From contig CP000067.1 in assembly GCA_000002445.1 (NCBI GenBank), positions 192,001 through 256,000 on the forward strand: 64,000 bases of DNA, written 5' to 3'. Source of the DNA: Trypanosoma brucei (lineage: Eukaryota). A program made the position numbers and the translations under genes. Positions within the stretch are counted from its first letter, which is position 1; every line of letters begins with the position of its first letter. Positions 1 to 64,000 of the stretch are shown piece after piece. The notes under the pieces are model-generated. The model ran no database searches. It was given only the letters and a program-made list of their open reading frames with translations, and was not told the DNA's origin.

Positions 1-1549
1 CTTTCGATATGAGCTCCTTTATTTGAAGTGTATTTTCCTGTCTTGCATGCAATTCTAGCGCTCGCAGGTACCGCCTCACCTCCTCCAGTGTACCCATGTT
101 GCGTGATGCCCCAATACCATCCAGAACATTTTGCAACAACACCTGAAGTGTGTTCAACTGTTCGTTAGTGTGCTGGCAGTGCTCGTACATAATCCTGTTC
201 TCTTCGTGACCCACTCGCCACAACTCTTCAAGTGCATTAAGGTCAAACTCCACACTGCTCAGCGCTCTATCCACCATATGTAATACCTCTAGTTTACGAG
301 TCTTTCTGCGCTCTGCACGGGCTTGATAAATGACGTTGATGGGTGCGCGGTGCACCAGAACCCTAGGTCGCATCTGTAGTGCCTTATTGCCCGCTATTGC
401 GGCGTCTTCAACCTCATCCTCTATCAGCTGTGGCAGAAAACTCGTATCGTTCCCATGTACGGGGTGCAACCCCAGGTGCTGATGAATCAAGTTACCAACA
501 GGACGCATAAAACACTTCCCAGGATAGCGGGACAACAAGCAACCCAGTAGGCAAGCTGCTGTGAATAAGAAATTTTCATCCGTTTCATCAAACTCTCCAA
601 CCAAGTTGACAGATGTACCCTGCTTGTTCATCGCATGGATCATACCATGTGTTTGCTTACCACGCTCGTTCGATATCACGGGAAATATTAAACAACTATT
701 CATCGCTTTCCAACCGCTTTGCTCAATCTCCTCATCAGCCTCCTTGCGATCCCGCTCGATCATGGTGATTTCCTGTCGTTTCCGCCCATTAACCGCGATG
801 CAGCTCTGACAGACAGTACGGTGGACCTCCTTCGCAAGAATTAACTCCAAGTTCGTTCCCGCTAGCGGATCCCCCTTCGTCGCAGAAAAAGGGAAACGAG
901 CACAGCAATTGAGGTTGCCATACTCATCGTAGAGGTAAATGCGAACAACTTCACATCGCAGCGAGACAGCAATTGACTCGGCAAATAATCCAGTAGTGGC
1001 TGACATCGCTTCCGTCACCGAAAGAACTCTTACCTCGGAAGTACCCTTCATCCCAGTTCCTCGTTTACCATTTTTGCCCTTTGCCATTGGCGGGCACTCC
1101 ACATTAGCCGGTGCCTGATGTGGAGGTGATTTATCCGGTTTCTGAGGCGATACGCCCAACGACGATGCTGACTTCTGCTGGCGGTACTGCACTTCATTTG
1201 CTTCCTCCATCTTGTGGAACGCAGACCTATAACCAGCCTCTACGTGCCTGTAAGCTTCACGTAGTTGCTGATTCATCATGGTATGAACATCTTTCAGTAA
1301 CTGCCCTACATGCGGCACCGCGTATTCCTCGCAGCGAACGGCTATTTCATTTAGTGTGAAACTTATTTCATCCGATACAAGGTCTAGTGTTGTGGGTAAT
1401 TTGTGTATCTTCTTTGACATAGCCGAGTGCTCGATTTCTAGTGTCTTCTTTAGCTCCATAACTTGCTTCACGCGCAGCTCCGCGTGCTTCATCTGCAACC
1501 GCTGCAAGAGAGGATCTTGCGCATCAGGAAGCACTTCCACAAAATCCAT
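1..1549 (-). CDS. GAF-domain-containing protein, start at ATG 1547-1549; the 3' end (C-terminus) runs off the window at position 1
   Basis: Reverse-complement translation from the ATG at 1547-1549 stays open to position 1 (>515 aa): MDFVEVLPDAQDPLLQRLQMKH... The internal segment VRIYLYDEYGNLNCCARFP...GTNLELILAKEVHRTVCQSCIAVNG...NSCLIFPVISNERGKQTHGMIHAMNKQGTSVNLVGEFDETDENFLFTAACLLGCLLS has the spacing and conserved positions of a GAF small-molecule-binding domain. It is absent from the supplied ORF track because it has no in-window stop. Confidence 0.5.
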   Translation of the reverse strand, partial: MDFVEVLPDAQDPLLQRLQMKHAELRVKQVMELKKTLEIEHSAMSKKIHKLPTTLDLVSDEISFTLNEIAVRCEEYAVPHVGQLLKDVHTMMNQQLREAYRHVEAGYRSAFHKMEEANEVQYRQQKSASSLGVSPQKPDKSPPHQAPANVECPPMAKGKNGKRGTGMKGTSEVRVLSVTEAMSATTGLFAESIAVSLRCEVVRIYLYDEYGNLNCCARFPFSATKGDPLAGTNLELILAKEVHRTVCQSCIAVNGRKRQEITMIERDRKEADEEIEQSGWKAMNSCLIFPVISNERGKQTHGMIHAMNKQGTSVNLVGEFDETDENFLFTAACLLGCLLSRYPGKCFMRPVGNLIHQHLGLHPVHGNDTSFLPQLIEDEVEDAAIAGNKALQMRPRVLVHRAPINVIYQARAERRKTRKLEVLHMVDRALSSVEFDLNALEELWRVGHEENRIMYEHCQHTNEQLNTLQVLLQNVLDGIGASRNMGTLEEVRRYLRALELHARQENTLQIKELISK

Positions 1550-1833
1550 CGCTCCCCAAGAAACTAACTAAAGTGGTTCCACAACGGAATATATATTGTG
1601 TATAATGTTCGTGAACTTTGTTTCCCTCCCCCCCCCTCCGGTAGTCTTTGCTGACCTTCGCGGAATAAAAGTGACTGAAGAAAGAAGCGCGTGAATAACA
1701 TTAACAACAGCCTATTTCGGATGTCCATTCGGTATCACAGAGAGGAAAGGGAAAGATTAAATGTATGAACAGGAATGCAAGAAGCTTTCGAAAACACAGC
1801 AAATGACTCAATAGTCGATGTTTCAACTCTCAG

Positions 1834-2973
1834 CTACTTTAAATCGGAAACCAATGGCGTTAAGCGTGAAAAAACAACAGAGTGCCGTACGTTGTGTTGT
1901 TCTAGGCACCGCAACACACATCTTGCATCACGTAACGAAAACCGTCCGAGCAACGCCTCCGTACGGCTTAGAAGTGCAGGTAGTAACCGGCGCAGCTCGC
2001 GCGCACACGCTAACGCAATGCTATTATTCGCACGGGATACATTTAGCAACGCCACGTACTTACACACACTTCCCAGTTCAGTGGGTTTGAGCTCTACGCA
2101 TAAAACCGTGCATCGGTCGAGAACAGCGCCCGCGTACGCCTCATGGCAGCAGTTTAATAGCGATATAGCCTCCAATGCGTAAATGACATCTCTCACTGTG
2201 TATGAATTCACTGTCACCGTTGCCCGGCGTGAGATGCAACGAACAACATCTACACTACTTCGCTCACGTAGTCGCACCATGGATGAAAGCACAGTGAGTG
2301 ATTGGCGTGAGTCGAGGGTGGCACCAAGCAGACGGAACAACATATTGTCAAGTGACGGGATGGGCATACGACAGCGCTTTACAAGAAGGGAGATGAGACG
2401 TAAAACACAAACAAGTTCTTCCAAGGAGGCCCTTAGCGTGTACTGCTTTCCTGTTACCCATCCGCAGAGTTGACGTAATGTTTGTGTGTCCCCCAACTCT
2501 AGGTCTACCGCTACAGTAAGCAGAACCATGCATTCCTCAGGGCCTGTTACAAAAGAGGCACTACGCTGAAGCAAAGCGCAGAGCCAATCGTTCACACCAG
2601 GAGAGAAAAAAGGTGAAACACCCGACCATTCGTCATCTTGCTTGAAACCTGCCGTCCCTTGTTGTACTTTCCTTCCAAGATACCGCGCAGATTTAGCCAA
2701 AGATGTTAACATAAGAAAACAGTCCCCTCGTCCACACTCACCCAACCAATTGGTGTACTCCCCCTCAATTTTCCGAACCACGCCGCGGATACGTTTACGC
2801 TTGATAGATTCCGGATTGTCCCCCTCAACAACCTTGCAAAGAAGCCTCGCGTGATCAACAGCACCGTGCGGTACCTCAACGTTGCCAGATGCTGAACAAA
2901 CCCTCAGCCCCATCCGCGACACCGTAAACCGATGAAAGACCGTAAAGTGGGTTGCAATTGGAATGCGCCGCAT
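1834..2973 (-). CDS. Conserved hypothetical protein, 379 aa, Leu/Arg-rich and probably helical-repeat
   Basis: ATG checked at 2971-2973. Long uninterrupted ORF on the polycistron strand with no low-complexity translation artefacts. No family I can name from the sequence. Confidence 0.45.
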   Translation of the reverse strand: MRRIPIATHFTVFHRFTVSRMGLRVCSASGNVEVPHGAVDHARLLCKVVEGDNPESIKRKRIRGVVRKIEGEYTNWLGECGRGDCFLMLTSLAKSARYLGRKVQQGTAGFKQDDEWSGVSPFFSPGVNDWLCALLQRSASFVTGPEECMVLLTVAVDLELGDTQTLRQLCGWVTGKQYTLRASLEELVCVLRLISLLVKRCRMPIPSLDNMLFRLLGATLDSRQSLTVLSSMVRLRERSSVDVVRCISRRATVTVNSYTVRDVIYALEAISLLNCCHEAYAGAVLDRCTVLCVELKPTELGSVCKYVALLNVSRANNSIALACARELRRLLPALLSRTEALLGRFSLRDARCVLRCLEQHNVRHSVVFSRLTPLVSDLK

Positions 2974-3567
2974 CTTTCATTGCTAAACTATAACCAAACA
3001 CATCACAAAGAAAAAGAAAAAAAAAAGAAACGACAACAATAACAATAACAAGAGGTAATATATATATATATAATAGGGGTAGGAATCGGAGACTTAGAAA
3101 TTTAAAAATAGTGCAGAATAAATTCAAGAGCGGAGACAAGAATCAAAAAGTACAGAGTTGCCATTCACGTAGCTTACAAGGACGCACCTCAGGGAAATAT
3201 TAACGACGCGTAAAGAACTCGAGAGGCGTTTGTGCCGGGGAGAAGCGCTTCACCAAACAAAATATCTGCATGGTGGTTTCCCAAACCAGTCGGTAGAGAA
3301 GGCATAGACCAACATAAAGGTTTGCCGACGAATTTGAACGGGGCAAATAATATTTTTTTAAAAAAAAAGGGAAACTAGGCACTCGAAACAACCATACCGT
3401 CTACAAAATTTAGCCTCAACGTACCTCCATGCACACACACACACAAAAGAAAAAGAAAAAAAAGGGATAAATAGTGTGGCGAGAGCAGTTCCTTGCAAGG
3501 AGCACAACCATCCCCATACAGCCCATCAACGTTACTTCACCGGCATATTACAAAATAAGGCAGTTCT

Positions 3568-4566
3568 TCACGCACAGGTACGCTTCCTACCGACATGCAG
3601 CCCAGCACTCTCCGGAACCCCTAAGCTCTCAAGAACATCATAAGGCATTGCATAAACTGGATTGATATCCCTAAGCGGATAGTCCTCGTATCCCAAGAGG
3701 CTGAGGCCACAAAGTCCGTAAAATGTATGATACACGTCCGCTTGGTTACCGGGTTTATCAGCAATACCGCCATCTTCCGAGTCCTGGCAAGCAAGTACAA
3801 AGCGGAAAAGTGCATGACGGTCGATCCACTCAGTATAACCTAACATCGATAGGGATGACACAACCCACCAACTGTAGCACACGTCAGCCTTTTTCTCCGG
3901 GCGACCGTTTAACCCACCCGACGGCAACTGACGCATTGCCAACCAACCCGCAAGTTGCTCCTTATCTATGCGATCCAGAGCTCCAGCAATACGAAGAGAT
4001 CCAACGCAGCAAAATATTTGACCGGCGTGGCTTTCAGCACCTGGTGCGAGACCGAACCCACCATCCCAATTCTGGCACCGCAACATCCATTCCACCGCAG
4101 CCTTCACGTTTATGAGTTCCAGTTTCCCCAAGAGCTGCAAGCAATTCATTGCCACGTAGACAAATCGTGTATCAACTTCTCCCCACTCGTCTCCCTGAAA
4201 GGAGCCATCAGGTAGCTGCATAGAAGCAACCCAGCGAGCACACTTCTCTGCATCAATGGCGTCTGTAGCATGCAACAAGCACAGGAGTTGCACCGCACTT
4301 AAGGTGTACAACATGTGGGAATCCTGCCCAATGTTCCCACCGAACCCACCGTCACTGTTCCAGCATTTGACAACAAAATCAACCAACTCCTCCCGCTTCA
4401 AAATGTCGTCATGGCCCAACAACTTCATGGCACCTAAACACCAAAAGACACCGTTCATTTTTAGATGTTGCGATGTCCAGTACTTCATTTTATCTTTGTG
4501 GTCATCTAATTTGGTTAGGAAGCGGAGGTGTAAGTCCGCCAAAAGTGTGTTTGGCGCTCCAAACAT
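3568..4566 (-). CDS. Rab geranylgeranyltransferase (GGTase-II) beta subunit
   Basis: The track ORF starts at TTG; the first ATG is 4564-4566 (MFGAPNTLLADL...). Near-collinear match to the prenyltransferase beta-subunit repeats: GGFGGNIGQDSHMLYTLSAVQLL, DGSFQGDEWGEVDTRF, DGGFGLAPGAESHAGQIFCCVGSL, LPSGGLNGRPEKKADVCYSWWVVSSL, DGGIADKPGNQADVYHTFYGLCGLSLLG. Confidence 0.85.
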   Translation of the reverse strand: MFGAPNTLLADLHLRFLTKLDDHKDKMKYWTSQHLKMNGVFWCLGAMKLLGHDDILKREELVDFVVKCWNSDGGFGGNIGQDSHMLYTLSAVQLLCLLHATDAIDAEKCARWVASMQLPDGSFQGDEWGEVDTRFVYVAMNCLQLLGKLELINVKAAVEWMLRCQNWDGGFGLAPGAESHAGQIFCCVGSLRIAGALDRIDKEQLAGWLAMRQLPSGGLNGRPEKKADVCYSWWVVSSLSMLGYTEWIDRHALFRFVLACQDSEDGGIADKPGNQADVYHTFYGLCGLSLLGYEDYPLRDINPVYAMPYDVLESLGVPESAGLHVGRKRTCA

Positions 4567-4847
4567 ACGAACTGACAAAAATCTCAAAAAGAAAGAAAAA
4601 GAAAAATTGAGGGCAGCGATGGTTGCAAGTAAGTTGTGCAGGGGAAGGCAGAGTCAACCAGTGAGAAGATTTCGCATGGTTTCAAGTACTGTAGCTCAAA
4701 GGAATCGCCGTGAGTGACTTGTTCAAGTAGACGAGCGAGGCCGAAAACGGAAAGAACGTCAACATGGCAGCAGAACCCAGAGGAAAATGCGCATTTTCCT
4801 CCTTTCTCTTTCCTCCTACGTGCCACCTCGGACCACCTCATTTACAC

Positions 4848-5600
4848 CTACGTAAACGGGCTAACGGCACGCTTAGCGACTGACCTTACAGCATGAGCCA
4901 TGTTGTAGTGTAACCTCTCATCATGTAGCGACGTGGCTGCGGAGTCACTAAGAAACTCAACAAGTGCCTTCTTCACTTCGGGATCCCGCAGGAGTCCCTT
5001 TACAAGATCCTTCGCAATCAAGCGCACCTGCTCCTGTATCCATGGGTCAAGCAGCGTCATAAGTACGAATTTTTTAGTGACCTCCTGCGTGTAGTGATCC
5101 TCAAATAAAGACCGGAGGAACGAAGAAACGGCAATCATGCTATCGTCCTCCTGCAGAACCCGCACCACTAACCCAACAACAAGTTCCACCGACTTTTGAT
5201 CCTTCAAGACACTCTCTACAACCTCTTTTGACAAATTCGTCGCCCGCTCGCGCAAACGCGCATCCCCCAAAGCCTCTGAAGCCACCGCGGCTGTATGGTG
5301 AACGGTATCATCTTTCATGGAAACATAAAGAAAGAAACCAACGGCGCCAATACCCGTCACTGCGCCAATACTCGCGACAAGGCCCTGCTGCCATGATGAG
5401 AAAAGACATCTCCAGAAACCCTCCGGTGCCGCATTAACCGCAACCGTTTGGTGAACACCTGATGAGGCACCGGCGCCACCACCAGCCGAATTCGCTTCCG
5501 CACCCGCAAACCGAAAACATTCGCGTCTCGGGGGAAACCACCGGTACGCGGCAGACGCACCCGTGAAGATGCTCCAAACATAAGTTTGCCGCCTCATCAT
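4848..5600 (-). CDS. Hypothetical membrane protein (about 251 aa) with one predicted TM helix (LVASIGAVTGIGAVGFFLYV)
   Basis: The track ORF extends upstream through a (CAA)n/(TAA)n microsatellite, giving a spurious poly-Leu N-terminus. The first ATG pair is at 5595-5600 (MMRRQTYVW...), directly preceded on the minus strand by a pyrimidine-rich tract plus AG. Confidence 0.45.
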   Translation of the reverse strand: MMRRQTYVWSIFTGASAAYRWFPPRRECFRFAGAEANSAGGGAGASSGVHQTVAVNAAPEGFWRCLFSSWQQGLVASIGAVTGIGAVGFFLYVSMKDDTVHHTAAVASEALGDARLRERATNLSKEVVESVLKDQKSVELVVGLVVRVLQEDDSMIAVSSFLRSLFEDHYTQEVTKKFVLMTLLDPWIQEQVRLIAKDLVKGLLRDPEVKKALVEFLSDSAATSLHDERLHYNMAHAVRSVAKRAVSPFT

Positions 5601-5650
5601 GTCTGCGACGTCACACACGCACACGCACAAATTAAAAAAAAAATGACAAC

Positions 5651-5690
5651 ACAACAACAACAACAACAACAATAATAATAATAACAGCAA
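5651..5690. repeat. (CAA)7(TAA)4 microsatellite just upstream of the 4848-5600 CDS
   Basis: caacaacaacaacaacaacaataataataataa. It is the source of the artefactual poly-Leu N-terminus in the ORF track. Confidence 0.85.
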
Positions 5691-5773
5691 AAAAGAGCAA
5701 TTAGGGTAATTAATGTCACTGTAAGTTTTTTTTTAAAAAAAAAGAAAGAAACAAAGAAAAGAGAGAAAAGAGG

Positions 5774-5815
5774 TTTAGAATTAGGATTAGGATTAAGCTT
5801 AGGCTTAGGCTTAGA
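5774..5815. repeat. Degenerate telomere-like hexamer array (TTAGAA TTAGGA TTAGGA TTAAGC TTAGGC TTAGGC TTAGAA)
   Basis: Seven tandem TTAGGN-type hexamers read directly from the sequence; an interstitial telomere-like tract. Confidence 0.6.
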
Positions 5816-8518
5816 AAGTATGAGAAAACGACAACATCAAGGGGTTAGCGAGCCGCCATCTCTACAAGATTAGGGAGAAAAAGAAAGATGACACCTTCCC
5901 TTATCAATACTTACTGATTTCAAGATAGGGAAAGAGAAGAAAAGGTGCATGAATATATATAAATATAAATATATATATATATACGCAAATATATTAAGCA
6001 TAATACACAGGGTACAAAAAAACCTGCTAACCACCATACGAAGTGTGCGAAATAAGCATACGACCACGTGGAGACGAGAAAGGGAGAAAGGAGGATCACC
6101 ATTCAGGGAAACAAAAAAAAACAAAAAAATTAGAATAATAGAAATAATGAAGTATTGGCTTCCCTATAAAGCAAGTTTATTCGTTTTGCTTTGTTTGTTT
6201 GTTTATTTTCGGTCAGTTGTCGTTCAAAAATAGTGATAGCAGTATTAATATCAGCAAAAAAAAATGACTAAAACAAGTTCGGATAGTAAAGGTTCACGTT
6301 GGTCTTTTTTGTCTATGTGAGTTGTAAAACACAAACCGTGCGAATTTAGTAACTAATTCCTTCTCCTCCTTTACTAGACATAAACACAATTGGGTACATA
6401 AACCCGTTTTCACTAAACTCATTATTTTTTAATTCCTCCTTTAGGTCACATACTGTTATTCATTTATTTACACATTCATCAAAACTCTGTCTTTCTCTCT
6501 TTTTTTTCTTTTTCCTTACTCACCAATATCACTACCGTTTCTCTCATCAACATCTTTAGATGCGATCTCTCCAACTGATTCCTTATCGGTCCTTTTCCCT
6601 TCCCCCTCTCTCCTTTTTTTTTTTCTTCCTATTCAATTTTTCTTTCTTTACTTTTTTTCTAAAAAAAAAAAAGTAAAGAACACGTCCATTTTGGTTTACA
6701 TTTCGATTTTTAAAGTGATTAAAAAAAAAACACACAAAAAAAAAGGAGGAAGGGAAATGTGACTATTCTACCTCTGCGTGCAAACATGAGCCAAATATCA
6801 AAATATATTTATTGAGTATAGGCACGACAAAAGCGAAAAAGATGGCTTCAGGGGTTTCCACTAGTTAATTATTTTTTTCTTAAAAATAAAAAAAAGGAAG
6901 GCATCAACAATATAATGAAGGAACCATTGAAATTAACAAAATGAGGGATGATAATTCAGTGATTCTTCTGTTTAAAAAAAAAACACATGAGCCCGTTTGT
7001 ATTTGTTTAAGTGTGAAGATAAACAATCCACATGTATGCATTCTTTAGCGTATGTAAGTGCGGAACGTTTAAACGAGATCATGACATATGGGAACCAAAT
7101 ACAGAACATTTAAAAAAAACAATTAAATGAGGAAAAAAAAAAGAAAAAAGAAAAAAAAATACAACACAAATACAAATACAATGAGCCCGGGGAGTGTCAG
7201 CTCCCAAAAGTATGAAGTCAGGCTGATTTGCCACTATGCCTTTGGAAGCACGTACACATTTTTGGAAATAACACAAAGTGAAAAAAAAAGTGTGTGAGAA
7301 AACGAAAAGGTGGAAAAAAAATTTAGTTATAATAATGACGAGGTACCAAAACAGAGAGTTGGTTTGAATTATGTTTCTGTAATTATTTATTCATCAGTTA
7401 ATATTATTAATATTAATAAAGTAAGGCGCAGAGTTAGCCCCTTCTTTCCCTCAAAAAAGGGGAAAAGCATATATATATATATATCATGCACTCACGAAGA
7501 AATTCAAAACAAAAAAACGCAAATAGTTGGACGCAAACACACATACAGAAAAAGTGACAGTTCCTCTTCTCCTCATTCTTCGGCGTTATCATCGTTAACG
7601 TTATTATTCTCTTCAGTACCCTCCATTTATGAATGTGAAAATGAACATGTCATATAAATGTAAATGCAGGTGTTATTCCTTTTTTGTTTTTTTTGTTTTT
7701 TTTCTTTTTCGTTTTCTTTTTTTATTTTTCTTACTTTTCTTTTCCCTTTACTTTTTGTTGTTGTTGCTGAACCATCAAACAGCATATATGAGTGGAGTCT
7801 CAGTGAATTACTACGACACAGTGATCTCAATAACTTCAGTAAAGTCTGTGGAAGTAAACAAACTCAAAAAGAGGGGTAAAAACAAAAGAAAAAAATTTTT
7901 TTTGACTCTCAAACTGATTAAATGAATATTATTATTATTATTTTTGTAAGGAAAGGCAATGAATTTTTTCCTTTTTTTTCTTTTCAAATGCAAATCCAAG
8001 CCAGTCAACCACTTTAATCAGTAACTCTTAATTAATATTTATCGCCAAGTAGTGGAGAAAAGAAAATGAAAGAAAATATAACTAAAAAAAAGTAGTAGTA
8101 GTAGTAATAGGAGGAGGACATGTACACATGTGTAGGTGGATCCATCACACAAGCCATTCGCAACTTCTTGGAGGTACAAAAAAACAAAAAGAAAAAGAAA
8201 AAAAAGATCTGGCATTTAATAGTTGGGTTTCATCATCGTCTCTTCTTATGCCTCATCCATCATTCATTTCCCCCTTGGCTTCCCCCACGTATGTAAGTAT
8301 ATGTATGTGTAAGTATCCATTTTTACGAACATAGATATAATATGCCCTCTTGCTCTCTTGTTGTTTTTACTGATTTTTCTTTTCTTTTCTCCCCTCTTTC
8401 CTTGTGTTCACTTTTTGGGTCATATTTCTTCGATTTCTGATCTTTATCTTTTCTTAAGCAAAACAAAAAAAGAGATAAAGGCGTCATAGGCAACTTCACC
8501 AGGGAGATTTCAATTTAA

Positions 8519-8521
<3 letters not shown>

Positions 8522-8561
<40 letters not shown>

Positions 8562-8562
8562 G
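8522..8562. repeat. (AAT)13 microsatellite
   Basis: taataataat... uninterrupted for about 40 nt. Confidence 0.9.
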
Positions 8563-8856
8563 ACCCCGCTTTTGCTTGTCACCTCCCTGTAATCGCCAAA
8601 CCCTCCATCCCGCCACGCTCGACACGCGGCAGCTCACCCACTTCCCTCAAACGAAACCAAATGATATCCGCTTCAAAAATGCTTCCGAAGCAAAGGTATT
8701 TCCATTCCATCAAACATCAAACAACCCCACGACTATAAACAAGTCGCATGAGCAACTGAAAAGAAAAAGTTATTACGGAGCATTGTCATTACCGCCGTGT
8801 CATCGTGGAAAAGAGGCTTCGCCACATTACTGATGTTACGAAGGGCTGCACAGTCA

Positions 8857-9681
8857 TCATCCAAAGGGAGGAAACCCCCCGCTTCCTCCACAAGAAAACA
8901 ATCGTTCCACACATTCCTTTGCTACACTTCTCATGTTCAAAATGCTGTTAGAGGAGAGGGAGGGGGAAGACGTCCCGCCCCGTCCCGTTGGGACTTCAGT
9001 TGTGTTTATGTAATGCGTTATTGCATATGGCATGTCATTTGCGCGTAATAATTCTGCTTCCTCCTCCGTTCCCGCTTCTCTCGTGGATTCAATCCGTGTT
9101 AGGAATAACCACGTCTCTGCACGTCTAATATATTCAGGGGGGACGGGAGCCATGAGGATAACACGTGGAGCCGCCCTCTGTGACGCTCGAATGGCTTCAA
9201 AAAGACTCTGCGCAGACCTCAACAAACTCAAACGTCCCGTGGGGGTTTCTGAACCCTTAACATCGACAACTGCATCGCAGTCGAGGACCGCATGAGACAA
9301 TTCATCAGAATGAAAGAGCAATAGATGTCCCGGATATTCTTCGCATTCTTTTCTTAGGCGGAGCAGTAGCGCTTCGTCGCTGTAGCTGCTCTGAAGCACT
9401 CGAACGTCGCACCCTTTTGCCAGAATCGATGTGATGAGCTGCATCGACATGTCTTTTACATTTCCAAGAAGAAGAACCCGACGTGGGGGACTGGGTAAGA
9501 GCCGCCTCCCATTTTCCCTCTCATGATCTCTGTTAGTGGTGGATACATTATTGAGGTTAAGAGCGCTGGGAAGCACTTCCGAAAAGAGTGGTCGCTGTAG
9601 CGGGGTGACCGGGACGCGGTTAAAATCAAACAACTCAGTTCCCTCACCGAGTGCGCGAGGGTACTCGTAGAATATAGTCAT
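8857..9681 (-). CDS. Hypothetical protein (about 275 aa)
   Basis: The track start at 9690 is TTG; the first ATG is 9679-9681 (MTIFYEYPRALGEG...). Clean ORF on the polycistron strand; no recognisable domain. Confidence 0.4.
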   Translation of the reverse strand: MTIFYEYPRALGEGTELFDFNRVPVTPLQRPLFSEVLPSALNLNNVSTTNRDHERENGRRLLPSPPRRVLLLGNVKDMSMQLITSILAKGCDVRVLQSSYSDEALLLRLRKECEEYPGHLLLFHSDELSHAVLDCDAVVDVKGSETPTGRLSLLRSAQSLFEAIRASQRAAPRVILMAPVPPEYIRRAETWLFLTRIESTREAGTEEEAELLRANDMPYAITHYINTTEVPTGRGGTSSPSLSSNSILNMRSVAKECVERLFSCGGSGGFPPFG

Positions 9682-11011
9682 TGTTCGCAATCGTTACAGC
9701 AGTAAAGAAAACAATGAACCACAAAGTCCGTTCAGCTTTCCAGAGACAAAGCGTCCCGTTAATGGGGAAAAAATGGAGCAAAAAAATTTAACTGCAGCAA
9801 TATTACACCGAATTCCTCTTCAGATACCCAGCGAAACCAAAGTAAAAGAGGTATAGATTTTGTGACGTACGTCTTTGATAGATAAAAAGCGAAAAAAAAA
9901 GGAGTAAAGAGAAAGTGGCCGCCTATGAGTTTTGTTCCAGTACCCCTATGTTATATCTAATACGATTTCTCTCCTGATTTTATCTTCTGCTGATCTTCTT
10001 GTCGCCTTTCTTCTTTTTTTTTTTTTGCGTCGGTCCTTCTTTACACCTTAATTCCACGAACAGATAGCTGAGTTCAACGTGGTTCCTTGGGATGAAAAGA
10101 AAAAGCTCCCCTTTTTGTTGTTTTTTTTGGGGGGGGTTTCTAATGCTATCTCAACTTTTGTCCTTGTTGTTTTGAGATATGAAGTGCTCCAGTAATTATC
10201 GTCTGCTCACGCTCCAAGCACTGTAATCCAACTCAATATGTACACTTCAATGCATTCAAGTAACGAAACAGATGTAAAGAACGAAACAAAAATAATGGTT
10301 TGAAGAAAAAGAAATAGAAAGAGAAGGGGGAAAAAAAAGAGAAATTAATTGGAGAATAAGCAGAGTTTCGTGGTGTCGCAACAACGATACCGCGCAGGCC
10401 AGAGAGTGTGTGCACAACGAAAAGCCCTTTACAAACATCGGCACATGACTGAGTGTCGGACAAAACAGACTCATTCCCCTCCTTATTTTCATATATATTC
10501 TGTTCCTTTAACTTTAGCTACCCCTCCACTCCTTTATCGGAACCTCTGCTATAACCTCACGATACATCACCCTAAGTACGTTCACAAACCGTTTGAAGTT
10601 TCCGAAGTAAGGCGTGTGTATCGTGGAGCAAACTTTCGAATAAGGCAAAAGGACGAGGAAATAATGAATGAGTGAATGATGAAAAACGGAAAGGGTAACG
10701 CCCTCGGATTCTACTGCCGCTGTGACCTCCACTTTCTACCTATAGCTAAAGTGTCAGCATCCGCTCCCCGTCTCTATGCGCGATGATTCCATGCGATTCG
10801 TATCCCTTCCACCCACAACTCCTCCTCCTCCTTCTCCCTCTCACTTCCCGACATCATCATCAACAACAACAAAACGAGATCTCATGGTGTCATCACCCGC
10901 TACTACCTAATCAAATAGCTCCGCATCGCATCACTGTTTGTCATAAACCTACGCTACAAATTGTCCCCAAGCTCAGACACACCACACATTGGAGTGAGCT
11001 CACTCATAACC

Positions 11012-11329
11012 TTAAATGCTTTTTGGGAACACCAACTCATAGAATTGATAGATGAACGCACACTCCACACCCCATAAGAAGAGGTTCCAGCTACTCATGC
11101 CTTTAATAATTTCTGGAGAATTCTTATACGGATCATCAGGATCGAAGTCTTTGAACTCCTCAGGCCATTCTGCCTGGTTGACGACCACCTTTGCCCGTTC
11201 CTCGTCACTCAACTGAGGGCGGCGTTTAGGGTCGCGGAAAACGAGCATGTTATAACCGCGTGAGGTACACAAAGCGGTAGCTCCTCCCATCGGGGCCATC
11301 ATCACTCTTGGGACCAGTCGCCGCAGCAT
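11012..11329 (-). CDS. Small protein (about 106 aa) with an MLRRL... presequence-like N-terminus; possible mitochondrial (respiratory-chain accessory?) protein
   Basis: The first ATG inside the 180-aa track ORF gives MLRRLVPRVMMAPMGGATALCTSRGYNMLVFRDPKRRPQLSDEERAKVVVNQAEWPEEFKDFDPDDPYKNSPEIIKGMSSWNLFLWGVECAFIYQFYELVFPKSI. The upstream part of the track ORF is a low-complexity 5'UTR translation. Confidence 0.4.
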   Translation of the reverse strand: MLRRLVPRVMMAPMGGATALCTSRGYNMLVFRDPKRRPQLSDEERAKVVVNQAEWPEEFKDFDPDDPYKNSPEIIKGMSSWNLFLWGVECAFIYQFYELVFPKSI

Positions 11330-11660
11330 CTCAACGGTTGGATTATCGCGCTCCCTCTGGTGCAAAGAAGAACAGAGGCAAAATAAAAGATTGACAAAGG
11401 CACGAAAACGACGAGTCAAAGGAAAACATGCAAAAGAAGGACAGGGCGATAGCAAGGGAAAGTGAAAAATAATAACAATAAAAATAATAATAATAATTAA
11501 CGCAGCGGGACACAAACACATAGCACCAAAATGAACAACAAAGAGGGGAAACAACAGTAACCACTTTTAGAAGAGTAAGATTGTGTGGTACGGCCCAAGT
11601 GGCTCTTTGTATCCGAGGCACATCCTCCCACCTCCGTAGCTGCTTTTCCTCTCCATCAGT

Positions 11661-13139
11661 TCAGCGGGGATCGAAGGTGGCTACCTGTGGTATGCATAGG
11701 TTGTACCAACTATTCGCCTCAAAGAAGTTTCTGGCCTCCTTCCACCCCACGTAACCCTTGCTCACAACAGTTTTCGTTGATGTTTCATTGCTAGCATAGT
11801 GAGGATCCGCAATCAGATATCGCGCCTCCGTCGTAGCAAGGTTCATATCAACGCCAAGAATGGTGTGCGCGTAGCTGCTGCCGCCGATCATGACGGGGCA
11901 TGATCTTTTCCCCCTAAAGTGCTCCGCAAGAAGCGCCTGTATTTCCGGGTTCGTTTCCAGTTCAGCACCGCTTTCCATGCGCCTTATGGTGCAGTCTAAA
12001 CCCGGAATGTAGTGCTGCAACACAATCATTATCTCGAAGGAGCCAATCCAATCTTTCGACCCCACAAACCCTTTACGATTCATCTTATCGGTGTCTTTCA
12101 CGGAAAGGATTTCTTGAATAGTGTGAATACTTGGGATGGCACCTTGCATAAGTCCCTCGTATTGGAACCACGACAAAATCGTCTGAAGGCTCCGGTACGC
12201 GCAACCCCAACCAGAGTCCTTGAAGCCATCAATAAGATAATGATAATAATCGTAAGACCCGCTGGTTATGTAAACCTCTCCACCAGATACGGGAATGTAT
12301 TCCTTGAGAGACTTATGAATGTTGCGCACCAGATGTTTCTCCCACGCCTGGCCAGTCCGAGGCATGTCACACCCTGCAGACACCTGGAGCCCCTTCACGG
12401 CGTCCCAGTTTTTCAGTCGCTTCTCCACTCGGAATAGGGAGAGTATAGGTAACAAAAGCGCATCGTGCTCCAAGACACGCCGGTTGGCCATGCCGTAGTG
12501 AATGTTTACCGGATGCACCAGCTGTGGCGGCCAAAATACCGCCGTCGGCGCCGTCACATTTTGGAAGAGATGAGCACGGAGAAGATCACCAATGTAACGT
12601 GCCACATCAGTGGCCGATTCGCCAAACACAACACGTTCATTCACATCCTCATCCTCCTTCTTCAAACGCAGACGCCCGACATCTCCATTTGCTGGTCCGT
12701 TTGTGACACTTGGCTCACTCGCTAGTAAAATGTCGCATGGTCCGCTAAGTTGAAACCCCGACAGCCACGAAACCGCGTCATGCACACCCTCCTCATCTCC
12801 CTTGAACATGTGACTGGTTAGCCCCTCGTTACTTACCCCTCCTCGGCTAAAAAGTAGCCAATATCTTTCCTCCTTCAAAATACCGAGTGCCATGCGAAGC
12901 TTTGCCACGACGGGCCACTCGACCGCCGCAACATTCAGCACACCGCTTTCGCGTGCTTCCTGTAATTCTTCGGTTCGACTTACATGTAGGGTTTCGCATG
13001 TGGGGAGATAAAATGGAAGAAAGGTGCCTTGAAGGGAGTTGTCGCGTACAACCGCAATAGTTTTGCCATTTTTCCGTACAACAAGAATAGGCAGCACCCC
13101 TTCATCCAATGTGGCGAATTCATTAGCCACCGTCGCCAT
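11661..13139 (-). CDS. Ufm1-specific cysteine protease (UfSP1/2-like, peptidase C78)
   Basis: ATG checked at 13137-13139. The C-terminal half contains the UfSP catalytic-Cys box DSGWGCAYRSLQTILSWFQ and a downstream GSKDWIGSFEIMIVLQHY segment characteristic of the C78 papain-like fold. Total length 492 aa. Confidence 0.65.
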   Translation of the reverse strand: MATVANEFATLDEGVLPILVVRKNGKTIAVVRDNSLQGTFLPFYLPTCETLHVSRTEELQEARESGVLNVAAVEWPVVAKLRMALGILKEERYWLLFSRGGVSNEGLTSHMFKGDEEGVHDAVSWLSGFQLSGPCDILLASEPSVTNGPANGDVGRLRLKKEDEDVNERVVFGESATDVARYIGDLLRAHLFQNVTAPTAVFWPPQLVHPVNIHYGMANRRVLEHDALLLPILSLFRVEKRLKNWDAVKGLQVSAGCDMPRTGQAWEKHLVRNIHKSLKEYIPVSGGEVYITSGSYDYYHYLIDGFKDSGWGCAYRSLQTILSWFQYEGLMQGAIPSIHTIQEILSVKDTDKMNRKGFVGSKDWIGSFEIMIVLQHYIPGLDCTIRRMESGAELETNPEIQALLAEHFRGKRSCPVMIGGSSYAHTILGVDMNLATTEARYLIADPHYASNETSTKTVVSKGYVGWKEARNFFEANSWYNLCIPQVATFDPR

Positions 13140-13462
13140 AGGTTGAGCGCTGCGTAGCCTAACGAAAGATTTGCATCAAACAGAGTGGCGTCAAAGCGTA
13201 TGCATAGAATACACACTCAAACACAGCGGAAAAAAAAAACGATGTGCCAGGCAAAGAAAAGAGCAGTTTTGCACGCTCGAATGCTCGGTAGGGATGTTGC
13301 AATGCCAGCAAACGCACGTTTGGATCAAGCATGGTGGACGCACACTCGTACAGAAGGAGTTAAGGTAAACCAATAACAACTGAAATTAAAAAATGGGGAG
13401 TAAAAGAGAGAACACCTGTGGGTGGTAGAAGCTGATATGCGATGATTATGCTCAAGAATACT

Positions 13463-14758
13463 TCAAAAAATAACTTCGAGCGTTATGCCTTTCCTTGGAA
13501 TGTGTCCGGGATTGGGGGGTGGCACCACAGTTAGGGGCACCACAAGCTCCGGTTGTTCCTCCTCCACCGGCAACTGACTTCTGAACCCGGAGGAAAACTC
13601 CTTAAGCCTAGAGGCAGAGCACCATAAGAATCGAAGTCGCAGTTGCCAACAGGTCGTAACGGCATCAGTTTGCATCGAAGCGTAATAATTTATATTGCTA
13701 AACGGTATACTAATGGGTACCGATGAACGCCCTATGAGATTCCATTCAAACTCTTCTACCACTGATGTTTGCGTGACAACCAACCGCGACTCCTCACCCG
13801 GAAGCTCGTGACATGTTACGCCGCGCTGTAGATGCTCGGGGAATGTGCACTCCAGCATTTCGAGAACACCTTGCACCATTACCACACGGGATGTGCAACC
13901 GTCACGGGGAAGAAACGCAGCCCGCAGCGAAGACCCAATCATCACAGTTGTGGACGAAACGACCACCGTCAGGACCACATCACCCGCGAAACTTAGCGGA
14001 AATTCAAGAGGTGTCCGCTGCTTGGCTAAATGACTCGCTATAAAGTTTGGCCTCCTGCAGGACAGTCCACTCCCAACAACATCATTCAACTCGTGCTCGT
14101 CCACTCCGAAAGGTTGAGGTGGATCGGGAACACATATCCGCACACGGAAGTTGAAGTTATCCATGGGAAAACACAGAGGCAGAAGTAGTGGAGAGAGGAC
14201 CGACTGAGGTGAAAACACACTAATTGGAATGCGTACATTGGACGAGGATGTTGGCTCCCCCTCGCCATGATACGAAACTTTAAGGAGTAGAGTGTGACAG
14301 AAGCGCAAACATCGCCCCTTGTATGACGGTGGTAAACTATCAGGTACAGCGAACGTCACGGAGACCGCCTTCGTTTCTCCCAATCGAAGCGGAATGTCCT
14401 GAGCGAGAGCGAAGTCGTCTGAGCAGCACAACTTGTAGACGCGGCAGTCACTCGATGTGGACTCATCCACCAACTCCGGGCAGTGTTGGGCCACATTTCC
14501 CTTGTCCCATGCCAGAGCATACTGAAGGAGGCGGGAATCCACCACACAAGTGCAAACAACACGTCCCGTTATTGAAGCTGTGATGGAAATTGATGAGTTG
14601 TCAATGACAGGTGCGCCAAAGCTATTACCGACGTCTCTGAAGCGGCTTTTCAATGCACTGTTTGGCTCATTAGCGAGGCACTGGAACTCTACTTCCGCCT
14701 TTATATTATCACCAGGTGCATACCATTTGCGATGCAGCGTTGCCCTGAGCAACAACAT
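13463..14758 (-). CDS. Conserved hypothetical protein (about 431 aa)
   Basis: The track start is GTG; the first ATG is 14756-14758 (MLLLRATLHRKWYAPGD...). The predominantly beta-strand-like composition could be an arrestin/Rgp1-like sandwich, but I cannot establish that. Confidence 0.45.
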   Translation of the reverse strand: MLLLRATLHRKWYAPGDNIKAEVEFQCLANEPNSALKSRFRDVGNSFGAPVIDNSSISITASITGRVVCTCVVDSRLLQYALAWDKGNVAQHCPELVDESTSSDCRVYKLCCSDDFALAQDIPLRLGETKAVSVTFAVPDSLPPSYKGRCLRFCHTLLLKVSYHGEGEPTSSSNVRIPISVFSPQSVLSPLLLPLCFPMDNFNFRVRICVPDPPQPFGVDEHELNDVVGSGLSCRRPNFIASHLAKQRTPLEFPLSFAGDVVLTVVVSSTTVMIGSSLRAAFLPRDGCTSRVVMVQGVLEMLECTFPEHLQRGVTCHELPGEESRLVVTQTSVVEEFEWNLIGRSSVPISIPFSNINYYASMQTDAVTTCWQLRLRFLWCSASRLKEFSSGFRSQLPVEEEQPELVVPLTVVPPPNPGHIPRKGITLEVIF

Positions 14759-15427
14759 CCGTTCCGATTCCGTGTTGTTGTTTTCCCACACTTTTGCTTG
14801 CCTCACCCTCCACTTACCCCACTCCTCTAGATCTCTCTTAAGGAGTTGAAACTTTACTTTCTTACAAACTTCAGCTTCCCTCTCTCTCTCTCTTCACGGC
14901 ACGGCCGGACAAGCGCCGGGGCGCGCGACAGAAGCGCTAATATTATAACAGCGACAACCTGCAGCCGAATACACAAGCCGCGGCAACAAACGAGCGACAT
15001 AACAAGAAGAAGAAAAAGAAAAAGAAAGATAACAAAATAACAGAAACGATGCCTAGAAAAAGGACACCAAGAGCAATTTGTCCGAACTCTTGCTCAGCCC
15101 TATGTGAGCACACAAATATATAAATATGCGTATATGCTTAAGAACGTATAGTTTATTCCGCTGCAGTAAACATTAGGTACTTAAACTCGTCAAATGCCAT
15201 GAGACACAAAACATTGCATTATTGGTTCAATATCTTCACTCATTGCAGTTGTTGTTTTTTTTTTGCTTCGCACTGCGTTCCCCTTTTCCTTTCTTTTTAT
15301 CTAAGAAAAAAAAAAAAGTTCTTCGCATTGCCTCTCAATACCACCCGCGCCTTGTTGTCATTCATCCCCCTGCCAGTCCACACGCACGCGTCCAAACAAA
15401 CAGAATAAAAAGGTCGCTCCCATGTAA

Positions 15428-15865
15428 TCACGCCGTGTTGAGATCCTCAATTGCCAGAATCATTTTGTCGTAATTTGGCCTCAACTCAGCTGTTGGTTTC
15501 AGCAATACCACAGAAGTGGCCCGCTTGCACTGCGTTGCCGTTCCCAAGTCCTGTCGTGATGGCACCCACACATACGGCACATCCGACTCCTCTGCAAGAA
15601 GCGGAAGATGCGAAATCACGTCATAAGGGGAAGCATCTGCACCGAGAACAAGAATTCCCTTCTGTCCTTTGCGTAATGCCTTCGTCACGTCTTTGATACC
15701 CTTTATAACATCTTTTTTGTTATTCACAACAGTTTTCTTAATGAGCACGTATAACTTTTTCGTCATCTTCGCCTTCTCAGATGTGATGGGCCACGAGATG
15801 GGGCACCGATATAACTCTCTGTCGTAGTCGTATGCCACCACCTCCTGTTGCTCATTCTCCGCCAT
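15428..15865 (-). CDS. NHP2: H/ACA snoRNP protein NHP2 (L7Ae/L30e family)
   Basis: ATG at 15863-15865. VTKALRKGQKGILVLGADASPYDVISHLPLLAEESDVPYVWVPSRQDLGTATQCKRATSVVLL aligns residue-for-residue with the yeast/human NHP2 core (...ALRKGEKGLVVIAGDISPADVISHIPVLCEDHSVPYIFIPSKQDLG...). Confidence 0.8.
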   Translation of the reverse strand: MAENEQQEVVAYDYDRELYRCPISWPITSEKAKMTKKLYVLIKKTVVNNKKDVIKGIKDVTKALRKGQKGILVLGADASPYDVISHLPLLAEESDVPYVWVPSRQDLGTATQCKRATSVVLLKPTAELRPNYDKMILAIEDLNTA

Positions 15866-16683
15866 AATGTTTCCCTAAACTAAACCGTCACAGCGCTAAA
15901 TGTTAGTTTTTTTTTTTGACAGTGAAGTCACCCCTTCCTGTAAAAATAACCCTTTTTTTTTTAATGGCTCCTCTTTCCCTTCTTACTCTATTAATTTGTA
16001 TTTTTACCCCAGTCTTAAACGGAAGTTGCCAAACACAGGTGCTTTCGTGAAAGTTGAGAAAAAATATGAAAACAAGAATGATTTTAAAAATAAGGGGAGA
16101 ACATAAAGAAACAGAGAGAGTTAGAGGCAGAATCAAAGAAAAGGAAGCAAATATGCTCCCTGAACGATCATCTTCTTTTTTTTTTTTGCATGCACACTAC
16201 CGAATGAAGAGGTTTTACGAAACCAGAAGCAGTGTCGCGGAAGGGAACCGAACCTCAGGCAAATCGGGAGCACGGTTTGAAAAAGAATTAAATCCCGTTT
16301 GTTCATTATTTTTTTTTTGAAAACGATGGAGAAAACACTCTTGGTAAAACAAGAAAAGACGTGGTTTGCAAACACGGCTGCTCCACACAATTTCCTCCAC
16401 TCCCTTCATCCTCCTTCATTGCTTTCCATTCTGCTGCTTGGTAACCTCGATCCGCTCACTCGTAAGTCAAATCTCCTCTTCTTTCCCCCTTCATTTTCTT
16501 CTGCATATAGTGCAACACATATTATGAAGCAAAAATAAAAAAAGACATGCGAAGGACTAACCTTTTCCTTCCAAATCACACACGGACACATACAAACACC
16601 CATGGGAAGAAATTCGTGAAATAACAGGGAAAGGGAGGAAGAAGCAAATAAAAACAAAGGTGTAAAATGGAAACGAGATGTGG

Positions 16684-19089
16684 CTAAACCTCTTGAGACA
16701 CCTGCAGCATTTGGGAACGGGATGCCCCAGCAACTGTGTAGAGAACCTTCACGCGAAGCATAACAAGGCGAGGATTTTTATCACTTCTTGAGTTGTCCAC
16801 AGTCAAAGACTGCACAATCCGTCCGAATGGCGGAACAGCCGTCATGGGAAGGGGAGCGACCTCGAGAGACGATGTCTTGGGGACTGCCACCTGAATGGAA
16901 AGGTTTTCCATTGGGGAGGCAAGGCGGGAAAGGATACTGAGGCTGATGGCTATGGTACCCTGAACCACAGCACCCATGCTCACGGAGAAGTCTTCGCACT
17001 CAAAAACTGATTTCTCTGCCGTTGGAAAAGCAGTGGCTGCGGGAAAACCAGTGGCTGCGGGAAAAGCAGGCGCGCTTCCCATCATCAACCCGTCTAGCGC
17101 GCTCAAACCACTCACCGCTTGAGGGGCTGGCGCGGGTTTGCTGCCGAAGAGGTCATCGATATCGGAAGTGTTCACCACCGCACCTTTAGGAGCCCCACCA
17201 GCTGGTGCGGTACCCCCACCGAACAGATCGTCCAAACTGACGGTATCCTTTTTCTGCAAAAACTCAGGAGGGAGATTCACCACTTGCAGTGGCTGTGCCT
17301 GAATCCTTCCCTCGTCCTTAACGGTCACAGTAATGGGTGGCATCCGCTCAAAGCTAAATGCCGCTTCCTGTGGGAACGACTCCAAGATGGTGGTGTACTC
17401 ACACGCACGCTGCTGCAGCTCGCAATCGAAGCTTGTGGTGTGGTTTGCGAAAACGGCAACCGCCGTATTTTTGGTCGATGGGTATCTGGATGCTACCTTC
17501 ACCAATGCTGTCAAGCCGTATGATTTGATTAGTTTATATTCGGTGTTGTTGATTATGTCTGCAATGCGTGTTGCTATTTTCTCCTCGCTAACTCCCTTTT
17601 TCGAGACGAGTAAGTCCGCGTACTCTCCTATGCACCACACGGCCGCCACCAGAAATGCCTTACGCAGGTGATGAATAGCATCAAACGGTGATCCTTCTCC
17701 CTCCCAAAGCGCATTTGTGGCCGTTGTTTGAAGTTCCACCGTCTCATTTGTGAGTAGTCCAATAAGGCGTGTAGCGAATCCAACCGAAACGTGCTGCCGT
17801 CCAAGACGAAGTAGCCGCAGTGACAACTCCACACGCCACTCAGCATTCGGTGCCTTCGTCTCGATGAGCTGGCATAAATGACGAACCACTTCCTCCCGCA
17901 TCTCATCCGAGCAAACAGTTAGGTAAGTAAGCAAGTCGGGCACTAGGAGGCGCACGTTCGTCTCGTCAATCAGGGCGACCGTCAATTCCAAAGCGCGACG
18001 ACGGATGGATACGTCCGCATCCTTGAGGCAGTCCAGGATAATATCCTGATGTCCTCGGACGGCCTCTGCATCGCGAGCAGCATAGTCCAAGAGAGACTGC
18101 AGGGCCACGAAGCGAAGATTATTGTCGTTAGAAGCAAGGAAGCGTCCAATTGTGCTAACGCCCAGCGATCGCAAGGCTTCATCACTCTCAACGGCATAAA
18201 TGGTCTTCACACATTCGTACTGAACGGCAGAACCGGCTTTGGTGGAGCCATCAGTGTTGGTAAGCACCTGCGCAAGAACGTCGTTGATTGTCTCAGACAC
18301 GACAGGGCTACCCTTGCCCACGATCTTCATGAACTGTAGTAGTTTGACTTGCAGAAAAGGATCAGCCACACCGCCAATATCCTGCGCTGTCACGCGTGAT
18401 GACAAAACCAACTGTTTCAATAAACGGACAGCACCATTCGTTGCCAAACGATACTTCTTCAAGTGCTCCTCAACATCAGATTGCAACAGGCACGCATTGA
18501 CAAGAGTAAGTTTGCACAATAGCACCGCCTGATTGTTTTCGTGGAAGACGTTGGTGCATTCCTGCAAAAACACCTCAGCATAATCGGGAACTTTCTTTAT
18601 AATGCGAACGGCCGCGAGGCACGCCTTCTTCGCTATATACGAGTCAGGGCAGGCGAACAAGCGCAAAATGTCGTCAAACATATCGCGTGACATTGGCTCA
18701 CTTGCGATGTTTGCCACCACATTCAGTGCCATGGATTGAAGGAGCGGCTGGCCACTTCCGAGGTCTTTCTTTATATGATTCTCCGACAACGTTAGTACTT
18801 CATCGTTTTCACCTAACACCATCTGAATAGTGAGGTAACCCACCCGCTTTCCTGCGTAGTCGGATTGCGCAATAAGGCTCACCACCTCAACCTGGCCAAA
18901 TTCCGTCGGGTATCCGAGCATGGAGATATACAAAAGTTTCAACATGTTGCGCGTGCGAACGTGAGGTTTACTACCTCGAAACGACTCACGGATAATGGCG
19001 CTTTCCTTGCTGATAAGGGCACGCTCCTCAGAAGATGTTTTGCATTGCCGTACGGCGGATATCAACTCACGAAGCTTTTGGCTGTTCAT
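16684..19089 (-). CDS. AP-1 complex gamma-adaptin large subunit
   Basis: ATG at 19087-19089. The N-terminal trunk (RNMLKLLYISMLGYPTEFGQVEVVSLIAQSDYAGKRVGYL...IKKDL...PDSYIAKKACLAAVRIIKKVP) follows the gamma-adaptin consensus more closely than the alpha, delta or epsilon consensus. An 801-aa protein with a Pro/Ala/Gly-rich hinge then a C-terminal ear. Confidence 0.7.
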   Translation of the reverse strand: MNSQKLRELISAVRQCKTSSEERALISKESAIIRESFRGSKPHVRTRNMLKLLYISMLGYPTEFGQVEVVSLIAQSDYAGKRVGYLTIQMVLGENDEVLTLSENHIKKDLGSGQPLLQSMALNVVANIASEPMSRDMFDDILRLFACPDSYIAKKACLAAVRIIKKVPDYAEVFLQECTNVFHENNQAVLLCKLTLVNACLLQSDVEEHLKKYRLATNGAVRLLKQLVLSSRVTAQDIGGVADPFLQVKLLQFMKIVGKGSPVVSETINDVLAQVLTNTDGSTKAGSAVQYECVKTIYAVESDEALRSLGVSTIGRFLASNDNNLRFVALQSLLDYAARDAEAVRGHQDIILDCLKDADVSIRRRALELTVALIDETNVRLLVPDLLTYLTVCSDEMREEVVRHLCQLIETKAPNAEWRVELSLRLLRLGRQHVSVGFATRLIGLLTNETVELQTTATNALWEGEGSPFDAIHHLRKAFLVAAVWCIGEYADLLVSKKGVSEEKIATRIADIINNTEYKLIKSYGLTALVKVASRYPSTKNTAVAVFANHTTSFDCELQQRACEYTTILESFPQEAAFSFERMPPITVTVKDEGRIQAQPLQVVNLPPEFLQKKDTVSLDDLFGGGTAPAGGAPKGAVVNTSDIDDLFGSKPAPAPQAVSGLSALDGLMMGSAPAFPAATGFPAATAFPTAEKSVFECEDFSVSMGAVVQGTIAISLSILSRLASPMENLSIQVAVPKTSSLEVAPLPMTAVPPFGRIVQSLTVDNSRSDKNPRLVMLRVKVLYTVAGASRSQMLQVSQEV

Positions 19090-20179
19090 TGATGATCCGT
19101 TTTTTTTTTCTTTTTTCTTCTTCTTCCTTTCTTCGCCTTTATTGTTAGGGGATGACCGTCACTCCGTATCTTCAGGTTTTTACTTTTCTTTCTGTTTTTC
19201 TTGACTGCCTTGTCCCTATTGATGTTGCTGTCGTTTCCTTCCCTTCTTGGTTTAACCCCTTCTCTTCTATTTCGTTCCTATAGGCACAACTTATAAAAAC
19301 GGAAAAGGGTTTTGTTTATTTTTCATGTTGCAAACACCGAAAGAATAGGAAGAGATGAAAATAAAGGTAAAATCAATATATACTATTCAATGCATGACTG
19401 CAATGTTGGCTGCCGCGCGAACAGGCGTTAAGCTTTACGTCAACCAAAAGGGTTTCAGGAACAACAACAATGATATCAGCACCAGAAAAGCCAGGCAATG
19501 TTTGTTGTTATCCTTCACGTACCTCTGCTCCTCACATCGAAGTAAACGAACTTTAAAAAAAAGAAAAAGTGAAAGGAAACAAAAACGTATGCGAAATTTA
19601 TGGCACAAAAATAAAGTTAGAATTATCTCAAAAAATGCCTTGTAGTGGGCAGAGAACACAGTAATTATCAGAAGAGAATGACAATACGGGCGCGAAAAAA
19701 AAAAGGAAGCATTGAATGCCGCACAGAAAATATAACTCCCTTACGTGACCGGGCACACTCCCGCGCTACCAATTGTCACCCTGCTTGACAAACACATTAG
19801 TCAATAAATATGAGCGCCTCGCTTCGGATTATTTCCATAAAACAGGTTTTTTCGCTCTCACCACCATGATTCCGCACACATACACATATATATATTCTCA
19901 ATTCTCCTTTCCTTTTCACTAAACTTCCTGATTAGCACCTCCTGTCCCATTACTTCTGTTCCCCTTCCCCCTCCCTCCGCCTTCTTTTTTTCCTTTCCGC
20001 ATTTCACAAAACTTTCCTCCACATCGGTATTAACCAACTACACGTTTTCTCTTTTTCCTTCAACATCATATATGTCACACACGAACTCTACACGCCACAA
20101 TACATCGCGTAAATCACACCTTACATGCAGTCAGACGAAGCGCATGCAAAGTGCACGGGATGAGGGCACCCAACACACT

Positions 20180-23100
20180 TTACGACAAACTGAAGTTCCT
20201 TCTGCCCTCGGTGATTGCTACCAAAAGACGTTCCTTCATTATTTTTCGTGTTGAGTACGGGGGAAGCTTAAAATAGAGAAAACAAGTGTTGCACGATGGC
20301 AGCGTCTGCTCGCCACGACCCTCCAACTCCTTCCGGACAACAGTTATTTTCCTCCCAAGCCCATCCAAGCCATTCAGGGGAAGCTGAGGGCATCCTGTTA
20401 GAAACTCAATAAAAAGTTGTTGCTGTTCACGAGTAAACTCATCACCGACAAGAGAAATGAACGTTTCGACCTCCTGAGAACCAGTGGAGTAGCCATGTGC
20501 CTCCATGACAGCAGCACGCAGCGCCTCTTCACTAAAAAGTTTCTCCTCGGAGTCCTCCGCAGAGAAGCCACAAATAATTGCACTCATTTCATCATCTGTG
20601 AAAAACCAAAAGGCGTCAAGATCCACAACACTTGCAAGACCACGCGCAAACCAGTGGAGATTCGAAACAGCATTAGTCAGGCGCCTCTCTACACACTTTT
20701 CCACATAAAACTTAGCCGTTGAAACGGTCAGCGCCTCACCAGTTTCCTCGTCCTCAAGGCCCATTTGTTCAAGTTCGGCATCCGTCGCTTGGAGAACGCA
20801 CTTGTAGGAATTCGCCAGGGCCGGTTCGACCTCCTCCAAGAGATGCCACAACACCTCCACTGAAGGAGTTTGTGAGCGGATAAGCGGCCACACGACCGGC
20901 AAAAGACTAATATCCATCGTATAGCCATCAGCGAAGGCCCGACCACAGCTAGCACCGAGAACAAAGAACCTCTTGGGATGAACCTGCTGCATGCTGGGAA
21001 AGGCGATGCACACACCATCATCCCGGTGGTGCCATAGTTCCGACATGCTGCGATACCGACGTGACAGCTCGGCATACAACTCCTGTGTTGGACCTTCTCC
21101 TGTGCCCTCCTCGCCCTCAAAATTAAACTCCACTTTGTTACGCAACGTGGGATATTCCAGAAAAACTTTGTACAACGTGTTCGTAATGCTTTCAGTATTC
21201 CTCTTCACCGTTACCTTAAACGCAAGACCATTACTAGCTATGCTTCCAGTAACAGTTCCCCGTACATTCACACCGACATCTTGCAAGTGGTAGAGGCCAA
21301 ACCTGCAGCATCCAACGGCAAGAAAGTGAGCCATGTTACGCTTGAACGCAAGCGAAATATATGGAGCCACCTCCTGAAGTATAAGAACCACTCGTGATGG
21401 AATACCAGAAACCCCGCTTAGGAAAATGTCTTCACCGCGCGACTCGAGGGCATTTACGATGGAAAGTTCAACAGCGGTGTCAACCCACCGCTGAGGTCGC
21501 GTGGCGAGGAAAGTGTGCAAGAACACACGTAATGATGAGTGTTCAGCAATATTGTGAGCCGCTGAGCATGCGACAAACGGAGGACAAGGGATGCAGCAAC
21601 GACACTCACCGCCTACTGGGGCTATGTGTACATCATTTCCTTCAAGCAACGATACAGGTCGGCTAGCGGGTACAACACCACTCGAAGTAAAAAGCATCAC
21701 TTCACCGGCATTCCCGCTGCAACCACTTTTTCTTTTTTGAGAAGAAGTGCTACTGGTGGAAGGCGATCTTTTCAACTTTAACGCCTTCCAGGATTGTATG
21801 ACATCCCCAACGACTGCCGAGGAATTTGTCTCCATGCGAGAAAGCTTCTCGTCTACACAGTTACTACATAAGTCATAATTACAGTCTCTGCATGCAAGGG
21901 ATCCAAATGCATTCGCGAAAGCACAAGAATCACATCTCCAGTTAACACTAAAGTGTACACGAAGAGCATGTCCATTGGGACACCGCGGAGCGCCCTTCCC
22001 CTTAATTCGATCACCTGCACTGCAGATGTTTACTGTATAAGAAGTGCTGCGCACTCTCTCCGCAAGGTCCTCACCCACGGGTTTGCACGATGCCGTATGA
22101 TGAAGCACACGCAACACATATGTTTGTGCGACAGTTCTCATCCGTGAAGCCAGTACATCATCTTTTTTCATTTCTTCACACAAAGCCATCATCTGCTCCT
22201 CACCATACGGCGACTTCTCCAACCCTTGGACAAACGCCAACAATTCTGAGGAGGAGGTTGTACGCAAGAACGCCAGCACATTACCAGGGGACCGTTGAAC
22301 CTCCCGCAGACAGTCGGCGCCACGCTTTACCTCTGAAGTTGAGCTTTCAATCCTGTTCTTTTTACCTCCATCTCGGGCCAAACACTCGGCGGCCGGCGTG
22401 TCAGCAACCCCGGCTTCCTGCAGTACACTTGCCCATCTTTTATCTCGTTTCAGCAGTGTAGCGCATATTTCGCCAACTGTAGGCTCCTTCTGATCAGCTG
22501 GTAGACTGCAGAAAGCGGTAATGACGTCCATCGTGTTCGTGGGGTCGCCACTGCATATGATATAAAACCGTATGGAACGCGCCAAAGAGGCCACCTGCGT
22601 GTGTCCGAATGACAAGGGACGTAACGCATCTTGCACAGCAGCGCAAACCTTTTTCTTAAGCATCATACCTCGTGTCGGAATAGCTAGTCCCCCATCAAAT
22701 GATATGGCACACGGTATGGGTTGGAAATGCACCCTTGAGGCTGTGTCGCCGTGTGCAAAGTTGTCCGTCATGGTTTGCAAATCAATCACGTGACGACCCG
22801 GGGCAACAATCCTTGACCGCTCAGCGGAGAAGTACATTGTCGTCAACCGTCGTCTGACTTTTTTAATGTACAAATGGTACTCATCGTCTCTACCACGCCA
22901 TGCCCATATATATTCACTCTGAAAGTTAAAATTTGCACCACACAACTTCGCCAACAGCACCAGGGCACTCCACAACAGCGATGGCACGACCCATCGTAAG
23001 TTCGGCAAGGTCGGTGTGCTGTCGATCCACGGTTGCTCAGCATTAACCGCCACAGAGTCACTGCCGCTATTAAACGGATTGGAAAAACTCGCGCTGCGCA

Positions 23101-24040
23101 CTTCACTCCGCAGCAAGAGTTGCGCTAACCACAACATTGCCGATTCGCACGCTTCTCTGGGAAGTAAGTGAGTTTCAATCACACTAGCCAGGCACGCCAG
23201 TGTGAGTTGGACACGCGAACTCGCCGTCCCGCTACCTGCGATCCGCTCACCAATCTGAAGTAAAGTTACCATCATATTCCTAAGAGAAGTTATATGAGTG
23301 GATGATGATGATGCACCCCCTTCTTCCGACCCGCGGCGATGTTTTCCTCCTTGTCGGTCTGGGGACAAAACACGCGGGGCGCACCACGCCCGATACGTTA
23401 AAATGCCCTCCACAACTGTGCGGAGGAGTTCGTCCCATTCGTGGTCAATGTCCAAGTGAAATAAAGCCATCAGGTGGTGATGCACCAACTGTTCCAGTGC
23501 CCTGCAATCCGTAGCACTCTTCAGTTCCTTCTGTCGCATCAATCCGATGGAATGATGGAGAACTTTACACGAAGTACGCTTGGAGCCATCCACAGCAGCA
23601 AGACAAAACTGGATCTGTTCCTCTGTGGATGGCACTACAACAGCAAGTTCACAACACTTGCTAGAAAGGGATAAACACTGCAGTACCTCCTCCTTCAACT
23701 CGCCCTCCGATGACTTCTCAAAGTGCAGTGACTCTCTTTTTTGCATGTCCACCATGGAAACCACAGTGGAAAAACATTTCCTGAAAGTATCCAATCCATT
23801 TCTCGTATCCAGAGAAAATAAAGAGCCTGAAAGCCTATCAAGTATAATAACAATCGCACGAGCAGCCATTACCATCACATCACCACTGCTGCTGCCTTTT
23901 GTCAATGCCATATCAATGGCCCTGATGAGTGGCTGCAATGGAACATCTGTCGAGTCTCCTGCAATAATAAGAAGCGTGCAAAGATCTGAAAGCAGGTCAT
24001 ATGGGGCCCGCGATGGCGTGACATCAAGGGATAGAAACAT
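20180..24040 (-). CDS. HECT-type E3 ubiquitin ligase (1286 aa) with an internal ZZ-type zinc finger
   Basis: ATG at 24038-24040. The C-terminal 350 aa is a HECT domain ending ...LPSCNTCFLYFKLPPYSTRKIMKERLLVAITEGRRNF. Residues about 687-730 are CPNGHALRVHFSVNWRCDSCAFANAFGSLACRDCNYDLCSNCVDEK, matching the ZZ signature (CxxC...CxDYDLCxxC). Confidence 0.8.
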   Translation of the reverse strand: MFLSLDVTPSRAPYDLLSDLCTLLIIAGDSTDVPLQPLIRAIDMALTKGSSSGDVMVMAARAIVIILDRLSGSLFSLDTRNGLDTFRKCFSTVVSMVDMQKRESLHFEKSSEGELKEEVLQCLSLSSKCCELAVVVPSTEEQIQFCLAAVDGSKRTSCKVLHHSIGLMRQKELKSATDCRALEQLVHHHLMALFHLDIDHEWDELLRTVVEGILTYRAWCAPRVLSPDRQGGKHRRGSEEGGASSSSTHITSLRNMMVTLLQIGERIAGSGTASSRVQLTLACLASVIETHLLPREACESAMLWLAQLLLRSEVRSASFSNPFNSGSDSVAVNAEQPWIDSTPTLPNLRWVVPSLLWSALVLLAKLCGANFNFQSEYIWAWRGRDDEYHLYIKKVRRRLTTMYFSAERSRIVAPGRHVIDLQTMTDNFAHGDTASRVHFQPIPCAISFDGGLAIPTRGMMLKKKVCAAVQDALRPLSFGHTQVASLARSIRFYIICSGDPTNTMDVITAFCSLPADQKEPTVGEICATLLKRDKRWASVLQEAGVADTPAAECLARDGGKKNRIESSTSEVKRGADCLREVQRSPGNVLAFLRTTSSSELLAFVQGLEKSPYGEEQMMALCEEMKKDDVLASRMRTVAQTYVLRVLHHTASCKPVGEDLAERVRSTSYTVNICSAGDRIKGKGAPRCPNGHALRVHFSVNWRCDSCAFANAFGSLACRDCNYDLCSNCVDEKLSRMETNSSAVVGDVIQSWKALKLKRSPSTSSTSSQKRKSGCSGNAGEVMLFTSSGVVPASRPVSLLEGNDVHIAPVGGECRCCIPCPPFVACSAAHNIAEHSSLRVFLHTFLATRPQRWVDTAVELSIVNALESRGEDIFLSGVSGIPSRVVLILQEVAPYISLAFKRNMAHFLAVGCCRFGLYHLQDVGVNVRGTVTGSIASNGLAFKVTVKRNTESITNTLYKVFLEYPTLRNKVEFNFEGEEGTGEGPTQELYAELSRRYRSMSELWHHRDDGVCIAFPSMQQVHPKRFFVLGASCGRAFADGYTMDISLLPVVWPLIRSQTPSVEVLWHLLEEVEPALANSYKCVLQATDAELEQMGLEDEETGEALTVSTAKFYVEKCVERRLTNAVSNLHWFARGLASVVDLDAFWFFTDDEMSAIICGFSAEDSEEKLFSEEALRAAVMEAHGYSTGSQEVETFISLVGDEFTREQQQLFIEFLTGCPQLPLNGLDGLGRKITVVRKELEGRGEQTLPSCNTCFLYFKLPPYSTRKIMKERLLVAITEGRRNFSLS
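21851..21982 (-). other. ZZ-type zinc-finger module inside the HECT ligase
   Basis: The WRCDSC...CRDCNYDLCSNC motif mapped by residue count from the 24040 start. Confidence 0.55.
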
Positions 24041-24684
24041 ATGGAACGAGATATACTCGTCAATGATTAATTCCCCACCCTCAACCTTGCTTTTCGACTT
24101 CTTTAGCTTCTTCTTATTTTAAAAAAAAATAAAAAAACTTCCCCTCCCTTATGTTCGAGATCTTACTTAAGAGGAGACACAACACCTCACACTATTGCCT
24201 GGAGTCACTTAAATTATTTTTATTTTTGAAAAAAAAAAGGAGAAAAAAAAGGTCAGTGCAGTCGATGTGTTCACTCGTCCAAAAATTAAAAGAAGAATCA
24301 GTGATAAGAGAGGGGGGAAAAGAAGGGAAAATACATCTGGAAGGGAAAATGGAGCAGCAGACGATGTAAAACTTCCTCAGCACTACACGCCACAGCATCC
24401 CCAACAAGAAGAATCCAACATTAGAAACAATAGGGAGGAGGAAAACACACACACACACACACACAATCCACTCTGCAGCAAACCATTCATTGATAACACA
24501 ACGTTATCACTTCCACACGCATAAAATACACACCAAACAGTAATAATAGTAATAATAATAATAATAATAATCATCATCATCATACAAACCAAACAAAACC
24601 ATATCAAATCAAAAAAAGTTTTTTTGTTTCAGCAACCTCCAATCACCCTCAATCCAAATCCGCAGTCGCTTGCATAAACCCCCG

Positions 24685-24942
24685 TCAGTTATGCGTAAAT
24701 ATTTTCCAACCGAGCCAACTGAAATATGCGGCAACAACAATTACCGGTGGCACAAGAGGAGGAATGAGCGCACGATACCACATCGGGTCCATCACTGAGC
24801 GCTCACTTCGTTCAATAGGGCGATTAAGACATTCCCACATGCATAAAACAAACCATAAGACGCCCGCCCATGCGGTTATCAATGAGGGCCAACCAAGTAA
24901 AAAGCACTTTAGTGGTTGATTCCTGTAGTCCAGGGCATACAT
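24685..24942 (-). CDS. Candidate small (about 85 aa) two-TM membrane protein, not previously noted
   Basis: Same-strand ORF in the HECT-upstream spacer. The first ATG at 24940-24942 gives MYALDYRNQPLKCFLLGWPSLITAWAGVLWFVLCMWECLNRPIERSERSVMDPMWYRALIPPLVPPVIVVAAYFSWLGWKIFTHN: two clean hydrophobic helices separated by a charged loop and no low-complexity content. It could still be chance. Confidence 0.25.
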   Translation of the reverse strand: MYALDYRNQPLKCFLLGWPSLITAWAGVLWFVLCMWECLNRPIERSERSVMDPMWYRALIPPLVPPVIVVAAYFSWLGWKIFTHN

Positions 24943-26134
24943 ACAATTTGTAAGATCCGTAACTAACAGCACTAATACGAGAAACGGGAGAAATAAAATA
25001 AAATAAAATAAAAAGGAGGGGATGAAGATGACAAGGGAAACAAGTCACTCCAAGTACTCGACCACTACCTGATCCGCTTTTTTTTCTTCTTTTGTCGTTT
25101 CTTATTTACGTTCTATCTGCAGTATCTATTTTATGGTGTTTTCCTTTTTTAAGAAAATAATATGTTACCTATGTGAGAGAAATAAATAAACTGAAAAAAA
25201 GTTACTCCAGCTTCAACGTCGCCGCAACTCGTTCTGGTGAACGAGACACTGCTTGCCGCAACTACCAGAAGCAACACATAACATATATATGGAGGAGGAA
25301 AATGTTTTTTTTTTCAAAAAAAAGGACCAATTTCCCGCACGCAACAAAAAAAAAAACAAAGAGAAAAGAAGGAGGAAAATTCGGGGACAAGCAAAAAACA
25401 GGTTCTGCAAACAGTCAAACATTCGGGAAATAGAGAAGAACAAAAAAAGGAAACCGCATGAAAGATGTGAGGGTAGTAATGATTTTCTTTTTTTTTTTTT
25501 GCAAAGCAAAAAAAAAGAGACGCACCCCACCAAAACAAAAGAAAAAAGAAAATGAAATCCACCGCGCAGTAGCAAGGGCCCTCGTCCAGTTTTTATAGCC
25601 ATCAATCACAACGCCACACCAAAGAAAAACTCGACATTTATGCGAAATTCGCCACCCCATTTACTTGCAAACACCTGTGCACGCATGCAAAAATGTTTAG
25701 ATATATAAACAAAAGTTTATCCGAACCTCAACGTATTTGTGTAAATAGATATGAGCACGAAGGTATTTGTGTCTATGAACTGGTTTGTTCCGTCTAGCGT
25801 AAAGCACACATGTAGAAAATTAAGCAAAAATCGGTTACCGCCCAATATCTCGAACCCACAATCCCCCACCTGATAACGAAAGGCTAAAAAGAAAAAAAAA
25901 ACACACACACACACGCAGAAATATCACCAACCCACGCAACACTAGGAACGAAACCAAAAAGAAAAAAGAAAATAGGGGTGTAATAAACGTGAGGCGAACA
26001 GACGTACGTAACCGTAATTCTTTTTGTTTGTTTTTCTTGCTATTGCTATTGTTTGTCTTCTCTCTTCCCTTTTTAATGTTTCTATTCGTGAAAAAAAAAA
26101 ATAGAATATATTTCCTTCTCACCTTTCTATTGTT

Positions 26135-26797
26135 TTAAAATAACTGGGCTCGCCTTGATGGCTTACTCACTTTACTAAACAATGGGGTGTAAGCCCCTGG
26201 ACCCGGCGTCACGCCATCTATTATATCATTCCAGCGATATGGCGTGTTGTCGCGGCGCCCAGAGCGCTGTGAAGGCGCAACGTTTTTGTTCCTAATCATC
26301 AATTCCATTTCTGTACCGAGAAAATAAATTCCGTTGCACTCTGGAGGTGGAATGAAGCGCCGCTCACGAGTGAAGGTTCTGGCACGCGGGTTATCTTCCA
26401 TCAGGAAACTTCCCATCACCAGTGAGCTGTCACGGCTCCAACTGCGGCGCATGCTCTCTTTCATTTCCAAATATGGAGTTCTCTGTGCAGTCTGCTGTCG
26501 TTCCTTTTCATTGGGAATTCGAATACTGTGATCAGAAATGGGAGGCCGCGGTGGTCGCAAGGGGAGTGTTCGTTGCGATGGTTGCGAGTGCCGACGCCTA
26601 TTTTGCGTAGGACCCCGCAATGAACGTGGGCGAGAAGAACTTTGATCGGAAGCGCCGAGGATTCTCCTCCGCTGCTCTTCCAGCTCTTCACGGCGCTGCT
26701 TTAAATCATTCAACTTCTTTTGTATATCCGAAAGCTGCTTGGCGGTGTCTGCTCCAACAAAGGAATCACCATCTGAATTAGGAGATATGTTCGCCAT
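26135..26797 (-). CDS. Hypothetical protein (about 220 aa) with an N-terminal coiled-coil and a C-terminal PGPGAYTP (STPGR/SHIPPO-like) motif
   Basis: The track start is GTG; the first ATG is 26795-26797 (MANISPNSDGD...). QLSDIQKKLNDLKQRREELEEQRRRILG is heptad-like. GVTPGPGAYTP resembles the sperm-tail PG-rich repeat. Confidence 0.4.
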   Translation of the reverse strand: MANISPNSDGDSFVGADTAKQLSDIQKKLNDLKQRREELEEQRRRILGASDQSSSRPRSLRGPTQNRRRHSQPSQRTLPLRPPRPPISDHSIRIPNEKERQQTAQRTPYLEMKESMRRSWSRDSSLVMGSFLMEDNPRARTFTRERRFIPPPECNGIYFLGTEMELMIRNKNVAPSQRSGRRDNTPYRWNDIIDGVTPGPGAYTPLFSKVSKPSRRAQLF

Positions 26798-27001
26798 CAG
26801 ATTAGTCACGTAACCTTCTTTTTCCCCTCCCTGCTCCCTTGTCTATTCGTTCCGCAACACTTTCGTAACTGCACGGCTTCGGTACGTCTCACTTTATTAA
26901 TTCCACCAAGCAAAAACACGCGTTGGGGATCCGTAACACACCGATCCCTCAACCCTAGCGACTAAACGCAAGAAACCCAAAAAAAAAATAATGTGTGTAC
27001 A

Positions 27002-27005
<4 letters not shown>

Positions 27006-27034
<29 letters not shown>
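27006..27034. repeat. (TA)14-15 microsatellite
   Basis: tatatata... run in the TOR-kinase downstream (3'UTR/intergenic) region. Confidence 0.9.
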
Positions 27035-27037
<3 letters not shown>

Positions 27038-28372
27038 GATTGATGAGAACCTATCCTTCTAACGGAGCAAAGAATATGCTTACCACTACACTGCACGTGC
27101 GTGTTAGCAGACTTCTCTCAAGCAGTAAGAAAAAGAAAAAAAAATGGTGGAAGAAAAAAATAGTGAAGCGTACAAACGAAAGCATTTACACTTCTTCTTA
27201 TGCTGCCCCTTCATGGAAAGGCAATACTAAACAAAATACCTCCAACCTCTTATTTGCGGTCACATGTACAACCTCACCTCACGTCAACACCGCAAATCCA
27301 CAGTAATGTTCCACATGTGTGGTGAGCATTCCAGGCTGGTCAAACAAATGTGCATATGAAATGAAACGAAGAAAAAACGTCATCAACAACATCCCTCCCT
27401 CTCTTTTCTTCTTCTTTTTAAAAAAAAAATTTCCCATCCGAAACATGCAACCAATCCTTCTCTTTGAAGCATAATTCAAGAAAAATTAACAAAAAAGGGA
27501 AGGAACAAAAAAAAAAAAACAAGCGCGCCCTCACATAAGTGTTTCCTTCCACATAACTCTTTCATAGTCACCAGCATTCATCTCACTTTTTTGTCTTCTC
27601 TCTCTCTCTCTTCCCCCCCCCCAAATGCCGGATTCGCCGCTAAAACAACAATAAAAAAAAAGAGTTTTTCTCTTGAGCATTGCACCCCGCATCCCCTTTC
27701 AACGACACCAATAGGAATGGAGGAAGCCGAAAGAGGGGAATGATGATAATGAAAGTGACAAAAGAATTACGTGATGCAACGAAACTAAAAAGGAAAAAAA
27801 ACTGCACAATAAGATAATTCCGTTGTGCGTTTGAAAAATATGGTGCTTTCTCAACCACTTACACACACCAAGTCAATCACACACTTACACGCATATATGT
27901 GAGGACACAGAAATGCTATCCACACCACTTATCGCACATGTACTCATATGCCACTTTGTTGTCCCTGGCACACCTGTCCATGATTTTGTATCATTTCAAT
28001 CGGCACGGGAACATCCCTAAAAGGGAAAGGAAATGGTGAAACGTAGTGGTGGATAAAAAGAAAGAAAAAGAATAATTAGACACAGAACCCCGATAGAGAA
28101 CATGAAAAAAAAAAAGTTAGAAGCCACGAAGAGGGGGATAACACTACAGCAAAACCCCATCTCGTTCTTTTTTTTTCCAGTATCAAAGCGTTCATCCAAC
28201 ACCTGTAATCACTTTCGCTCGCTGTTTCTCCTCTATGAATTAGTGGGGCGCCAGTCTTTAGGGAAATTTTAACATGAAAAAGGGAAAAAAAAACATGATA
28301 TACCTCCTTTTCCGCGCCCCTCGTCAACACAGTGCAGTAAAACACGATGTTGCTTCTGCTCCCTGGTGTCCA

Positions 28373-31300
28373 CTACCAGAACGGTGCCCAACCAGTTATA
28401 TATGCCTCAGCAAGATTATCAAGACTTGTTGCTTCTTCAATAAGACGGTCGACTTGACTCGCTACGTTCTGCAAGTTTTCCTGATTATTAACTGTTCGGA
28501 ATGATGACCATGAAGGAAGCGCTCTGCCATCTGTCATATACACATCCCTGGACGACTCAGCAAGGCCCTGCGACCACCAGGAGAAGGGATCGTTTGGATC
28601 TTCAGAAACCTCCCGTCGAGACGGCTGCCCCGCAACCACGTGGCATCCATCGGCAAAATCTTCACCCGTCAGCTTCGCACGGACGCGGGCCAAAGCCAAG
28701 TCCCCTTGCGTGTTACGAGTTTCTTCCTCACCAGTCTGTTCTAATGTCGTTCCAGGTGCCTGCTCACGAACTTTCAAAACTGACCGCGAAAGCTGCATCG
28801 GAGGGCCATCGATGAGGCCATCTGGTTCAGCAAATGGGCTCGCTTCACCGCCTGCCACGGGGGCCTCCAATAGCGAGGCGGAATTCTCCCCTTCGGCAAC
28901 GGTCGTCAGACGCCAGTTGATGAGCGGATCGTAAATGAATGCTTCAAGAATTGAAAGGAGGTTCTCCGAGTGCCGCCGGAGGATTTTCATTACCAGTTCA
29001 CATGTCAAGCGAAAAACGCCGTCAACACCAGTGATACCCAAAGCAGGAACAAGCAAACGAGTTAATCGAAACGGCACCGCCTCGGAATACAACGAACGGT
29101 GCATAGCCACTTCAAAGCAATCACCAAAGTCAATGTGGACGACAGATCCCTTATCCTGAAGCATTAAATTATTGAGATGCCTGTCTCCCAACCCTAATAC
29201 ATATCCCACAATCGACATTATGGCCAACGTGTGGCCGTAAGTCCCCCTGTACTGCAACCAATGTTCGCACGTATCATTTTTGTCCCAAATAATACGCCGC
29301 AGTTCATCATCAGGGGTGCTGGCCATAACGTGACTTAGTAGCTGCTTCCTCTCCTGTTTGTTCCGATGATGATACTCTGTGATGTTGACTAACTTTCCCT
29401 TTTCCACTATCATGCTCACCTCTTTATAGATGGAAATATTGTGATCCTTCCGCCACCGCTCTAGCATCTTGTATATCGTTTCAGTGTTCTCCACCCACCC
29501 GATAATACCCACGTTATCGGTTAATGGAATGACAGCGTACTGGGGAATGATTAAGCCCATTGCGTTCGATAAGCTGTCCGAAGAGAATATGGTATTGATC
29601 AACTCAATAAACTGCATGACACGCTCATCCTGACGTAAATCTTCGTGTCCTTTCAGAAGAAACCGATATTTACTCCCATCTGAACCGTCTACACCGAAGC
29701 GCCGAGGCCGCTGCTTAGACGGCATAACATAAACACGAGAATGAAACTTCTGAATCGTAATGAGTTGCTGACCTAACACAAACGTACCAGGGACCGGGAC
29801 ATTGCTTTTGTTTATCTTTACAAGCGTGGGGGACAAATCATCCATCTGAAGCCGTCGTTCTCCGACTGCTTTGTGCAGTTCGCAGTAAACCTGCTTCAAG
29901 AGGACCCATGCCTCCTGCGATTCCCCTTTCTGTAGCGCTGCCCAGGCACGCCGCAGGGTTGAACCGTGAACTTTCACAAAATGCTGTTCATTGGGTGTCG
30001 ACTCCTTCTTCATCTCCTCGTAGAGGGGACGCAGGATGTTGCGGATTTCTGACACATTTTCTGGCTTCCCAGCTGCCAGTTGAATACAGTTGTGCCATTT
30101 TTCGGTCCATAAGATAGCAATTCGAACCATTTCGTTGCTGATTAGTGAAGCCTCCTCCACCATAGGGCCATTGGTGACCCGAATACCCTTAAGCACACGC
30201 TCAGCCGCCTGCCGCCGCATGACCTCGGGTGATTTCTCTGTCACAGTAAGTGGATATAGGAGAGCATGTGGGAAGTTGCTGCCGATACTCACAAGCAGAT
30301 CCGTGAGAATAGACCTTGCCTTGGCTCCCGTAATGCCTATACGCGCAACCAGTTGTGGAATAACGTTCAGCCACACGTAGCACGGGACACTTTTGATGCC
30401 CTCCTGAATTGCTTCGTTGACCTCATTCACAGTGCTGTGCGAAAACCAAATTGAGAGAATGCGAAGCACATCTTCCATCACACCATTGCTCTCCCTCCGA
30501 GACAGAGCCACGGCCTTGAACAACGCGGTAATTGACTCGATGTGATGCTTCGTTTGAGTCTCTTGCGATGTATTGGGATCACGGGACAAGTCGTAGTGTA
30601 AAATTCCAAGGGAGTGAAATGCAGCACAGTTTTCTGGACAAAGTTGCGTTGCAGTCCTCAGTGTCTCAATTGCCTTAGTTCCGCAATCAGGGAAGAGTTG
30701 AACCGTCCACTCACCGAGCAACAACCAACAGCACCCCCACGCCTCGGCACGGTTACTAGTTGCAGTTAACTGTACATTATTAAGTATATCGGAGAGTAAG
30801 GTGTAAGTCTCCTGCTTCCCTCTGGTGACATAACAGTGCTTCATGTACACATGAATTACATCAGGGTCTAAATTGGCCAACCGTGTGTTTAAGCCGTTAG
30901 GGTGAAGTAAAGTGCTTAGCGTATGGTCAGCTAGTGACGTCCAGTGATGCTTAGTTAAAGCACGCACGCAAACGACCTGCGATGGCAAATCTTCCTGGGG
31001 TGAAAGCACCAATGAATTAATGGTGATGAGTGTCTTTATATGCGCTGGTCGAGAGGACATGAGGGTGACGCGTTTATGCCACAATTCCCTTAACATCTTT
31101 CGCCGTTCACTTCCTGATTTTACAAATGACACAAGCTCCTCAAAGTGTCGCACGTGCTGTAGCTCCACCAGTGTATCGTAAGAGCGATTGTAGCTTTCTG
31201 TGAACGACTCGAAGAATGAATCAAAAAGTGACTTTCTATGCTCATCTACATAATCCAGAAGCTCTCCGTAATGTTTCTGCCGGAAGAGGGAAGCACAACG

Positions 31301-34300
31301 CTCAACCATATCTAAGCGTTCCATCACACCAGGCTGCCCAACAACTTCATCAAACTCATCCCACCTACCCAACCAGAGAGCAGCTTTGGCCTTGAGTGGA
31401 GCCACCTCAAGTTGCGCATCTCTGTCCAGTAACTCCCAGTTTGTCGCGATGAGCTCCTGCATGGTGATGGTCTCACCCAGAGCATCGTAACATCGTAGAG
31501 CACCCAGGAACGCCGAAGTGTCGAGGGTACCATCTGCAACATTCATTCGAGACTTGTAGCGAGAGAGTGCTTCACCCCACCAATTTAACTGCTCCAGAGC
31601 TCCAACCTCATCGAACCCAAACTGCTCTGGAGCGATAATATTGCTGGAGAACTTCTCCGACATCTTCTTAACGAGACCCTTCGCGACCATTGTAAGCCCC
31701 AAGTGGTTGTAGAACTCGATCAGGCGCTCCGCCACCTCTAATGCGTGCCGCACTGCAGCATTCTGCCGATCAGAAACCTGACCACTCAGTTCGCTCAGAA
31801 GTTGAGCAAAGAGGATCTCATTCAAGAATATGGCTCTGGCGTACATCTTAGAATTCAAAGCCACACGTGCTAACACATCAATATCCATCAAGCAGTCGAA
31901 GGAAAGTCCTCGCTTCCCTCCATTGGGGCATTCCAATGTTAACTCAATCCGGTTAAGCCCCTTAACAGCACCAACAACCTCGTGAGTTGTAACTAATCTC
32001 TTGCCGTTAAGAGCCAACAGTCGAGCGCCAACAGGGACACCTGCTAGAGCTCCGGGACCGCCAGGCTCCAGGTGCGACACTACAACGTCCCCACTTACTT
32101 CATCGTAGTTAATGCCGAACTTGCGCTCTTCGTTATCCCTTTCCACAACAAAAGTTAGCTTTTCCACCAAGAGTATCATTTCAGGATTTAACTTACCGCG
32201 CTCCGACTCAATAAACTCAGCGAAGTCAAAAATTGCCTGCTTGATGTCGTTGGGAGAAACCTCTAGAGCACGTGTAAAGGCTTTAATTATAACCTCTTGT
32301 TGTTGCGCGTTTAGTTTCCCAATAAACGCAGCAGCAGCAAAGGGAAAGAGATCGCGTGAAAGACCGGTATTGTCCGCAGCGAGCTGTGCTGTGCACCGCA
32401 GCGGCTGAATGGGAGAATTTTTGAGCATCACAACGGAAGTGTTATGCAGCCAAGCCATCCACGATTGTTCACGTTTCTTCTTGTTAGCCACTGGCATCCT
32501 GGATATGTTCTCGAGTAAGCTGTCATCAACCTGACAGTAACTCATGGCATTTTGGACCAGCTTTAGTATGCCCAAGTTTCGACTCAAGGTGGACTGAGAT
32601 TCCTGTGCCTTGCTCGTGAACGAACGAAAGTTAAGAAGCAAATCCTCACCCTGAACGAAGCGAAAGTAGACGACGGTGTTGCCCTCCGAGTGTGTTACGG
32701 ATATAACTTCAAAGTCATGATCCCCCAGTCGCAGGACCCTTTTCATCACCTGCTGGAAGTCCTCCTTTGATAGCGACGGCTGGTCGGAAACGAGTGTAAG
32801 GGGAAGTTCAGGGTTGAGATTGTCGTGCCCACTGAGGGGGGCACGAGCCTTCAACAAACCATCTGCTGCAGACTTTAACAAATTAGTGAACATATCCTCC
32901 GGGAGTCCACACTGCTGCACAAGACGCTGTATGGGTTTAATGAAACGCCTTGCGGGGCGCTGCACGATGCCCACAAGAAATGCAAGCGTACGGAGACCCA
33001 TCTCCATCTCATCTTGGCAATCGGATTCTTCAATGTACCAAGTAATAGTGTGAATGATTTGCGAACAAAAATCCTTCATGAGCAGAGGTTGCTTCGCCAT
33101 GATTTGGTTGAGGAACTCAAAGCAGGCCGTATTCACCTCCTTCTTCTTTAGACCGGGTACGTTCGGTGTGGCTGCGTCTGCTGGCTCAATACACCCAAGT
33201 ACATGGGGTAACAACACCTGAAAATCCCTCTCGTGCAGTATGGCTAAGAACGAGTCGAGTGACTTCACAGCGCGGACAACCAAAGCAAGATCTCTCTTAT
33301 CCTGCAGGAGCCGCTGATGGATAAACTCCACAGCCCATCGGTGGTCGCGCATTTCCTCCGGTGACAGTCCCCGACCCACTCGATCTAGCAACTCCACCAC
33401 ACCTGCATTGAGAGGTTTTTGTGAGGCCTGGGGAAGCAAACAAAAAAGCCGGACAGACTTCAAAAGTTCCAATCCTGTGCTTGCAGGGATAACGTCTTTG
33501 AACCGCTGCAAGAGAGTGGCAAGGTCAGACATTAAAAGTAAAATTACTTCGTACAGATGCACCTTCTCGGGGTCTGCAAGCCAAGCCTGCAGTTGTGGTA
33601 GGAACTGTGTGAGAAGCATCGCCTTTTGTCTTCCTGGTACCTCATGTATCATCGAATGAATGACAGAAATGACACTGGCTTGTTGTTCAACATCCGCAGA
33701 ATGCTGAAGGGTTTTCACTAACAAGTAGAGGACGATGCACGGATATCGCTCGTCCATGTGCAGATGAATACGCAGTCGTGGCTTGTAAAGGGCCAATGCA
33801 GGTGTCGCAACCTCTTCCTCCTCTGCTATCTCACCCTCTTGTAGTGCCTTCACAATGTATCTAGCCTTCGTCGGGTCGACGGCTCCAATGACACTCAGAC
33901 ACTTCATGGCAGAGTAAATCACAGCCTCACTTTCCTCCGCTTCACCACGTATAATCCGTGAGAGCGCGCGGTATACACTCACATGGGTAGATTGCTCAGT
34001 AATGGGAACAGTGGCCAAAATTGAGCAAAGTGCCTCAATTGCAGCCTTCCGCCGAGTCGACGAAGTACTCCCATTAACAATGGCAAGAACAGGCTGAATA
34101 AGTTGTTTCGCATCACAATGGTTCCGTGGACCAGAATGATCCAGAACGGCTCTCAACAGATTCAACAGTGCAACAGAAAGACTCTTTGAGACAAACGGCT
34201 GTTTTTCTAGTCTTCTTAACACTGATGTCTCAACTGTACTAGGGGACAGAAGTATCGTTCCATTTTCCGCCGCCATTTGCAGGAGAAAGGCGTGATAAAC

Positions 34301-36160
34301 TGTCGAGGAGATAGAGCCATCCTTTACATCAATCTCTCGCAACATGTACTCTTGAAGCTGCAACAACTGTGCATGCAAAATGTCAGGCTGTAAAGAATGG
34401 AGTCTGTACAGTAACAACATGGCCTGATCCCGCACACCACGGCAGACGTCATTACGGGACATAAATAAAGCATCTATGTTGTCCAGTTGGACGAGATATG
34501 GCTCAAACACGGGCGAGAGCCTTTTCAGAGTATAGTAGCGTATTTCCATTTGCCTGTCCGTCACCGCAACGTCAAGCAGGCTCTCTACGGCAATTTTAAC
34601 CCTACTGTTCAGTTGCGTAATAGTGGCGTCTACATGGCTCCCTTGGCAACTTCCCCCCTTGTCGGGAGACAGAAGAACCTCACAAAGACTAACGACTGTG
34701 CCGACAGCCGCACGTCTGACATCAGTGTGTTTGTGAAATACAAGACCAACCGCGCTCTCAAGTGCCTCAGTGTATCGTAGTGTTTCGAGGAAAGAGAGGG
34801 ATCGCACCAAGACATCGACGTCACTATCGGGTGAGAGATCAATATTGCACTCTTCGAGCCAATCCACATTGGATGGGGCGCGATTCCCCATGAAATGAAG
34901 AAGTGCAGCAACCTTCTCGACGCTGTTGAGCACATCGGCTCGCTCAAGCAAATCATACACCCCAAAAACACATTGCTCTCCACATTGAGTTCGCAAATAG
35001 TCAAGTATTTCAAAAGCTAGTTGATTAAAAGGAGATTTCGCTATGAAGTCACTCACAGCGTCGACAGTGAGCACTGCATGCGACTCGATATTATTGAGGG
35101 ATTTGATAACACTTCTAAAAGTGGTGAGTGCGCTTAAGGCAACAGCCTCGTCGCCACCAGAGATGTAGGACAAAAGATTTTTCATGACCAAATCGTACAA
35201 TTTTTCGTCCTTGACTAAAAGGGGAAGAATTTTTCCCGTTGCGCGTGCGGCCCTAACACGAACGTCCTCGGTGTATACCCTCCAGTCACGTTGCACCACG
35301 AAGGAAGCAACAGCTTCTAGCGACCACGGCACAGTCTGCAAAGTAGAAGATGCCGATATTGCGTCAATTACCGTTAAGAGTCCGGTTATGTGTTTTTCCT
35401 CAGTTGCTGACGATAAGTGAGACGTCATGGTGCTGGCCATCTGCTCCGCCATTGAGGCGGTCACCTCAATACAGTGACTTTCCGCGATGTTAACAAGGAG
35501 ACGTGTTAGTGCTTGGCGGTGCCAATTATCGTTACTTTCCATGATTTCGTGTATGAGACAAGGTGGCGAGCAGGGTGTGTTCAGCAGGTCCAAAAGAGCA
35601 GGACTCCGCTTGATCACCACAGCCCCTGCATCCACCATGGTGGCAACCGTTTGGCAACCTACAGCCTTAGCACGAGTAACCGAGCTGGACTGCATTGTGG
35701 TAATGGCTCGCCCAAAATGCTTCCCAAGAAGGTCAGATGTGGAGCGCACATTTTCCCTTAGCACCTCTCCCATTTCCTGCAAAATGGTGTTGCAATCCGC
35801 CTCGTTTGTTGTCTCACAAACCTTCCGTACGAGAAGAGTAAAACATCTACACCTCAATTCGTGTGGGTCCCCCAAATGTACATCAAACACGACACGAAGA
35901 GATTTGACCCCTTTGCTAATTGAAACACCGAAAGTGTCGCACAACAGTTGGAAAATATAGTCGATCAAACAATGTTCACTCAGCTCCAGTGCATGCGCCA
36001 CGAGGATATCGAGCAGCGCGGAAAGGCACTCCTCTACACGACGGGGGCGGTCATCAGGTGCGTTCTGAAGGTTTGAAAATACTAGTCCAAACTGGCGTGT
36101 AAGTGCAGAAGCACTGTCACCGAAAGGCCTTGATGACCTCGGACTCTCTATATTTGACAT
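28373..36160 (-). CDS. TOR3: TOR-family phosphatidylinositol-3-kinase-related kinase with an inserted PDZ domain (kinetoplastid TOR3 / TOR-like 1 architecture)
   Basis: The track ORF starts at TTG (36229); the first ATG is 36158-36160 ([10 protein letters not shown]...). From the N-terminus: HEAT/FAT helical repeats; a PDZ domain at about residues 1372-1446 ([67 protein letters not shown]); an FRB-like region ([16 protein letters not shown]...[17 protein letters not shown]); the PI3K/PI4K catalytic domain ([26 protein letters not shown]...[27 protein letters not shown]); and a terminal FATC (...[14 protein letters not shown]). Confidence 0.85.
   Translation of the reverse strand: [2595 protein letters not shown]
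28910..29782 (-). other. PI3K-like catalytic (kinase) domain of the TOR-like kinase
   Basis: [13 protein letters not shown] (catalytic loop region), HIDFGDCFE (DFG-equivalent) and [28 protein letters not shown]. Confidence 0.75.
31892..32116 (-). other. PDZ domain inside the TOR-like kinase
   Basis: The GLGF-like carboxylate-binding loop (PGGPGALAG) followed by the beta-strand and alpha-helix spacing of a PDZ domain, mapped by residue count. Confidence 0.6.
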
Positions 36161-36199
36161 TCGGCTCCAGCAGAAATGAGTACCCACAAGCAGAAATAT

Positions 36200-36245
36200 G
36201 TATATGTGAGCGCTAACAAGCAAAGACAAAAGAACAGAGGGTCAC
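36200..36245 (-). promoter_or_regulatory. Polypyrimidine tract / candidate splice-acceptor region upstream of the TOR-like kinase
   Basis: The minus strand reads ccctctgttcttttgtctttgcttgttAGcgctcac..., followed about 45 nt later by the ATG at 36160. Confidence 0.35.
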
Positions 36246-36896
36246 TAAGACCTCTGCGTGTTCTCCCCTTCGTTCCCTACTCGAAACCTTACTTGCCAAC
36301 AACTGCCTCCCTCCCTTTATTCTTCCTCACCAACTCTTTGCTCCACTCACACCCTATGGGATGTCAGCGTCTCAGCTCCTCCGAGAGCCACAACCGCGAC
36401 CTCCCTCCTACCAGCAACGCAGAACGGGGAAGGGAGAAATTGTCACGGAACGAAACCAAGACGACAGCACCAAGCAAAGTTTAGAAAGTAATAAGTTATC
36501 CGAATAGAAACAACAACGGCATGAGTTTCATCGTAAAACCATAGAAGAAAATACGGAAGCACAAACACGCACGCATATCGGCATCCATGGTGCTGTTAGC
36601 TAACAATGCCGTTCACACTACATGAGCGCTATACACAAACCCGCACACAATCAAACACAATTAGACCAACAATCTGCTGCGTACTCTCCCTCAACGGCTG
36701 TAGCACTCCTCCGTTTACGAGGTCGCGACACATATAACAAGTAGCAAAACAGTTCATGACAAACATGAAAATTAAGAAGATGTCATAGAAGTTATCAACC
36801 GCAGGCGGCACCGGCGGCACTAAGGCAGCGGTGACGGTGATGCTTATTCAGCCGAATTGTTCGTAAAGAGCGGTGAATAAGAGAAGGTGGATTCGA

Positions 36897-38348
36897 TCAT
36901 ACGGTCGTTAATGAGGTCTCATTTGAAGAGTTTCCACGCGGCACATTCAACGCGAACGTAATCGACTCACTGGTAACGTTCAGCAACGGTTCTGTGGTGT
37001 TATCAAAAATCGTTATCGTTGAGATTTTCTCGTTGACCGCAGGGATTACCTTGTCTCTGAGCTCCCTCGAAAGTATGTCGTTCAGCGTGAGCTGATCAAT
37101 CGCTCCAATATTTGAAGTTTCTACATCAATCGCCAGGTCAAGCAAATCCATTTCCAAAGGGATGGCACCGCTGGAGTCAAAATAAAGGCTTGACAGAGAA
37201 ACTGTCGTGTTACACAGTAGTCTCATCGCGGGAATGGGATCACCTTCAGGGGGTTTCATTTCCAACGCCAGTCGGATGCCTAAAAGATGGAGAATGAGGC
37301 TATCCAAACCTACGGGTTCCAAATGCACCGCAGTCTCCGCCTTAACTGAAACCATGAAGGGGCAATCTGGACAGAGAAGGTAAGCCTCGGGGTACATGGC
37401 ACTTATCAAAGAGGTGTTAAACTCCTGGGCGAACTTTTTGGTAAATTTCACAATACTTTTATTAACGAGAGGGACCAAGACAGTGTTTACAGCAGTAAAG
37501 GAAGCAACTACACCGAAGCTTCTTTCGGGAAAGGGCACGTCAAGTAGAGGAGTCTTGGCGGACGAATTCGACCCCCCTCCCGGGGATGGAGCAACAATTG
37601 TCACCAAAACCTGCAACTCCCCATCGGTAATTTTCGGGCTTTCTGGGAAAACAAGAGGTGCTGTGGCAATAAAATCGTTCAATTTTTCTTCCAGTGGACC
37701 CATTGCCGCCCGTGGAATCTCCCCCTGCAGGTTGCCCATAATGCTTCCCTCCTGCTGTTTAATGAATTTGATTATAAAGTTATCGAACACCATGCACCAA
37801 TTGACCAACTTTGGCGTTAAGTTTAACTTGGCGAACCGAACGTTCATATCGTCAACGGTTATCTTCAGTTTTTCGTCATCATCTACGGAAAGGCCCAACA
37901 CAAGGGAAGCGCTAGAAACCGCAACTGATGCTCGGACCTTCCCTCTACATGAGGTAATCACCAAACTCTTGCTGAAGGTTGTGTCCTCCGCGTCTGCAAC
38001 GATATCAGTCACATTCAACACAAGCTTGTTCGGATGCTTTATTTCGAGGGAAATGTTTCCGATTTTTATGCCAGTAATGGGAATATCACCCAACTGAATG
38101 CCATTTACCTCCCGTGACGGAATAGTGTACTTACCGAGCATATTATTTACCATCTTAACTACGGTAGGCATGATGTTGGCAATGGCCGTGTCGTTGACTA
38201 CCAGTGCGACGTCCCCAGAGGGAAATGGTTCACCAGAGAGTTCAATGGAGCCAGCGTCGCTCCCCGTCGGAAGGGCAATGATGCGACCCAATGACTGTGA
38301 CACATGGTAGAACAGTGTCACATACAGCAAAAGGAACAACTTCGGCAT
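36897..38348 (-). CDS. Secreted, heavily N-glycosylatable protein (483 aa) with a signal peptide; possible BPI/LBP/TULIP-like lipid-binding fold
   Basis: ATG at 38346-38348. N-terminus MPKLFLLLYVTLFYHVSQSLG is a signal peptide. At least 14 NxS/T sequons (NDT, NIS, NVT, NLT, NSS, NKS, NTS, NTT, NVT, NSS, NET...). No C-terminal hydrophobic or GPI signal. Alternating hydrophobic beta-strand periodicity runs through two halves of about 230 aa, as in BPI-fold barrels. Confidence 0.55.
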   Translation of the reverse strand: MPKLFLLLYVTLFYHVSQSLGRIIALPTGSDAGSIELSGEPFPSGDVALVVNDTAIANIMPTVVKMVNNMLGKYTIPSREVNGIQLGDIPITGIKIGNISLEIKHPNKLVLNVTDIVADAEDTTFSKSLVITSCRGKVRASVAVSSASLVLGLSVDDDEKLKITVDDMNVRFAKLNLTPKLVNWCMVFDNFIIKFIKQQEGSIMGNLQGEIPRAAMGPLEEKLNDFIATAPLVFPESPKITDGELQVLVTIVAPSPGGGSNSSAKTPLLDVPFPERSFGVVASFTAVNTVLVPLVNKSIVKFTKKFAQEFNTSLISAMYPEAYLLCPDCPFMVSVKAETAVHLEPVGLDSLILHLLGIRLALEMKPPEGDPIPAMRLLCNTTVSLSSLYFDSSGAIPLEMDLLDLAIDVETSNIGAIDQLTLNDILSRELRDKVIPAVNEKISTITIFDNTTEPLLNVTSESITFALNVPRGNSSNETSLTTV

Positions 38349-38925
38349 GGGTGCAGTGGCAACAAAGCTTCTGTAAATTTCTTCTGTGACACACTATTCA
38401 ATGGGCAGATTGGGGGGGTGGGGGGGCACCTCAGTTACACAATCAGAGCTGCCCTATTAATCAACTGATAATAAGAAAAACAACGGAGGGCGAAGTGAAA
38501 GTACTTGCGCATAGGCCGCTAACCGCAAGAAATGCTGTCGATATATATGTGTGTACGTATGTATGAACACTTGCGTCCGCAACTTGCGTTACCATGCACT
38601 GGAGAGCGCGCCACAAAAAAAAAGACAAACCTTCACAAACATGCAAAAACCTTTATTGTACAACGTTGGTGATCCAAGTACAAACAATACAAAAAGTCGT
38701 TAGCTTTCCCCACACTAAGTCTTTCTCTTGACTTTGATAAGCTGGAAACCTCACCATACTTACTATACTTACAACCCCCCCCCCGTAGTTCTTCCACTAT
38801 CCCTCCATGTGCGTCACGGAAAACTGATATACGCACTTACAAAACGTAGAAACGAGCAAAAATCCATACCCCCAAACAACGTTCAACACACAAACGAGTG
38901 AGGGCTGAACCAGCGATAACTCTAC

Positions 38926-40071
38926 TTAACTTCCAGATGCGGGGAAAGGACGCTGGCCTCCATAGCAACGCTGCGTAAATACACTTTGAGGTGAATAACG
39001 AAGCCCCCTGCTATGTATGGAATACAAGTTGTTGACAAGAGGATCAGTCACAGAGAGTTGGGGATTTATGGGGATCACAAGCTCGACGAGTCCGGAGTCA
39101 ACAGAAAGCAGTTGGGCGACATCACCACCCCTTTCACCAGCCGACCTCAACCTGGATGCGATACGGCGCAGAACACCGGCGACGAACCGCAGTGTGTCGT
39201 CGGAATTAGCGGGTTGGACATAATCCTCAACAAGTATGCTGTGCCGCGGCTGTCGGTGTACAGAAAGCGGGTTATTTTCAAGGCACAGCACTCGATCCAA
39301 AGGCCGACCCAGTAATGAGAGGTCCTTCACGCCCCCACAGTCCTCCTTGAACCAGCGGTGGTGACGAGAAATAATATGATGGTACCAGGCACGCCTCTGC
39401 ACAACCGTCGTTATCGCTTGCACTAACTCATTAACGTGGGAAGCGGTTCCAGCTGACCAAACCACAACTTCACAACCCTCCTCATGACAGACGTCGAACA
39501 GCTCCTTCAGGTGCGGTCGCAAGTGAGCACAACCACCCCGAGCGGCAACAAGTGTCTCATCCAAGTCAACAACAAAACACAATGGCGCGCCCGGGGGACC
39601 TCCACCCTGCGGGAGTAGCACTCCTTTTCTTTTCCCTTGAGAGCGACGGGTGGAAACTCGGCGCACCGGTGGCGCCGTAACTTCTTTTCGTGAGCGCCGC
39701 CTGCGGTCCTCTACGGTGTAAAGCGAGCAAAAAAGAAAGGGCCGTAGTTCCTGCAAAATGCTCATGTTGCCGTCATCGTCATCATAGTCACTAGAGTCGG
39801 AGCTCTCCAGCAGGGCGTCTTGAATAACATCGTTAATAACATCGAAATCAGACAACTCAGAGCTTTCATCGTCATCGCTGCATGAAAATGCGCTACCTGC
39901 TATTGTAACGTAAGAGGACTGAGGCGAGCGCACAGGAGAGGTGGGTTCGTCCCCACGAAAGCTCCTACTTTGTCTTGTTTGCCGTCTAACTGCAATTCGG
40001 TTCCTCCTTTCACCACGGTAGCGCGAAGGGGAACCCGTTGTGGAGGGTCTCTTCCTACACTTCCTGCTCAT
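38926..40071 (-). CDS. FCP1/NIF (CTD-small-phosphatase-like) HAD-family protein phosphatase with an Arg/Ser-rich and acidic N-terminal extension
   Basis: ATG at 40069-40071. The catalytic DxDx(T/V) motif sits in CFVVDLDETLVAARGG. Downstream: VVWSAGTASHVNELV and KDLSLLGRPLDRVLCLENNPLSVHRQPRHSILVEDY, the NIF-domain consensus. The N-terminus has RRQTRQSRSFRGDEPTSPVRSPQSS then DDDESSELSDFD...DSSDYDDDDG. Confidence 0.7.
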   Translation of the reverse strand: MSRKCRKRPSTTGSPSRYRGERRNRIAVRRQTRQSRSFRGDEPTSPVRSPQSSYVTIAGSAFSCSDDDESSELSDFDVINDVIQDALLESSDSSDYDDDDGNMSILQELRPFLFCSLYTVEDRRRRSRKEVTAPPVRRVSTRRSQGKRKGVLLPQGGGPPGAPLCFVVDLDETLVAARGGCAHLRPHLKELFDVCHEEGCEVVVWSAGTASHVNELVQAITTVVQRRAWYHHIISRHHRWFKEDCGGVKDLSLLGRPLDRVLCLENNPLSVHRQPRHSILVEDYVQPANSDDTLRFVAGVLRRIASRLRSAGERGGDVAQLLSVDSGLVELVIPINPQLSVTDPLVNNLYSIHSRGLRYSPQSVFTQRCYGGQRPFPASGS

Positions 40072-40772
40072 ACAGTTGTTTCAACGGCAAATACTCACAG
40101 TGACACCGGTTCCAGTCCTTCTCCGTGCCCCGCTCCCCCCCCCCTGCGGTCACTATTAGCTTTTGCTAATGCAGAGAAGTTTACTCTTTTCTCTTGTTTT
40201 GCCTCGCTTCTACGCTCCTAAGGAACAAAGTGAGGGGGGAAAAAACGCTCACTTAGTTGTGTGGCGCTGACTTAAGCCGACCTTCGACAATGTATTGCTG
40301 AACACTCCAAACAGCTCCCCACTGCCTCCATTCGACAATCGTTTTCTGTCCTTCTTTTCCTGCGAAGTAATAAATGAAGCTGAAGTACAATTAAGCAAGT
40401 ACATAACTTTATGTACCCACCCATCCGTTCACAGGAACGCGCACGCAAACACGCATATGACCAAACCGCAGGGGAGGAAAAACAAAAAAAAACAAGCTCC
40501 TTCTTTTCTTTTGTCAGTCACCGCCGCAGCCGTCAGACATAAAAACGAAAACCCAACCCTTAGTACCACACTCCTCTTTCCGGGCAAAACGTGGTAAATG
40601 AATGGACAACATGTGACGTAAGACAAAACAAAACGAGCGCATCATCGAAAGTTAATAATAATGATAACGATAATGATAATGATAATTACAGTGGTTATTG
40701 TGGTAACCTCAGGTTGATACAGCTCTGTGTGGGAACGAAAGGAGAGAAACCTACAGCTTTTACATGTCTCGG

Positions 40773-41063
40773 TTACGACACAATGCCTTCCTCCTCCAAC
40801 TCCCTCCGCTTGATGCGTTCATTTCGGGCCTCTATTTTCTTTTGATCCTCCGTTGCAACATCGTATGGGTTGCCGCGTAAACGGTACCGCGGGTTTACGG
40901 CATTCACCTTGCATAAGGTCCAATTCCGCCGTTCCATGAAGCATTCACTAGCAGCTACACAATCCTCCACACTTTGCTTCTCTTCAAAGCATTTCGTTGA
41001 GACTATACATTCAATCAAGGCATTCTTGGGGCGCCAACAGATGCTTTTGTTCTCCTTTTCCAT
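40773..41063 (-). CDS. Small (about 97 aa) protein with three consecutive Cx9C motifs (CHCH-like; probably mitochondrial intermembrane space)
   Basis: The first ATG is 41061-41063 (MEKENKSICWRPKNALIECIVSTKCFEEKQSVEDCVAASECFMERRNWTLCKVN...). The Cys spacing is C-x9-C-x5-C-x9-C-x5-C-x9-C. The longer track ORF is upstream junk. Confidence 0.5.
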   Translation of the reverse strand: MEKENKSICWRPKNALIECIVSTKCFEEKQSVEDCVAASECFMERRNWTLCKVNAVNPRYRLRGNPYDVATEDQKKIEARNERIKRRELEEEGIVS

Positions 41064-41777
41064 GAATGAGTCACCTTGGCTCACGAAATAATTGGCGACC
41101 AGGTGCAACAAAAAAAAAGGAAGAGCAGTCAAGTAAAGGAGAAAAAAAAGTGAGTGAACGAGTAGAAAGTAATCAAATATTGACGAAAAAAGACAACCAG
41201 CTGCGAAACAAAGAAGCAGGTGCGAGGTACGAGTGAAAAAGTGGCAACAAACCATTGGATAAACGGATAAATGAGCAAGCGCTCAACCCCTTGAAGGACG
41301 GCAGAATATCACACAAACAGTTCTCCGCGAGGTCGATACGACGTTTATCAGTAGGAGGGAATGGTGTACTGAGAAAGCGGTTAAGATAGTAAACAACAAC
41401 AACACATAAAACAAAACTTTCCGGAAACATGAAACATTCCGCAGAATAATCATTCGGTTGCCGACACGAAATCTCATCCCCGCGTGCCGAGTTGCACTTG
41501 AAAAATAAAAAGTAACGAAACGCCAACAAGAATAACGCAGTGTTGACAACGGAGAAAGGGGGAAAAGAAAAAAACACCGTAGACTGAGCTGTGGAGAAGG
41601 AGGGAGTAGAGAACAACGAAAAACGCAAGCGGGAGAAGAGAAAGGAGATAAAAAGAAGGAGGAAAGCGCGTTACTAACCACAACAACAGGATTCTTTACT
41701 GCCACGGAATGGGCACGCCTTGACGCGTTTTGCCCACAACATAATTGAAGCTCCTCCTTCCTCCTCCTCTCTTTCCA

Positions 41778-43016
41778 TCACCACGGCGCACTCATCTCAG
41801 GCAAAAGCACCTCTACTGGAGCTTTTGGAAAAGTTACACGAACGGTTGTGCCGCTTCCCGGGGTGGTGTAAATGTCAATGCGCCCATTCCAGAGATCCAT
41901 ATACACTTTAGAGACGGGTAAACCAAGACCGAACCCGCTGATGAGTTGGCACAAGGAAGTATTTGTGGACCAGCCAAACTGCCAAAACTTGCCGGCGACC
42001 TCGAGGCTGACACCATCGGCAGTGTCCACCACATCAACGATAACGTGCGTGTCGTTTGTTGCAAAGTACACCTTCAACTCCATGTCTGTTGCCTTCGACA
42101 TAAGCGCCACACAGGCGTTCTTTATAATCTCTCTAAAGACATACGCAAGGTGTCCCTCAACAGAACGAACCACATCTGACGGCTGAGCTTGCGGTCCGCA
42201 GCCGGGTCGGGCCGTAGGGGAAACAGTTATGCTTGAAGTCGCTAATTGGCCTGCGGGAAGGGTGGTGAAGAGGTTAGGCCGCTCCTCAACCGTTATTGCC
42301 AGCGAACCACCGTGAGCGGCCTGCACCACACGTGTGTAAAGATCAATAACAACCATTCCCGCATGCTGCAAAAGTGAAGCAACACACGGGTCGACACGAA
42401 TAACGGGGCCAAACCGCCCCGGCCCAACGAGATGGAGCAAATGTTCATGGATCACACGCCATGAAACGCGGCGGCGGCAAAAACAATAGATCCAGTAATT
42501 GACGTCCGGCGAATTGATACACTTCTCGTTAACAGCAACGTCCAGCAAATTTTCCCGCGGACGCAGACCCTCCAGCAAGTCAATGAAGCGAGTTTGCACG
42601 GAATCTTGTGCGTCCTCTGAGAACTCCAACGCCTTGTCGACGCCTTCCCCATCACTAATTTCGCTAGACAAAGTGGAACCAACGTCGCAAACCTTGTCAC
42701 TCTCCGGTTGCTGGAGATACGGATCAACCATCTCTGTCAAGGCGACACATCGCTCAAACTCACTCTTGCAAATACTCTCCAGTGGAACCAACTGAGCGGC
42801 GGTTTCACGGTCCAAATTTCGTTTCAGGATTTGGCTCGCGAAAGCTCGGTAACTGCGTGCCGTACGAGCGGTCAGTTGCTCAACAGCGGCGCGTATATGC
42901 TGGCGGTCATTCCCTTTCATGTCGCGCAAGTCCATAGGACGGAGTGGTACCTCTAAAAACTTCTTTAGAGCTCGGTTACTGCATCTCGGTGTTGCTGAAG
43001 CGAAAAGACATCTCAT
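41778..43016 (-). CDS. Mitochondrial PDK/BCKDK-family protein kinase (GHKL/histidine-kinase-like ATPase fold)
   Basis: The track start is GTG; the first ATG is 43014-43016 (MRCLFASATPRCSNRALKKF, presequence-like). The C-terminus carries the family N-, G1- and G2-boxes: HLAYVFREIIKNACVALM, VIVDVVDTADGVS, KFWQFGWSTNTS...SGFGLGLPVSKVYMDLWNGRIDIYTTPGSGTTVRVTF. Confidence 0.75.
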   Translation of the reverse strand: MRCLFASATPRCSNRALKKFLEVPLRPMDLRDMKGNDRQHIRAAVEQLTARTARSYRAFASQILKRNLDRETAAQLVPLESICKSEFERCVALTEMVDPYLQQPESDKVCDVGSTLSSEISDGEGVDKALEFSEDAQDSVQTRFIDLLEGLRPRENLLDVAVNEKCINSPDVNYWIYCFCRRRVSWRVIHEHLLHLVGPGRFGPVIRVDPCVASLLQHAGMVVIDLYTRVVQAAHGGSLAITVEERPNLFTTLPAGQLATSSITVSPTARPGCGPQAQPSDVVRSVEGHLAYVFREIIKNACVALMSKATDMELKVYFATNDTHVIVDVVDTADGVSLEVAGKFWQFGWSTNTSLCQLISGFGLGLPVSKVYMDLWNGRIDIYTTPGSGTTVRVTFPKAPVEVLLPEMSAPW

Positions 43017-43464
43017 ACTACCTGTTCTGGTTATGTTAATGAGCACGGAAGAAGAAGGATAAAAAAAAACGAAACGGAAGAAATAAATGCACGAACTTAC
43101 TCAATCCCCTCACCGACTCGACTGGTTGCTTCAGCACCCTTTGCCCTCCATGTGAAGCCGGGAGTAAACAAAATAAGTGAAAACCATATGCAAGTACATT
43201 TGATTGTCAGGCGGCTCCCCCTCCCCTACCCAACAACAAAAAAAAAACGATCATCTCCCCTTTGTAGCGCGTGGACACCATGTATTTAGCTTCCGTCACC
43301 ACCAGTTAGGTTGACTGGGATGCTAAAGTTGATCTTCCACCGTTGCCACATTTTGGTAACGGATGCACACACCTTTCTTTTGCAAGGGCAGCGGGGTGAG
43401 AGCAAGTGGAACGGGGAGGGAAAATATATACAAAAACAAACAGCCGTCGTTAAGGAGAGCCTCG

Positions 43465-44031
43465 TTACGGTTTTCCTTTAGACAATTCATATGCCTTCCT
43501 CCCTGCCTCACGTTCTCGTCCTATAACTTGCTCCAAGTCTGACCACAACCGCGCTTCATCCACCAAATGCTGCTGCACTCCGGAATCGTACCAATCGACG
43601 TACAACCTACGCCGTTCCTTACCCTTGACAACTCCGTGCTCTATCCATTGCAACTTCTCTAGTTCCTCCATGCCAAAAGCCCAATTGTCAATTATGATGT
43701 GTCTTATCTCGTCCTGCTTTTTCCCTAAAGCCTCCCTCTCCTCTCGTTGTCTCCGCTCCTCCTCAAAACGAGCTTTGCGTTCCTCCTCTGCTCGGGTTAA
43801 GTAACGAAGTGCGAGATTGGTGGCAACTATCTCTCCATCAACACGAACATGCGGAGAGGCCTCTTGTTTGGCAATGTCCCTTGCTGTTGGCGGATACTCC
43901 TCACCAAGAAGAGAAATCCGCCGCTGCACATCAGCCGCCAAACGCTCCTCCTCCGTTTTCGTCTCATGGCGACACCAAAGCAGTGTGCAGTCTGCCAAAT
44001 GTACACCTGCCGCCTCTATATTATTTCTCAT
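43465..44031 (-). CDS. Hypothetical charged/coiled-coil protein (about 188 aa)
   Basis: The track start is TTG; the first ATG is 44029-44031 (MRNNIEAAGVHLADCTLLWCRHETKTEEERLAADVQRR...). Glu/Arg-rich heptad-like segments. Confidence 0.4.
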   Translation of the reverse strand: MRNNIEAAGVHLADCTLLWCRHETKTEEERLAADVQRRISLLGEEYPPTARDIAKQEASPHVRVDGEIVATNLALRYLTRAEEERKARFEEERRQREEREALGKKQDEIRHIIIDNWAFGMEELEKLQWIEHGVVKGKERRRLYVDWYDSGVQQHLVDEARLWSDLEQVIGREREAGRKAYELSKGKP

Positions 44032-44535
44032 TCTTTCTTGGCGGAAAGTTATACACACACTAGTACAAAGCACGGAAAACGTGGGTAAGCGTACATAAGC
44101 ACCGCAAAGAAAGGGAATAAACCCATCATTGAAGGAGAAACCACAAGGAAATATGGAAGTAGGAGAGGAAACAAACTGCCTCAATTCGCACTATAACATC
44201 AACAAAGGGGAGTGACATCAGGCACGTTATGCGTAGCCTCTAGTGCACGTGTAAGCGCTTGCTTGGAGCATTTTGCCAATACGCGCACAGCAGCAGCAGC
44301 GACACATCTCTCTAGCTCCCCATATGGAGGACATGGACATCACCAACAAAAAAATCAGTAAGAATGGTGTTGGTAGGCAGACAAAACTACAACACACAGG
44401 CACAAAAACACAAACACAGGCACCGGCAGCCAAACAGTCACAGAAAATCGAGACAGTTACGAACTTTTTTTCTTGAAATAAAAGTTTGAGTTCTCCTCAA
44501 CACAAACACAAACATGCAAATCCTCCGCACTAACG

Positions 44536-45438
44536 TCACAAGAAGAACTCGTCGACAATGCTCGTGCCACAGCCCTCCTTGTTGCACAACGCTCCTACGC
44601 CAGCTAATGCATTTGCAACGACTTTATGAACCCTGTGGAAATTCTGCTCCGCTTGTGGACTTCGCGCTACAACAAGGATGCGCCAGATGGGAGTATGGTT
44701 GTCCACTTGCTGTATTTTCTCCACACGGAGTTCAACACTAAGGGATGTGGAGCCCCGGTAAAGCTCCGCCACAAATTCGGGCTCTATACTTAGAGATTTG
44801 GTCAGGATCATGTGCGGCGTTCCGACCTTTGAATTGAAACCAGGAAACACAGACTGGAGCTGCGAAAATGTGGTAATACGATCCTTATCCTTCGTGGCAA
44901 CATTGGTTTCGTACAAAAATAACCGCGTGTTGTCGACAGTAATCGCCTTCACGCGGTACGAAGCTTTCTCATAGTCCACGTTCGGGAGGGCCTCCATCGA
45001 TATTGTGCGCTCGGGGTCACACAGAGAATGATCAATGTACAACAATTTCCACAGTACAACTGAGGCAAGGCCCGACTGTCGCGCGAGACGAAAGCCTGCA
45101 CTCTGCAGCGTCGCTTGGGACGTGTCGAAAACATCAAGCTTTATGGCCTGATGACTTGCGGCGACTTCCACGGGTACGACTCGTACACCACTAATACCGA
45201 GAGAAGCAACAATTGTATCCAGCACGGTACTGTTATTTGAGCCGAACCGGCCGTACATGCTGTGAATTGCCATACTTGCTTGTGTCTGGCACGTTGCCAC
45301 CCTCGTTTGCATCGACGCAACCAGCACGACAAAAGCGATAGCGACGGCAGTGAAGATGAGAAGAAAACTCGTTAAGCGCTGTTGGAGCTCGACTACCTCT
45401 CGTCGGTTAAAAGCAGCACGGTGTTCGGTGTGGCCCAT
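44536..45438 (-). CDS. Hypothetical single-pass membrane protein (about 300 aa)
   Basis: The track start is GTG and the first 93 codons are pyrimidine-tract translation. The first ATG is 45436-45438 (MGHTEHRAAFNRR...) followed by the TM helix LLIFTAVAIAFVVLVASM. Confidence 0.4.
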   Translation of the reverse strand: MGHTEHRAAFNRREVVELQQRLTSFLLIFTAVAIAFVVLVASMQTRVATCQTQASMAIHSMYGRFGSNNSTVLDTIVASLGISGVRVVPVEVAASHQAIKLDVFDTSQATLQSAGFRLARQSGLASVVLWKLLYIDHSLCDPERTISMEALPNVDYEKASYRVKAITVDNTRLFLYETNVATKDKDRITTFSQLQSVFPGFNSKVGTPHMILTKSLSIEPEFVAELYRGSTSLSVELRVEKIQQVDNHTPIWRILVVARSPQAEQNFHRVHKVVANALAGVGALCNKEGCGTSIVDEFFL

Positions 45439-46337
45439 CACTACCGCTTGTTGTGGAGCTTTCGCTAAGGAAAAGAACGATAGTTGCAGTGGCGGATGTC
45501 CTTCCACAAGGAAAACGACGATGCGAGTAAGGGAGAACGGAATAGTTTCCCTCCAACAAATACGAACTAAGAAAGGGGCGGAAAGAAGGAGGAAGGGCAA
45601 GAGTTTAAGTACAAAACGGAAGACAACTGAGTAATGTATAGGGACATCTGTGCATACACATGCTGATGGCAGTAGCAGTGGTATGGGGAAAAAATTATGA
45701 AAAGGGAGAGCAGCCACGACAACGGTGTAGGTTACATGTCTTTCTACAGATTAATGGTATTTCCCTCGTCCCTTTTCGTATCCATACATATAGGAGCTGG
45801 AGGCGATGCCCAGAAACAAGTATCGTTGGAAGGGTAGAAAAGAGATGGACAGATAAATATATGTAAAAGAAGTGGTGAGGGGGGATAAAGTAAGCAAAGA
45901 CAGCATCAAAGTGAAGGAAAATACATGGTCTAAAATTATGGCGAGGATAGCGAATGATTATATACATGCAGGCTCAGTGGAACGGTGGAGAAGATCCTTC
46001 CCCGAACGTACCACTCTTTCTACCCATTCTCTATTTGTTATACGCAATGTTGCTTTTATCACATCTCTCTCGGCACTCCCACAGTTCTTGTCCCCATCAC
46101 CATCTCATTGCATTTTTTTCTATCTCTTGCCTTTACTTCGAAGGTTTTACTTCGACCCTCCCCAAAACAAAAGGACACTTAGAAATTTAGCACACGTGCC
46201 CACACAAATGCCATCAGCAAGCCTGAAAGACTAGCGCCCAACAAAACAAACGAAAAATTACACCTCTATGAGTAAGAAGGGAAATCAAAACCAGAAAAGA
46301 AAAAAAGGAGGGAGAAGAAAAAATCAAAAAAAATACA

Positions 46338-49300
46338 CTACTCATCTGAATCGAGAATGAGTGCGACCGACTCTAATGTCCACAAAGATGCGTGTGTGTC
46401 AGTTTTCAAGTCAGCCTCCAACACTAGTCCAACACCAGCCGCGTTACGCCGCTCGGAGGTGACGTACACTGGTGTTTTCAGCACCGATACAGCCTTAATC
46501 TTTGACACCTCCATCGGAATAATCTGCATGACAGGCATTTCAGCAGTCAAAACCTTCTTCACCTGTGGCGCGAGGCAGTGCCTCTCAGTGTCCCAGCGAG
46601 CCCCTTCGATGAAAAGCCCACACACGTACGCACCGTCCTTCGGTCTCTCCTTCACATCATTAGGGGAAAGATAGCGAGTCACTGACATCACCACCGAAGA
46701 ACGGTCCAGAGGCCACTTGTAGCGCCGGCATGTCACCTGCACAAGCGCAGATATATACGATTCAGGCACCATGAGGCCGGTAAGCCACATACATTTCGGT
46801 TCACCATGAGTGGCCCAATCGACATACTGCTTACAACGCTTCTGGAAATGAGCTAACCAGCGAACCAGCTTCTTCCTTGTGGCGGGTGCATACCGTCGCC
46901 ACGACGACGGAAGATGGCCATTGTGTAAAGACGTCGCCAACTCATCAAGCTCACTACTCATGCCAATAATACCAGACAGTGCCTTCTGAAGCTCCTTAAG
47001 AGACAACACAATCACCACGACCAACCGATTCCACCGTTCGATCTCCTGTAAAAGCACGACCTGCGTCGGCTGAAGGTTTTCGTGACCACTCTCCGCTGCC
47101 TTCTCCTTTTCACTCCTCATTATGCTCTTGCGATCCAGTGGTTCTGGGATCTGTGCAAGTATCTCCTCCGTCAACTTCAACAAAACCTCCTCACGAGATT
47201 CCCCTCCCCCTGTCGCTGCCCGCACTGATCGCGGCATCATTTCAATAAGACTAGCCCACATACCATCCACAGCATTTCGCAGGTAACCCGTCTCCGCATT
47301 CGGGTGCAATCCAAAGACCTCAGGTGTATTATCCTTCGGGAAGGCCTCAACATGGGCCATCATCTGCTGAAGCAGCACTCGTTTGTTCACATCGTTGCTG
47401 TCGGCGGGGAGGCAGTAGTCGACTACGTCGTTCTTGAAGAAGTGGAACGACTGGAATGTGTCAAAGAGGAAATCGCCAAAGTACTCCTCAAGGTACGTCT
47501 TAACAATGCGTCTGTCCATGCTGTCGGTCACACGCCCACCATACATGACTTCACCAACTAGGTAACGCAACGTATCCCATGGAATAGGGTCGTCGTTCTG
47601 GTGGGCCTTAGCCAAGTACGTATCCAGCAACCGCATGGAGACGGAGAAGTCCGTCTCGTTAAAGTCGTACACAACGTTCCAGCCGATCTTTCCATACTTT
47701 CGTCGCTCCTGCACAACAGCGTGAAAGAAAGCCAATGCGAAGACAAGTGGGCGGAAGGCACTATGCGGACATTCTTCCAGTTGATCCTCCGTCACCTTGG
47801 AGAGAGTGTTCTTCATATTCATCTTCAAGCCATTGGGTGGCTCGTTCACCACCTTCAGAGACCGCTGCAAAATACCCATTGGGAAGTCACGACTCGGCTC
47901 AGTGGTGAGCCACAGGCGAAACTCCTCTTGAGGAGGTGTCTGGTTCATTCTCTCAATGACCTTCTCCAGCTCCTTCATCCACGTAGTGAGTAAGTGACAG
48001 TTCTGCAGCAATACCCAATGTCCTCGTCCCACACCAACCTCTACGAGCTTCATAGCCTCTTCTCCTTGTCCCTGACCAAGTGAAATGGGTCGCAGTTTCT
48101 GAATTCCAACCTCCTTCGTGGCCAACTTGATGATTTCATCCGTGGGGTTGGCACCAGGTGAAACGATGCAGACAATTGGGGACGTGGAAGAGCTCTTGTC
48201 CAGCACGTCTTTGTAGCTCAGAATCGGGGGTATAACGTACTCCTCACCAAGTAGTTCACAGTTACTAACGAAGTTGGAAACAGCAGTGTAGATACGGTCA
48301 TGGCGGAAGCAACGGAGCAAACAGAGAAGCTGGAACTCGGTGATGCGCTCGCTGTACCCGGATGGAAGCGGATTGCTCGGGTCCTCGGGCCGATCCGCCG
48401 TCGCCCAAACACGCCATTCCTCGGAGTTATTGACAACATCGTCGCATACGTTTTCAAAAACCTCGCATGTGTGGGCCAACTTGCAAAGATCGTTCCATTG
48501 CCGCTCAGACATCCACTCAACCGTGTGTGGTGGGTAATCCTTCGACGCGAGCACACATCCGCGGAGGAAGAACTCCAACTCACTGTGGACCATCTGGTTT
48601 TCTTGAGTGAGAAGTCGGATAGCCATTTGGAAGGAAAGCATCAGTTTGTCCTTCTCGAAAATACCCATGCAAACGTAGCAGTAGAGATTGTAAGTAAGTG
48701 CGCGAATGATATTCCTCAACCGATCCTTTATTTCAAATGATGCGTCACTCTTTGTGATTGAATACCCGAACACATCGTGCAGGAAAGCAGAAAGTGAATA
48801 CTCGTACATAGAGTTAATGACCGATAGCTCCGAGATGACAAAGTAGAGAACAGCTCCTCGGCGTGCCGCGGGACGATACTCCTGACGTGAAAGTTCTGTC
48901 ACACGAGCTGTCTCCTTCGCCTGCTCGAGTTTCTGCTGCACTTCCGTGGCGCTGCTCTTAGTGTTCTCAAGTGTGGCGATAAGCTCGTCGTTGTCAAGAA
49001 TGTTTCCAGTAGCAAGCGTTAGCTCTCGAATAAGCGTATCCTCTAATTCCTTCAGTTGCGCGCGGCTCTCAGCCATGGTTTGCACTAGATCCTCACTTTG
49101 CCTCTGTAGATCGCTACGTTCACTTGCTACAACGAAGTTCAACAACTGACTCTCGAGACCATCCTCCGTAACACCGTAGTTGATAACCATGGTTTTACCG
49201 AACACCTCTGCCGGGTACTCGGGATTGGGCAGTTTGGTGCATAAATACAGCTTGAAGTTCGAGTCCCATACGACATCCTTGTCACCCAAGCGAATGACAA

Positions 49301-52300
49301 GCTGACCTGAATCGTGTCTAAACTGGGGATCCAAGACCGAGTCAATAATTGGATCAATAAACTCATCCACACCTTCAAAGAGGAACGGATTGCCGTATTG
49401 AATAGCAAACTCCAAACGTTTCAAGAAGTCAGCATCACTAAACGAAGCACACTCGAAACGTGGGTTTGACTTGTGCTGCCGTTTGATCCAATTTACCGCC
49501 TGCATCTGTGGGTCAATGCAGAGTGGGAACCGAACTCGTCCTGCCTTCTTCCCGCGTCCAGGGGGTTGTGTGCTCATCGTGGTAAGAATACCATTTTGCA
49601 CGGAGAGATCGTCAGACGGGAGACCGTCACTTGCCCACTGAGAAATGGACACCTCGTCGGTAAGGAGATGTTGGATTGTGAAACCCTCCGAAAGTGGAAT
49701 GTTTCGCTCCCTAATATCCTTCAGCCACACACTCTCTAGCGCCTCTTGCCGATAGCTGAAGGTAAAGGCGCCAAGATATGAAAGGAACGCGGCACCTGCC
49801 AAGCAATCGCCTACTAACCTGTTCCTTACGTCACCAAGCGTCTCCTTCTGTTCCGCCCACCGCACACGTTCGGAACCAAAACCATCGAGCAACTTCCTAG
49901 CTGCATTTAGTCGTCGTTCCATCAGTGCCTTTTCTTGCTGAAGTCGCCGGGCTTCGCTCATACCGGCCTCAAGTCGTTCCTCAAGCATTCGCAAACCAGC
50001 TGTTAGATCCTGAATTTCATCTTGGCACGCAGCTAACTGCCGCTCCGCCTTGGCCTTGGCATCCTGAAGCTCACGCACACGAGCCTGCTTGGGTAGCACC
50101 TCCTTGGCGGTGTTCCAATACGCTTTCATTGCCTCAACCCAAATCATCAGCCCTGAAGCGGCCAAACTTACTTTTTTAAGGTCATTGGAGTTGACGGGAA
50201 ACTCTTTGAGAATCCTATTGATTTCGTTGATTTTCCCCTGATTCAGTGTACCTGCAAGGGAATCAATATCAACCAAAGAACGGATGAAGTCATTCTGCCC
50301 CATCATTGTTCTACCCGACTCCCATGTGGCGGGAACTCCCTTCACGACGCAAACCATACGAACAACCGCCACAACACTCGCCGGTGGCTTGGCAAAGGAT
50401 TTGAGCTCTGTAATACTCTTGGGGTTGATATGCTTAACTGCCTCTGTCGCCTCCTCAAGAGCCGGCATCGCAAGGGCAAGCACCTCTTGGGCCTGCGCAC
50501 TCTCTCTCTCGATTTCTTCGTTCTGTACATTGAGCTCCTCCTCCATCACTAATGCCTCCGCCTTGCGCTTCTCATTCCGTGTCTTTTGGTCTTTAATCTC
50601 ACTCGTCATGCGTTCGTTAATGTCTTGCTTCTCGCGCAGCGTCACTTCCTTCTCTGCAAGTTCCTCCTGAAGAACCTTCACATCCTCTTGTGCGTGGTCG
50701 AGTCTCTCAAGACCAATAGCGAACTTCTTCACGAGATCGTCAATGTCTTCACGGCGTGTGGTCAACAGTTTTGAGTAATTAGCAAGAAACCCTAGGAAGT
50801 TCTTTGGCGTCACGTAGTTATACCGCTTCAATTCCATCTGATACCGTGCGGACAAATCATCAGCCGTTACATGCACGTAAACCACATGATTAACTATAGA
50901 AGCCTTCACTTCCTCAGGAAGGTCCTCAGACTGAAGAATCCTCGTACCAACGGCTTCAAGCGCCTGTGGAGGCCACTTCTGAAACCAGTCGATTGTTGTG
51001 TTATTGATAAGTGCTGGGAAGCTCCGACATCGAGTACGCAGGACCTCCCCCGACGGACTCATTGAGAGCACCACGTGCAAATTATCACGGCAACGCGAGA
51101 CAAAGGCCGTCCATTTGTTGTCCTTCGACGGTGCAAGTTTGTTCGCCTCAAGTTCCCGCAGCACACTGTTGTACAGAGGCTCCTTTTCTTCCTCTGTGAA
51201 GAGAGCTGGAACCATACCGGAGGCAAGCATGTTGTTGATAAGCTCGAGAAACCCTTCCTCCTTGACGTGGCTATCCATAAAGAGGAAAACAACTTGTTTC
51301 TGCTGAACGCCAACTCGAGTGTAGAGTCGCTTCAGGTCCTCGCGAAAACAGTCCTCGTTGTAGTTACGAGAGAGAACCACCTCGAACACCTCCATCTGGC
51401 ATATCGCGGCGGCCAATCGGGTGAGCGACTGCTTACCACTACCACCAACACCAACAAGTAGGCAGTTACCGCGCGGGAGTGATATCACACGTGTGATCCG
51501 GAGGAGGTGATCCAATGCCATGTCAAACATCACTAGATCCATTTTCTTTGTTGGAGTGTTAACCTCATCCAACATCGCCTCCACTAACTGACGCGCCTTC
51601 GAGTACTCGGCCCCAAAATCCTCATATATGTGCTTCCGGGGGTCTTCACTATCCACAACAAAGTCACCAAAGTCACCGAACATCAAGGGATCTGCAATTG
51701 CAGACTCGGCAACATCTGGGAAGTGTCTTCTAATTTCTTCCTCCACGGCACGTGACACAAACCCCTTGTCGTCCTCATCCGACATACGATCGACAAAGAC
51801 ACGGTAAATCTCATTTCGCCACAACCGCACAACGCTCTGTCGGGTAGGGAACTTCTCTGGCGTGGCACGGCAGAGACCCTCGTATACTCGTGAGAAATCT
51901 CGCAAATTGAAGATGTAGTGGAACTTCGCTGGGGTTGCAGGAAGGGATACGAACAACCGTTGGTAGAGGTTGAGCGTCATAGTGGTGAGTGGTATGGACA
52001 TATCTGCCACCTCCTTTGACATCGACTTATAAGCGTCGGTGAGAATTTGACCGTATATAGTGTTGATCGATTCATCGGAAGGAAACAAAACGTTAAACAC
52101 CGTGAAGAGTGATACGAAACGGGGATCAAGAGCATTACGACCACCTCCAGGAGGAGCCATGGCTGATACGAACTGCGTGTCACGCACATTCTTGAAAAGC
52201 AAATCTTTGCGGTCGTACCACGACTGGTGCTCAATGAGAAGTTTAAGGAAGGCAATAGGCTGCTGCGTACCATATAAGTCTACCTTGGGCATATTTATGT

Positions 52301-55300
52301 CGTCGATAAAAACAACAAGCCGCTTCTTCGCTGGAGGTCCGAGAACGGTGTTGGTGCGTTTCTCAATATTATCCTCCATAGCCCTCTGAGCATCGAGGCT
52401 GGTAGTACGAGAACTGAAGTTCATCTCGAGAATCATTTCCTCAAGGTGTACATCTCCATCAGTGTCCATCTCCAGGGACTTCTGCTTCAACTGACGAAGA
52501 TATGTTTGTATGGTTACCGTCTTAGCAGTGCCACTCTTACCGACAAGCATGACAGGAGTGCGGTTCAGTACAATTTTGTTCAGCAGCCACATATTACGCT
52601 CCGTATCGGGTGTACCGACGAGTAGTGAGCCAAACTTTGCCCCTGGTGGTCGCTCGAAGGGGCACACAAGTACGTGCCACGGCTTCCAACGGTTGTCCTC
52701 AAGATCAAAGAAGTAGTCGTACATTGTTTTACGCTCTGGAAGAGAGCCGCTTCCAACAAACCGAGTAAGGAACTTGTCACCAACGTCTTGCATGTTCCAC
52801 CCGGTAATCTTCTTCAAAAACTTATCGAATCGCAGTCGATCTTCCTCAGTGGTGATCAGGGCGCCGAAGCTCCAAACAGAGCAAAAAATGAAGACACATT
52901 GCAGCGCCTTTGGTTCGAGCGACGTCTTCTGAGATGATACAGTGTCAATTAAGGTAGTCAACTGCCGCACCATGTTTAGGTCAGAGGTAGGTATAACTGC
53001 CTTCGGAGGATCCGAAATCTCCTCTCCATCAATGCCTTCAAGCACAAAGTTGATGAGGGGTTCAATGTATTTGTCAATCAGTTCGTTGAGGGTTTCTAGC
53101 TCATCCCTCGGGCGGTTTAACTTCCAAGAGTGCATGAACGGTTTCCAACCGAGGTTTATGGGATCCAGGAAGACCATACCCACACGTGACACGGTGGCAG
53201 GGGACGCGTACTGAAGGTCACCGACTTCAAAGAGAAGTGAACTTGTTGGCAAAAGACGGATACGTTCACCGTTGGGAAGTGTAAGTAATTTGTTGTCGTC
53301 CATCACAGAATTCATGTCCTCAACCCATTTAGCGTCCACATCACCGTCGAAAACTACATACCGCCGCTCTCGCTCGCCTCCTTCCACAGGTCGGTTGATG
53401 GCACGGAAAATGTTTGAGAAAATACCATCAGCCCAGCTGCGAGTCATTGGGTCCATTACACCGTACAGAACAGTTGTAGGTTGCGCCTTAGGATTCACGA
53501 CAAAAAGTTTTGTCGGGAGACCGAGTTGTGTCTGAGACTTACACAAACAGTCAATAACAGTCGACTTACCGCCACCGGTGGGTCCTACGACCATCGAAGT
53601 GTGTCGAGTTTGCATTGTTTCATATAACTGGACAACCTTATCAACCTGTTTGGCATCGATGTAGAACCCCTTGTCCTTGAATACCTTTGTCGCAGCCCGA
53701 GAAAGATTTTCCTGAGGCGCACGTGTAGGATCAAGACCGGGGAATAAATCGCCGATAAGACCCTTGAAGAGGGGCTCATCTTCCGCAACGAACTTGGGAG
53801 TGTTCATGTCACGTAGCGCCCGCATCAGCACAGCTTCCTCCGACAAATCGGGTGCGCCTCGTTTCAGTTGCCCTGCCATCGCCAGCACCGCCTTTAGTGC
53901 CCTAAGACCCCAATCGTAGTGGTGCTGCTTCGAAAGTTGTCCGCGAGCGAGTTGATAGAGCGTCACCATCTTCTTTGCAAGTTCACGAGCGGTGGCAAAG
54001 CCCTCTGAGAAGAGCATATTCTCGGCAATAAGCTCCATATCGGGAACCACCATCACCACAGGACGGAAAAGAGCCTTCAGGTTATCTGGAAGCTCCACGC
54101 GACCAGCGTAACCCGGGTTCATGGTGATGAAAACACCAACGGTCGGCACAAGTCGTATCATTGTATCTCCGAAAAGAAATTCCTTTTCCCTCGTCTTCAG
54201 TGCACTCTGGATACTACGCAACTGCTCGGACACCACGGAAAGTACCGGTAACTCAATACGGTTGAACTCGTCGAAGCAACCCCACGAACCGGACTGCGAT
54301 AAGCCAGAAAAGATTGTTCCCATAGCTTTGTAGTCAAGACCCTCTCCACAGTTGAAAACAACACAATGAATGGACATCGCCTTCGCCAGATCCTTCACAG
54401 ATTCAGTCTTTCCCGTCCCTGCAGGGCCACCAGGAGCTCCGCCAAGGTAGAATGATAACGCCTGCGTAAGTGTCATGAAGCACCGATCAGTTAACGGTGT
54501 GATCACGAGGCGGCCGTTGAGTCCCATGTATTCATAACCATACTTAAAGTGACCTGTGCACTGCCGAATAGCACATGTGTCGCCATCCCGCTCCCAGTAG
54601 AATCGTAGCTGCGACTCCCAGTCGAATTCACGCACATCCGTTATGGAATCCCTTACAAACCGATCCACAATGTCGCGACCGTGGACATCCACAATAATCA
54701 GTGTGTTTATCTTCTTGGCGTACTGCTTATCTATGTCTTTATCCATCTCCCCCACCAAATCAATCAGTTGACGTGTTAGCTTACCCGAGAGATCCTTGAC
54801 TGCATTTTTCTTCCCCTTCTTCACTGCGTTGAAGGAATCCTCAACCTCAAACGTCCACCAGATCTTCGCACCCGTGAGGGTCACCATGCCATGATTCTTC
54901 TTCACCCAGTCCAAACGGGGCATCCGTGGGTAATAGTAAACACCTCCTTTAAGAAGATCATGCAGTGAGGCGTGTGTCTCGTCCAGTACAGCCTGCAGCC
55001 ACTCTTCCACAGGTGTATCTTCGGTTCGCACCTGTCTATCGAAGTTTAGTCGTTCACCCTCCTGTGACTCCACGCCACACACCGTATCATCATCCTCATT
55101 CTTGAATATAATCCGCGCAGAGTTGTCAAACATCTTCAGCATATGGTCCTGCACCGCTCTCGCCCTATTGGCAGCCAGAATGGATAACAATTCGTCATCC
55201 GAAATGAAGTAAAACCTTGGAAACATGCGTCGCTTCGTCTCGAGGAAGTTTGACAGATCCTTCTGGCACTCTTCAAGTTTCTCCTCAAGGTAACGGAACT

Positions 55301-58300
55301 CATCCAAGCGCCCACCGACGTTGCAGCACACGTCCACGTTAGGGGCTGCTGCCGTTTCATTCATAATGCGAACAAACCTCTTATCTAGTTCATTGAACTT
55401 CGCTGACTCCTTCGGTAGTTGTTGGGCTATGTCGTCACTACCCCTAAAGATAGACTCCAAATACTGCCACTTCATTTGCACTACAATCCAGACGGCCATC
55501 ACATCGTTAATCGTGGCCAGTTTCTTTTCCCATAACTTCACCTCATCCATGAACGGTTGCGCCCACTTCACGTTGGCGATGGACTGCATCTTGAGAATGT
55601 TATCATCAACTGCCTCTTGTATCTCGCTCGTGTCGCTGAGGACATGGCACCGCACTTCCCCTTTGCGCGGCTCGTAGGGAACAGATACGAACTCCGCTTT
55701 GAACCAAAACTCCTTCACAGATGTAATATCCTTTTCAACAGCTTGCTCTCTCGCGGCAGATAACACAATACCATCAATTTCATCAGAAAATCGGTACAAC
55801 TCCATTGCAATGAAATCATCCAGAGTAATCTGCTCGACAGCAAACTGCTTCGATGTAACGCGCATTAACTCAACCCAGTGTCGCTGCTTCAGTGCGGGGC
55901 TTTTAAGCTTTGCCAAGAGGGGTAGCGAAGAGTAAAAATTTGCAATAACCTGCTGTACATCCGCAAACGGCTCCACATCACCATGCGTTCTTCCCAAAAC
56001 ACGAGCTTGCTTCACCTTTTCTTCCGTCGTGCTCTGCAAGTCTTCTAGAAGAAGATCCTTCCAACTGCTTCGATTCCAACGCTTCAGAACCGCAACCCAT
56101 TGAACGTACAAGTCATACACAGTTTCAACCTTAGTCAACTCTTCATTGAGCTGTTGCAAATGAGTATGACCTGTGAGAGGTAAATCAAATAACTTTTCTG
56201 CCTTCGTCAGCTGTTCTCTCCTAGCTTGGAGCTGCACAAGATGCTCACGCCACTCCTTCCTGAGGCGGTTACCCTCTTGCAGGTCGATACCAGCACGACC
56301 TGGACCCTTCTTACGGAACTCCTTAAGCACAGCCTTACCTTTTACAAGAAAATTCTCCACCTCGTTGCGCGTGTGCTCTCTAAACTGCATTTTCTTTGGC
56401 TCTAACGCCTTCTCTGTTTCGTGCACTCTCGCCAACGTACACTCCCACAAGTCGTGAAGGTCCATTGCTTGCTTTAACTCACGGGGATCCACAGAAACAC
56501 CGAAGTGCATGATGGACTCGTATATGTACTTGATGTCAATAATGTCCTGTTCTACATCCAAAGAGAAGGCGCGCGCATCGTGCATGACCTCCAAAACAAA
56601 TTTCAAATCCTCAATCTTCTCGCACTGCCTTTCCAAATCCTGGTTGACGCGGATAATGCTGGAGTACCGCTTTTGCATGCGAGCACGAACAGTTTCATTC
56701 AACTGCGCACCTTCCATAGCAATCCACTGATGCACATGCTCTACCAAATCGGAATAGAAGGTACTTTCGTCGCAGCGCATAAAACCAAAGTCGTGAATGT
56801 GCTTCTCAGCATCGAAATCAGCAATCATGTTGAAGTACAGCTGGAACTTCGCATCGTAGTCAATCCAGTGGAACTGGTTCTTTGCCTGCTGTTCCACAGA
56901 AAGTTTCTTGTCGGAAAGATAAACAAATCGATACCTTTGCAACAGTTTGATGTTTGTTGCGAGTGCGGAGAGATGGGTTTGAATTGTTCGGTTGATGATG
57001 GCCTGCAGCCGGTACACCTGAGACAAGTTGTTAATGTCCTGGTAGTATGTGAAGAGTGTTTCGTGCTCTCCCTCAGGGGGCCGCGGTACCAGCTCTCCCT
57101 GTGTAAACTCAATACATGTACCCCGCATCCATCGCCGGAACCGTTGAGTGGATGCAATTATTCCCGCCTGCACCTTGTGAAATGCACTCGTGATTTCCTG
57201 CTGGGGTGGAGAGTAGGTCGGTTCTGTCGTCAAGAATATCATTACCTTAAACAATGGTGGTCGCTTTGCTGATGAAGAACTCACACGGTAACCGAGCATC
57301 TTGGCAAAGGCCACAAGCGAACTAAGCACCATCTTCGTCACGGCCTTCCATATGCGGTGTTCCCAGTGATGGTAGTAACTCTCCAGTAGGAGGCATTTCC
57401 CCGTGTGGGTGCCGACGAGTTGACTCTCCACCTTTGTCAACAGTGGCTTCGCTGTGCTATACGCACGGAGACATCCATCAACTAGGTCTGCACGGCGCCG
57501 CTCTATTGTCTCAACAAGGACCTGCAGTTCCGGCAATTCGCCCCCTGCCTGCAGCAACCGTTCGTACTCGGGCATGAGTCTTGTTGAGCCGATTTTATTT
57601 ACAACCTGTGTCTGGATATGATCGGCTCGCTTGCGCACCTCGCGACTTAGGTTCCGAAATTTGGTGATTGCACGTTCACAATTCAACACGAAGTCAGGAA
57701 TACCCAAACTGGTCCAGTTGATGTCGTGTAGCCCGGGCTCCAGCGCCTGTCGAAGCTCACGGATGTTCCTCGCCAAAATAACACGCTCTGGGCCCTCAAG
57801 TGCATTCTGCAACTCATAGTTGAAGTTCAGTAGCATTGCCTTCAAGGCATCCACATTTGCATGGTACGATTCATCCTGCAGAGTCACATTGAGCGCCTCT
57901 TGTGGTACCTCAAAACCCAGTCGATCCAAATACTTCGCCTCCCTTATCAGGTTGAACAACTCAATATCAAAATTTGTCACATACGTGTTATCACTCTCCT
58001 TCACGATGATATTCATCTTGAGAGAAGCCGTTGTGCCCTGTCGTACACGCTCACCCCACTGCATGAAACGAGAGGTGGCATAATCTTTCATCTGCTGAGC
58101 CACTTCAGCGTACTTTGCTCTCACCTGCTTCCCCATGTGGGTGTTAAGCATCCCCTCCTGTTGGAAGCGGATAATAGGTTTCTTGAGGCGTTGGAACAGT
58201 GAAGTACTCCAGTGAATGGCACCTGCAACGGGAGGTTGATTCTTCGTCAGCGGTGGATTATCTTTCAGTTGCACAAATATATTCCGAACACGATTTACTT

Positions 58301-60137
58301 CGTTGAAAAACTGGGCGAGAATACGGTCAGCCTTCTCCAGAAGGAGCGAAGCAGTGTCAAATGCCTCCCCCACGCGCTGCGGCCGCGAACCAATGCATTT
58401 AAACGAGAGCAGCAGCTCAAAGGCGGACTCGGCGCTGCGCAAATCGTCGTCGAATATCTTGTTTATAAAGTCAGATACCTCACGATCAAGATTGGCCACC
58501 ATATTGACGAAGTTAGAGAACACTAGTTGCCAGTTATGTGTTGCCTTCCTTTCGAAGGGGTCAAAAGTAAGAGACTCGAAAGGTCGCTTGACTCTTTCCA
58601 CATCCTTCAGGATACGCTCGATTCCACTCGTGTCCGTCAGTACTGTTTTTAACTGGGCGCCAAGAACCATTGTGTAGTATTCCACAGTCTCTATTACCTC
58701 TAGTAAGTCTGTGCACCGATCGGACATGTAATCTGTGGTTTCAAACAAACGTTTTTGGTTGAAGTTCCACGGCTGCTCGCGCTCACTGGAGTTAATTTCC
58801 TCCTGGGTGCCAAGGTATGCCGCCTTCCACTTCAGAAGGCATTGCTGTCCCTCGGTAACTACGGCCTTGGCCTCTGCGAATGGTAGACTCAGTATTCTGT
58901 GAAAGTCAATGTGCTGCGAGACCTTCTGGGATATTAATTTCGCAACCTTCTCTAGAAGTCCAACCATGCGCTCCTCCGTGCAGTAGTAACGAGAAATAAT
59001 CCACACCATCCGCACGCCAGTCATCATAGATGAAAGCGTGTCAATAATGGGTTGTAACGAGCCAGTCACAGGCGTCACACCGTGTAGCGTTCGAAAGTGG
59101 CGATCTAGGGTACCAAGGAACTTCACGTTATCTTTAGCCTCCGCGTAGTAGCGGAAAAACTGTTGAATCGTCGAAGATATAAGGTGGTAAGAGTTACACT
59201 CAGCCTCCTTGGCTACTTTCATAATTAATTTCGCTTCTGGGGAGTTGATCTGCTCATAAAGAGCACTGATAGTGCTGTACTTCTCACGCCAATATTCAAT
59301 CTCTCCCAATGGCCCCTCCTTCTGTGGATCAAGGGACATAGCCAAGCTGATTTCTGCTTGCCACTGCCCGACCGTAATATCCACCTGTCGAATGATATCT
59401 TCGTTTGCAAGAACAGAACTGATGCCTGCATCAGAGTTATCCATTGACAACAACATCTGTGGAATCATGAGGCGGCGCTCAGCACAAACCTGGCTTCGGA
59501 ACCCCGTCATTTGCATTTCAATTCGTTGCACCCAATTTAGCACTTCTGTATACAGATACTTGTTTACAGCCTTCTTTGTGGCGATGAACCTAGTTTTTCC
59601 CGATTCAGCTTCCACATCCTCCACGAGGGGTTTGTAGACGTGTTTCAGTAGTTTCAAGAATGTAACCAACGACGGTACGATCATGCCTGAGACTTCAAAT
59701 GCCTTATGGATAGGACACTGTGGATCTGTTTTCCAGTCCTTTACCACCTCCCGTGGCAATTTTACATACTCCATACGAACAAAAAATACACATCTAGTGC
59801 GGTCTTGCGGAAAATTGGCAGAGTCGGTGATGTTCGTGTTTACAACTGCGTCAGTTGTAACTGCAAGCTTTACTCGGTTGCCACCGGTACCCTCTTGTCG
59901 CCCCATAGTAAGCGTCTCCTGCCGATTTTCCGTTGGTAAGGCCTCGGTAGCTGTGACAGCAATGAATGACTCACGTTCGGTGTCGAACACAGTGAGGATT
60001 TGTTGTAATGCTACCTCGTCATTGAATAAAGTTTGGATAGCAGCGTCACTTACGCCCCAGAGGCAGCCCTTCACGCGCGAAGCGAACCACTCCAGGCGGG
60101 GGTCGTCCCCGTAATCCATCTCTTCATTCCCGTTCAT
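46338..60137 (-). CDS. Dynein heavy chain (about 4600 aa), axonemal type (outer-arm or large inner-arm class)
   Basis: True ATG at 60135-60137 (MNGNEEMDYGDDPRLEWF...); the track ORF extends 96 codons further upstream. Four P-loops: AAA1 GPAGTGKTESVKDLAKAM (about 54403-54426), AAA2 GPTGGGKS (about 53566-53589), AAA3 GKSGTAKT (about 52524-52547), AAA4 GVGGSGKQS (about 51440-51463). A coiled-coil stalk follows AAA4, then AAA5/6 and a C-terminal domain. The DLAKAx after P-loop 1 is the axonemal rather than cytoplasmic-dynein-1 signature. Confidence 0.9.
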   Translation of the reverse strand: MNGNEEMDYGDDPRLEWFASRVKGCLWGVSDAAIQTLFNDEVALQQILTVFDTERESFIAVTATEALPTENRQETLTMGRQEGTGGNRVKLAVTTDAVVNTNITDSANFPQDRTRCVFFVRMEYVKLPREVVKDWKTDPQCPIHKAFEVSGMIVPSLVTFLKLLKHVYKPLVEDVEAESGKTRFIATKKAVNKYLYTEVLNWVQRIEMQMTGFRSQVCAERRLMIPQMLLSMDNSDAGISSVLANEDIIRQVDITVGQWQAEISLAMSLDPQKEGPLGEIEYWREKYSTISALYEQINSPEAKLIMKVAKEAECNSYHLISSTIQQFFRYYAEAKDNVKFLGTLDRHFRTLHGVTPVTGSLQPIIDTLSSMMTGVRMVWIISRYYCTEERMVGLLEKVAKLISQKVSQHIDFHRILSLPFAEAKAVVTEGQQCLLKWKAAYLGTQEEINSSEREQPWNFNQKRLFETTDYMSDRCTDLLEVIETVEYYTMVLGAQLKTVLTDTSGIERILKDVERVKRPFESLTFDPFERKATHNWQLVFSNFVNMVANLDREVSDFINKIFDDDLRSAESAFELLLSFKCIGSRPQRVGEAFDTASLLLEKADRILAQFFNEVNRVRNIFVQLKDNPPLTKNQPPVAGAIHWSTSLFQRLKKPIIRFQQEGMLNTHMGKQVRAKYAEVAQQMKDYATSRFMQWGERVRQGTTASLKMNIIVKESDNTYVTNFDIELFNLIREAKYLDRLGFEVPQEALNVTLQDESYHANVDALKAMLLNFNYELQNALEGPERVILARNIRELRQALEPGLHDINWTSLGIPDFVLNCERAITKFRNLSREVRKRADHIQTQVVNKIGSTRLMPEYERLLQAGGELPELQVLVETIERRRADLVDGCLRAYSTAKPLLTKVESQLVGTHTGKCLLLESYYHHWEHRIWKAVTKMVLSSLVAFAKMLGYRVSSSSAKRPPLFKVMIFLTTEPTYSPPQQEITSAFHKVQAGIIASTQRFRRWMRGTCIEFTQGELVPRPPEGEHETLFTYYQDINNLSQVYRLQAIINRTIQTHLSALATNIKLLQRYRFVYLSDKKLSVEQQAKNQFHWIDYDAKFQLYFNMIADFDAEKHIHDFGFMRCDESTFYSDLVEHVHQWIAMEGAQLNETVRARMQKRYSSIIRVNQDLERQCEKIEDLKFVLEVMHDARAFSLDVEQDIIDIKYIYESIMHFGVSVDPRELKQAMDLHDLWECTLARVHETEKALEPKKMQFREHTRNEVENFLVKGKAVLKEFRKKGPGRAGIDLQEGNRLRKEWREHLVQLQARREQLTKAEKLFDLPLTGHTHLQQLNEELTKVETVYDLYVQWVAVLKRWNRSSWKDLLLEDLQSTTEEKVKQARVLGRTHGDVEPFADVQQVIANFYSSLPLLAKLKSPALKQRHWVELMRVTSKQFAVEQITLDDFIAMELYRFSDEIDGIVLSAAREQAVEKDITSVKEFWFKAEFVSVPYEPRKGEVRCHVLSDTSEIQEAVDDNILKMQSIANVKWAQPFMDEVKLWEKKLATINDVMAVWIVVQMKWQYLESIFRGSDDIAQQLPKESAKFNELDKRFVRIMNETAAAPNVDVCCNVGGRLDEFRYLEEKLEECQKDLSNFLETKRRMFPRFYFISDDELLSILAANRARAVQDHMLKMFDNSARIIFKNEDDDTVCGVESQEGERLNFDRQVRTEDTPVEEWLQAVLDETHASLHDLLKGGVYYYPRMPRLDWVKKNHGMVTLTGAKIWWTFEVEDSFNAVKKGKKNAVKDLSGKLTRQLIDLVGEMDKDIDKQYAKKINTLIIVDVHGRDIVDRFVRDSITDVREFDWESQLRFYWERDGDTCAIRQCTGHFKYGYEYMGLNGRLVITPLTDRCFMTLTQALSFYLGGAPGGPAGTGKTESVKDLAKAMSIHCVVFNCGEGLDYKAMGTIFSGLSQSGSWGCFDEFNRIELPVLSVVSEQLRSIQSALKTREKEFLFGDTMIRLVPTVGVFITMNPGYAGRVELPDNLKALFRPVVMVVPDMELIAENMLFSEGFATARELAKKMVTLYQLARGQLSKQHHYDWGLRALKAVLAMAGQLKRGAPDLSEEAVLMRALRDMNTPKFVAEDEPLFKGLIGDLFPGLDPTRAPQENLSRAATKVFKDKGFYIDAKQVDKVVQLYETMQTRHTSMVVGPTGGGKSTVIDCLCKSQTQLGLPTKLFVVNPKAQPTTVLYGVMDPMTRSWADGIFSNIFRAINRPVEGGERERRYVVFDGDVDAKWVEDMNSVMDDNKLLTLPNGERIRLLPTSSLLFEVGDLQYASPATVSRVGMVFLDPINLGWKPFMHSWKLNRPRDELETLNELIDKYIEPLINFVLEGIDGEEISDPPKAVIPTSDLNMVRQLTTLIDTVSSQKTSLEPKALQCVFIFCSVWSFGALITTEEDRLRFDKFLKKITGWNMQDVGDKFLTRFVGSGSLPERKTMYDYFFDLEDNRWKPWHVLVCPFERPPGAKFGSLLVGTPDTERNMWLLNKIVLNRTPVMLVGKSGTAKTVTIQTYLRQLKQKSLEMDTDGDVHLEEMILEMNFSSRTTSLDAQRAMEDNIEKRTNTVLGPPAKKRLVVFIDDINMPKVDLYGTQQPIAFLKLLIEHQSWYDRKDLLFKNVRDTQFVSAMAPPGGGRNALDPRFVSLFTVFNVLFPSDESINTIYGQILTDAYKSMSKEVADMSIPLTTMTLNLYQRLFVSLPATPAKFHYIFNLRDFSRVYEGLCRATPEKFPTRQSVVRLWRNEIYRVFVDRMSDEDDKGFVSRAVEEEIRRHFPDVAESAIADPLMFGDFGDFVVDSEDPRKHIYEDFGAEYSKARQLVEAMLDEVNTPTKKMDLVMFDMALDHLLRITRVISLPRGNCLLVGVGGSGKQSLTRLAAAICQMEVFEVVLSRNYNEDCFREDLKRLYTRVGVQQKQVVFLFMDSHVKEEGFLELINNMLASGMVPALFTEEEKEPLYNSVLRELEANKLAPSKDNKWTAFVSRCRDNLHVVLSMSPSGEVLRTRCRSFPALINNTTIDWFQKWPPQALEAVGTRILQSEDLPEEVKASIVNHVVYVHVTADDLSARYQMELKRYNYVTPKNFLGFLANYSKLLTTRREDIDDLVKKFAIGLERLDHAQEDVKVLQEELAEKEVTLREKQDINERMTSEIKDQKTRNEKRKAEALVMEEELNVQNEEIERESAQAQEVLALAMPALEEATEAVKHINPKSITELKSFAKPPASVVAVVRMVCVVKGVPATWESGRTMMGQNDFIRSLVDIDSLAGTLNQGKINEINRILKEFPVNSNDLKKVSLAASGLMIWVEAMKAYWNTAKEVLPKQARVRELQDAKAKAERQLAACQDEIQDLTAGLRMLEERLEAGMSEARRLQQEKALMERRLNAARKLLDGFGSERVRWAEQKETLGDVRNRLVGDCLAGAAFLSYLGAFTFSYRQEALESVWLKDIRERNIPLSEGFTIQHLLTDEVSISQWASDGLPSDDLSVQNGILTTMSTQPPGRGKKAGRVRFPLCIDPQMQAVNWIKRQHKSNPRFECASFSDADFLKRLEFAIQYGNPFLFEGVDEFIDPIIDSVLDPQFRHDSGQLVIRLGDKDVVWDSNFKLYLCTKLPNPEYPAEVFGKTMVINYGVTEDGLESQLLNFVVASERSDLQRQSEDLVQTMAESRAQLKELEDTLIRELTLATGNILDNDELIATLENTKSSATEVQQKLEQAKETARVTELSRQEYRPAARRGAVLYFVISELSVINSMYEYSLSAFLHDVFGYSITKSDASFEIKDRLRNIIRALTYNLYCYVCMGIFEKDKLMLSFQMAIRLLTQENQMVHSELEFFLRGCVLASKDYPPHTVEWMSERQWNDLCKLAHTCEVFENVCDDVVNNSEEWRVWATADRPEDPSNPLPSGYSERITEFQLLCLLRCFRHDRIYTAVSNFVSNCELLGEEYVIPPILSYKDVLDKSSSTSPIVCIVSPGANPTDEIIKLATKEVGIQKLRPISLGQGQGEEAMKLVEVGVGRGHWVLLQNCHLLTTWMKELEKVIERMNQTPPQEEFRLWLTTEPSRDFPMGILQRSLKVVNEPPNGLKMNMKNTLSKVTEDQLEECPHSAFRPLVFALAFFHAVVQERRKYGKIGWNVVYDFNETDFSVSMRLLDTYLAKAHQNDDPIPWDTLRYLVGEVMYGGRVTDSMDRRIVKTYLEEYFGDFLFDTFQSFHFFKNDVVDYCLPADSNDVNKRVLLQQMMAHVEAFPKDNTPEVFGLHPNAETGYLRNAVDGMWASLIEMMPRSVRAATGGGESREEVLLKLTEEILAQIPEPLDRKSIMRSEKEKAAESGHENLQPTQVVLLQEIERWNRLVVVIVLSLKELQKALSGIIGMSSELDELATSLHNGHLPSSWRRYAPATRKKLVRWLAHFQKRCKQYVDWATHGEPKCMWLTGLMVPESYISALVQVTCRRYKWPLDRSSVVMSVTRYLSPNDVKERPKDGAYVCGLFIEGARWDTERHCLAPQVKKVLTAEMPVMQIIPMEVSKIKAVSVLKTPVYVTSERRNAAGVGLVLEADLKTDTHASLWTLESVALILDSDE

Positions 60138-60151
60138 ATGAATAATATAAC

Positions 60152-60205
60152 TTCTGAAGTATGAGAGGAAAACCAAAAAAAAAAGCAACAAAACCAACGC
60201 GATTG
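60152..60205 (-). promoter_or_regulatory. Polypyrimidine tract plus AG trans-splice acceptor region upstream of the dynein heavy-chain ATG
   Basis: The minus strand reads ...ttgttgcttttttttttggttttcctctcatacttcAGaagttatattattcATG. Long U/C run then AG about 18 nt before the start codon. Confidence 0.45.
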
Positions 60206-60446
60206 TTTCACGTGGCAGCGGAGGTCGGCGGAGCAAACGTGTGCGCACTGAGAAGCAGTGAGGAAGAAATAAAGTAGTACAGACACACACTAAACAAAAA
60301 GCGAAAGGGAAATAAACAAAGCCATTATGGGGGCGTGAACAAAGGGAATCATAATCTACACATCTCAACGGTTCCATCTCCTCTTTTTTGCGCCACACCG
60401 CTGTAGTTAATGACCCATGCTCCACCAGGACTAATGTATTGTTCCA

Positions 60447-62363
60447 TCATGTAGCCGCTGAAAAAGTCATTCCAAGGGAAACATCGTAGAGTAGCTTTTC
60501 CTCGGGATTAGAAAGAACTTCATGTGCCCTGCTAACACGCTTAAATTTTTCCAGTGCAGCCTCTTGCATACCTGGTGACTCGCCAATAACCCGATCCGGG
60601 TGATACTTCAGGGTGAGTTTTTTATACTGAGACCGGACATCATCAATGGTAGCTCCAAAGGGAAGCTCTAAGGCGTCATACAAGGTCATCGAATTCATCG
60701 TCCGAACTACTGGCGTCGAGTTTTCCTTCTCTGTCTTCTCAAAAGGATCGGTTGCGAAATCATCCTTTCTCAAAAAGGCATCATACCACCGGGGTATGCA
60801 CCTTTTTTGCCCATTTCGTGGCTGTGAGGAGCCATTTGCTTCCATCTTAGGAAGCGACTGCTCCTCATCACCACGCAAGATGTGGCTCAACTCTGGATCA
60901 AACTTTACGGCAGTCAGTCTATCCAGAGCAGCTTCGGCTCGGCAACCCAACTGGTAGTGCGCCTCTGCACGGCATGCGTAGGCCTTCGCACAACTGGGGT
61001 CCATATCAATGGCGGAGGTGCAGTCATCAACAGCATTGTTATACCTGCCACAATGGCTATGCACCTCTGCACGCATGCAATACAAGTGTGCGCACATCAA
61101 ACGGTTGGATTTGTCCAACCCTAAACCCTCATTAATGTGAGGAATGGCGTCTACGTACCTTTTCTTACCGAATAAATCCGCCACCCGAACAAGAACCTCC
61201 TCGAGTGATACGAGATAATACCCGAGCACAAGGGCTGGGCCGAAACCAGGGCTGAGTGTCAGGCACGTTTGCACGAGAGCAGCGGCGAACTCTAGATATT
61301 TGCTTCCACAATATACATTTGCTTGTGCCAACACAACCGATGCCTGAACGTAGTGCTCATTTACACTCCGCCAAACTGCTTGTTCTTCCAATGATACGTC
61401 CATACGGAGCGACGTTGGGCGAGGTATGGTCGGCACATATTCCATCAGAAGTGTTCGTGCTGCAGTTGGGGACACGTACAGCAGTGCTCTCGCTTCCAAA
61501 AGTATCAGCGGCGTATCGTCGATAAGGGGCCGCGCGGCATCCGAGGAACATAACGCCTCCTTCCACTTCTTTTCTTCAATACAGGAGCGGAACTTCTGCA
61601 ACACCGGCAGGGCGGTACACTCCGCCGTCCATTTGACATTGTGTGGATCATCCGCTGACGGAGCGAGCTCTTTCAGCCCATAGTCATACCAGCGCCATGC
61701 GTCCCGATATCTCTCACGGACGACTAACGAACGACAGAGGAGACTCAACATATCTTTGTCTGTATCGATGCCCCTGCGAGCGTCTTCAATACATTCGTCA
61801 AAGAGCAACAGGTGCCAGTCGCATATCGCGCGCCGGCAGTGGGCCGTTTTTGAATTTGGATGTTGTCTGATGATACGGCTGAAGCAAACGTGGGCACCAG
61901 CGTAGTCCTTAGAGGCAAGCAGCCGCATCCCACGGCTCTCCAACTCCATGGATGGGAGCACCTTTTCGGCAGAACCCCCTCCCATAGCTCGAAGAATACA
62001 TCTCCACTGGATGTTCTCATTAGCAACTATCAAACGACGACATGACCCTTCCTCATTGGCTGTTTGCCAAAGGGCCGCCGTCAAGTCCTTCAGTGTTCCT
62101 CCAGGAGAGCGAGAAAGTACTGACTTTTGCGTCTCTTGGTTTCCCTTCATGCGATGTTTAAATTCCCACTGCGGGTACTCACTAGGGGCCACTCTACTCA
62201 TTGGTTTATTTCGCTTCTTCTGTGTCCTCACCGGCCGCTGAGGATGCCGGACAGAGTTCATTTCAGGTTTTTTCTGTGGTTTCCCTCCGCTGATATTTGG
62301 GAACAGAGTGCCACTAGATGTTATTGTCTCCGCAAAGCAAGGCAGTTGGATATGGTGACTCAT
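60447..62363 (-). CDS. TPR-repeat DnaJ (J-domain) co-chaperone, DNAJC3/DNAJC7-like
   Basis: The track start is TTG; the first ATG is 62361-63 (MSHHIQLP...). Multiple TPR-like helical hairpins (e.g. AHCRRAICDW..., CAKAYACRAEAHYQLGCRAEAALDRLTAV). The C-terminal J domain has LYDALELPFGATIDDVRSQYKKLTLKYHPDRV...KFKRVSRAHEVLSNPEEKLLYD, with the HPD motif present. Confidence 0.8.
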   Translation of the reverse strand: MSHHIQLPCFAETITSSGTLFPNISGGKPQKKPEMNSVRHPQRPVRTQKKRNKPMSRVAPSEYPQWEFKHRMKGNQETQKSVLSRSPGGTLKDLTAALWQTANEEGSCRRLIVANENIQWRCILRAMGGGSAEKVLPSMELESRGMRLLASKDYAGAHVCFSRIIRQHPNSKTAHCRRAICDWHLLLFDECIEDARRGIDTDKDMLSLLCRSLVVRERYRDAWRWYDYGLKELAPSADDPHNVKWTAECTALPVLQKFRSCIEEKKWKEALCSSDAARPLIDDTPLILLEARALLYVSPTAARTLLMEYVPTIPRPTSLRMDVSLEEQAVWRSVNEHYVQASVVLAQANVYCGSKYLEFAAALVQTCLTLSPGFGPALVLGYYLVSLEEVLVRVADLFGKKRYVDAIPHINEGLGLDKSNRLMCAHLYCMRAEVHSHCGRYNNAVDDCTSAIDMDPSCAKAYACRAEAHYQLGCRAEAALDRLTAVKFDPELSHILRGDEEQSLPKMEANGSSQPRNGQKRCIPRWYDAFLRKDDFATDPFEKTEKENSTPVVRTMNSMTLYDALELPFGATIDDVRSQYKKLTLKYHPDRVIGESPGMQEAALEKFKRVSRAHEVLSNPEEKLLYDVSLGMTFSAAT

Positions 62364-63302
62364 GGCGCCCACGTGCAAGCTCCTCCGATGGCTGAAAGAA
62401 CCGCAGTGCGGGAGGGCCTTTCTATTTCCTGTCAGGGTAAGGAAACAAAGTATTTAGAAAAAAAAAGAATTAGTAAAACAGCAATGAAAACTGATAAATC
62501 CAACATAACCCAAGTGAATTAAGTGAGTTAGCTAAGCCACAAAAAGCGCCTAAGACCATGTAAGGAGAGTAGTGAACGACCTATTTCCACCAGAAGTCGC
62601 GCGCCGCTCACGAGGGGGGGGACCCACCCACTAACGTCCTGTCGGGTGAATGGAGTTTAAAAAAAAAAAAGCGAAGACCAGCGTTGATAAAACGAAAGAT
62701 TTTTTTTTAACGAAAGAAAAAGTGTGAGAACAAAAGATCTCTGTCAAAAAAAAATCCCACTTTAGGCTATAACATCTACGCCGAAACCCGTAGTCCCTCA
62801 TCCAAAGCACAAAAATGGAGAACGGCCCTTAGCGTTCCCGAGTTAGAATTGAAGTTCAGAAATGTGCAAGAGAACCATACACCCTCCGCAACCATTCTCC
62901 GCTTCGACGCTTGACCTGTACTCATTAACAACAAAAGTGACAGCACACAACACCGGGCCCCTTGCCGATGTCACAACCAAAAGTACCGCCGCCATCTTAT
63001 GCTCTTTTTGCCCCTCAGTATGGCAGCTCATTACCATCCGTAAATCGACGTAAACCCACACACACAAATGCACCACCTTTTCTCTGTCGTTTACTCCTTC
63101 ATCTTATTTGTCTCAAGCAGCCAGTTTTTCTCCTCCTCCATTTTCTCAGCCCACAGTCTTTCAACCCCTTGCCGTCCCAACCAGAACCACACAGGTTGCA
63201 ACAACGTGAAGCAAACATCCTCCCGCCCAGACGTGCACGCACACCTTCCAGCAGCGCGCGAATTCCTCAGCGTGTTGTCATTAGAAGAAAAAAAGAGAAT
63301 AT

Positions 63303-63650
63303 TTACTTCTTTGGCTTCTTACGGGAACGGTGCGCACCAAATCCCTTTCCGTCGCCCCTACCGTCCAGATCGCTGGGAAGCAGCTTGCCCATTTTCATCA
63401 ACGGCGGACAGCAGCGCAGCGCGTCGGGAAGTTGGAAAAAAACAATGTTTGTTCCACACACCAACACCTTCGGCATATCCACCTCCCGTCCCGCCATCGT
63501 CGTCTTGCGGGCGGAGGTCAGTAACACGCCCATATTGTCCACCACCTCGCTAAGCGTACCGGTGTAAAGCTCCCCATTTTTTAACTCCAACGACACGGTG
63601 GTGCCGACAGCATCGGACAGCACCTTCAGCGGGAGCCCCTCCGTGTTCAT
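63303..63650 (-). CDS. SmD3: Small nuclear ribonucleoprotein SmD3
   Basis: ATG at 63648-63650. GLPLKVLSDAVGTTVSLELKNGELYTGTLSEVVDNMGVLLTSARKTT...KVLVCGTNIVFFQLPDALRCCPPLMK matches the Sm1/Sm2 motifs of SmD3 (human: [43 protein letters not shown]...[25 protein letters not shown]). The basic GRGDGKGFG...RKKPKK tail also fits. Confidence 0.8.
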   Translation of the reverse strand: MNTEGLPLKVLSDAVGTTVSLELKNGELYTGTLSEVVDNMGVLLTSARKTTMAGREVDMPKVLVCGTNIVFFQLPDALRCCPPLMKMGKLLPSDLDGRGDGKGFGAHRSRKKPKK

Positions 63651-64000
63651 AGTCTACTCCAAGTGAGAAACAGATGGGAGAAGTTACACGCGTGGGGGCA
63701 CGAGGTGCTTTCAGTGTCCGGCTTCTTTTCTTTTCTTCCTTTTTTCCCTATCTTGCCGTTGAAACGAGTAAGAGTGAAGTCATAATAATTTTTTTTATAG
63801 CGATAAGGAGAGGAAAGCTAGCAGCACTAATATCTGCAACGGGGAAGGGAATTGAAGGCCAAGTACGGAACATTTGCATGCACTCAAGGTTTAACACACG
63901 TAAAAACGGAAGGAACAGCAGCGGCAATTGAACGACATCGCATGATAGATGGTAACGTATGTTACCTCAACAAACGCACAGCACATGACAACACGATGGT

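What the first reader, a model, noticed from the sequence alone, without database searches (positions are those of the whole stretch)
28373..36160. TOR-family kinase carrying an embedded PDZ domain (TOR3 / TOR-like-1 architecture)
A full FAT–FRB–PI3K-like kinase–FATC protein is present, but a clear PDZ domain is inserted between the HEAT/FAT region and the FRB (residues about 1372-1446; nt about 31892-32116). Canonical TORs in fungi and metazoa have no PDZ domain. From the literature, a PDZ-bearing TOR paralogue is specific to kinetoplastids and has been tied to acidocalcisome and polyphosphate homeostasis rather than to TORC1 or TORC2. The long N-terminus before the first HEAT-like block, and the roughly 140-residue acidic linker between the kinase domain and FATC, are also atypical. 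Which ligand the PDZ binds is not known from anything I can see here, and it is the obvious experimental handle.
Basis: partly seen in the sequence, partly recalled or inferred. Interest (0 to 1): 0.6.

Follow-up and report, generated by a model that had tools for sequence, protein, structure and literature searches.

The report
Known trypanosome TOR3 kinase with PDZ
This gene is the already published Trypanosoma brucei TOR3 (TOR-like 1) kinase, whose extra PDZ protein-binding module is real but has been known since 2008-2010, so the finding is correct and ordinary.

Summary
The ORF is real. It lies on the minus strand at 28373..36160 and encodes 2595 aa. It is 100% identical to T. brucei brucei TREU927 XP_844230.1 / UniProt Q580A8. 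Its closest relatives are named TOR3 or TOR-like 1 in T. cruzi, T. rangeli and Lotmaria. Papers give TbTOR3 = TbTOR-like 1 = Tb927.4.800 and state that it carries an extra PDZ domain.

Pfam finds mTOR_dom, PDZ_6 (E 1.6e-6, just above the curated cut-off), FAT, FRB, PI3_PI4_kinase and FATC. An AlphaFold model of residues 1331-1413 has the canonical PDZ topology, and its 50 best listed PDB matches are all PDZ domains.

- The PDZ sits between the HEAT solenoid and the FAT domain (about mTOR residues 1373-1380), not between FAT and FRB.
- Its residue numbers are about 35 too high.
- The N-terminus is a confident HEAT/ARM-like solenoid from residue 13 and is shorter than mTOR's.
- The kinase-FATC linker is only mildly acidic. 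The extra length is a discrete 59-aa insertion just before FATC.

One addition: PDZ-bearing TORs with the same insertion site also occur in diplonemids (Diplonema, Namystynia) and in a prokinetoplastid, so the architecture is not restricted to kinetoplastids.

Verdict: already known, low interest.

The parts
28373..36160 (-). Complete CDS of TbTOR3 / TOR-like 1 (2595 aa plus stop codon at 28373-28375)
   Evidence: establish the ORF. One search gives 100% identity and coverage to P0001. One search identifies P0001 as XP_844230.1 / Q580A8, T. brucei brucei TREU927.
32489..36124 (-). N-terminal HEAT/ARM-like alpha-solenoid (residues about 13-1224), including Pfam mTOR_dom at 724-883
   Evidence: The AF2 model of residues 1-500 is all paired helices with mean pLDDT 89. 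Foldseek matches SF3B1, importins, PP2A-A, CAND1 and beta-catenin. Residues 478-858 align to mTOR 615-994 and yeast TOR2 568-967. mTOR_dom scores E 4.4e-21.
32189..32470 (-). Pre-PDZ helical segment (residues 1231-1324), colinear with human mTOR 1277-1372
   Evidence: phmmer against PDB chains.
31922..32170 (-). PDZ domain (residues 1331-1413). The carboxylate-binding loop is K1347-F-G-I1350 and the first residue of helix alpha-B is H1393.
   Evidence: Pfam PDZ_6 E 1.6e-6. The AF2 model has pLDDT 84-89 and the order b1-b2-b3-aA-b4-(b5)-aB-b6. The 50 best listed Foldseek PDB matches are all PDZ domains, led by Scribble PDZ1 at E 9e-6. R1341, F1348, G1349, Y1352 and G1370 are invariant in 19 sequences from kinetoplastids, a prokinetoplastid and diplonemids.
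30176..31888 (-). FAT region (residues about 1425-1995; Pfam FAT 1588-1902 and HEAT_ATR 1914-1995)
   Evidence: One search gives the Pfam hits. Residues 1512-1586 align to mTOR 1438-1512. That the stretch 1425-1511 belongs to FAT is an inference from its position; it has no reported alignment to mTOR.
29876..30133 (-). FRB domain (residues 2010-2095) with altered rapamycin-contact positions
   Evidence: Pfam FRB_dom E 3.4e-14. In the alignment to mTOR, W2101 is kept, S2035 becomes A, Y2038-F2039-G2040 fall in a 3-residue gap, Y2105 becomes K, F2108 becomes Y and D2102 becomes V.
28910..29668 (-). PI3K-related kinase catalytic domain (residues 2165-2417) with intact catalytic motifs
   Evidence: Pfam E 9e-62. 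LKGHEDLRQDERVMQ, GDRHLNN (D2326) and HIDFGD (D2344) align with the same motifs of mTOR.
28652..28909 (-). Kinase-to-FATC loop (residues 2418-2503), colinear in position and length with the mTOR loop ending in the KLTGxDF helix
   Evidence: residues 2373-2503 align to mTOR 2386-2514.
28475..28651 (-). 59-aa insertion immediately before FATC (residues 2504-2562). mTOR has only 3 residues here.
   Evidence: maps the insertion. It is present at similar length in all 9 orthologues, at only 19-36% identity. The distance from KLTGxDF to the C-terminus is 87-162 aa in the 12 PDZ-TORs where the motif was found (no KLxGxDF match in the other 5), against 36 aa in two fungal and one red-algal TOR and in mTOR. 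Some TORs without a PDZ depart from 36: 40, 68, 83 and 109 aa.
28376..28474 (-). FATC domain (residues 2563-2595), ending ...AEAYITGWAPFW
   Evidence: Pfam FATC E 1e-10. It aligns to the mTOR and yeast TOR1 FATC.

Best explanation
The locus encodes TbTOR3 (also called TbTOR-like 1, Tb927.4.800), the third of four TOR-family kinases of Trypanosoma brucei. It is a full-length TOR with a HEAT solenoid, FAT, FRB, kinase and FATC domains and intact catalytic motifs.

A canonical, non-permuted PDZ domain has been inserted into one loop. That loop corresponds to human mTOR residues about 1373-1380, at the junction between the HEAT solenoid and the classical FAT domain.

Inferred mechanism: the PDZ keeps a functional peptide-binding groove and acts as a docking module. 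It would tie the kinase to the C-terminus or an internal hairpin of a partner or substrate, giving this paralogue a location and complex distinct from TORC1 and TORC2. Published genetics connect the protein to acidocalcisome maintenance, polyphosphate levels and stress or infectivity phenotypes.

What is shown here: identity, domain order, PDZ fold, insertion site, conservation of the binding loop, and intact catalytic motifs. What is inferred: ligand binding by the PDZ, its targeting role, and loss of FKBP12-rapamycin binding by the altered FRB.
For: Identity. The protein is 100% identical over 2595 aa to the TREU927 protein on a 1.59-Mb record. Orthologues at 60-64% identity are named TOR3 or TOR-like 1, and the Lotmaria orthologue is named TOR3. 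A neighbouring 4679-aa dynein heavy chain fits Tb927.4.870, which is listed as IAD1alpha in PMC5669419.

Literature. TbTOR3 = TbTOR-like 1 = Tb927.4.800 and controls polyphosphate and acidocalcisomes (PMC13340017, PMC7221892, PMC3160303). [quoted passage not shown] L. major TOR3 is similar to TbTOR-like 1 (PMC3901119). Leishmania TOR3 is needed in the mammalian host (PMC7902614, PMC10933368).

Architecture: Pfam.

PDZ fold: AF2 pLDDT 84-89; 322 PDB matches at E<=1e-3, and the 50 best listed are all PDZ domains.

Insertion site. Residues 1231-1324 align to mTOR 1277-1372 and residues 1512-1586 to mTOR 1438-1512. The crystallised mTOR-deltaN chains are 1174 aa long, which fits a construct starting at residue 1376. 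The exact start residue is from my own knowledge of that construct.

Functional groove. The [KR]-F-G-[IV]-x-Y loop and beta-2 strand form the most conserved block of the domain across 19 sequences that include diplonemids.

Catalysis. The Lys, DRH and DFG motifs are intact.

None of the fungal, plant or red-algal TORs returned lists a PDZ family.
Against: No experiment or computation here shows that the PDZ binds anything. The alpha-B1 residue that usually sets PDZ class is not conserved: H in T. brucei, N or S in other species. A single shared ligand motif is therefore not obvious. The Pfam PDZ score is only just above the cut-off, PF00595 is just below it, and sequence matches to solved PDZ domains are weak (E 0.0025-0.006). 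The locus tag Tb927.4.800 was never displayed by a tool; it is linked through papers, the protein's architecture and its neighbours. [quoted passage not shown]
Confidence: 0.9

Rival explanations
1. The PDZ is a structural relic. It is a folded spacer kept because it sits in a tolerant loop, with no ligand-binding role.
For: The specificity-determining alpha-B1 residue varies between H, N and S. The domain as a whole is less conserved (42-56% identity) than the FAT or kinase domains. Pfam scores in some orthologues (Phytomonas, Diplonema) fall far below the cut-off.
Against: The carboxylate-binding loop and beta-2 strand (F1348, G1349, Y1352, with I1350 nearly invariant) and R1341 are invariant from trypanosomes to diplonemids, while the surrounding surface drifts. 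That pattern suggests selection on the binding groove rather than on fold stability alone. The domain has been retained at the same site in all 16-17 divergent representatives.
Confidence: 0.1
2. The PDZ works in cis. It binds a segment of the same polypeptide, for example the clade-specific insertion before FATC, and so regulates the kinase instead of recruiting a partner.
For: The PDZ and an enlarged pre-FATC segment tend to co-occur. The distance from KLTGxDF to the C-terminus is 87-162 aa in the 12 PDZ-TORs where the motif was found, against 36 aa in mTOR and three other canonical TORs. The insertion keeps short conserved motifs in trypanosomatids, such as KDSF and TTYLSLR.
Against: There is no structural or covariation evidence. 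The insertion sequence is poorly conserved (19-36% identity) and gave no BLAST match in more distant members. The co-occurrence is not exclusive: a choanoflagellate TOR without a PDZ has 109 aa here, one fungal TOR 83 aa and an unnamed TOR 68 aa. Their spatial proximity in the folded kinase was not modelled.
Confidence: 0.07
3. The PDZ is a membrane or phosphoinositide-binding module that tethers the kinase to acidocalcisome-related membranes or granules, rather than a peptide binder.
For: Some metazoan PDZ domains bind phosphoinositides (established knowledge, for example syntenin, which is among the fold matches). The published phenotype concerns a membrane organelle (PMC13340017, PMC7221892).
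Against: Nothing in the sequence was shown to form a basic lipid-binding patch. The conserved residues are the peptide-groove residues.
Confidence: 0.05
4. The gene is really a canonical TOR1/TOR2 orthologue, or the PDZ match is a chance hit.
For: Some database names in the T. cruzi orthologue cluster read 'TOR kinase 1' or 'phosphatidylinositol 4-kinase'. TbTOR2 (Tb927.4.420) is on the same chromosome (PMC13340017).
Against: The PDZ fold is predicted with high confidence and matches hundreds of solved PDZ domains. The literature says TOR1 and TOR2 have the standard architecture and only TOR3 has the PDZ (PMC5461346). Most names in the orthologue clusters are TOR3 or TOR-like 1.
Confidence: 0.01

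Closest known systems
Trypanosoma brucei TOR3 / TOR-like 1 (Tb927.4.800; XP_844230.1; UniProt Q580A8)
   Same: It is the same protein: 100% identity over all 2595 residues, with the published extra PDZ domain (PMC5461346).
   Different: Nothing. GenBank still labels it 'hypothetical protein, conserved'.
Leishmania TOR3 (LmjF34.3940) and other trypanosomatid TOR3 orthologues (T. cruzi, T. rangeli, Lotmaria, Phytomonas)
   Same: They share the domain order, a PDZ at the same site, the same insertion before FATC, and 47-64% overall identity.
   Different: The PDZ alpha-B1 residue is N or S instead of H. The kinase-FATC loop is longer in the Lotmaria-like (Leishmaniinae) sequences P0009 and P0010. 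The L. major sequence itself was not retrieved.
Human mTOR and yeast TOR2 (canonical TOR; PDB 5h64, 4jsn, 6emk)
   Same: The HEAT solenoid, FAT, FRB, kinase and FATC are colinear. The FRB-kinase region scores E 1e-99 to 2e-100. Catalytic motifs are identical.
   Different: They have no PDZ; TbTOR3 has a net 122-aa expansion at mTOR 1373-1437. They have no 59-aa insertion before FATC. TbTOR3 has a shorter N-terminus. Several rapamycin-contact residues of the FRB are changed. The FATC cysteine pair is replaced by alanines.
Diplonemid and prokinetoplastid PDZ-bearing TORs (Diplonema papillatum KAJ9460065.1, Namystynia karyoxenos, Papus ankaliazontas)
   Same: The PDZ lies at the same insertion site, between ...AEFME.ER and ...PFFD..LA. 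The [KR]FG[IV]xY loop is conserved. All group with TOR3 in a rough NJ tree.
   Different: They are much longer (up to about 3200 aa in the named full-length ones; the Papus sequence is an 1863-aa fragment), with 48-59% kinase identity. They keep the FATC cysteines. The Diplonema PDZ is barely detected by Pfam (E 0.085).
Metazoan class I scaffold PDZ domains (Scribble PDZ1, ARHGEF11, NHERF1)
   Same: They are the best structural matches, at TM 0.6-0.7 and 24-28% identity. T. brucei has His at alpha-B1, as class I domains do (the class rule is established knowledge).
   Different: Here the domain is embedded inside a 2595-aa kinase rather than in a scaffold protein. Its beta1-beta2 loop is longer. 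Its ligand is unknown.

Membership tests
TOR kinases (PIKK family) | PI3K-related catalytic domain with the catalytic Lys, DRH and DFG motifs | tested here: met
   Pfam PI3_PI4_kinase E 9e-62. LKGHEDLRQDE, GDRHLNN and HIDFGD align with mTOR.
TOR kinases (PIKK family) | FAT domain upstream of the kinase and FATC at the extreme C-terminus | tested here: met
   FAT E 1.2e-24 and FATC E 1e-10, ending at the last residue. FATC aligns with mTOR and yeast TOR1.
TOR kinases (PIKK family) | FRB domain between FAT and kinase (distinguishes TOR from ATM, ATR, SMG1 and DNA-PKcs) | tested here: met
   FRB_dom E 3.4e-14 at 2010-2095. The best PDB matches are mTOR and TOR2, far ahead of SMG1, ATM and ATR.
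TOR kinases (PIKK family) | FKBP12-rapamycin binding by the FRB | not testable with these tools
   Several contact residues differ: S2035A, the F2039 region falls in a gap, Y2105K and F2108Y, while W2101 is kept. This suggests weakened binding, but the gap placement in the alignment is uncertain.
TOR kinases (PIKK family) | N-terminal HEAT-repeat solenoid | tested here: met
   AF2 model of residues 1-500, Foldseek matches to solenoid proteins, mTOR_dom, and alignment to mTOR 615-994.
Kinetoplastid TOR3 / TOR-like 1 | PDZ domain embedded in an otherwise complete TOR | tested here: met
   The feature is stated for TbTOR3 in PMC5461346.
Kinetoplastid TOR3 / TOR-like 1 | Closest relatives are the proteins named TOR3 / TOR-like 1, not TOR1, TOR2 or TOR4 | tested here: met
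   T. cruzi TOR3 63%, T. rangeli TOR-like 1 62%, and the Lotmaria TOR3 cluster 47%. The next hits are fungal TORs at about 30% identity over 27-45% of the query. TbTOR1, TbTOR2 and TbTOR4 were not retrieved, so no direct paralogue tree was made.
Kinetoplastid TOR3 / TOR-like 1 | Locus Tb927.4.800 on chromosome 4 | tested here: inconclusive
   The identical protein lies on a 1,590,432-bp TREU927 record. A dynein heavy chain about 10 kb away fits Tb927.4.870 (PMC5669419). No tool displayed the locus tag.
Kinetoplastid TOR3 / TOR-like 1 | Role in acidocalcisome and polyphosphate homeostasis; a complex distinct from TORC1 and TORC2 | not testable with these tools
   Literature only (PMC13340017, PMC7221892, PMC3160303, PMC5461346).
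Canonical PDZ domain | Profile match at or above the curated threshold | tested here: met
   PDZ_6 scores 28.2 bits against 27. PF00595 scores 22.2 against 23.2, which is below the cut-off.
Canonical PDZ domain | Six-strand, two-helix fold in non-permuted order | tested here: met
   DSSP of the AF2 model. The top Foldseek matches are eukaryotic scaffold PDZ domains aligned over 80-109 columns.
Canonical PDZ domain | Carboxylate-binding loop of the form x-hydrophobic-G-hydrophobic preceding beta-2 | tested here: met
   K-F-G-I at 1347-1350. F and G are invariant and I is nearly invariant in 19 sequences.
Canonical PDZ domain | Binds a C-terminal or internal peptide ligand | not testable with these tools
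   No ligand is known and none could be predicted here.

The most novel reading that the evidence does not exclude
The PDZ-bearing TOR may not be a kinetoplastid invention. It may be an older paralogue shared at least by Kinetoplastea and Diplonemea. Its two clade-associated additions are the PDZ at the HEAT-FAT junction and the enlarged segment just before FATC. These may form a coupled regulatory device, in which the PDZ docks the pre-FATC segment or a partner next to the kinase C-lobe. That would be a new mode of TOR regulation.
Probability: 0.1. Interest if true: 0.5.

Novelty: already known. Interest (0 to 1): 0.15.

Why it matters
TOR3 is needed for acidocalcisome biogenesis and mammalian infectivity in Leishmania, and for polyphosphate and acidocalcisome control in T. 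brucei. Its parasite-lineage-specific PDZ is therefore a plausible selective handle, and its ligand is still unknown in the papers held here.

The gene, its PDZ domain and its phenotype were published in 2008-2010, so the scan finding adds nothing new. The modest additions from this check are: an exact map of the insertion site onto mTOR; recognition of a second discrete insertion before FATC; and evidence that the architecture extends to diplonemids and prokinetoplastids. The last point would shift the origin of this paralogue to before the kinetoplastids.

Tried and rejected
- A word-indexed homology search with the 156-aa PDZ region returned nothing, not even the protein itself. This is an index limitation and not a biological result. 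It was replaced by the exhaustive representative search.
- The look-up of encoding contigs has no record of the T. brucei protein, so the chromosomal position could not be read directly.
- The primary papers (PMID 20495004 / PMC2911323; PMID 20551225 / PMC2900677; PMC2567229) are not held. Their content is cited only through later papers.
- The IQ-like motifs listed next to Tb927.4.870 in PMC5669419 were not found in the window's dynein ORF. That table mixes several proteins, so it could not serve as an identity check. The Pfam dynein architecture is used only as weak positional support.
- Literature searches for a diplonemid TOR3 or PDZ-TOR, and for 'TORC3' in trypanosomes, found nothing relevant.
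- The NJ tree has no bootstrap. It placed a choanoflagellate TOR (P0059) next to the PDZ clade, probably a long-branch effect, so it is used only as weak support for a single PDZ-TOR clade.
- I considered whether the protein's own C-terminus (…GWAPFW) could be the PDZ ligand. I rejected it as a TOR3-specific explanation, because the GW.PFW ending is shared by TORs that have no PDZ.
- Gene neighbours were checked for functional linkage: HECT ligase, adaptin, NIF phosphatase, HATPase_c kinase, DnaJ/TPR, C78 peptidase and dynein. They are unrelated housekeeping genes on the same strand, as expected for a kinetoplastid polycistron, and give no functional clue.
Full report
**1. What is in the sequence**

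The finding's coordinates hold one uninterrupted reading frame on the minus strand. The mechanical ORF is 28373..36229. The first ATG is at 36160 and the stop codon is at 28373-28375, giving a 2595-aa protein that ends ...ITGWAPFW. All sixteen ORFs of 250 aa or more in the window but one short overlapping ORF lie on the minus strand, and GC skew is negative in all but one 2-kb block of the window. This is the pattern of a kinetoplastid polycistronic unit.

**2. Identity**

The protein is 100% identical over its full length to a T. brucei brucei TREU927 protein on a 1,590,432-bp record. Its accessions are XP_844230.1, AAZ10671.1 and UniProt Q580A8. GenBank still names it 'hypothetical protein, conserved'.

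The next hits are trypanosome proteins of 2540-2593 aa at 60-64% identity. They include 'target of rapamycin kinase 3 (TOR3)' of T. cruzi and 'TOR-like 1' of T. rangeli. A 47%-identical cluster contains 'TOR kinase 3' of Lotmaria passim. After these come fungal TORs at about 30% identity over 27-45% of the query.

Papers in the library give TbTOR3 = TbTOR-like 1 = Tb927.4.800. They describe it as controlling polyphosphate levels and acidocalcisome maintenance (PMC13340017, PMC3160303, PMC7221892). L. major TOR3 is described as its counterpart (PMC3901119). [quoted passage not shown] 2008). Leishmania TOR3 is required in the mammalian host (PMC10933368, PMC7902614).

A 4679-aa dynein heavy chain lies about 10 kb away in the window. 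This fits Tb927.4.870, which is listed as an inner-arm dynein heavy chain (PMC5669419). The finding is therefore a rediscovery of a published gene and a published architecture.

**3. Domain anatomy**

Pfam gives:

| Family | Residues | Score |
|---|---|---|
| mTOR_dom | 724-883 | E 4.4e-21 |
| PDZ_6 | 1361-1403 | 28.2 bits (cut-off 27), E 1.6e-6 |
| PDZ (PF00595) | 1339-1409 | 22.2 bits (cut-off 23.2) |
| FAT | 1588-1902 | E 1.2e-24 |
| HEAT_ATR | 1914-1995 | E 1.4e-11 |
| FRB_dom | 2010-2095 | E 3.4e-14 |
| PI3_PI4_kinase | 2165-2417 | E 9e-62 |
| FATC | 2565-2595 | E 1e-10 |

The PDZ profile hit is marginal by score, so I tested the fold. An AlphaFold2 model of residues 1322-1432, built from ten orthologues, has pLDDT 84-89 across residues 1331-1413. 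Its element order is strand, strand, strand, short helix, strand, (strand), helix, strand. Foldseek against the PDB gives 322 matches at E<=0.001. The 50 best listed are all PDZ domains, led by Scribble PDZ1, ARHGEF11, NHERF1 and syntenin. The PDZ is real and of the canonical eukaryotic, non-permuted type.

**4. Where the PDZ sits**

That is not correct.

- Residues 1231-1324 are colinear with human mTOR 1277-1372.
- Residues 1512-1586 are colinear with mTOR 1438-1512.

So 187 residues of TbTOR3 replace 65 of mTOR, and the PDZ occupies the first part of that expansion. Orthologue alignments show the conserved flanks ...FAEF.ESERG before the PDZ and PLMD..VLARVA after it.

The site is the start of the classical FAT domain. 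The crystallised mTOR-deltaN chains are 1174 residues long. From my knowledge of that construct, this corresponds to a start at residue 1376, which is this same loop. The PDZ is thus a clean insertion in a loop at the HEAT-FAT junction, about 600 residues upstream of the FRB.

Its nucleotide range (31892-32116) overlaps about 78% of the true domain (31922-32170).

**5.

*N-terminus.* Residues 1-500 are predicted with mean pLDDT 89 as a continuous array of paired helices starting at residue 13. The model matches HEAT/ARM solenoids such as SF3B1, importins, PP2A-A and CAND1. TbTOR3 residue 478 aligns with mTOR 615 and with yeast TOR2 about 600. The N-terminus is therefore about 137 aa shorter than mTOR's. 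It is simply too divergent for the Pfam HEAT profiles. There is no long non-HEAT leader.

It contains 24 D+E and 12 K+R, which is 16% acidic against 12% for the whole protein, so it is only mildly acidic.

- Residues 2373-2503 are colinear with mTOR 2386-2514, up to the shared (V)R.KLTG.DF motif.
- The real difference is a discrete 59-aa insertion (2504-2562), where mTOR has three residues before FATC.
- This insertion is present at similar length in all nine orthologues, but at only 19-36% identity.

**6. Is the kinase active, and is the FRB a rapamycin site?**

The catalytic motifs are identical to those of mTOR: LKGHEDLRQDERVMQ, GDRHxxN and HIDFGD. This predicts an active kinase.

In the FRB, W2101 is conserved. 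S2035 aligns to Ala, Y2038-F2039-G2040 fall in a three-residue gap, and Y2105, F2108 and D2102 become K, Y and V. Gap placement in a pairwise alignment is uncertain. The changes suggest weak or no FKBP12-rapamycin binding, but do not prove it.

**7. Is the PDZ groove under selection?**

In ten orthologues, the block K-F-G-I-N-Y-D is invariant or nearly so. This block is the carboxylate-binding loop plus strand beta-2.

In a 19-sequence alignment that adds bodonid-like, prokinetoplastid and diplonemid sequences, the invariant residues are R1341, F1348, G1349, Y1352 and G1370. I1350, V1375, P1376, L1381 and L1407 are nearly invariant. Overall the domain is less conserved than FAT or kinase (42-56% identity). 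Conservation is thus concentrated on the ligand-binding elements, which supports a working binding groove.

The first residue of helix alpha-B usually sets PDZ class. It is His in T. brucei, as in class I domains by established knowledge, but Asn or Ser in other species. The ligand motif cannot be read off the sequence.

**8. Distribution beyond kinetoplastids**

An exhaustive HMMER search of 1.84 billion representative proteins with residues 1226-1532 found 16-17 TOR-length proteins. They align colinearly through the PDZ, at E 5e-81 down to 2.5e-7. Each full-length one also has FAT, kinase and FATC, and usually FRB. The named ones are:

- Phytomonas
- Lotmaria TOR3
- Diplonema papillatum KAJ9460065.1, from a genome contig of 268 kb
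- Namystynia karyoxenos, a diplonemid
- Papus ankaliazontas, a prokinetoplastid by my own knowledge
- An entry filed under the alveolate Colponema vietnamica. I suspect it comes from kinetoplastid prey, because its kinase domain is 64% identical to TbTOR3. This is an inference.

Pfam recognises the PDZ in these segments as follows:

| Sequence | Family | Score |
|---|---|---|
| Namystynia | PDZ_6 | 26.7 bits, E 4.7e-6 |
| Papus | PDZ_6 | 27.1 bits |
| P0119 (unnamed) | PDZ_6 | 28.1 bits |
| P0115 (unnamed) | PDZ_6 | 30.0 bits |
| P0111 (unnamed) | PDZ_6 | 33.4 bits |
| Diplonema | PDZ (PF00595) | 13.7 bits, E 0.085 |

The insertion site and flanking motifs are the same in all of them. A rough NJ tree without bootstrap puts all PDZ-TORs in one clade, apart from fungal, plant and red-algal TORs.

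The enlarged pre-FATC segment is also widespread in this clade. The distance from the KLTGxDF motif to the C-terminus is 87-162 aa in the 12 PDZ-TORs where the motif was found; no match was found in the other five. It is 36 aa in two fungal TORs and one red-algal TOR and in mTOR. It is not exclusive to the clade: a choanoflagellate TOR without a PDZ has 109 aa here, one fungal TOR 83 aa and an unnamed TOR 68 aa.

The statement that this TOR is 'exclusively present in kinetoplastids' (PMC7221892) therefore appears too narrow. The architecture is at least shared with Diplonemea. I found no paper in the held library that mentions this, but many journals are not held, so I do not claim priority.

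**9. Mechanism**

*Shown here:* a complete TOR kinase with intact catalytic motifs; a canonical PDZ inserted in a loop at the HEAT-FAT junction; a conserved peptide-binding loop; a second insertion before FATC.

*From the literature:* a role in acidocalcisome and polyphosphate homeostasis, and in infectivity in Leishmania.

*Inferred:* the PDZ docks the kinase onto the C-terminus or an internal hairpin of a partner or substrate. This would give the paralogue a localisation and complex distinct from TORC1 and TORC2.

*Rivals:* a relic spacer; cis-binding of the pre-FATC insertion; lipid binding. None can be excluded computationally, but the conservation pattern favours a functional peptide groove.

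**10. Verdict**

Secondary claims about PDZ position, the N-terminus and the acidity of the linker are inaccurate. The additions from this check are the insertion-site map, the pre-FATC insertion and the presence in diplonemids. They are incremental. Novelty: already known. Interest: low.

Noticed in passing
P0116 (Diplonema papillatum KAJ9460065.1, PDZ about 1517-1597); P0117 (Namystynia karyoxenos, about 1592-1652); P0121 (Papus ankaliazontas, about 382-465): TOR kinases with a PDZ at the same insertion site as TbTOR3 exist in diplonemids and a prokinetoplastid. The architecture is therefore not restricted to kinetoplastids, contrary to what one paper states (PMC7221892). No paper in the held library mentions this.
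   Followed up: partly
window 28475-28651 (-), residues 2504-2562: There is a discrete 59-aa insertion between the KLTGxDF helix and FATC, where mTOR has 3 residues. An enlarged segment at this position (87-162 aa from KLTGxDF to the C-terminus, against 36 in mTOR) is found in the 12 PDZ-bearing TORs where the motif could be located. Its function is unknown.
   Followed up: partly
window 28376-28411 (-), last 12 residues AEAYITGWAPFW: The two FATC cysteines typical of canonical TORs (LC...GWC.FW) are both alanine in trypanosomatid and bodonid-like TOR3. They are retained in the diplonemid and prokinetoplastid PDZ-TORs.
   Followed up: no
window 29876-30133 (-), FRB residues 2010-2095: Several mTOR rapamycin-contact positions are changed: S2035A, the F2039 region falls in an alignment gap, Y2105K, F2108Y and D2102V, while W2101 is kept. 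This suggests the FRB does not bind FKBP12-rapamycin well.
   Followed up: partly
database records for P0001 and the P0003 cluster: GenBank still calls the T. brucei protein 'hypothetical protein, conserved'. Members of the T. cruzi orthologue cluster carry conflicting names (TOR kinase 3, TOR kinase 1, TOR-like 1, PI 3-kinase, PI 4-kinase), so name-based orthology calls are unreliable here.
   Followed up: no
P0112 (EukProt entry filed under Colponema vietnamica): A PDZ-bearing TOR3-like sequence is filed under an alveolate. Its kinase domain is 64% identical to TbTOR3, and in the rough NJ tree it groups with the trypanosomatid and bodonid-like sequences. It is probably contamination from kinetoplastid prey (inference).
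   Followed up: no
window 46338-60377 (-); 20180-24040 (-); 16684-19089 (-); 38926-40071 (-); 41778-43046 (-); 60447-62378 (-); 11661-13139 (-); 3568-4587 (-): The neighbours are unrelated housekeeping genes, all on the same strand: a 4679-aa dynein heavy chain, a HECT E3 ligase, an adaptin large subunit, a NIF-type phosphatase, a HATPase_c kinase, a TPR/DnaJ protein, a C78 peptidase and a prenyltransferase beta subunit. This is a typical polycistron with no functional link to TOR3.
   Followed up: partly
window 6001-8000 and 24001-26000: These are AT-rich intergenic stretches (GC 0.32 and 0.39). One holds a pyrimidine-rich 35-bp repeat at 7682-7756, and (AAT)14 lies just downstream of it at 8519-8561. 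They are probably UTR or trans-splicing/polyadenylation regions.
   Followed up: no
tool behaviour: The word-indexed homology search with the 156-aa PDZ region returned no hit at all, not even the identical T. brucei protein that the full-length query had found. Short queries can be missed by that index.
   Followed up: no
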